NCBI GenBank assembly: GCA_029863665.1
Contig: JAOTUX010000007.1
Span: forward strand, 1-14,219
Source of the DNA: Nitrosopumilus sp.
Lineage (GTDB): Archaea > Thermoproteota > Nitrososphaeria > Nitrososphaerales > Nitrosopumilaceae
Length of the DNA: 14,219 nucleotides
Direction of reading: 5' to 3'
Shown here: positions 1 to 14,219 of the stretch, piece by piece
Layout of the letters: the number at the start of each line of letters is the position of its first letter
How positions within the stretch are numbered: position 1 is the stretch's first letter
Position numbers and translations under genes: made by a program
Notes under the pieces: generated by a model
What the model was told of the DNA's origin: nothing
Database searches by the model: none
The model's input: only the letters and a program-made list of their open reading frames with translations

Positions 1-372
1 CTAATTAGAAGACAATTAAATTCATATCAAAAGATTGAACTGTCTTTTTCACTATATGAATCACTAAGAAAAAAAGCACAACGAGGAACAAAGGGGAAAT
101 CATTATTGCCTGACTCTACTCGAAAAGTATTCTCAAGACAGTTGGGAATTGGATCAAACCTTGCACAGAAAGGTTTGTGGCTGCTAAAAAATGCAGATGA
201 ATTAACAAAGACAAGACTGCAAAATGGAACCATTACAATTGGTAACGCATATGAGAAAATGCATTCATCTGAACAAAAAAGAACAGGATACAAAACATTT
301 TCAAAATGCTCGAAGGTAAAATGCCCTCACTGTTTACGTGAGATGACAAAAGGAGAGTTGATCAGAATATGA
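1..372 (+). CDS. ParB/KorB-like HTH DNA-binding protein, C-terminal part with terminal Cys cluster (5' end lies outside the window)
   Basis: Frame 1 is open from base 1 to TGA 370-372; the tracked ORF 106..372 is only its Met-initiated tail. The stretch TRKVFSRQLGIGSNLAQKGLWLLKNADELTKTRLQNGTITIGNAYEKM follows the ParB-type HTH pattern. The protein ends CSKVKCPHC. Its stop overlaps the next ATG (ATGA at 369-372). Confidence 0.45.
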   Translation, partial: LIRRQLNSYQKIELSFSLYESLRKKAQRGTKGKSLLPDSTRKVFSRQLGIGSNLAQKGLWLLKNADELTKTRLQNGTITIGNAYEKMHSSEQKRTGYKTFSKCSKVKCPHCLREMTKGELIRI

Positions 373-530
373 ATTCTATTGTTGTTAAACGATGTACATG
401 TGCCAATAATTCTTTTACAAAAGATGTAGGTATTGGAGTCTGCATGAGATGTGGATTATCTTCATGCTCATGGTACGGATGTTTTGTTTTCGGATGTAAC
501 TGCTCTAGGGCAAAGGTGTTGAAAATATGA
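369..530 (+). CDS. Small Cys-rich (8 Cys in 53 aa) putative zinc-binding protein, absent from the ORF track
   Basis: Hand translation gives MNSIVVKRCTCANNSFTKDVGIGVCMRCGLSSCSWYGCFVFGCNCSRAKVLKI*. The ATG at 369-371 overlaps the upstream stop, and the TGA at 528-530 overlaps the primase ATG at 527 (ATGA at both ends). It exactly fills the gap between two co-directional genes. Confidence 0.5.
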   Translation: MNSIVVKRCTCANNSFTKDVGIGVCMRCGLSSCSWYGCFVFGCNCSRAKVLKI

Positions 531-2725
531 GTGACCATACCATTAAAGAAATCTACAAAAAGCAGGGAATCAACATTGTTCCAATTCCAAAAGGATCTGG
601 TAAAGCACTAAACATCAAGACAGGTTGGAGCAAATACCAGTATGAGATGTTTACAGGTGTAATACCAGATGACCAGGACTTTGCAGTAATTCTGGGAAGA
701 ATATCAGGCAATCTCATAGTACTAGATTTTGACAACTGTGATGATATCAACGAGATTAGTATGATGACACAAAATATTCTAAACAAAACTCTGGTGGTGC
801 GAACAGGGGACGGGTACCACGTCTACTTTAAGATAAATGAATTACCAGTACAGGCAAACACCTTTTTCTCAAAAGGAAAATACAGTATGGAGTTCAAAAG
901 TGATGGTGCGTATGTGGTTGGCGCATCATGCAACCACTATGACAAGGATGAGTCAGGACTGTACGTACTGACTGGCAAAAAATACACCATAATCTCAAAC
1001 ACCACATCAATCTATGATCTAAATGGTACTGCCACACAACTAATTGAGAAATTAAAAAATAATGGATGGATTCCAAAAAACCAAACAAATGGAAACGGGC
1101 ACCATACCATCATTCCAACCTCTGAGCTTGAAAAGGGAAACTGGTTATCTGGAGAGCGATACAACAATGGATTCAAGCTGGCACTAAGACGGTTCCATAT
1201 GGACTGGGAGTATGAAAAAATTCTAAACGAGGCAATAAAGATAAACAATTCATGCAATCCCCCACACAGCAATGTAGAGGTAGAGCGATGGGTAAATGAT
1301 GCGCATTCACAGTTTCAAAAAAACAGAGATGATCCTGAGCAAAAATACTTTAAACCTACAGATGATGAATCCAAGAAAGAAAAGAAAAACGCCAAGGCAC
1401 TAGTTGAGAACACATTACTTACAATCCAAAAGACTCACAATTTCAAGTGTCTGAGGGATTCAGATGAATTGTTGTGGTTTGATGGTAAAATTTACAGGCA
1501 AAATATTGCAGAGCCGCTAATTAAAGAAGAATGCGAGAAATGGATAGAGAACTGTAGCACATTTGATAGATGTGAAGTAATCAACAAGATAAAGGCGATA
1601 AACTATACTGACAGAGCTGAGTTTGACTCTGATCCTGACATTCAAACAGTTGAAAATTGTGTGTTAAATCTAAAGACACTAGAGACCATACAACACTCAC
1701 CATCAAATTTATCATGTGTAATGCTGCCAGTATCATACCATCCTATTGACATCAAGGTGAATACAGATTCCATTCTACAATATTTACATAATACACTGTT
1801 TCTAAAATATCTCACATCATGCTTTACCATAAATAGTAAGCTGGACCAAGAACAATTCTTTACAGTTTTAGAAATAATGGCATCATGTCTGATAAAAAAA
1901 CAGTTTGATAAAGCATTCATGTTTATTGGTTCAGGATCTAATGGTAAATCAGTACTACTTGATTATATAGAATCTCTTCTTGGTAAAGATAATGTCTCTA
2001 ACATTACAATCCATGACATTGAACTGGAACGATTCTCAAAGGCAGAATTATTTGGCAAGATGGCAAATGTATTTGCAGATATTGAAAGTAACGAGCTAAA
2101 AAAGACTGGAAACCTAAAGATTATAATTTCAGGTGACTCTATCACTGCTGAAAAGAAACACCGTCATCCATTCAAGTTCAAACCATACACAAAATTGATC
2201 TTCTCTGCAAATCGATTCCCATCAGTCCATGACCAATCTGATGGTTTCTTTAGAAGATTTGTAATTGTAAATTGGAAACGACAATTTACAGGAGAAGAAA
2301 AGAATCCAAATCTAAGAGAAGAACTAATTGCAGACAATGATGAGCAAAACAAGGTATTTTCTTTACTGGTTTTAATTGCAAGAAATCTTCGCATCCGCGG
2401 CAGATTCAAGCATGAGGACAACATTGAAGCACTACGCAAGCAATGGAATCAAAACAGTGATCCAATAATTCAGTTCATCAATGAGGTGGTAGTAGAGAAG
2501 GAAAATTCAGTGGTATCAAAGCGGGAGGTCTATTCCAGATATTGTGATTTTTGTATAGAACATGAAATTCCAGTTGTAACAATTAAGAGGTTTGGCATGA
2601 TCTTTGGCGAATATTACGAAACTGATCAAAGAAAAGATTCCAGTGGAATCAACAAAAAGTTCTGGATAGATATCCAGCTAAAGGTGCCTGTCATACAAAG
2701 GAGGTTAAAGGATTTTGATGCCTAG
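527..2725 (+). CDS. Bifunctional primase-polymerase (prim-pol) / D5-P4-type superfamily 3 helicase, replication protein of a mobile element
   Basis: The N-terminus carries the prim-pol signatures VLDFDN (DxD) and GDGYHVYF. The C-terminal half carries a P4/D5-type SF3 helicase: Walker A FIGSGSNGKS, Walker B-like NVFADIE, motif C IFSANRFP and arginine finger FFRRFVIVNW. A GGTG Shine-Dalgarno-like string sits 8-13 nt upstream. Confidence 0.9.
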   Translation: MSDHTIKEIYKKQGINIVPIPKGSGKALNIKTGWSKYQYEMFTGVIPDDQDFAVILGRISGNLIVLDFDNCDDINEISMMTQNILNKTLVVRTGDGYHVYFKINELPVQANTFFSKGKYSMEFKSDGAYVVGASCNHYDKDESGLYVLTGKKYTIISNTTSIYDLNGTATQLIEKLKNNGWIPKNQTNGNGHHTIIPTSELEKGNWLSGERYNNGFKLALRRFHMDWEYEKILNEAIKINNSCNPPHSNVEVERWVNDAHSQFQKNRDDPEQKYFKPTDDESKKEKKNAKALVENTLLTIQKTHNFKCLRDSDELLWFDGKIYRQNIAEPLIKEECEKWIENCSTFDRCEVINKIKAINYTDRAEFDSDPDIQTVENCVLNLKTLETIQHSPSNLSCVMLPVSYHPIDIKVNTDSILQYLHNTLFLKYLTSCFTINSKLDQEQFFTVLEIMASCLIKKQFDKAFMFIGSGSNGKSVLLDYIESLLGKDNVSNITIHDIELERFSKAELFGKMANVFADIESNELKKTGNLKIIISGDSITAEKKHRHPFKFKPYTKLIFSANRFPSVHDQSDGFFRRFVIVNWKRQFTGEEKNPNLREELIADNDEQNKVFSLLVLIARNLRIRGRFKHEDNIEALRKQWNQNSDPIIQFINEVVVEKENSVVSKREVYSRYCDFCIEHEIPVVTIKRFGMIFGEYYETDQRKDSSGINKKFWIDIQLKVPVIQRRLKDFDA

Positions 2726-2731
2726 TTATTT

Positions 2732-2821
2732 GGTAACTGATGTGCCAAACTTACTTTTCTACTATCTCGTCTTCTTTAATTATCTCCTTAGGAGAAAAAA
2801 AAGTAAGGGACATCGGTTACC
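2732..2821. repeat. About 90-nt imperfect inverted repeat (long hairpin or cruciform) immediately downstream of the primase-helicase gene
   Basis: The outer stem 2732-2743 (ggtaactgatgt) pairs with 2810-2821 (acatcggttacc): 12 bp with one G:T. Then cc 2745-2746 pairs with gg 2808-2809. The inner stem 2750-2758 (cttactttt) pairs with 2799-2807 (aaaagtaag). The 40-nt loop contains a mini-hairpin tctcc-tta-ggaga (2783-2795) and a T-rich run. Confidence 0.6.
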
Positions 2822-2877
2822 TTTTGCTTGCCCTAAAACTTGTCATATTAGACAAAAACAAGAGGTAATTTACTAAA

Positions 2878-3591
2878 TTGACTAGTCGCAAGCACTTTTC
2901 CTGGAAGGAATCCCTTATCCCGCAATCAAAAAGAGCAATACTGATAGAAAAAGACAACAAGCATTTCTACAAAACACCCCAAGGTCATACCTATCCTTCA
3001 GCAACTACCATGCTATCGCAAACCATGTCACCAGAGAAGAAAAACTCTTTGAAGGAATGGAGAAAAAGAGAAACAAAAGCAGATGAGATAACAAAACGTG
3101 CAACAGATATTGGCACATTTGTCCATAAACTAGCCGAAGATTATCTTAACAACAGGTATGATGATACAAGAAACCAAAATAGCATTGAAACACAACATTC
3201 TCAAATAATATGGAAACATTTCAGACAACTGCAACCATTTCTAAACAAGATGAATAACATCTGTGAAACTGAGATTCCGTTATACCATGACTATCTTATG
3301 TTTGGAGGAACGTCCGACTGCATTGCAGAGTATGGTGGAACCCTTAGCATAATTGATTTCAAAACAAGCAGAGCAGAAAAATATGAAGGATACATTGAAG
3401 ATTATTTTCTGCAGGCAACATTGTATTCAATGATGTACCACAATCAAACTGGAATCGCAATCTCACAGATTGTAATTCTAATATCTGGTGAAGATGGAAC
3501 ATCCAGAGAATTTGTAAAAAACATTGATGACTATGTAGACTTGTTGTTTCAAAGAATTTCTCAGTTTAATATTTTGGAGGCTAAAAATTGA
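2878..3591 (+). CDS. PD-(D/E)XK superfamily nuclease (RecB/lambda-exonuclease-like fold; not Cas4)
   Basis: Motifs in order are GGTSDCIAEY (D), LSIIDFKTS (D/ExK) and YFLQATLYSMMY (QxxxY). The N-terminal YPSATTML string is common in phage or plasmid exonucleases. There is no C-terminal 4-Cys cluster. Start is TTG with AGAGGT about 12 nt upstream. Confidence 0.75.
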   Translation: MTSRKHFSWKESLIPQSKRAILIEKDNKHFYKTPQGHTYPSATTMLSQTMSPEKKNSLKEWRKRETKADEITKRATDIGTFVHKLAEDYLNNRYDDTRNQNSIETQHSQIIWKHFRQLQPFLNKMNNICETEIPLYHDYLMFGGTSDCIAEYGGTLSIIDFKTSRAEKYEGYIEDYFLQATLYSMMYHNQTGIAISQIVILISGEDGTSREFVKNIDDYVDLLFQRISQFNILEAKN

Positions 3592-3860
3592 GAGAACCAC
3601 TCCTTGAAAGGTCTTTTGTTGTTACTTGTAAAAATAGACCACCAAAAAATGGCAAAAGTTGCACAGGATTGCTTGCAGGAGGCGCTTGTCGTGGAATTTG
3701 TACAAGATATGCAATCAAGACAAAGTGGGGACAAAAAAAATATGAATTAGGATTGAGGTTTTGCAGTTATTGTAGGGTGTGGTTTGATGATGAGTGTAAA
3801 ATTTGTTGCATATGCTGTAAAAAACGAGTTCGCCACAAAAGACGGGACAAACAAAAATGA
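3588..3860 (+). CDS. Cys-rich zinc-finger protein with a basic C-terminal tail (probable nucleic-acid binding)
   Basis: The 90-aa protein has several Cys pairs (CRGIC, CSYC, CKICCICC) and a tail KKRVRHKRRDKQK. Its TTG start overlaps the upstream stop and its TGA overlaps the downstream ATG (3857-3860), so it appears translationally coupled within the operon. Confidence 0.55.
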   Translation: MREPLLERSFVVTCKNRPPKNGKSCTGLLAGGACRGICTRYAIKTKWGQKKYELGLRFCSYCRVWFDDECKICCICCKKRVRHKRRDKQK

Positions 3861-4324
3861 GTTCAAGATCAGTACAGCATCTTCATTCGATTAATGTTCA
3901 AGATGAGTATGGTACTCCCAAGGAATTATTTCAAAATATCTGCAAAAAACATGACATTTATCCACAAATTGATATCTGTGCTAGTCATACAAACCATGTC
4001 TTACCAAACTATATCACAAAAGAGCAGAATTGTTTTGATCATTCCATAACAAAAGATTTTTTCATGAATCCTCCATATTCGCAAGTCTCCGAGTTTATGG
4101 AATTTGCATATTTGCAACACAAAACAAACAACGTGTCTTGCTTGATATTGACTTATTCCAAGACAGACACCATTTGGTGGCACAAATTTGTGGAAGGCAA
4201 ATCTAAAGTTCACTTTATCAAGGGCAGAATCAGGTTTTTAGATGAATGGGGTATTCCAACTAGCAATGTGGCACCGTATCCCAGCTGCTGGATTGTCTTT
4301 AGAAAAAATAGACATGAAAAGTGA
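3857..4324 (+). CDS. Phage-type DNA N6-adenine methyltransferase (small Dam family), apparently orphan
   Basis: YGTPKELF near the N-terminus, QIDICAS, catalytic FFMNPPYS (NPPY), then TIWWHKFV and FIKGRIRF. This is the order and spacing characteristic of the short phage Dam family. The protein is 155 aa. Confidence 0.85.
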   Translation: MSSRSVQHLHSINVQDEYGTPKELFQNICKKHDIYPQIDICASHTNHVLPNYITKEQNCFDHSITKDFFMNPPYSQVSEFMEFAYLQHKTNNVSCLILTYSKTDTIWWHKFVEGKSKVHFIKGRIRFLDEWGIPTSNVAPYPSCWIVFRKNRHEK

Positions 4325-4430
4325 GTGTGAACGAGTTTTCTACAAAGAGTAAAAATGGCATCCCCCCGCTTTAGGCAGGAAAACATGTTATGGTCGTAAA
4401 GCTTTAGAATGTCTAATCTAAGAAAATATA

Positions 4431-5141
4431 GTGAGATATCCAAAAATAGATTTTAAGAAAATTGATCAATTCAAGGAAATTACTAATGACGATGAAGCTT
4501 TTAGTCTAATCCGAGAAGAATTATCATTAATTATGTCTAAGTTAGAAAAGGAAACAGAGCCAGTAATTGAAACGCAATTAAAAAACTACATAATAATCAG
4601 ACTGGTAACTCTATTAGAAGTATTTTTTCAAAATCAGGTTGTAAATTTAATTGACAATTATAAAATAAAACATAGTGATTTGTTTGTAAATGACGAAATA
4701 TCGATTTCAATTTCTAGCTTAGATAAATTACAAAATGCAAGCAAGGGCAAAATTATTGCAACCAGCTTGTCCTTTCATTCTTCGTCAGACATAGATTTTG
4801 CTTTTTCAAAACTTCTAAATGTTGAATTTTTGACTCAAATTAAGAAATTTAATGTGAATGAAGAAATACCCAATCCTTTCGCTCAAAATTGGGATAAATT
4901 TTTTGAGATTTACCACGAACGACATAAAACGGTGCATTCTATCTACTTATGCAAAAAATATAGTAAAAAACAAATTCGACAAATAATAGATGCAGCAGAG
5001 TGGTTAACCGTTTTATCAAATATTGTGATAATGGGAAAAATTCTTGAAACTATGGAGCTTTCGTTCAAAAACATACAACCAAAATTATATCGATGGTTGA
5101 CTGCCAATTTTTTTAGAAAACCAAAAAAAAAATCTAATTAG
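4431..5141 (+). CDS. HEPN-domain protein (RiboL-PSP/MAE_28990-like), putative RNase toxin or abortive-infection component
   Basis: A canonical Rx4H motif, ERHKTVH (R164..H169, nt 4920-4937), lies near the C-terminus. It is preceded by a helix LKNYIIIRLVTLLEVFFQNQV and a segment IIATSLSFHSSSDIDFAFSKLL, which resemble RiboL-PSP-type HEPN families. The start is GTG; the first in-frame ATG is at 4533. Confidence 0.5.
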   Translation: MRYPKIDFKKIDQFKEITNDDEAFSLIREELSLIMSKLEKETEPVIETQLKNYIIIRLVTLLEVFFQNQVVNLIDNYKIKHSDLFVNDEISISISSLDKLQNASKGKIIATSLSFHSSSDIDFAFSKLLNVEFLTQIKKFNVNEEIPNPFAQNWDKFFEIYHERHKTVHSIYLCKKYSKKQIRQIIDAAEWLTVLSNIVIMGKILETMELSFKNIQPKLYRWLTANFFRKPKKKSN

Positions 5142-5347
5142 TTACAATTCACTTTCAGGCTCATAACTCTCTTCATCAACCAATCAATCTCCTCATTTGA
5201 AATCAAATTAGAAACAATATCTGCAGGAATTGCAGCAGAATCACACTTTGTTTTATCATTGAGTGATTTTAATTCCGAAAACCAGTTTCTCTTCTTATCT
5301 GAGTTCAGATTAACCTTCTTCTGATATGATTCAATTTTACACATCAA
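5138..5347 (-). CDS. Small hypothetical protein (69 aa), convergent with and overlapping the stop of the HEPN gene
   Basis: ATG-initiated ORF. Its coding strand is purine-rich like the other genes here. Its stop TAA (complement of 5138-5140) overlaps the TAG at 5139-5141 of the + strand gene. The pattern KKVNLNS / DKKRNWFSELKSL / IPADIVSNLISNEE is compatible with a beta-alpha-alpha (RHH-like) fold, but this is unverified. Confidence 0.4.
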   Translation of the reverse strand: MMCKIESYQKKVNLNSDKKRNWFSELKSLNDKTKCDSAAIPADIVSNLISNEEIDWLMKRVMSLKVNCN

Positions 5348-5440
5348 GAAAATAAATCGTCATACTACAAAGACTAATTGTCACACTTATCAAGAATTAA
5401 ATTTTTAATTTTTACAGATATTTTATACCCATGCTTCTTC

Positions 5441-5992
5441 CTAATTTTGTTCTGTATATTCTAGAGTCTGCTTTGAAATCCCAAATCTCTTGATATCCTT
5501 TGGTTTCAATTCCAATATTCTTGATTTAAGTTTTTGAATTTCTGCGTCCCAATCCATCATTTCATCTCTTATTGTTAACTGGCTTTGCATTATCATTACT
5601 TTAGGATTAGACATTACTTTTTCAAGAACTTCTATTATGTTTTCAATAAAAAAGCAATTATGTCTCCAACTGGCATACGGTGGATCATCATGTTTTTCAA
5701 ATTTGAATAATATGCCCTGAATTTTACCATTATCGTTATTATCTTCATGTAATCCTGCCCCATGAGCCAAGTTTCTTACTATTGCAGGAATGTTTAATGT
5801 ATAGTAGTTCTTTTTCTTCTGATCATTCATGTGAAGTTCTTTTAAGACATGTTTGATTAAATTTGAATAACCCTTACCCATGAATTTTTTGTCTAATCCA
5901 CTGTTAATGCTCTTAAACATATTTTCTACATAAAATAATGCCACTGTAAGGAAAGAAATTCTATTCATCAAATCCCAATTATATATTTCCAA
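5441..5992 (-). CDS. Hypothetical protein with a HEPN-like RNLAHG string; function unknown
   Basis: 183-aa ORF with a TTG start. VRNLAHGAG (R73-H77, nt 5762-5776) resembles the R-N-x3-H-G core of HEPN/Abi_C families but is one residue shorter (Rx3H). The C-terminal KRFGISKQTLEY looks HTH-like. The frame stays open and coding-like up to 6088 with no ATG/GTG/TTG. Confidence 0.45.
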   Translation of the reverse strand: MEIYNWDLMNRISFLTVALFYVENMFKSINSGLDKKFMGKGYSNLIKHVLKELHMNDQKKKNYYTLNIPAIVRNLAHGAGLHEDNNDNGKIQGILFKFEKHDDPPYASWRHNCFFIENIIEVLEKVMSNPKVMIMQSQLTIRDEMMDWDAEIQKLKSRILELKPKDIKRFGISKQTLEYTEQN

Positions 5993-6103
5993 AGGATTTT
6001 CCTGTTTTTTGAACTCTAGTCTTTTGTTGTAAATTGACTCGATAAAATCTCTGTAAGGATATGTTGGAGAATCGTTATAACAAATTTTTTATCTAAAACT
6101 ATA

Positions 6104-6691
6104 ATGAGTAACAAAACTCAATACCAATTAACACAAGAACAAGCAAAAAAAGCCATCAAAATGTGCCTAGACAATGCGTGGTCATATCTTGAAGATGCTG
6201 ACATGTATATCGCAAACAACAGAACAGAGCATATAGCAATCCCAATTGCATTTGCAATGGAAGAAATCGGAAAGGCGAAAATCATTTATGATAAAATAGA
6301 GAAAAATAATTCAAAAATTCTTTTGTCAAATGATAAAGATGGTATCTACGATCATACAACGAAAATAAAGAAAACAATTTCATTAATTGAACTAGATTTT
6401 GATGATGATGTAGGAGAAGCAGTGATGATAGAACAATTAACTTTTGGTGGCTCTTTTGAATTTGAATATTTTATTGATCAATCAAAAATTTCAGATAAAA
6501 TAAAACAAGAAAATGAATTAAAAGATATAGGAAAACAAGGACATAAGATACGACTTGCAAGTTCATTTGTTGGCTTTGATGCTACCACTAGTGAGCCTAA
6601 AATAAAAAAATCTACAGTAGACTTGACTAAACTCATCAAAGCATTATACCAAATCATAACTGGATATCCCTCTTCATTTAACACCTATTGA
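6104..6691 (+). CDS. AbiV-family (HEPN_AbiV-like) abortive-infection protein homolog
   Basis: The N-terminal LDNAWSYLEDADMYIANNRTEHIAIPIAFAMEEIGKAKIIY matches the hallmark AbiV pattern (nA..ll.dA..L.....A..l...A.EE.GKa). A DHTTKIK string follows. Its 195 aa is close to lactococcal AbiV (about 200 aa). This is motif-level recognition only. Confidence 0.55.
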   Translation: MSNKTQYQLTQEQAKKAIKMCLDNAWSYLEDADMYIANNRTEHIAIPIAFAMEEIGKAKIIYDKIEKNNSKILLSNDKDGIYDHTTKIKKTISLIELDFDDDVGEAVMIEQLTFGGSFEFEYFIDQSKISDKIKQENELKDIGKQGHKIRLASSFVGFDATTSEPKIKKSTVDLTKLIKALYQIITGYPSSFNTY

Positions 6692-6847
6692 CTCTAAAAG
6701 GTAGAAAAATTATTACAACATTAAACTATTAGGTTATGGTATATCTATAAAACAAAATAACAAACAAACCATTTTCTTGATATAGCAATAATTATGAAAT
6801 TATTTTTTCGCTAATAACCTTATTAATCAATTACATGGGGCCAAATT

Positions 6848-7570
6848 ATGAGACAAAATTTAATCTCTTTACAATGTTACTGTGCAAAACCAGAAATTGT
6901 TTTTCTCCCCTTTGAAAACGAAACGGTCTGTAAAATATGCGGTGTGGTTCTACAAAACAATGAATCATCATACAACATAGAGCAAACAGTACCATATGAG
7001 ATGCTCTGCAAGACAAACCTCAATTTACACCAAAGAAAGCAAGTCGGTGGGGATCCACGTGATGAACAAATGATAACATCTACAAAATTTCATACAGAGT
7101 CAGATTCCCTCTTGGCATTCTCTGATGTCTGCCGCAAACTATCCCTTACTAGTGCCATCTCAGAGGACTCTTGGAAATCATTTTGCCATGACACCACAAA
7201 TCTAACAAAGGCAAAAAAGATGTGTCATGCAATATACCGGACTCTACAAAACAATGCAATCCCATATGATGAAAATATAGTTCAAAATATTATCTGTTGC
7301 AGCCTTGGTGTAAAAAACGCATCAGGCCCTAGAGGCATACAATTCAAGACTGATTCCTCTGCATTTACCTCAAAGGAGGTAAAGATGAGATTCTACCTGA
7401 ATTTATCAATTAAACAGGCACAAAATCAGTATGCTATATCTGATGTATCGGCACTGCAGAAAAATTCCAGAAACTATATGAATATCCTGATAGAGTCATT
7501 TCCAAACTCAGATTACAAGACCTTGGCAAAAAAGGCAACAGAGATGGCAAGACTGAGGTGTCTGAATTAA
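6848..7570 (+). CDS. Short TFB/TFIIB-like transcription factor (zinc ribbon plus apparently one cyclin-like repeat)
   Basis: The N-terminal ribbon CYC-x15-CKICGVVL (nt 6875-6952) resembles the TFB Cx2C-x15-17-Cx2CG(l/v)V(l/i) ribbon. Later, LSLTSAISEDSWKSF and KKMCHAIYRTLQNNAIPYDENIVQNI resemble the first cyclin repeat. At 240 aa it is shorter than cellular TFB (about 300 aa). Confidence 0.55.
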   Translation: MRQNLISLQCYCAKPEIVFLPFENETVCKICGVVLQNNESSYNIEQTVPYEMLCKTNLNLHQRKQVGGDPRDEQMITSTKFHTESDSLLAFSDVCRKLSLTSAISEDSWKSFCHDTTNLTKAKKMCHAIYRTLQNNAIPYDENIVQNIICCSLGVKNASGPRGIQFKTDSSAFTSKEVKMRFYLNLSIKQAQNQYAISDVSALQKNSRNYMNILIESFPNSDYKTLAKKATEMARLRCLN

Positions 7571-8676
7571 ACATCTCAACTGAAAATATGGTTCAGACCA
7601 TTCAGCCTGATTCAATTGTGTTGCTTTCAGAAAACATTGGAATTGTGATGGAGACAAATATCTTAAAGTACTCCTCAATGAAAACGCAAGACCTTCCAAT
7701 AGTTAGACTAGGAAAAGTAAATGACAAATTGTATGCCATAAATCACTATGATGTAGTACTTGGATGTAAACAGTCAAAAAATAATGCATTATGCACCATT
7801 GAAGAGTGTAAAAATATCTCAGATATTATAGTACAGCATTTTTGTGATGTACTATCTAGTGATATACTCAACACACCACTAGTTTACAATCTAGTTGATT
7901 CACTCCAAGAGAAATTAAAAACAGACAAGATTACAGTTCTAAAAATTCTTGGAATAGACAAACTCCAGTATTGTAGGTTGTTGATGGCAACTAACCATAT
8001 CTCAGAAGCTGCAATCTCAAAGCTAGAAGAACTGGTAAATGAACTCTCAAAGAGAAAAGGACTAACTGCAATTCAGGCAAGCACTCCAATTTATGTCCTA
8101 GAAAAGATATCTCGAATCACTGATGAATCACAACAAATTCAATTGATACACTTTATTGCGTCTGATCTAAGACCAAAAAGTGATTCAAGATTTTTCTGGA
8201 TGACACCAGAACAAATTGACTCCATAACTCAAATGATAAGACAAAATGCAACTCGTACAGAATATAGAGACGAGTCAACTGTTGCACAATTTGTCTTATC
8301 TGAAAATCTTGGAGAAAAAGAATCATCATCAAACAAAAACAAAAAACCAAAACCATCAAAAAAGACTAGAGAAATTCTTGAGGCCATTCCAAATATACTA
8401 GTCATTCCAGATGAGAAAGGAAACCCAGACATTTTAGTTGATAAAAAAACTGGTACAGTATCAAAAATAGATACATCATCAAACAAAAAAATCATAAAGA
8501 CAAGTCACATCCCATCAAAGAAGCTCTACTCCATACCATTTGATGTTGTAAATTTTCTTGAAATGGAGGGACAAATACGACATAAAAACATCACAGGTAC
8601 TGACAACCTCAAATTGTTCACAGATTCCCAGAAAGATTCTACACAAAGATACACAATATTTTGGAATGTATCATAG
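7558..8676 (+). CDS. Degenerate ParB-like N-terminal domain plus HTH protein with a lysine-rich low-complexity C-terminal region
   Basis: IQPDSIVLLSEN...LPIVRLGKVNDKLYAINHYDVVLGCKQ follows the ParB N-domain layout, but the GxxR box is replaced by NHYDVVLG. TVLKILGIDKLQYCRLLMATNHISEAAISKLEEL is a ParB-type HTH. The GTG start overlaps the upstream gene by 13 nt; an alternative ATG lies at 7588. Confidence 0.4.
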   Translation: MSELNISTENMVQTIQPDSIVLLSENIGIVMETNILKYSSMKTQDLPIVRLGKVNDKLYAINHYDVVLGCKQSKNNALCTIEECKNISDIIVQHFCDVLSSDILNTPLVYNLVDSLQEKLKTDKITVLKILGIDKLQYCRLLMATNHISEAAISKLEELVNELSKRKGLTAIQASTPIYVLEKISRITDESQQIQLIHFIASDLRPKSDSRFFWMTPEQIDSITQMIRQNATRTEYRDESTVAQFVLSENLGEKESSSNKNKKPKPSKKTREILEAIPNILVIPDEKGNPDILVDKKTGTVSKIDTSSNKKIIKTSHIPSKKLYSIPFDVVNFLEMEGQIRHKNITGTDNLKLFTDSQKDSTQRYTIFWNVS

Positions 8677-8679
8677 AAC

Positions 8680-9306
8680 TTGCAAAATAATAGAGATCTA
8701 TTATGGTATAGATGCAACATAAAGAGAAACTCTACAGGCTCAAAAATTCTTGAATCATCATATGTTTCAGGATTTTCTCTTTTAGAGATTTCAAAAAAGA
8801 CCAAAAAACAGTACAGATATACCAAAAAAATAGTTCTAGAGCTGAAATACTCTGGATATCTTGAATCAGAAAGCAAAGGGCGATATTCCATAACTCAGAA
8901 GGGTAGGTGGTTTGTCATATGTCAGAGACTTGGATTGTCTTTTTTGTCATTGTGTTTATTGGCTGAAGTTTATCACAGGGTCAATTCCAATCCAGAATTC
9001 TTTTACCAGTTTTCATCATTTAGGCAGTGTTATGAGACAGGATATGATGAGAATTTTACATATATGGCAATATATCGCAGACAAAACATTTCAAAATCCC
9101 TCAAACATTTGACATCAAGAAATCTAGTGTATGCATTAGGGGATTTTATCAAAATGACAAATACAATGATTGAATTTCTAAAAAAGTATCACCGAGATCT
9201 TGAATCGTTATTTTTGTGGTGCAGTGATATGTATGAAAAATGTATTTGCAATACAATTGAAAATAATAATTTTAATGCCAGTGGTATCTTGCAAGGATCC
9301 AATTAG
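8680..9306 (+). CDS. Winged helix-turn-helix DNA-binding protein (possibly two wHTH units)
   Basis: GFSLLEISKKTKKQYRYTKKIVLELKYSGYLESESKGRYSITQKGRWF is a classic wHTH with a wing hairpin. A second weaker unit lies around ISKSLKHLTSRNLVYALGDFIKMT. The TTG start is 3 nt after the upstream stop, and there is no in-frame ATG before the domain. Confidence 0.45.
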   Translation: MQNNRDLLWYRCNIKRNSTGSKILESSYVSGFSLLEISKKTKKQYRYTKKIVLELKYSGYLESESKGRYSITQKGRWFVICQRLGLSFLSLCLLAEVYHRVNSNPEFFYQFSSFRQCYETGYDENFTYMAIYRRQNISKSLKHLTSRNLVYALGDFIKMTNTMIEFLKKYHRDLESLFLWCSDMYEKCICNTIENNNFNASGILQGSN

Positions 9307-9383
9307 AGTGTCAAAAAATGCTACTTTGATTGGGTCTTTTGGTTTTATTCTATATGTTATGAGTGGTTGTGGAGTTTTTCCAG

Positions 9384-10037
9384 ATGAGAATAGTTTTGAT
9401 ACTAGTAATGTTTGGAGTAGCATCTATCTTTGACTATAAATCAAGAAAAGTTCCTGATGTTATCTGGATTGCTGGTATCAGTACAGGTGGAGTGATGTAT
9501 GTAATTGACTATGAAACATTTTCTGTATACCATGGAGTGAGCATTGTAACCTCTTGCTTTTTTGGTTTTATTTTGTACAGATTTAGGTTTGTCGGGATGG
9601 CAGACCTGTTTGGCATCATATCTGTTAGTGTGATACTACCAGTTCATTATACATTTGTAATGGTTCCAATATTAGGAACTATTTTGGCGCTGATTCTGGT
9701 CGTATCTACAATCATCTTGTACAATGTGACACTCAATGCAATTGACATGATGTCAAAAAGAAGACTATTTGGAGGATTTGCAGGGGAGCCGCCGTACAGA
9801 AAGTTCCTCGCAGTTTTCTTTATTCACAGAAAGAGAGGATACGAGAGATTTGTCATTTCAGCTGAGAGTCAATACCCGGCAATCCCAAAAAACAGGTCAT
9901 TTGTCCTGATATCTAGGAGCAAGGAAATTTCCCAGGTGGTGGGACTCGTGCAGAATGTGCCGCCATTTGTAGTGTTTATGATGATTGGAATGATCTTACT
10001 GTTGTTGCCTGAAATTCTGAATATAGTATTTTCTTAA
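9384..10037 (+). CDS. A24-family aspartic prepilin/preflagellin (archaellin) peptidase, polytopic membrane protein
   Basis: The first catalytic Asp lies in ASIFDYKSRKVPD and the second in a GxGD-like FVGMADLF about 57 residues later. There are several hydrophobic helices. I prefer ATG 9384 (GGAG about 10 nt upstream) over the tracked GTG at 9363. Confidence 0.75.
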   Translation: MRIVLILVMFGVASIFDYKSRKVPDVIWIAGISTGGVMYVIDYETFSVYHGVSIVTSCFFGFILYRFRFVGMADLFGIISVSVILPVHYTFVMVPILGTILALILVVSTIILYNVTLNAIDMMSKRRLFGGFAGEPPYRKFLAVFFIHRKRGYERFVISAESQYPAIPKNRSFVLISRSKEISQVVGLVQNVPPFVVFMMIGMILLLLPEILNIVFS

Positions 10038-10096
10038 TTTAGACTATAAAATTAATTTATAATTGATCCGAGATATTTTGTAATGTCATGACCGGC

Positions 10097-10133
10097 AGGA
10101 TTTGAAGGTTTTTGGTGATTGTTTTGGTACCAA
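10097..10133. repeat. Direct repeat copy 1 (37 bp) upstream of the copper oxidase gene; contains the 10-bp palindrome ttggtaccaa
   Basis: aggatttgaaggtttttggtgattgttttggtaccaa matches 13641-13677 at 33 of 37 positions. The palindrome is at 10124-10133. Confidence 0.7.
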
Positions 10134-10503
10134 CAGGTATGAATTATTATTCTTTTGCATCATTGAAAGTAACTGTACATTCGGTAGTTAATAATATCCT
10201 CTAATCATGTAAAAGTAGATGGCAACCAAAATTACAATAGATAATAACCTTAGTGGAACTTTCATAATTTGCTAAAAAAGAGAATCATAGCTTCAGGTTA
10301 AAGAAAGATTATGTGGATCATTTGGTGAGCATTCTAACTAAAAGTAGATCGTGTTTTATTTTTAAATAATAAAAACTATTTTTTCTAGTAAATTCATAAT
10401 TTCTTATAATTTCTCAAAAAATACTATCTTAATCATACTAGATTTTAGTTGCAGATCATGTTGGATCATAATATATTCACAATAATGCTATATTATACAT
10501 AAA

Positions 10504-13500
10504 ATGACCATACGAGATTTTTACCTAAAGATTGAACAAATTTCAAGTTATAGTCCAGTACACCCTGTTGACAAAGAGCCTCCGGGGGTGGAGTACAGTC
10601 GAGACTGTATGTATGGTGAAGGGCATGAGAATGGAAAAATACCACAAGCCGAAGTAGATGCCAGAACCCTTGACGCAATTGTATACCGGGAATACCTGGA
10701 TAAGGATTTTCTTATTCCAAAACCGGATAAAATGGTAGAATCGGATATCAATGAACCTGTGTTTGACAGTAGGATTGGAACTGTATTGTATGCTAGTCCT
10801 GGACAGACATTAAACATTCATGTTTTAAATGCAGATAACAAACCCCATTCCTTTCACATACATGGACTTGAATTTGGGATAGATTCAGACGGTGCTTGGC
10901 CCTTTGGTACACAAAATGAGGATGGCTCTAGATCAGATAGGATCTGTCCAGGAGAAAAATGGACTTACATCTTTAATGTCAGAGAGGAGATGATAGGGGT
11001 TTGGCCGTTCCATGATCATTTTGGGATGGTAGGAAAAAATATTGATAGAGGTTTGTTTGGAGGACTGATTGTTCAGCCAAAAGGCCAGATCACAATTCCG
11101 GAACTTGAAGTTTTTCCAAGAGAGTTTGAAGATTTGCTAGACAGGTATGTAAGAATCAAGGATATAATTGGTGAAGTTCCACAGCCTAGACCCAGACCAG
11201 ATCCTCCTCCCATATTTGAGAAAGACAGAGTATACATACGCGATCAAGTGGAATTTTTGAAAGAATGGTTGGGTGTTTTTATTGGAAAGCCACCAAAAAA
11301 GAAAAGAAAAACACTTCACGTTCCATTGTTTTTCCACAAAATGAAGAGTCATCAAAGCAAACCTGTTTTTGACACAGGAGACATAGAGGAATTAGGCGGA
11401 GAACACGAGGTTATTTTTAATAATCAGGGAGCCTTTGATTATTTTTGCATATACCATCCCATGATGGAAGGAAAAATCAATGTTGTCCCAGGAGGATCCC
11501 TTCTAGTTACAGTCAACATATTGGATAACCCTCAAATGGGATTTTATCCTCCAATAGTGGATATTGGAATAGGCGGAACTGTGAAATGGGTTAATCAAAG
11601 TCAGTTCCATCATACGGCTACTTCAAAGGAAGGTGCATCATTGGCCACCCATTGTTTTAATGGCAGAGGCTTTGTTGGAAACTCTCCTACCATTGTAGCT
11701 GAAAGTGGCCAGAAAATAAAATGGTATGTATTTAATTTGGATGTTGGTCACGAATGGCACAATTTTCATACACACTCACAAAGATGGAAATTAGGAAATG
11801 AAAACATTGATGTTAGAAGTTTAGGCCCTGCAGAATCATTTGCAGTTGAGACTACCGCACCGCCAGTCCTATTATTTCCAGATAAAGAGATGAATGATCT
11901 GCAAGAATGCAAAGTAAAGCCCAAAGATGCAAAGATATACAGACTCAAAGGAGATTTTGTATTTCACTGCCATGTTCACCATCATATGATGAATGGTATG
12001 GTAGGTTTGGTGCGCTCGTTCCAAAATGTTTGGCTAACTCCGGATATGATTACAAAGTTAAAAAAGACAAGAGGGTTTCCTCTTGATGATGGTACAAATA
12101 ATTGTCCAACACTTCCAGAAAGCTGTTCGAATTTAGATCTTGGGAGATGGGAAGAGATACCAGGTGATCCTGAAGTAACATTAATGCATTCTGTATTGTT
12201 ACCTAAAACACAAAAGGTCTTGTATTGGGGATATACAAGAGCAGATCAATCCAGGCTTTGGGATTATGGAACCAACACCTACTCTTCGCCAGTAAATCAA
12301 CCGGCTAGTTTACCCGGTGAAAATGAAAACACCTCCAATCTTTGGTCTGCAGAACATTCTTTTCTTGATGATACAGAGGGCACTGCGTTGATTCATGGAG
12401 GTTTAACTCAAGGACCAAATGGCACTCCAACTGAATCATTTCTTTTCAGTCCCTCAACACTTCAATGGAGCAAGACTAATTCAACAACGAATCCTAGATT
12501 TTATTCTACAACCATTACATTGGCTGATGGAAAATTAATTACCCTCTATGGTTCTAGTTCAAAATCCATCGAGGTGTATACGCCTGGAGCAGGTTGGGGA
12601 TCTCCAATCAATTTACCCTACCTTAACTACCGATATTATCCGTGGACATTTCTATTACCTGATGGCAGACTCTTTATTGCAGGGCCTGAATCTCCTACTC
12701 ACAGATTTGATTGGCAAAATCCAATAGTGGATCCTAACAACACTTGGAATACAAATGAGGGTACAAGAGATCAGTCTAGTCAAAACGGAACAGCAGTGAT
12801 ATTTCCGTTAAGACCGCCAAATTATGAACCAAGAGTTATGATTATGGGTGGAAGAAACCCAAATTTAATAAAATCATCTGAGACAATAGATCTTTCCTTG
12901 GGTGCCCCATCTTGGTCAAATCTGTCAGATATGAATGAGGCAAGAGGGAATCTCACTTCAGTATTGCTTCCAGATGGCAGAGTATTTGTTGCAGGCGGAA
13001 TACCAGGTGCACCAGGTGTGAACGATGGAGGTCCATCTGAGATATTTGATCCTCAAAATCCGAATGATGGATGGCAATTGGGACCAATAATGAAGTATCC
13101 GAGAAATTACCACTCTTCAATGATTTTATTGCCAGATGGTAGTATTCTAGCAGGAGGAGATCCTAGACAAGCAGGAAATCCAACTCCTCATGAAAGATAT
13201 TATCCTGGTTACTTTAACAAAACTAGACCACAAATTACAAACATTCCAAACACTACTGTAAACTATGGAAATAATTTTGATGTGCAAACTCCAAATTCAC
13301 CAGACATTACAGAAGTAGTTTTGATGTATCCTGGTGCTGTAACTCATAGCTTTAACATGACTCAGAGAATAATAGAATGTGAGATTGTAAATAATGTTGG
13401 AGGGATTGTACGGGTAAAAGCCCCAACAAATGGCAATATTGCACCACCCGGACACTATCTTGTTTTTATTCTTGATGCAAACAGAATACCTTCTACTGGT

Positions 13501-13524
13501 GAATGGATACGTCTTAGAAATTAG
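10504..13524 (+). CDS. Fusion protein: two-domain multicopper oxidase (ceruloplasmin-like cupredoxin pair) plus blue-copper motifs plus galactose/glyoxal-oxidase-like beta-propeller with DUF1929-type C-terminal domain
   Basis: The MCO ligand motifs are HSFHIHG (aa 115-121), WPFHDH (167-172), HNFHTH (419-424) and HCHVHHHMMNGM (488-499, HCH-x3-H-x4-M). A type 1 Cu loop FCIYHPMMEG sits at aa 314-323. The galactose-oxidase-like strings are PRFYSTTITLADGK (664-677), NYHSSMILLPDGSILAGG (868-885), AVTHSFNMTQR (945-955) and PPGHYLVFILDANRIPSTGEWIRL (981-1004). An in-frame TAA lies 18 nt upstream of the ATG, and there is no signal peptide. Confidence 0.9.
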   Translation: MTIRDFYLKIEQISSYSPVHPVDKEPPGVEYSRDCMYGEGHENGKIPQAEVDARTLDAIVYREYLDKDFLIPKPDKMVESDINEPVFDSRIGTVLYASPGQTLNIHVLNADNKPHSFHIHGLEFGIDSDGAWPFGTQNEDGSRSDRICPGEKWTYIFNVREEMIGVWPFHDHFGMVGKNIDRGLFGGLIVQPKGQITIPELEVFPREFEDLLDRYVRIKDIIGEVPQPRPRPDPPPIFEKDRVYIRDQVEFLKEWLGVFIGKPPKKKRKTLHVPLFFHKMKSHQSKPVFDTGDIEELGGEHEVIFNNQGAFDYFCIYHPMMEGKINVVPGGSLLVTVNILDNPQMGFYPPIVDIGIGGTVKWVNQSQFHHTATSKEGASLATHCFNGRGFVGNSPTIVAESGQKIKWYVFNLDVGHEWHNFHTHSQRWKLGNENIDVRSLGPAESFAVETTAPPVLLFPDKEMNDLQECKVKPKDAKIYRLKGDFVFHCHVHHHMMNGMVGLVRSFQNVWLTPDMITKLKKTRGFPLDDGTNNCPTLPESCSNLDLGRWEEIPGDPEVTLMHSVLLPKTQKVLYWGYTRADQSRLWDYGTNTYSSPVNQPASLPGENENTSNLWSAEHSFLDDTEGTALIHGGLTQGPNGTPTESFLFSPSTLQWSKTNSTTNPRFYSTTITLADGKLITLYGSSSKSIEVYTPGAGWGSPINLPYLNYRYYPWTFLLPDGRLFIAGPESPTHRFDWQNPIVDPNNTWNTNEGTRDQSSQNGTAVIFPLRPPNYEPRVMIMGGRNPNLIKSSETIDLSLGAPSWSNLSDMNEARGNLTSVLLPDGRVFVAGGIPGAPGVNDGGPSEIFDPQNPNDGWQLGPIMKYPRNYHSSMILLPDGSILAGGDPRQAGNPTPHERYYPGYFNKTRPQITNIPNTTVNYGNNFDVQTPNSPDITEVVLMYPGAVTHSFNMTQRIIECEIVNNVGGIVRVKAPTNGNIAPPGHYLVFILDANRIPSTGEWIRLRN

Positions 13525-13640
13525 ACCCGAAATGCATCATTACAGAATTGAATCGTTTGGTATGATATTAATCGTGATTCAGGTTAAATTCCATAATAGG
13601 GAATTGCATTCTTAGTTTAGTTCTCTAATTCAAGACTGAT

Positions 13641-13677
13641 AGAATTTGAAGGTTATGGGTGATTATTTTGGTACCAA
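13641..13677. repeat. Direct repeat copy 2 (37 bp) downstream of the copper oxidase gene; overlaps a perfect 20-bp palindrome
   Basis: agaatttgaaggttatgggtgattattttggtaccaa matches 10097-10133 at 33 of 37 positions. ttattttggtaccaaaataa (13663-13682) is a perfect palindrome centred on GGTACC. Confidence 0.7.
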
Positions 13678-13913
13678 AATAACTTTCATGTTATAATAAT
13701 TTCTTGAATTTTTTTAGTTATCTAATTCCTTGTAGAAATTTCAGTAAAAATATCCTTCTTTTATCAAAATTTCTCATACCATTTTGATTTCATTTGGGTA
13801 AATTCTGGTCACTATCACAAGAAAAGCAGTCAGGAGTACTGGATAAAACAAGAAACTTTTTGGGACAAACAAATGCCAGCATCTCTTGTTGTTCCCTAAA
13901 AGTTCCAATATCA

Positions 13914-14219
13914 ATGGATGTAAAATCTGCAATCCAAACAATTCCGGGATTGATTTCATCTACACCCGAAGCAATTCGCTCATTTGAGATATGGTGGGAC
14001 GGAAAACAAAAGCAGCTAAGGTATGTTTTATCTGCACAAAACAATCTAGATCTGGCAAACTACAAAATATCTTTTCAGAATGTGTATCCCAACGTATCTT
14101 TTGTATCTCAACAGGAAACTATTCCTGAATGGTTCTCTCCACATTCATCCTATGAAATATTTGACGTATCACTCCAACATGGCCATTATTCCACTATATT
14201 TGATATTGCAACACATCAG
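13914..14219 (+). CDS. Hypothetical protein, N-terminal 102 codons (3' end outside the window)
   Basis: From ATG 13914 the frame is open to the last base: MDVKSAIQTIPGLISSTPEAIRSFEIWWDGKQKQLRYVLSAQNNLDLANYKISFQNVYPNVSFVSQQETIPEWF... It is absent from the track because no stop is reached. The composition is non-repetitive and protein-like. I recognise no motif. Confidence 0.5.
   Translation, partial: MDVKSAIQTIPGLISSTPEAIRSFEIWWDGKQKQLRYVLSAQNNLDLANYKISFQNVYPNVSFVSQQETIPEWFSPHSSYEIFDVSLQHGHYSTIFDIATHQ

Follow-up and report, generated by a model that had tools for sequence, protein, structure and literature searches.

The family-1 casposons of Nitrosopumilus (NitAR1-C1, NitSJ-C1) have their target in the 3' end of the aEF-2 gene (PMC4046053), defined experimentally for the N. 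koreensis element as GTTTT followed across the junction by ATTGATAAAGAGT; the TSD of the N. koreensis casposase measures 13 bp in vitro (PMC8464041). Thaumarchaeal ICEs encode the ATPases VirD4/TraG and VirB4, a prepilin peptidase and, upstream of a gene of ParB-like type, a homologue of TFIIB, and in the survey that describes them HEPN is mentioned for one casposon only, the thaumarchaeal NitEve-C1, so that a HEPN nuclease carried by such an element is already on record (PMC6563490). The RiboL-PSP-HEPN family (PF18735; Anantharaman et al. 2013) was described in bacteria, where its typical contexts are fusion with endoribonuclease L-PSP or an operon with ParB (PMC3710099). In the AbiV family, to which the protein encoded on the lactococcal chromosome of Lactococcus lactis belongs, the basic residue of the HEPN motif is kept, the motif His is absent, an alternative upstream His is found and the acidic Ex3[KR] is present (PMC3710099).

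The islet described here lies in the window, i.e. the whole stretch of 14,219 nucleotides that was analysed, and is most probably (at roughly 0.6) ICE cargo composed of casposon fragments, which keeps independent single-gene HEPN modules for abortive infection or conflict. It shares with the family-1 Nitrosopumilus casposons a 5' fragment of cas1, a putatively aEF-2-derived leader and TSD-like target and the left-end sequence, but it lacks pPolB, a pair of TIRs and an intact cas1, and it is situated in an ICE instead of at aEF-2. By this gene and border content it is classed as a casposon remnant and not as a casposon, and the ICE survey of Krupovic et al. 2019 describes neither an ICE with a casposon remnant inside it nor a HEPN pair as ICE cargo. 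The features of the islet and its borders are the following.

3857..4324, + strand: Dam-type N6-adenine methyltransferase gene, last backbone gene before the islet (Pfam Dam 7e-22)
4325..4352, + strand: left border of the islet, aEF-2 C-terminal-tail-like, with GTTTT leader and TSD-like 13-mer CTACAAAGAGTAA
4335-4352, part of the left border: leader and TSD-like motif, candidate aEF-2-type target
4353..4397, + strand: casposon-left-end sequence, candidate terminal repeat AAATGGCATCCCCCCGCTTTAGGCAGGAAAAC..., common to L002, L011 and L010
4388..4412, + strand: promoter-like BRE/TATA box GTCGTAAAGCTTTAGAATGT, ~25-30 nt before ORF1 begins
4431..5141, + strand: ORF1, 236 aa, candidate RiboL-PSP-type HEPN protein, putative RNase, R164-x4-H169
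5138..5347, - strand: ORF2, 69-aa orphan, convergent with ORF1
5365..5377, + strand: second 13-mer copy CTACAAAGACTAA, direct repeat of 4340-4352, bracketing ORF1 and ORF2
5441..6058, - strand: ORF3', 5'-truncated; ORF at 5441-5992 (183 aa) with startless homology on to ~6058
6056..6103, + strand: AbiV cassette upstream block (promoter region), also kept ahead of the L010 and L011 homologues of AbiV
6104..6691, + strand: ORF4, 195 aa, AbiV-family HEPN protein
6685..6773, + strand: cas1' pseudogene fragment, the start of a family-1 casposase gene (first ~30 codons), which has lost one codon and carries a frameshift
6775..6847, + strand: backbone again, with the promoter region that precedes the TFIIB-like gene; right border of the islet (homology with L013 restarts at ~6770-6800)
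6848..7570, + strand: TFIIB-like backbone gene (weak Pfam Zn_Ribbon_TF match), overlapping the next gene (7558-8676)

Judged by the gene set read within the window, the host is probably a conjugative, ICE-like element of Nitrosopumilus, a marine ammonia-oxidising archaeon. Besides the genes listed above, a D5-type primase-helicase and an A24 prepilin-peptidase-like protein are encoded, and a VirD4/TraG coupling protein probably begins at the end of the window, where 13736-14218 matches the start of the L013 orthologue, the protein recognised as VirD4/TraG; VirB4 and an integrase fall outside the window. The overlap of the TFIIB-like gene with the gene after it is typical of thaumarchaeal ICEs. 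The same backbone is present in L013 (Zn-finger protein, Dam, TFIIB-like, 372-aa protein, wHTH, A24 peptidase and VirD4/TraG-like). With the ICEs of Krupovic et al. 2019 the backbone has in common the TFIIB-like gene and its downstream gene, the prepilin-peptidase-like protein and the VirD4/TraG-like ATPase, as well as a variable replication module and multicopper oxidase cargo.

The borders of the islet were set by homology with L013. The Dam gene is 75% identical to its L013 homologue and homology stops at its 3' end, the TFIIB-like gene is 73% identical with synteny continuing through the A24 peptidase-like gene, and at the position of the islet L013 has three small genes unrelated to those found here. 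The variable segment accordingly spans ~4325-6790 (~2.5 kb), slightly larger than the 4431-6691 delimited in the initial annotation, which had described an AT-rich accessory region of a mobile element in which an otherwise uniform + strand layout is broken into the order +, -, -, +. This description holds: the four ORFs have these positions and strands while every other long ORF in the window is on the + strand, G+C is 0.293 in 4325-6790 against 0.360 in the remainder, the lowest-G+C window of 2.47 kb in a scan of the whole contig begins at 4401, and GC3 is 0.22-0.25 for ORF1 and ORF4 against 0.26-0.40 for backbone genes. No tRNA was found in the islet and the sole match of an Rfam search of it was sub-threshold and attributed to chance. 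Logan contigs end at 4224 and 6840, too far from the junctions for these ends to be used as a sign that strains differ in having the islet.

Casposon-like sequences were recognised at both ends of the islet. On the left, the border aligns with the sequence GTT AAC (A/G)AG TT(T/C) ATC GAC AAA GAG TAA of L002 and L011, which encodes VN(K/E)FIDKE and a stop codon; here it reads VNEF followed by a 2-nt deletion, and the TSD-like motif is degenerate. The adjoining 4353..4397 has a counterpart in two casposon loci, L011 and L010, where it separates the TSD-like motif from the AbiV gene. On the right, the nucleotides of cas1' align with the cas1 start of L010 and L011, and its translations LTLKGRK and KNYYNIKLLGYGISIKQNNKQTI align with Cas1 LTLKGRKNHYNIKFLKGYGHSI.... 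In both of these loci the AbiV homologue shares 4 nt with an intact casposase gene (cas1), with pPolB also present in L011, while in L012, which is another element, the same AbiV gene stands beside a decayed cas1 start. Within the islet no cas1 remains beyond the ~30 frameshifted codons. Searches of the window gave no protein-primed PolB gene, no inverted partner of the 4353..4397 sequence and no clear right casposon end or terminal inverted repeat, and IMG/VR scans gave no match to the families of AbiV and ORF1, to the left-end motif or to the casposase. An aEF-2-tail motif lying outside aEF-2 is left unexplained by simple casposon integration, and the fragments may have entered the ICE either by transposition or by recombination. 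The casposon-remnant makeup of the islet had been missed in the initial annotation.

ORF4 scores 43.7 bits against PF18728 HEPN_AbiV (cut-off 27.1) and 35 bits against TIGR04498 (NCBIfam cut-off 27), and its 53 close homologues are from Nitrosopumilus wherever the source gives a name. Residues invariant across 24 homologues include E53/E54, K57, H84, H147 and R150, and no His is found 4-6 residues past R150 in the family, i.e. there is no canonical Rx4-6H. The Ex3K of E53...K57 together with H84 and R150 fits the AbiV active-site pattern, with a presumed mapping onto the helices. A PDB sequence/profile search of ORF4 gave no match. ORF4 resembles the AbiV of L. lactis in matching both curated profiles, in lacking Rx4-6H and in being a single-gene module of ~200 aa; unlike the lactococcal protein it is archaeal and carried on casposons or ICEs, and its homologues have the 4-nt overlap with cas1 in two loci. 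The dN/dS of ORF4 versus its L010 homologue is 0.37.

For ORF1, a Pfam search of the protein itself gave no match, and its assignment to RiboL-PSP-HEPN is transitive, through homologues in a small thaumarchaeal family: P0004 (29.2 bits) and P0006 (33.4 bits) pass the PF18735 gathering threshold of 28.4, P0002, P0003 and P0007 fall just under it, and the model is matched along nearly its full extent. ORF1 is 40-76% identical to these five, and R164 and H169 of its motif string ERHKTVH are invariant across six homologues. The AF2 model is all-helical (pLDDT 71) with R164/H169 at the end of the predicted helix 154-169; neither Foldseek of this model against PDB nor a PDB sequence/profile search of the family gave a significant match. 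A strict Rx4H, a stand-alone architecture and a length of ~230 aa are shared with the RiboL-PSP-HEPN family, but that family as described is bacterial, whereas ORF1 is archaeal, found at a casposon-type left end and, like its homologues in profile searches, devoid of an L-PSP domain. The gene forms a monocistronic unit and has a promoter-like box to itself, kept upstream of ORF1 homologues in four loci and of the AbiV homologue in L012; the box is presumably an archaeal promoter, and its spacing of ~25-30 nt from the start would imply a leaderless ORF1 transcript. The dN/dS of ORF1 versus its L002 homologue, which is frameshifted, is 0.06-0.11.

ORF3 belongs to an uncharacterised thaumarchaeal family of 230-270 aa (167 relatives by phmmer) to which it aligns over the C-terminal half only. 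The frame upstream of its start codon stays open and homologous, without a start codon, to ~6058, the truncation point coincides exactly with the start of the AbiV upstream block, and no remnant of the missing N-terminus was found elsewhere in the window; ORF3' is probably an inactive relic. Its motifs are E23-x3-K27 and R73-N74-x2-H77-x2-G80, and across 43 homologues N74 and H77 of the RNLAHG string are invariant and R73 nearly so. In the AF2 model (pLDDT 92.5) E23-x3-K27 lies in helix 3-32 and R73-N74..H77 closes helix 61-77, with an additional helix between the two. In HEPN domains the R/H motif ends helix 3, a polar residue follows the R, and Ex3[KR] lies in the preceding core helix (PMC3710099); the placement of the motifs in the ORF3 model is suggestive of this pattern. 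Searches for HEPN or Abi_C in Pfam, NCBIfam, PADLOC, PDB sequences and Foldseek gave no match for ORF3, nor did a search of BFVD, Foldseek of its model against PDB gave nothing significant, and a PDB sequence/profile search of the family gave no match. Against Abi_C (PF14355), ORF3 had no match at E<=10 and its 43 relatives none at E<=1. Comparison of the family with those of ORF1 and ORF4 by hhalign gave no match, and the positive control, ORF1 versus ORF4, likewise gave none. In the one metagenome scan made with the family, a short contig was the only match.

ORF2 had no family match and no RHH or other signature in Pfam, PADLOC and NCBIfam searches. Its frame and 17/21 residues are kept in L002, again after the ORF1 homologue, and it is probably a real gene with an atypical GC1/GC3 pattern. 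As regards the earlier assignments, a 236-aa protein with an Rx4H HEPN motif and an AbiV-like HEPN protein had been proposed; the profile evidence above bears out the second directly and the first by way of homologues. The RNLAHG string proposed as near-HEPN is present and conserved, but its spacing is R-x3-H instead of the canonical Rx4-6H, no HEPN profile recognises it and the gene is truncated. The clustering of several HEPN genes is supported for two of the four, ORF1 and ORF4, with no profile support for ORF2 and ORF3. The RHH and Abi_C profiles that had been put forward for checking match neither ORF2 nor ORF3, and none of the four proteins was recognised by the PADLOC models, Abi systems included, at E<=10.

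Elsewhere the islet families were found one at a time. In tblastn searches with all window proteins over 13 distinct loci, no second islet gene was detected beside a homologue, except ORF2 beside ORF1 in L002; the context evidence thus comes from about a dozen loci, many of which are short metagenomic contigs. The loci with a single family (L001, L009, L010, L011, L012, L015, L016, L018, L019-21 and L022) have as neighbours GmrSD_N, TIR, a STAND NTPase with HSDR_N, MazE, Cas1 and DUF87/TraG ATPases, i.e. defence or mobile-element genes, and three of the islet families have relatives in such contexts.

This distribution bears directly on the claim of the initial annotation that all four genes work together as a single multi-HEPN system for defence or toxicity. 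The tight packing of the genes in one AT-rich block, the HEPN-type motifs in two or three of the four products and the identity of the block across five assemblies would agree with it, but the five assemblies represent one element at >=99.7% identity, the block is a mosaic enclosing a cas1 fragment, one of the genes has been cut short at a junction of recombination, and the islet has four separate transcription directions and promoters. With the four genes never together outside this element lineage in the loci searched, an outcome that the initial annotation had itself named as refuting, the claim is largely refuted and is now scarcely credible. A related proposal would make the genes addiction modules, toxin-antitoxin-like, that stabilise the conjugative element, with ORF1 as a HEPN toxin that either ORF2 or antisense transcription from the convergent ORF2/ORF3 unit would neutralise, and AbiV as a second toxin. 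HEPN domains are common among TA toxins (PMC3710099), TA loci are frequent on mobile elements (PMC6563490), and ORF1 and ORF2 are convergent and co-inherited, with stop codons overlapping in the window and the pair recurring in L002. Yet ORF2 matches no antitoxin family, no MNT, RHH or other known antitoxin is encoded by it or its neighbours, the AbiV homologues stand alone or beside cas1, and the more distant ORF1 homologue of L001 has no ORF2 homologue (L022 extends only ~150 nt beyond its ORF1 homologue), which makes this proposal improbable.

It could also be argued that the islet is decaying junk from old casposon insertions with no present role, given the cas1 pseudogene fragment, the truncated ORF3, the 2-nt deletion in the TSD-like motif and the frameshift in the L002 homologue of ORF1. 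Against this, ORF1 and ORF4 are full-length and retain all family-invariant residues, their dN/dS values indicate purifying selection, both have conserved promoter-like upstream blocks, and in L012 the AbiV gene has likewise been retained next to the decayed cas1; decay as the whole explanation is therefore rather unlikely. Two further linked readings, which taken jointly are a long shot, concern the parts of the islet. The ORF1+ORF2 unit (4353-5364, 1.0 kb) may have been inserted by a casposase as a TIR-less cassette: it begins just past the GTTTT leader and is flanked by direct repeats of 13 bp, exactly the TSD length of the N. koreensis casposase in vitro, the copy at 5365-5377 matching the left-border 13-mer at 12/13 with 0.04 matches expected by chance. 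This copy was the sole match in a scan of all upstream 13-mers, control loci giving about one chance match each, and no terminal inverted repeats of the unit rose above the shuffled background. If true, this would be a case in nature where arbitrary DNA has been integrated by a casposase, resembling a CRISPR spacer of unusual size, and HEPN genes (AbiV-like/RiboL-PSP-like) would be the preferred first cargo beside casposon left ends. The ORF3 family, in turn, may represent a HEPN-like clade of Thaumarchaeota that has so far escaped recognition, its catalytic motif compressed to RNxxH and some of its members bearing a zinc ribbon at the N-terminus.

Taken together, the islet as casposon-fragment cargo would be a variable segment of the ICE between the Dam methylase gene and the TFIIB-like gene, built of family-1 casposon fragments that run from the aEF-2-tail target and terminal sequence through ORF1 with its promoter, ORF2, ORF3' and ORF4 to a dead cas1 start; the transposition genes (cas1, pPolB) would have been lost and the HEPN genes retained. 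ORF1 and ORF4 would then act separately as normally quiescent, single-gene effectors of RNase type which, when a virus infects the cell or a rival element enters it, may halt translation or break down RNA as in abortive infection, a shutdown from which the carrying element and its host would gain. The sequences show the family assignments, truncations, junctions, purifying selection and lack of co-occurrence, and from these the RNase activity, the trigger and the defence phenotype are inferred.

Ammonia-oxidising Thaumarchaeota are globally abundant, yet their genes for antiviral and inter-element conflict are little recorded. The locus reveals no new multi-gene system. It indicates that AbiV-like and RiboL-PSP-like HEPN genes circulate in Nitrosopumilus on casposons and conjugative elements, and that they stay under purifying selection even after the transposon that carried them has decayed. 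The presence of a casposon remnant within an ICE bears on the spread of casposons past the aEF-2 site, and the locus supplies defined genes with which both HEPN families could first be tested in archaea.

The window is a 14.2-kb contig of a Nitrosopumilus sp. metagenome-assembled genome (MAG), and its ORF1 and ORF4, the two plus-strand genes of the islet, are identical to NCBI MAG proteins. The backbone genes are on the + strand throughout:

527-2725, +, D5-type primase-helicase
2878-3591, +, PD-(D/E)XK nuclease
3588-3860, +, Cys-rich 90-aa protein
3857-4324, +, Dam methyltransferase
6848-7570, +, TFIIB-like protein, overlapping the gene of a 372-aa protein
7558-8676, +, 372-aa protein
8680-9306, +, winged-helix protein
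9363-10037, +, A24 prepilin-peptidase-like membrane protein
10504-13524, +, multicopper-oxidase/galactose-oxidase-like fusion, 1006 aa

The final 480 nt match a gene start whose counterpart in L013, a Nitrosopumilus MAG contig carrying a related element, encodes a VirD4/TraG-type coupling protein. The gene set of the window agrees with the published account of thaumarchaeal integrative-conjugative elements (ICEs). These encode a prepilin peptidase and VirD4/VirB4 ATPases, have TFIIB 5' of a ParB-like gene, vary in their replication module and carry multicopper oxidases among their cargo (PMC6563490). L013 has the backbone in common with the window: the Zn-finger protein, Dam, the TFIIB-like protein, the 372-aa protein, the wHTH and the A24 peptidase are 58-75% identical at the amino-acid level. 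The homology stops at the Dam stop codon and restarts at ~6770-6800 of the window; between Dam and TFIIB, L013 has three small genes unrelated to the islet (two Zn-finger proteins and one Lys-rich protein). The multicopper oxidase is lacking in L013 as well, and since 10013-13736 is absent there, this stretch represents a second cargo region of the ICE.

Other observations were made on these elements. The 10504-13524 product joins multicopper-oxidase/cupredoxin domains to a galactose/glyoxal-oxidase-like Kelch propeller and a GO-like E-set domain. The replication module is exchanged between the otherwise syntenic elements, with a D5-type primase-helicase in the window (527-2725) and an MCM helicase in L013 (43-978). 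The Cys-rich protein 5' of Dam (3588-3860) has an ortholog in L013 at 1370-1621 and also matches L013 2134-2370, one of two small Cys-rich proteins in the variable region replacing the islet; the second of these (2690-2893) resembles the first by eye only, with no tblastn match. In two runs (SRR7134473, SRR7132224), Logan contigs begin at precisely 4224 and finish at precisely 6840, which is ~100 nt and ~50 nt beyond the junctions of the islet, a hint that strains in these samples vary around it.

The G+C content is 0.293 in 4325-6790 vs 0.360 in the rest of the window, and the minimum-G+C 2.47-kb stretch of the contig begins at 4401; the AT-richness of the islet and the strands and lengths of its four ORFs are as the initial annotation stated. 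ORF4 (6104-6691), described there as an AbiV-like HEPN protein, passed the cut-offs of two family models, scoring 43.7 bits against Pfam HEPN_AbiV (27.1 required) and 35 bits against NCBIfam AbiV_defense (27 required). Each of its 53 close homologues has a precomputed HEPN_AbiV match, and the few with a named source are Nitrosopumilus MAG proteins. E53/E54..K57, H84, H147 and R150 are invariant, and R150 is not followed by a His at a distance of 4-6 residues; this pattern is consistent with the AbiV family, in which the canonical motif His is absent and an alternative upstream His is used (PMC3710099).

Several features point to the islet being casposon debris. Past the AbiV stop codon, the stretch 6685-6773 can be aligned, both as DNA and as protein, to the opening ~30 codons of cas1 in L010 and L011, two loci where cas1 directly follows an AbiV homologue; the window fragment carries one frameshift and one one-codon deletion. 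L011 also encodes a protein-primed PolB, the hallmark of family-1 casposons (PMC4046053). In L010 (6001-6908) and L011 (8001-9598) the AbiV homologue overlaps the start of the family-1 casposase gene by 4 nt in an apparent operon, and a HEPN gene translationally coupled to the casposase may be a regular casposon feature. The 48 nt 5' of AbiV (6056-6103) are also conserved with both loci, and this block starts exactly where ORF3 homology ends, implying that an AbiV-cas1 cassette was fused by recombination to an internal part of a gene of the ORF3 family.

ORF3 (5441-5992, minus strand) had zero matches in the family libraries searched. Exhaustive searching with phmmer brought up 167 relatives, which are 230-270 aa long; some full-length members have an N-terminal zinc ribbon, and the ORF3 alignment is confined to the C-terminal half of the relatives. 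The start codon is TTG, the frame stays open and homologous ~22 codons further upstream, and no start codon appears before this homology ends at ~6058-6090, so that ORF3 is what remains of a gene truncated at its 5' end. As ~85 N-terminal codons and an obvious promoter are missing, the truncated gene is probably inert. The family conserves E23-x3-K27 and R73-N74-x2-H77-x2-G80; in a confident AF2 model (pLDDT 92.5) RNxxH lies at the end of helix 61-77 and Ex3K in the preceding long helix, positions as described for HEPN catalytic motifs. The R-H spacing is however 3 vs 4-6 in HEPN, and neither profile nor fold searches linked the family to HEPN, although an hhalign control between the two genuine HEPN families, those of ORF1 and ORF4, was negative too. 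By profile and fold the near-HEPN reading of ORF3 found no support, and the family may or may not be HEPN-like.

The left border of the islet starts directly after the Dam stop codon, where 4325-4352 aligns with GTTAAC(G/A)AGTT(T/C)ATCGACAAAGAGTAA of L011 and of L002, a locus with an ORF1 homologue. [quoted passage not shown] The window copy has a 2-nt deletion, and the ~45 nt after the motif are conserved in the window, L002, L011 and L010. The 13-mer after GTTTT, CTACAAAGAGTAA (4340-4352), is repeated as CTACAAAGACTAA at 5365-5377, the pair bracketing ORF1 and ORF2. Shuffles give 0.04 expected matches of this kind, and scanning every upstream 13-mer yielded this match alone; the corresponding controls in other loci each produced about one match by chance. 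No inverted repeats joining the two ends of the unit were found. Casposase-mediated insertion of this 1-kb unit is a hypothesis. A third, weaker TSD-like copy, CTATAATGAGTAA (6099-6111, 2 mismatches), overlaps the AbiV start codon and is probably due to chance, the sequence being conserved with other AbiV starts.

In L012, inside another element, a motif resembling the aEF-2 tail, an AbiV gene and the decayed start of cas1 are arranged similarly, which suggests that AbiV is kept after casposon decay. Short sequences resembling the aEF-2 C-terminal tail (VN(E/K)FIDKE-stop) outside any aEF-2 gene adjoin ORF1, AbiV or ORF3 family genes (L002 1716-1745; L011 7866-7892; L012 7895-7920; L016 7617-7643, - strand; window 4325-4352). 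That the target tail travels with the remnants is not accounted for by casposons simply integrating at aEF-2.

ORF1 (4431-5141), proposed to be HEPN from its Rx4H motif, has no Pfam match itself, and this part of the proposal is supported through its relatives: all six homologues (40-76% identity) match RiboL-PSP-HEPN along almost the entire model, with two exceeding the gathering threshold, and R164-x4-H169 is invariant. From sequence, family membership is thus direct for ORF4 and by transitivity for ORF1. Compared with the 76%-identical L002 copy, dN/dS is 0.06-0.11, which indicates a functional gene. The L002 homologue is split at 2285-2295, just 5' of the Rx4H motif, by a T-run 2 nt shorter (T4 vs T6), with dN/dS of ~0.06 downstream of the split, which may reflect a homopolymer assembly error or very recent inactivation. 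ORF2 (5138-5347, minus strand) is an orphan; in L002 its frame is kept, 17/21 residues are conserved and it is again convergent with the ORF1 homologue, so that it is probably a real gene.

A conserved four-gene system, as the initial annotation envisaged, is refuted by the genomic contexts in the loci compared. The only other assemblies in which the islet was found intact are four that represent the same element (>=99.7% identity). In the remaining loci the families occur alone, and a tblastn search of these loci with every window protein turned up no further islet gene except ORF2 in L002. AbiV homologues lie directly upstream of cas1 (L010, L011) or in an element that also encodes an integrase and a DUF87/TraG ATPase (L012). 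ORF1 homologues occur in an element with a DUF87/TraG ATPase (L001), beside a GmrSD_N nuclease (L022) and in L002. ORF3 homologues occur with MazE (L016) or a Cas1 fragment (L018) nearby, 44 nt downstream of a TIR-cupredoxin protein with a STAND NTPase bearing an HSDR_N domain near (L019-21), and on short contigs (L009, L015). For each family the contexts favour a part in conflict or defence; PADLOC recognised 0/4 islet proteins. In L019 (2844-4761; likewise L020 and L021) the TIR-domain protein has a C-terminal cupredoxin/plastocyanin-like domain, the STAND-like NTPase is of 974 aa with an HSDR_N nuclease domain, and the region looks like a thaumarchaeal defence island. Apart from family membership, the sequences show that the family-invariant residues are intact, that selection has been purifying, that the promoter-like boxes are independent, and that the islet is a mosaic with truncations. 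Rival, less likely readings take the genes as an addiction module in which ORF2 would act as antitoxin, as plain junk, or as one coordinated four-gene system.

A thaumarchaeal casposon with HEPN nucleases, and thaumarchaeal ICEs rich in cargo, are already on record (PMC6563490), and ORF4 is already annotated as AbiV family by NCBI. New are the casposon remnant nested in an ICE, the AbiV-casposase overlap at two loci, the position of a RiboL-PSP-type HEPN gene at a left end of casposon type, and the ORF3 family, which is uncharacterised. By analogy with established HEPN/Abi knowledge (PMC3710099), ORF1 and ORF4 would be latent RNase-type effectors which, once triggered, would cause translation arrest or RNA degradation, and the ICE and its host would thereby gain protection of the abortive-infection type or exclusion between elements.

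Follow-up and report, generated by a model that had tools for sequence, protein, structure and literature searches.

Introduction

Thaumarchaeal conjugative elements whose replicase is a primase-helicase have tRNA-Pro(TGG) as their integration site, with attachment (att) sites that run from the 3' end of the tRNA to the T-loop (PMC6563490, Table S2), and NCAV2-E1 and NitIsl-E1 are examples of such integrative-conjugative elements (Krupovic et al. 2019, PMC6563490). Thaumarchaeal att sites have a median length of 17 bp, and multicopper oxidases have been noted among the cargo of thaumarchaeal mobile elements, with no capture mechanism described there (PMC6563490). The window analyzed here, a 14,219-nt stretch of DNA from Nitrosopumilus sp. 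(GCA_029863665.1, contig JAOTUX010000007.1), has the backbone of a thaumarchaeal conjugative element, in which a primase-helicase is followed by a prepilin peptidase, cargo and TraG/VirD4. The backbone genes shared with such elements are those for the primase-helicase and for TFIIB-like, ParB-like, prepilin-peptidase and VirD4/TraG proteins. As in the tRNA-integrated elements, direct repeats with a core reaching from a tRNA 3' end to the T-loop flank mobile DNA. Unlike in those elements, however, the sites in the window enclose one cargo gene within the element and not the element as a whole, and their target is the GGG isoacceptor rather than the tRNA-Pro(TGG) of NCAV2-E1 and NitIsl-E1. The repeat is also longer than the thaumarchaeal median: neighboring units share a conserved non-tRNA arm of 27 nt, which brings its length to 48-60 nt.

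In bacteria, a review describes CIMEs (cis-mobilizable elements) and the accretion in tandem that takes place at the att sites of ICESt1/ICESt3 from Streptococcus thermophilus (PMC5704250, citing Pavlovic 2004 and Bellanger 2011), and gives cargo capture by a conjugative element as a documented outcome (PMC5704250). Like a CIME, the oxidase segment described below is flanked by att-like sites, is without integration or transfer genes of its own, and is associated with a conjugative element. It differs from the bacterial CIMEs in its archaeal host, in the arrayed arrangement and very small size of the cassettes (0.5-3.5 kb, with one to three genes), and in that the flanked segment of the window is internal to the conjugation module. 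Integron cassettes resemble the system in having same-orientation sites between single cargo genes and different cassettes in one slot of related backbones. In contrast to integrons, there is no adjacent IntI, attI or Pc and no hairpin attC architecture, the core is a tRNA fragment, and gene orientation is mixed.

Small cassettes with 50-80-bp repeats between them also make up the additive flexible genomic islands that lie beside tRNA genes in marine bacteria, and the PeSL mobile regulatory cassettes of T4-type phages; both kinds of region are hypervariable and differ between close relatives. PeSLs are promoter-plus-stem-loop units that recombine by homology, and bacterial additive islands usually retain an integrase beside the tRNA. 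The Nitrosopumilus regions are similar to both in consisting of small cassettes split by a repeated sequence and in varying among relatives. Yet their units, unlike PeSLs, include a tRNA end and lack a fold, and, unlike at the bacterial islands, no integrase was seen at the arrays examined. The kind of system is already known, namely att-flanked, integrase-less cargo modules like the bacterial CIMEs; its archaeal, integron-array-like variant is new.

Results

Direct repeats bracket an oxidase gene in a conjugative element

Read directly from the window sequence, a 37-nt repeat occurs at 10097-10133 (AGGATTTGAAGGTTTTTGGTGATTGTTTTGGTACCAA) and at 13641-13677 (AGAATTTGAAGGTTATGGGTGATTATTTTGGTACCAA). 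The two copies are 33/37 identical, have the same orientation and start 3544 nt apart, in agreement with the preliminary description, as is the lack of a third copy in the window: a degenerate 37-mer pattern matched only these two sites, and it had matches in 0/200 dinucleotide shuffles. Similarity extends leftward beyond the 37-mer, over 48 nt at 83% (10086-10133 / 13630-13677) or, with one gap allowed, over 53 nt (10081-10133 / 13626-13677). The dyads reported for the two copies are also present, perfect over 10 bp in copy 1 (TTGGTACCAA) and over 20 bp in copy 2 (TTATTTTGGTACCAAAATAA, 13663-13682), where the palindrome passes the originally assigned end of the copy by 5 nt. Once nested and overlapping ORFs are set aside, the oxidase is the sole ORF of at least 60 aa between the copies, preceded by an AT-rich leader of 370 nt. 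Both copies do lie 5' of + strand genes, but copy 2 ends 116 nt, and not 237 nt, ahead of the TraG gene, because the start of that gene is most likely TTG 13794 and not ATG 13914; the N-terminus GKFWSLSQEKQ is homologous to the full-length TraG proteins of the compared loci L021 and L057.

The cargo was first described as a copper oxidase, which stands with an amendment, as multicopper-oxidase cupredoxin domains are fused to a galactose/glyoxal-oxidase-like kelch propeller and an E-set domain (Table 1). The family is widespread (939 matches in a homology search), and its closest member, 74% identical, lies in L005 in an unrelated context without repeats. The repeats therefore belong to the insertion site and the cassette system rather than to the gene, and an oxidase gene without repeats fits their reading as att sites. 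Between the two sites, the window holds no integration or transfer genes, and the oxidase is the only gene call there.

The order TFIIB-like gene, gene for a 372-aa protein, wHTH, PPep, cargo, TraG is kept in L009, L052, L053, L055, L056 and L057. The Peptidase_A24 match of PPep is stronger in its orthologues from L009 and L052. The TraG part present in the window has 82-83% nucleotide identity to the full-length genes at L021 551-3706 and L057 6727-9873, and the L021 protein has Pfam TrwB_AAD_bind and TraG-D_C matches.

Table 1. Features in and around the cargo slot (window coordinates; att and crossover assignments are putative).
Feature	Coordinates	Strand	Remarks
PPep, prepilin-peptidase-like membrane protein	9363..10037	+	Weak Pfam Peptidase_A24 match; last backbone gene left of the slot
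Att copy 1, tRNA-derived part, GACCGGCAGGATTTGAA	10090..10106	-	17/17 against tRNA-Pro(GGG)
Copy 1 probable crossover region, ATTTGAA, complement of T-loop TTCAAAT	10100..10106		Divergence point of window and L009
Oxidase cassette: arm, AT-rich leader, oxidase gene, trailer, degenerate tRNA-like end	10103..13646	+	Length 3544 nt
Att copy 1, arm, 27 nt, GGTTTTTGGTGATTGTTTTGGTACCAA	10107..10133		Dyad TTGGTACCAA at 10124-10133
Cargo gene, 1006-aa oxidase	10504..13524	+	Pfam Cu-oxidase_3, Cu-oxidase_2, Glyoxal_oxid_N, GO-like_E_set
Att copy 2, degenerate tRNA-like part, GACTGATAGAATTTGAA	13634..13650	-	13/17 against tRNA-Pro(GGG); oxidase-cassette side
Copy 2 probable crossover region, ATTTGAA	13644..13650		Window/L009 comparison
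Att copy 2, arm, GGTTATGGGTGATTATTTTGGTACCAA	13651..13682		20-bp perfect palindrome at 13663-13682; TraG-side backbone
TraG/VirD4-type coupling ATPase gene, 5' part	13794..14219	+	Truncated by contig end; first backbone gene right of the slot

Each repeat joins a tRNA 3' end to a conserved arm

Each repeat is built from a left, tRNA-derived part and a right, 27-nt non-tRNA arm with the GGTACC dyad. The left part was aligned with tRNA-Pro(GGG) genes found with ARAGORN in L012, L022, L026, L030, L032 and L044, and is the reverse complement of the last 17-20 nt of the Nitrosopumilus tRNA, from the T-loop to the 3' end. In copy 1, GACCGGCAGGATTTGAA thus covers, as reverse complement, the T-loop, the 3' strand of the T-stem and most of the 3' strand of the acceptor, and 20/20 matches to the tRNA 3' end (TGGGACCGGCAGGATTTGAA) occur in many other units. 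After ATTTGAA the sequence switches, continuing either with the rest of the tRNA (CCTGCGA...) or with the arm (GGTTTTTGG...). Variants of the tRNA fragment track the local tRNA: L032 has GGGATTGGCAGG in tRNA and att alike, and local tRNA and att variants also match in L012 and in L026 at 2272.

The arm shows at least 90% conservation in a comparison of 31 unique units of other contigs, more than the tRNA-derived core does. This is unusual for att sites and could reflect an additional function. In the extended palindrome, conservation across units is limited to the left half, with variation in the right half after CCAA, and the dyad was always joined to a tRNA 3' fragment in the units compared. 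In the window, copy 1 is without the last 3 nt of the tRNA and the tRNA-like part of copy 2 is degenerate; judged from these sequences, neither copy would be able to rebuild a functional tRNA, and the window sites may be relics.

Units form chromosomal arrays 3' of tRNA-Pro(GGG)

The unit, of about 60 nt, is present in about 25 other Nitrosopumilales contigs and genomes. At all of the loci that hold the tRNA (6/6; L012, L022, L026, L030, L032 and L044), units lie 3' of tRNA-Pro(GGG), in its sense. In three Nitrosopumilales genomes (L044; L047, the same contig as L032; and L050), the outermost unit adjoins a conserved RIO-kinase-like host gene at its stop codon. The units often form arrays, with five units in 5.6 kb in L024, four in L026 and three in L022. 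Within one locus, all units share a single orientation and are separated by 1-3 cargo genes, in cassettes of 0.5-3.5 kb; in the L024 array, some of these genes point the same way as the repeats and others the opposite way. The cargo includes plastocyanin-like, 5'-nucleotidase, methyltransferase, DprA and MBL hydrolase genes, and the cassettes examined showed no traces of mobility genes. The tRNA-proximal ends of the L022, L026 and L044 arrays hold host or cargo genes, and stacked partial units adjoin the tRNA in L022, L031 and L051.

The preliminary description had taken a generic repeat at many unrelated intergenic sites as evidence against its reading. The motif does occur at many sites, yet each of these belongs either to an array linked to tRNA-Pro(GGG) or to the slot of the element, and none is generic intergenic DNA. 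The region 3' of tRNA-Pro(GGG) is a hot spot built from these units, both in several genomes of Nitrosopumilales and in the metagenomes of several projects.

The cargo slot varies between relatives, with homology breakpoints at the T-loop heptamer

In L009, a 1.09-kb segment takes the place of the oxidase cassette, and a different gene, encoding a Kazal/Kunitz/DUF4377 protein on the strand opposite to that of the window oxidase, lies between the corresponding two repeats. Other cargo occupies the slot in L052, L053 and L055. The slot is empty in L056 and L057-L061, with neither cargo nor repeat, and window positions 10048-13793 are missing from the empty relative L057. A single-att, excised slot (PPep-att-TraG) was not found among the relatives compared, the empty ones being without the unit altogether. 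L052 is missing a 97-nt segment that includes copy 2 and is bracketed by a 16-nt direct repeat, a loss whose sequence suggests repeat-mediated deletion.

On the left side, window and L009 match at 65/66 aligned positions as far as 10102, and divergence begins at 10103; on the right, they are divergent left of 13644 and nearly identical rightward from there. The tRNA-derived part of copy 1 is identical in the two and therefore belongs to the backbone side. The arm of copy 1 differs from the arm at the corresponding place in L009 and therefore travels with the oxidase cassette. At copy 2, the L009 counterpart of the tRNA-like part, GGTCGGCAGGATTTGAA, differs from that of the window, and the arm to its right is shared; this arm is nearly identical in L009, L021 and L029, and is followed by about 50 nt of common flank. 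With a third mapped breakpoint, between L034 and L035, all three mapped homology breakpoints fall in or at the T-loop heptamer ATT(T/A)GAA, in a small sample (n=3). Such clustering would be expected of crossover by a tyrosine integrase. Logan contig L004 starts at 10073, which, we infer, is what branching of a k=31 graph at 10103 would give. Contigs L004, L021, L026, L029, L031, L035 and L038 all end at a unit, as expected if the junctions are polymorphic in the sampled populations.

Search for an integrase

No integrase gene was found in the window or at any array locus examined. The L056 element, a close relative with a primase 84% identical to that of the window element, sits at tRNA-Pro(TGG), not GGG. 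A 440-aa tyrosine-recombinase-like gene adjoins this tRNA, an assignment based on sub-threshold Pfam matches and motifs read by eye, and its product had no sequence match in PDB.

Discussion

We consider it probable that the repeats are att sites derived from the 3' end of tRNA-Pro(GGG), and that they bound the oxidase gene as swappable cargo within a conjugative element. An att-like or tandem-integration origin had been suggested when the repeats were first noticed. Sequence comparison supports it through the tRNA origin of their left part, the chromosomal arrays 3' of the tRNA, the clustering of breakpoints in the heptamer, and a slot whose content is replaced by an alternative gene between the corresponding repeats of L009 or absent at the empty junctions of other relatives. 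The repeats would then be the attachment sites of a family of integrative DNA that targets tRNA-Pro(GGG) in Nitrosopumilus. On the + strand of the window, the unit would consist of the tRNA 3'-end fragment (P' side), ATTTGAA as the putative crossover, and the 27-nt arm (P side), and the oxidase gene with its leader and trailer would be an integrase-less cargo cassette between the PPep and TraG genes. A tyrosine integrase supplied in trans may insert, excise and exchange such cassettes by cutting within the T-loop heptamer, and the conserved arm with its dyad may be where a protein binds, either the integrase or an accessory factor. The att-cassette-att block could have reached the conjugative element out of an array at a chromosomal tRNA-Pro(GGG), or through accretion and excision that involved non-cognate att pairs, after which the oxidase gene would move along with this element; for such co-transfer, the place of the cassette inside the element is circumstantial evidence.

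Alternatively, the repeats could be relic att sites that no recombinase now uses as substrate, and that provide 50-60 bp of portable homology, with cassettes swapped by ordinary homologous recombination among elements and chromosomal arrays, or lost when the DNA from one repeat to the next is deleted. The arrays have no nearby integrase at the loci examined, the core of copy 2 is degenerate, as are the dyads of L009 copy 1 and L052, the stacked partial units beside the tRNA (L022, L031, L051) resemble decay products, and the 16-nt direct repeat around the segment missing from L052 points to deletion between repeats. We nevertheless regard this explanation as unlikely, given that 3/3 mappable breakpoints lie in or at one heptamer and are not spread over the unit, and that an arm at least 90% conserved across backbones only about 70% identical argues for selection on the sequence itself.

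Two further explanations give the units a different function. The GGTACC-centered dyad could be an operator, or a parS-like or oriT-like site, for the wHTH, ParB-like or TraG protein, duplicated for regulation or DNA processing. Regulatory sites of this kind had been proposed at the outset, and we now find them highly improbable: L056 and L057, among the empty relatives (L056, L057-L061) with the same regulators and TraG, have wHTH, ParB-like, prepilin-peptidase and TraG genes but not the motif. Conversely, the motif is abundant in chromosomal arrays whose scanned cassette genes include no homologues of the three candidate proteins. Perfect palindromes of 10-20 bp are typical of sites for dimeric proteins, conservation within the unit is highest in the arm, and copy 2 keeps its place ahead of TraG in L009, L021, L029 and L038. 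Yet conservation of the extended palindrome is confined to its left half, no dyad occurs apart from a tRNA 3' fragment, and genes between units lie in either orientation, the L009 gene being on the opposite strand. An archaeal integron, in which the units would be attC-like sites captured as single-stranded hairpins at attI by an IntI-type integrase, would match the same-orientation repeats between one to three genes and the arrays of up to five units, but we give it hardly any credence. Neither an integrase nor an attI-like end lies beside any array examined, and four units showed no significant single-strand fold relative to shuffled sequences (z-scores 0.46, -1.34, 0.13 and -0.38). Moreover, no R''/R' ends (RYYYAAC / GTTRRRY) were seen in units read by eye, the cassette genes have long leaders and mixed orientation, and the core is a tRNA 3' end.

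Returning to att sites as the favored explanation, we suggest, quite tentatively, that Nitrosopumilus possesses a cassette platform that is integron-like yet mechanistically distinct, in which small cassettes without an integrase, each with the 27-nt arm, its GGTACC palindrome and a tRNA-like end, would be actively inserted and excised by an integrase acting in trans at the T-loop heptamer of tRNA-Pro(GGG), and would shuttle between the chromosomal array and the slot of the conjugative element. Ammonia-oxidizing archaea rely on copper enzymes, and such a platform, if real, would be a dedicated exchange route for copper enzymes and secreted proteins among them. The analysis offers a mechanism of capture that is concrete and testable: the att unit is defined, the putative crossover is mapped to a heptamer, and the conjugative element has a defined slot for the cassette. 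Should the cassettes be actively mobilized, the system would be an archaeal counterpart of the bacterial cassette platforms, and the flexible gene pool of its hosts could be mined with the conserved unit as a simple tag.

The oxidase gene is flanked by tRNA-derived repeats

The copper-oxidase gene lies between two direct repeats, copy 1 (10097-10133) and copy 2 (13641-13677), which are identical at 33 of 37 positions and spaced 3544 nt apart, as the preliminary description had it. Its further observations also hold: the window contains no other copies (a degenerate 37-mer pattern matched these two sites only, and none of 200 shuffles), each copy carries a dyad (TTGGTACCAA at 10124-10133 in copy 1, a 20-bp palindrome at 13663-13682 in copy 2), and the oxidase gene alone is enclosed, its 1006-aa product being the sole ORF of at least 60 aa between the copies apart from nested or overlapping ones. 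To the left the similarity continues, covering 48 nt at 83%, or 53 nt when one gap is allowed. ARAGORN found no tRNA in the window and Rfam gave a single sub-threshold match, located elsewhere; the tRNA origin of the repeats became apparent only once related loci were retrieved.

Scanning public metagenome contigs with the 20-mer GGTGATTNTTTTGGTACCAA yielded 33 loci, about 20 of which have an extended unit of ~60 nt in common with the window, while the remaining ~13 match by chance, in coding sequences from unrelated organisms, and share only the 20-mer. A genome scan gave 11 loci, six with the extended unit, all Nitrosopumilus or Nitrosopumilales, and five chance matches of the same kind. Two patterns of the motif had no match in IMG/VR viral contigs. 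With a profile made from the extended units, we found extra copies within these loci, always in the same orientation per locus (five in 5.6 kb in L024, four in L026, three in L022). Aligning 31 unique units showed at least 90% conservation of the arm TTTTTGGTGATTATTTTGGTACCAA, which has on its left a block, AGGATT(A/T)GAA(G/T)G, and further left 15 more variable nt; a weakly conserved AGGYGTGAAAAT follows on the right.

The left part of the unit, TGGGACCGGCAGGATTTGAA, is the reverse complement of the end of the tRNA-Pro(GGG) gene (...GCAGGTTCAAATCCTGCCGGTCCCA), which ARAGORN identified in L012, L022, L026, L030, L032 and L044. The match to the tRNA 3' end is 20/20 in many units, 17/17 in copy 1 (10090-10106) and 13/17 in copy 2. 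Immediately after the heptamer ATTTGAA, the sequence continues either as tRNA (CCTGCGA...) or as arm (GGTTTTTGG...), and acceptor-stem variants of the local tRNA reappear in the att units of the same locus (L012, L032, L026). This layout is that of attR-type junctions, which elements leave behind on integrating in the 3' part of a tRNA gene. Among published examples, thaumarchaeal conjugative elements whose replicase is a primase-helicase target tRNA-Pro(TGG), and their att extends from the 3' end as far as the T-loop (PMC6563490).

A second class of unit shares the arm start GTTTTTGGTGATTATTTTGG, has CCTCTTAGACTAGAA in place of the tRNA end, and lacks GGTACC. These units lie directly downstream of an intact tRNA-Pro(GGG) gene, stacked beside full units, and may be decayed att sites, a second site type, or pieces of a longer duplicated att.

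Homology junctions map to the heptamer, the probable crossover

At copy 1, the window and a related element (L009) share 65 of 66 aligned positions up to 10102 (…GACCGGCAGGATT) and diverge from 10103; 8 of 32 positions differ between their arms. Around copy 2, divergence extends as far as 13643 and gives way to near identity from ATTTGAAGG on. An independent pair, L034 and L035, is more than 99% identical over 250 nt ending in …GAGATTAGAA, with differences beginning at the very next base. All three mapped junctions lie within or at the heptamer ATT(T/A)GAA, which is complementary to the T-loop, and each cassette therefore consists of an arm, a gene and a tRNA-like end. Such a structure is expected when a circular P-O-P' site recombines with a resident site and the crossover lies in O. 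The circular cassette junction is predicted to read ...CAAGACTGATAGA-ATTTGAA-GGTTTTTGGTGATTGTTTTGGTACCAAC..., and the single-att product ...GTCATGACCGGCAGG-ATTTGAA-GGTTATGGGTGATTATTTTGG....

One Logan contig (L004) corresponds exactly to window 10073-13687, from copy 1 to copy 2; we infer that its ends reflect k=31 graph branching at 10103 and 13657, provided that the sample also contains an L009-like variant. Many public contigs start or stop within a few tens of bases of a unit (L004, L021, L026, L029, L031, L035, L038), which fits assembly graphs branching at polymorphic junctions, with several cassette variants coexisting per sample.

The repeats bound a variable cargo slot in a conjugative element

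The window is an entire 14.2-kb metagenome contig (G+C ~34%), and its gene set is that of thaumarchaeal integrative-conjugative elements (PMC6563490). Homologues of its peptidase and primase occur on Nitrosopumilus contigs as long as 2.4 Mb, and its 372-aa protein, described earlier as ParB-like, has no sequence match in the PDB. The AbiV-type HEPN protein and the Dam methylase, possible defence or anti-defence genes, are both kept in a relative, L053.

Features of the window and related loci (PPep, prepilin-peptidase-like gene left of the cargo slot; TraG, coupling ATPase gene right of it)
Feature	Location	Content
D5-type primase-helicase	window 527-2725	
PD-(D/E)XK nuclease	window 2878-3591	
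Dam methylase	window 3857-4324	
AbiV-HEPN protein	window 6104-6691	
TFIIB-zinc-ribbon protein	window 6848-7570	
372-aa protein	window 7558-8676	family unknown
wHTH protein	window 8680-9306	
Prepilin-peptidase-like protein (PPep)	window 9363-10037	
Oxidase	window 10504-13524	
TraG/VirD4-type ATPase, 5' part	window from 13794	
PPep-TraG interval	L055	one unrelated gene
PPep-TraG interval	L052	7.5 kb other cargo; degenerate unit after PPep
PPep-TraG interval	L053, L062	8 kb other cargo, no unit
PPep-TraG interval	L056	empty, 149 nt
PPep-TraG interval	L057-L061	empty, 39 nt
Predicted secreted/metal-related cargo	L026 955-2061; L021 67-282; L009 5466-6449; L044 3909-4946, 5419-6369	
Recurring DprA-like/phosphoribosyltransferase-like genes	L024 1652-2344, 993-1646; L032 3126-3737; L050 149-835	
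Second-class units	L022 6251-6294, 938-981; L026 7453-7491; L031 169-252; L051 393-476	

L009 and L029 are parts of one 20-kb contig. Its backbone shows identities of ~72% with window 6736-10132 and 82% with 13608-14219. Between its repeats, the oxidase is replaced by a segment of 1.09 kb in which a gene for a Kazal/Kunitz/DUF4377 protein lies on the opposite strand. Relative to L057, window 10048-13793 is extra DNA; L057-L061 come from a sample series shared with the window's twins. The twins derive from ERZ27296337, ERZ27296398, JGI 3300022209 and SRR7132224. Exact-protein look-up of the oxidase and the prepilin peptidase as a search for empty sites returned only near-identical copies of the window. 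Of the empty site that the preliminary description proposed looking for, cargo-free PPep-TraG junctions were found (L056, L057-L061) and a single-att state was not. We set aside the possibility that the PPep-TraG interval is the element's own attP: in L053, L055 and L056, which are integrated in long chromosomal contigs, PPep and TraG are contiguous, and the integration site of L056, tRNA-Pro(TGG), is at its other end.

The oxidase itself combines multicopper-oxidase cupredoxin domains with a galactose/glyoxal-oxidase-like kelch propeller and an E-set domain. This fusion is common (939 matches), being present also in Nitrosomonas and other bacteria, and most homologues are ~100 aa longer than the window protein. 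The repeats are not a property of the oxidase gene, since a 74%-identical homologue in L005 has other neighbours and no repeat; the neighbours of a 58%-identical homologue in L006 also differ from those in the window.

Two details concern the right edge of the slot. TraG probably starts at the TTG at 13794, 120 nt 5' of the first ATG, given that L021 and L057 share the conserved N-terminus GKFWSLSQEKQ; ~35 nt upstream lies a conserved TTTTATCAAAA box that could act as TraG's own promoter in cargo-carrying elements. In addition, a 16-nt direct repeat, TTTAGTT(C/A)TCTAATTC (15/16), at 13616-13631 and 13713-13728 flanks a 97-nt segment in which att copy 2 lies with its right flank. In L052, a related element, the 16-mer is single and the 97 nt are absent, a difference that points to deletion or insertion via the short repeat.

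Chromosomal arrays at tRNA-Pro(GGG)

In all six tRNA-bearing loci, the units lie downstream of the tRNA-Pro(GGG) gene, in its sense. Three loci, L044 (a 1.7-Mb Nitrosopumilus chromosome), L047 and L050, have a RIO-kinase-like host gene whose stop codon adjoins the outermost unit. Genes between chromosomal units are found on both strands and encode plastocyanin-like, 5'-nucleotidase, methyltransferase, DprA, phosphoribosyltransferase, MBL-hydrolase and formylglutamate-amidohydrolase proteins; no integrase or replication genes were found among the inter-unit segments examined. Such arrays arise by repeated use of one integration site, as noted for archaeal elements (PMC6563490).

Cargo bounded by att units is often predicted to be secreted or metal-related, for example plastocyanin-like, 71-aa His/Met-rich and Kazal/Kunitz inhibitor-like proteins and an MBL hydrolase whose N-terminus is signal-like. 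Different tRNA-Pro(GGG) arrays share DprA-like and phosphoribosyltransferase-like genes, which occur as neighbours in L024 and additionally in L050 (DprA-like) and L032 (phosphoribosyltransferase-like), and may form a two-gene module, perhaps for defence.

Nature of the sites

The preliminary description had offered two readings of the repeats: att-like sites or a remnant of tandem integration, and operator sites for a dimeric regulator. The distribution and orientation of the motif speak against operators, and we reject that reading. The tRNA 3' end within the units, the arrays, the variable slot and the junctions in the heptamer support att sites and tandem integration, and the sites show the testable features of att sites of tRNA-integrating elements, a cognate integrase excepted. 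Among ~45 proteins from the window, arrays and relatives searched against Pfam and PHROGs, no integrase was found except a weak candidate in L056, a close relative (primase 84% identical); the window contains no recombinase. The candidate, 440 aa and encoded directly after tRNA-Pro(TGG), has sub-threshold Phage_integrase and SAM-like matches and plausible R...R...W...Y motifs, with no sequence match in the PDB. Judging from arm conservation, the arm and its dyad would bind an integrase or accessory factor.

In layout the arrays resemble those of integrons, but two features that define integrons are missing, namely hairpin attC sites and an IntI/attI next to the array. None of the four units folded has a significant single-strand fold, and an attC-type mechanism is therefore unlikely. 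Reading the unit as a small RNA, C/D-box RNA or coding sequence was also dropped: inspection by eye revealed no box motifs, there is no significant fold, and differences between units are not mainly synonymous. With att sites on both sides and no integration or transfer genes, the oxidase segment corresponds to a cis-mobilizable element as defined for bacteria (PMC5704250). A functional tRNA could not be restored from the tRNA-like ends in the window, since the last 3 nt are missing from copy 1 and copy 2 is degenerate; the window sites would therefore be secondary sites serving only cassette exchange, or relics.

The mechanism class of these sites is already familiar. The literature searched describes neither this exact unit nor the mapped crossover, nor does it connect a tRNA-Pro(GGG) hot spot in the chromosome with the slot for cargo in Nitrosopumilus conjugative elements. 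Together, these three findings provide a testable route for the spread of copper oxidases among ammonia-oxidising archaea.

Follow-up and report, generated by a model that had tools for sequence, protein, structure and literature searches.

The window analysed here is a 14,219-nt stretch of Nitrosopumilus sp. DNA (assembly GCA_029863665.1, contig JAOTUX010000007.1, positions 1 to 14,219, forward strand). It contains an ORF in which a multicopper oxidase (MCO) is joined to a galactose oxidase (GO)-like module. The question raised by this locus is whether such a chain consists of two independent oxidases or of one enzyme, and where it would work.

Intactness of the fusion ORF

The initial annotation, made from the sequence alone, had described a single 1006-aa polypeptide with an in-frame stop 18 nt upstream. 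The ORF was found to be intact (Table 1), and the TAA was seen 18 nt 5' of the ATG. The identical 1006-aa protein was encoded on at least four further contigs from independent assemblies (ENA, JGI and Logan), and more than 100 homologues matched 100% of its length with 50–74% identity, which ruled out a frameshift or an assembly artefact. The AF2 model of the full-length protein had a pTM of only 0.60, so it is uncertain how the GO-like and MCO halves are arranged with respect to each other.

Table 1. Features of the fusion gene and of the flanking direct repeats, in window coordinates
Feature	Residues	Coordinates	Strand	Basis or remarks
48-nt direct repeat, upstream copy		10086..10133	+	bounds the fusion-gene cassette
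MCO/GO-like fusion ORF	1-1006	10504..13524	+	complete, ATG start, 1006 aa, NCBI MDH3203157.1
MCO cupredoxin domain 1, ceruloplasmin-like	~1-200	10504..11103	+	Pfam Cu-oxidase_3 at 91-193; ceruloplasmin match 1e-17
Linker: two helices, Pro-rich loop, KKKRK stretch	~201-268	11104..11307	+	AF2 secondary structure
Amicyanin-like type 1 copper module	~269-378	11308..11637	+	Pfam Copper-bind, NCBIfam amicyanin, PDB amicyanin alignments
MCO cupredoxin domain 2	~379-512	11638..12039	+	Pfam Cu-oxidase_2; ceruloplasmin domain 6 alignment; ligands invariant
Helix and inter-module linker, conserved C534 and C541	513-545	12040..12138	+	conservation, AF2 model
GO-like seven-bladed kelch propeller	~546-905	12139..13218	+	Pfam, Foldseek, hhalign, MAFFT
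GO-like E-set (DUF1929) domain, with H948 = GO His581	908-1003	13225..13512	+	Pfam PF09118
48-nt direct repeat, downstream copy		13630..13677	+	40/48 identical to the upstream copy

Multicopper oxidase half

The four MCO ligand motifs reported by the initial annotation were all located, as H115-S-F-H118-I-H120-G and H170-D171-H172 in domain 1 and H419-x2-H422-x-H424 and H488-C489-H490-x3-H494-x4-M499 in domain 2, and D171 indeed occupied the position of the type 1 Cys in domain 1. The trinuclear-cluster ligands were H118, H120, H170 and H172 of domain 1, all four invariant in 120 homologues, and H422, H424, H488 and H490 of domain 2; the eight His were 99–100% conserved across the same set. 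The type 1 site of domain 2 consisted of H419, C489, H494 and M499.

Pfam analysis gave 50.6 bits for Cu-oxidase_3 (cut-off 21) and 38.1 bits for Cu-oxidase_2 (cut-off 20.4). The ceruloplasmin-like character that had been read from AIVYREYLDKDF (residues 58–69) and GLFGGLIVQPKG (residues 183–194) agreed with a phmmer match to ceruloplasmin in the PDB, spanning residues 71–208 (1e-17). The predicted fold of the N-terminal half (pLDDT 92, pTM 0.90) matched whole two-domain laccase chains in Foldseek (TMt 0.70–0.73, E ~1e-16) and also superposed on ceruloplasmin/factor V domain pairs, and no three-domain MCO was present among its top 50 matches. The assignment to the two-domain type was thus supported by profiles and fold. 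A monomer resembling a three-domain MCO, with the insert as the middle domain, was not favoured, as the fold was like that of two-domain protomers or ceruloplasmin pairs and unlike that of CueO, CotA and laccases of that kind.

Because the N-terminal half folds like a two-domain laccase protomer or a ceruloplasmin domain pair, the fusion protein is predicted to be homotrimeric. The trinuclear cluster would lie between subunits, since the geometry of a two-domain protomer places its halves on neighbouring chains. The A domains of ceruloplasmin and factors V and VIII were the closest sequence relatives of domains 1 and 2 and the top Foldseek matches of the N-terminal half. These are six-domain, single-chain, secreted eukaryotic proteins in which the trinuclear cluster is intramolecular, whereas the fusion has only one domain pair, so that a trimer would be needed.

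The Streptomyces small laccases SLAC and Ssl1 (type B two-domain MCOs; PDB 3cg8 and 4m3h) shared the two cupredoxin domains, HxH and HxH in domain 1, and HxxHxH and HCHx3Hx4M in domain 2, where the type 1 copper is bound. SLAC is a secreted protein of ~300 aa with a Tat signal. The fusion differed from these laccases by an identity of only ~14%, by an insert of ~170 residues between the domains (helices and the amicyanin-like module, whose extra type 1 motif is missing from SLAC), by the additional 460-aa GO-like module, and by the lack of a signal.

Inserted type 1 copper module

A Pro-rich linker and extra blue-copper motifs had been annotated downstream of MCO domain 2. Linker and motif were both present, but they lay between domains 1 and 2. 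The Pro-rich stretch PQPRPRPDPPP was located at approximately residues 226–236, with pLDDT below 50 at residues 222–233. The blue-copper motif was the ligand loop C315-x2-H318-x2-M321, which was invariant in the 120 homologues; H272 and H278, upstream of this loop, were also conserved. Pfam Copper-bind matched residues 294–327 with 22.1 bits (cut-off 21.2).

Alignment of the insert with PDB amicyanin showed that residues 300–326 corresponded to amicyanin 78–104, and residues 343–387 to amicyanin 27–70. The N-terminal strands of amicyanin, together with H370 as the equivalent of its His53, therefore followed the Cys loop in the insert, in an apparently permuted order. When the insert was artificially re-ordered as a permutation test, it aligned colinearly with plastocyanin. 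Residues 331–340 probably form the first strand of MCO domain 2.

Cu nitrite reductases that carry an additional, tethered cupredoxin domain (6hbe, 9cck) were among the PDB matches to the insert. In these enzymes a small type 1 cupredoxin is attached to a trimeric two-cupredoxin enzyme, and they thereby set a precedent for an electron relay built into the chain by fusion. They differ from the fusion in having a type 2 nitrite site and not a trinuclear O2 site, in lacking a propeller, and in carrying the extra domain at a terminus, neither inserted nor permuted.

GO-like half and the cofactor cysteine

The C-terminal half matched GO and Streptomyces GlxA with 1e-24 by sequence and with 1e-34 to 1e-31 by Foldseek. 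The E-set profile PF09118 (GO-like_E_set) gave 91.3 bits (cut-off 25; E 5e-26), and Glyoxal_oxid_N matched residues 613–783 with 36.2 bits, slightly under its cut-off of 37.5; the NCBIfam GlxA equivalog NF052501 reached only 133.7 bits (cut-off 800). The kelch-type propeller with an Ig-like tail had accordingly been recognised correctly: GO and DUF1929 profiles did match the C-terminal half, so that neither of the refuting outcomes named in the initial annotation, a missing profile match or a split ORF, occurred.

Like the AA5 copper radical oxidases (galactose oxidase, glyoxal oxidase and GlxA), the fusion has a seven-bladed propeller, an E-set domain and four copper ligands. Y667 corresponded to Tyr272 of GO, Y869-H870 to Tyr495-His496, and H948 to His581, and the four residues were 100% conserved in the 120 homologues. 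W614, S615, H618, Y712 and W714 around these ligands were invariant family-wide, and this invariance of ligands and surroundings favours a functional metal site over a relic.

The naming of this half as a radical copper oxidase did not hold. S615 (codon TCT, 12346–12348) occupied the column of the cofactor cysteine, Cys228 of GO, in hhalign and MAFFT alignments, within the invariant motif W614-S615-x-x-H618; in standalone bacterial GO-like proteins, F-C-x-G-H was aligned to this region by MAFFT. The residue was Ser in 120 of 120 homologues, none of which had a Cys within residues 611–620, and the Ser-type was found at 72 of 74 genome loci. The Cys column was confirmed, independently of the Fusarium GO sequence used in both alignments, by the database-derived bacterial GO-like proteins; the phmmer alignments to PDB chains do not span the region, and the column was assigned by hhalign and MAFFT. 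The column of the cofactor-stacking Trp290 (Trp288 in GlxA) was likewise Ser (GSSS in the fusion, GSWSGG in GO, by hhalign); W614 or W714 might take over its role.

With Ser in place of Cys228 no Tyr-Cys cofactor can form, and with the replacement family-wide a canonical radical copper oxidase is excluded for the C-terminal half; production of H2O2 is therefore not to be assumed. A radical could nonetheless arise on Tyr667 without the cross-link. H618 was considered as a substitute cross-link partner and rejected, as the same His occurs in Cys-type standalone relatives (F-C-S-G-H) and is not specific to the Ser-type. The lack of a signal peptide and the junction to an MCO further separate the fusion from AA5 enzymes. 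In some members, H618 was replaced by Gln.

Family distribution and the Cys-type sister clade

At least 170 species-level genomes encode the same architecture, and it accounts for more than 900 protein clusters. The hosts belonged to many bacterial phyla (more than 15) and included nitrifiers and a few ammonia-oxidising archaea; cultured hosts were Variovorax paradoxus, Nitrosomonas Nm51, Nm90 and Nm166, and Piscinibacter caeni. The architecture had been described as not recognised among characterised proteins. It is uncharacterised, as far as the full-text literature searched goes, in which no paper on an MCO/GO-like fusion was found and one lead (PMC8218464) held nothing relevant, but it is not rare. 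Database labels of the members were generic, namely 'galactose oxidase-like' or 'DUF1929 domain-containing protein'.

A rare sister clade has kept the cofactor Cys (Anaeromyxobacter sp. RBG_16_69_14, L083; Acidobacteria gp4, L084; and P0262). These equally uncharacterised fusions, with ~34% identity, had the same module order, the amicyanin-like insert, all ligands and no signal peptide. They differed in reading F-C-A-G-[HQ], with the cofactor Cys, and Y-P/S-x-M/L-H where the Ser-type reads Y-P-W. Since a sister clade of the same architecture keeps the Cys, the fusion predates the loss of the Cys.

Comparison of 84 loci by ORF calls and all-against-all BLASTP revealed no conserved neighbour gene, and only generic paralogue families were common; this fits a self-sufficient enzyme. 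A peptide-modifying role, considered from the peptidase S8, PatG-domain and small-ORF neighbours in Nitrosomonas sp. Nm166, was rejected, as these neighbours occurred only in copies of that locus (L002, L003 and L048).

Export signal and location

The absence of a Sec or Tat signal, noted initially, was confirmed: the maximum 10-residue hydropathy within the first 50 residues was 0.36, and no twin-arginine motif was present. A hydropathy scan detected no TM-like segment anywhere in the protein, and signal peptide, twin-arginine motif and TM segment were absent in 111 complete family members. The median N-terminal hydropathy was 0.75 in these 111 members versus 2.52 in 41 standalone Cys-type relatives, the closest of which do have signal peptides. 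An N-terminal transthyretin-like domain was found in 86 of the 120 best homologues and was missing from the Nitrosopumilus form.

We know of almost no cytoplasmic copper enzymes in prokaryotes. The MCOs CotA and MnxG have no signal and end up on spores, so a missing signal peptide is no proof of a cytoplasmic location. The fusion may work outside the cytoplasm, on extracellular substrates like other MCO and GO-like enzymes, if it leaves the cell non-classically: carried along with a partner protein, in vesicles, through lysis or in the course of surface-layer assembly. The two parent classes of enzyme are usually extracytoplasmic, the nearest standalone relatives have signal peptides, and the transthyretin-like domain could target or anchor the protein. 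Such a route is nevertheless unlikely, given the 111 members devoid of any signal or membrane segment, the lack of a conserved neighbour gene as export partner, and a Nitrosopumilus form without even the transthyretin-like domain.

Proposed mechanism and alternative readings

The trinuclear His, both type 1 sets and the GO ligands were invariant or nearly so in the 120 homologues, so all sites are under joint selection. The reading that we tentatively favour is a self-contained, homotrimeric oxidase with six coppers per chain, most likely cytoplasmic, in which electrons from the GO-like site are relayed to the trinuclear cluster. How the copper sites are filled, which way the electrons run, what kind of substrate is oxidised and where the enzyme works are inferred as follows. 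The propeller would bind one mononuclear copper through Y667, Y869, H870 and H948, the amicyanin-like module one type 1 copper through C315, H318 and M321 with H370 or H278, and MCO domain 2 a second type 1 copper; the predicted trinuclear cluster would be held by the four His of domain 1 and the four His of domain 2 from the neighbouring subunit. A small molecule, presumably an alcohol or aldehyde by analogy, would be oxidised at the GO-like copper, from which electrons would leave singly and travel by way of both type 1 coppers to the trinuclear cluster, where O2 would be reduced to water. Such a relay would dispense with a stable Tyr-Cys radical and with the release of H2O2, which would explain both the change of Cys to Ser in nearly all of the family and function without export.

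Three other readings concern the division of labour between the halves. In a reading in line with the initial annotation, they are two autonomous enzymes, the GO-like half acting as a radical copper oxidase that reduces O2 to H2O2 and the MCO half oxidising phenols or metal ions while reducing O2 to water. Both halves do have complete metal-ligand sets, and GO and GlxA are the nearest solved relatives of the C-terminal half. GO without its cofactor Cys is severely impaired in activity, however, and the fusion family has Ser throughout at this position; autonomy would account neither for the extra type 1 module, which is invariant, nor for the fact that the fusion is inherited strictly as a unit in more than 15 phyla, and H2O2 released in the cytoplasm would do harm, which makes this reading very improbable. 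A plain laccase or metallo-oxidase, acting for example on Cu(I), Fe(II), Mn(II) or phenols, in which the GO-like half would be no catalyst but a scaffold or binding domain, or else a place where copper is bound or stored, would account for the missing Tyr-Cys cofactor and stacking Trp290 and for the complete MCO part, and propellers commonly act as binding platforms; the invariant GO ligands and the five invariant residues around them make it improbable.

Alternatively, the MCO could be a built-in activator, serving the GO-like site much as peroxidases, for example HRP or DtpA, serve GO and GlxA: the MCO and type 1 relay would pull one electron from the resting Cu(II)-tyrosine site, making and keeping a tyrosyl radical, and the GO-like site would then turn over with O2 alone. 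GlxA maturation reportedly depends on a partner oxidoreductase, and the Cys-type sister clade combines a complete radical-oxidase site with the same MCO and relay. In the Ser-type, an un-crosslinked tyrosyl radical would lie far above the potential normal for Met-ligated type 1 coppers, and a full four-electron O2-reducing cluster would be costly machinery for an occasional one-electron activation, so that this activator role is also improbable.

GO-type enzymes are a textbook case of a protein-derived radical cofactor. If the favoured relay is correct, a large family that keeps the copper site, lacks the Cys and has an electron sink would represent an alternative two-electron chemistry at one copper, and biocatalysis would gain an alcohol or aldehyde oxidase that makes no H2O2. 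A six-copper enzyme without an export signal challenges the rule that cuproenzymes are kept outside the prokaryotic cytoplasm and raises the question of its metallation; the fusion would join the very few copper enzymes of the prokaryotic cytoplasm. The occurrence of the family in cultured, tractable hosts makes the idea directly testable. A broader claim, which we consider possible but doubtful, is that of a new copper oxidase class, with a GO-type site free of the Tyr-Cys radical, wired through an inserted, permuted blue-copper relay to a laccase-type cluster, coupling two-electron substrate oxidation to the four-electron reduction of O2 to water in the cytoplasm, and spread horizontally into nitrifiers and the Nitrosopumilus cassette slot.

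Genomic setting in Nitrosopumilus

The fusion gene lay between two copies of a direct repeat (Table 1), and in syntenic contigs other cargo was found at its position between the repeats. In this marine ammonia-oxidising archaeon the fusion gene is accessory cargo of a repeat-bounded cassette slot with exchangeable content and no core nitrification gene; its product should not be taken for the missing enzyme of hydroxylamine oxidation. The repeat was not an integron attC-like hairpin, as it folded no better than shuffled sequence, and not a tRNA fragment or known RNA, with no tRNA and no Rfam match. A virus-borne auxiliary gene was also rejected, as a relative was encoded on only one IMG/VR contig; a pattern scan for viral relatives of the D5-type primase found none. 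Recent transfer from a GC-rich donor was not supported, as the GC3 of the fusion gene (0.29) was like that of its neighbours, and its higher overall GC stemmed from codon positions 1 and 2.

Domain architecture of the fusion protein

The 1006-aa protein combines a multicopper oxidase (MCO) with a galactose oxidase (GO)-type half in a single chain, as the initial annotation had read it, and every motif quoted there was found in place. An in-frame TAA lies 18 nt 5' of the ATG. The segments AIVYREYLDKDF and GLFGGLIVQPKG occupy residues 58–69 and 183–194. Domain 1 of the MCO carries H118-x-H120 and H170-D-H172, and domain 2 carries H419-x2-H422-x-H424 and H488-C-H490-x3-H494-x4-M499; the chain also has a Pro-rich stretch and an additional motif, C315-x2-H318-x2-M321. 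Pfam analysis revealed Cu-oxidase_3, Cu-oxidase_2, Copper-bind, and kelch repeats. In the C-terminal half, GO-like_E_set matched with an E value of 5e-26, and Glyoxal_oxid_N scored 36.2 bits, slightly under the cut-off of 37.5. Among solved structures, residues 71–208 were closest in sequence to ceruloplasmin (1e-17), followed by factor V and two-domain laccases, and residues ~625–1004 to galactose oxidases and GlxA (E 1e-24).

The ORF was unbroken, and independent assemblies from ENA, JGI, and Logan yielded the identical protein on four additional contigs. Since more than 100 homologues also aligned across 100% of its length, the ORF is no artefact. Its NCBI entry, MDH3203157.1, is labelled "DUF1929 domain-containing protein [Nitrosopumilus sp.]".

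Features of the window and of related loci
Feature	Sequence	Position	Strand	Remarks
D5-type primase-helicase	window	527–2725		phrog_864, 1e-70
PD-(D/E)XK exonuclease	window	2878–3591		phrog_298, 1e-64
Dam methyltransferase	window	3857–4324		
AbiV-type HEPN protein	window	6104–6691		
TFIIB zinc-ribbon protein	window	6848–7570		
Membrane protein, weak Peptidase_A24 (prepilin/preflagellin peptidase-like)	window	9363–10037		directly upstream of cassette
48-nt direct repeat, upstream copy	window	10086–10133		
Fusion ORF	window	10504–13524	+	ATG start, 1006 codons
Inserted amicyanin-like blue-copper module	window	11308–11637	+	residues 269–378
48-nt direct repeat, downstream copy	window	13630–13677		
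Repeat copies	L086	~5400–5444, 6563–6603		
Repeat copies	L089	54–97, 860–917, 2276–2319		
Cys-type sister-clade member	L083	9980–12832		Anaeromyxobacter
Cys-type sister-clade member	L084	4192–6993		Acidobacteria
Cys-type sister-clade member	P0262			metagenomic fragment

GO-like half and loss of the cofactor cysteine

The full-length model (pLDDT 90; pTM 0.60, the placement of the halves relative to each other being uncertain) matched galactose oxidase, GlxA, and other AA5 oxidases, with E values of 1e-34 to 1e-27. Alignment by hhalign and MAFFT showed that Y667 corresponds to GO Tyr272, Y869-H870 to Tyr495-His496, and H948 to His581; these residues were 100% conserved in 120 homologues. The column of GO Cys228 is occupied by Ser615 (codon TCT), within an invariant W-S-x-x-H motif. 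None of the 120 homologues had Cys at positions 611–620, the [W/H]-S type was found in 72 of the 74 genome loci covering this region, and the stacking Trp290 of GO had no counterpart by hhalign. Compared with GO and other AA5 oxidases, the protein keeps the four copper ligands but lacks equivalents of Cys228 and Trp290. The initial annotation had called this half a radical copper oxidase; that label does not hold without the defining cysteine, and neither does the H2O2 production it implied.

A search of 1.84 billion representatives gave the nearest standalone bacterial GO-like proteins, which have F-C-[SGA]-[GA]-H at the position of W-S-x-x-H. A rare sister clade of three members (L083, L084, and P0262), with ~34% identity to the fusion protein, shares its module order and amicyanin-like insert, likewise lacks a signal peptide, and keeps the GO cofactor Cys in the motif F-C-A-G-H/Q. 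Because this clade shares the architecture and still has Cys, sequence comparison places the fusion before the loss of the cysteine. The MCO-propeller linker of P0262 contains a long His/Glu-rich (EH/PEH)n repeat that looks like a metal-binding stretch.

MCO half and inserted blue-copper module

Residues 1–545 were modelled separately (mean pLDDT 92.4, pTM 0.90). In the PDB, Foldseek matched this model to ceruloplasmin and factor V/VIII with TMq ~0.45, and to the entire chains of SLAC and Ssl1, both two-domain laccases, with TMt 0.70–0.73; no three-domain MCO was among the first 50 matches. On these grounds, the two MCO domains of the model are arranged as in the protomer of a two-domain MCO. 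In SLAC and Ssl1 the trinuclear cluster forms solely between the subunits of a trimer, and we infer that the fusion protein is also trimeric. The eight trinuclear-cluster His residues and the type 1 ligands of domain 2 were invariant in 120 homologues.

Between domains 1 and 2 lie ~170 residues comprising two helices, a disordered Pro-rich loop, and the amicyanin-like module. Residues 300–326 aligned to amicyanin positions 78–104, which hold its C-terminal Cys-His-Met loop, and residues 343–387 to its N-terminal strands, with H370 at ligand His53. Since the Cys-His-Met loop precedes the N-terminal strands and His, the insert appears to be permuted in the chain, and re-ordering the two pieces in silico gave one colinear alignment to plastocyanin. 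The insert may be a cupredoxin that is nested or circularly permuted; we know of no description of such a blue-copper module. C315, H318, M321, and H370 were invariant and H272 and H278 almost invariant in 120 homologues. We read the insert as providing an additional type 1 copper site, the second in the chain, with H370, H278, or H272 as the candidate completing His.

Export signal and N-terminal variants

Export potential was measured as the highest 10-residue hydropathy in the first 50 residues. In 111 complete fusion-family members, the median was 0.75 and no twin-arginine motif was found; just one member reached 2.0, in a β-strand of an N-terminal domain. The corresponding median of 41 standalone Cys-type relatives was 2.52, with 31 at 2.0 or above. 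The absence of a signal peptide, noted initially for the window protein, was thus borne out across the family.

Among the 120 best homologues, 86 (P0003, P0009–P0120 range) have an extra N-terminal domain of ~100 residues, while 28, including the window protein, begin straight with the MCO domain. The extra domain is β-rich and weakly transthyretin-like (weak Pfam TTR-52 match), with the consensus G.RVE.WD.D...DD.LG...T...G.F...F. P0120 has a different, unrelated extension. Further invariant or near-invariant residues outside the known copper sites are C35 and H41 (10606–10626), C148 (10945–10947), H369 (11608–11613), H383-C384 (11650–11655), C534 and C541 (12103–12126), and M561-H562 (12184–12189), which may be additional metal sites, or disulfides if the protein is exported.

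Proposed mechanism

Four predicted copper sites, with six copper atoms in sum, are jointly conserved in one chain. Because a small type 1 module stands between a substrate-type mononuclear site and an O2-reducing cluster, the radical-storing cofactor is lost, and no export signal is present, we tentatively favour as the simplest explanation an internal electron chain working in the cytoplasm. Electrons would leave the GO-like copper for the type 1 copper of the insert and pass by the type 1 copper of domain 2 to the trinuclear cluster, where O2 would be reduced to water with no release of H2O2. If the MCO drew off the electrons, no Tyr-Cys radical would be needed to store the second oxidising equivalent. 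Such a sink would explain why Ser is tolerated at the Cys228 column, and the lack of H2O2 formation would explain how the enzyme could work in the cytoplasm.

Non-classical export of the signal-less chain seems rather unlikely. The MCO might instead act as an internal activator that generates a tyrosyl radical, which we regard as improbable. A non-catalytic propeller, in a family that keeps all four copper ligands and has lost Cys228, is judged equally improbable. Two independent activities in one chain are the least probable.

Distribution of the family

When one genome per species was scanned, 170 species encoded a relative; the architecture, which the initial annotation did not recognise as characterised, is common rather than unique. 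The 80 loci kept came from Acidobacteriota, Gemmatimonadota, Actinomycetota, Burkholderiales and other Proteobacteria, Bacteroidota, Planctomycetota, Verrucomicrobiota, Nitrospirota, and Myxococcota, and included the nitrifiers Nitrosomonas (Nm51, Nm90, Nm166) and Nitrospira and a Nitrososphaera MAG. The closest homologue (74% identity) lies on a contig with archaeal-looking neighbours (HxlR and TrmB-type regulators); among the next matches (~59%) is the MAG of a bacterium (Phycisphaerae, L005). No neighbouring gene was conserved across 84 loci, and a full-text literature search returned no paper on the MCO/GO-like fusion. The new finding is a large and so far uncharacterised family of fusion oxidases that lack a signal peptide, have six predicted coppers, and combine a Cys-less GO-type site with an inserted, apparently permuted blue-copper module.

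In Nitrosomonas sp. Nm166 (L002, 11553–15140; = L048, L003), a peptidase S8 lies directly 3' of the fusion homologue, with a PatG_D and PatG_C protein and five small ORFs (72–112 aa). This group, found in the Nm166 genome only, resembles a ribosomal-peptide gene cluster.

Repeat-bounded cassette in the window

The 48-nt direct repeats enclose the oxidase gene together with an AT-rich leader of 370 nt. The two copies were identical at 40 of 48 positions, with 0 matches in 200 shuffles. The conserved ~45-nt sequence, GACCGGCAGGATTTGAAGGTTTTTGGTGATTATTTTGGTACCAA, gave no significant fold, tRNA, or Rfam match, and may be a recombination site or regulatory element. Its core occurred on five metagenome contigs (L086, L087, L088, L089, and L090). 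L086 and L090 were syntenic with the window on both flanks (72% and 84% identity), with only 1.1 kb between their repeat copies, encoding a Kunitz/Kazal/DUF4377 protein in L086; in L089, three copies set a plastocyanin-like gene apart from other cargo. Given the repeats, which delimit cassettes of one gene each, and the differing content between them in related contigs, the oxidase gene is cargo of a variable cassette slot. Multicopper oxidase genes are known among the auxiliary cargo of thaumarchaeal integrated elements (PMC6563490).

The block at 527–9306, which also holds several ORFs without matches, is like a mobile-element-type module; no integrase was found on the 14.2-kb contig, all of which the window covers. 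Very recent import of the oxidase gene from a GC-rich donor was ruled out, because its GC3 (0.29) is like that of the neighbouring genes. The Peptidase_A24-like membrane protein is kept in the syntenic L086 (4660–5349).
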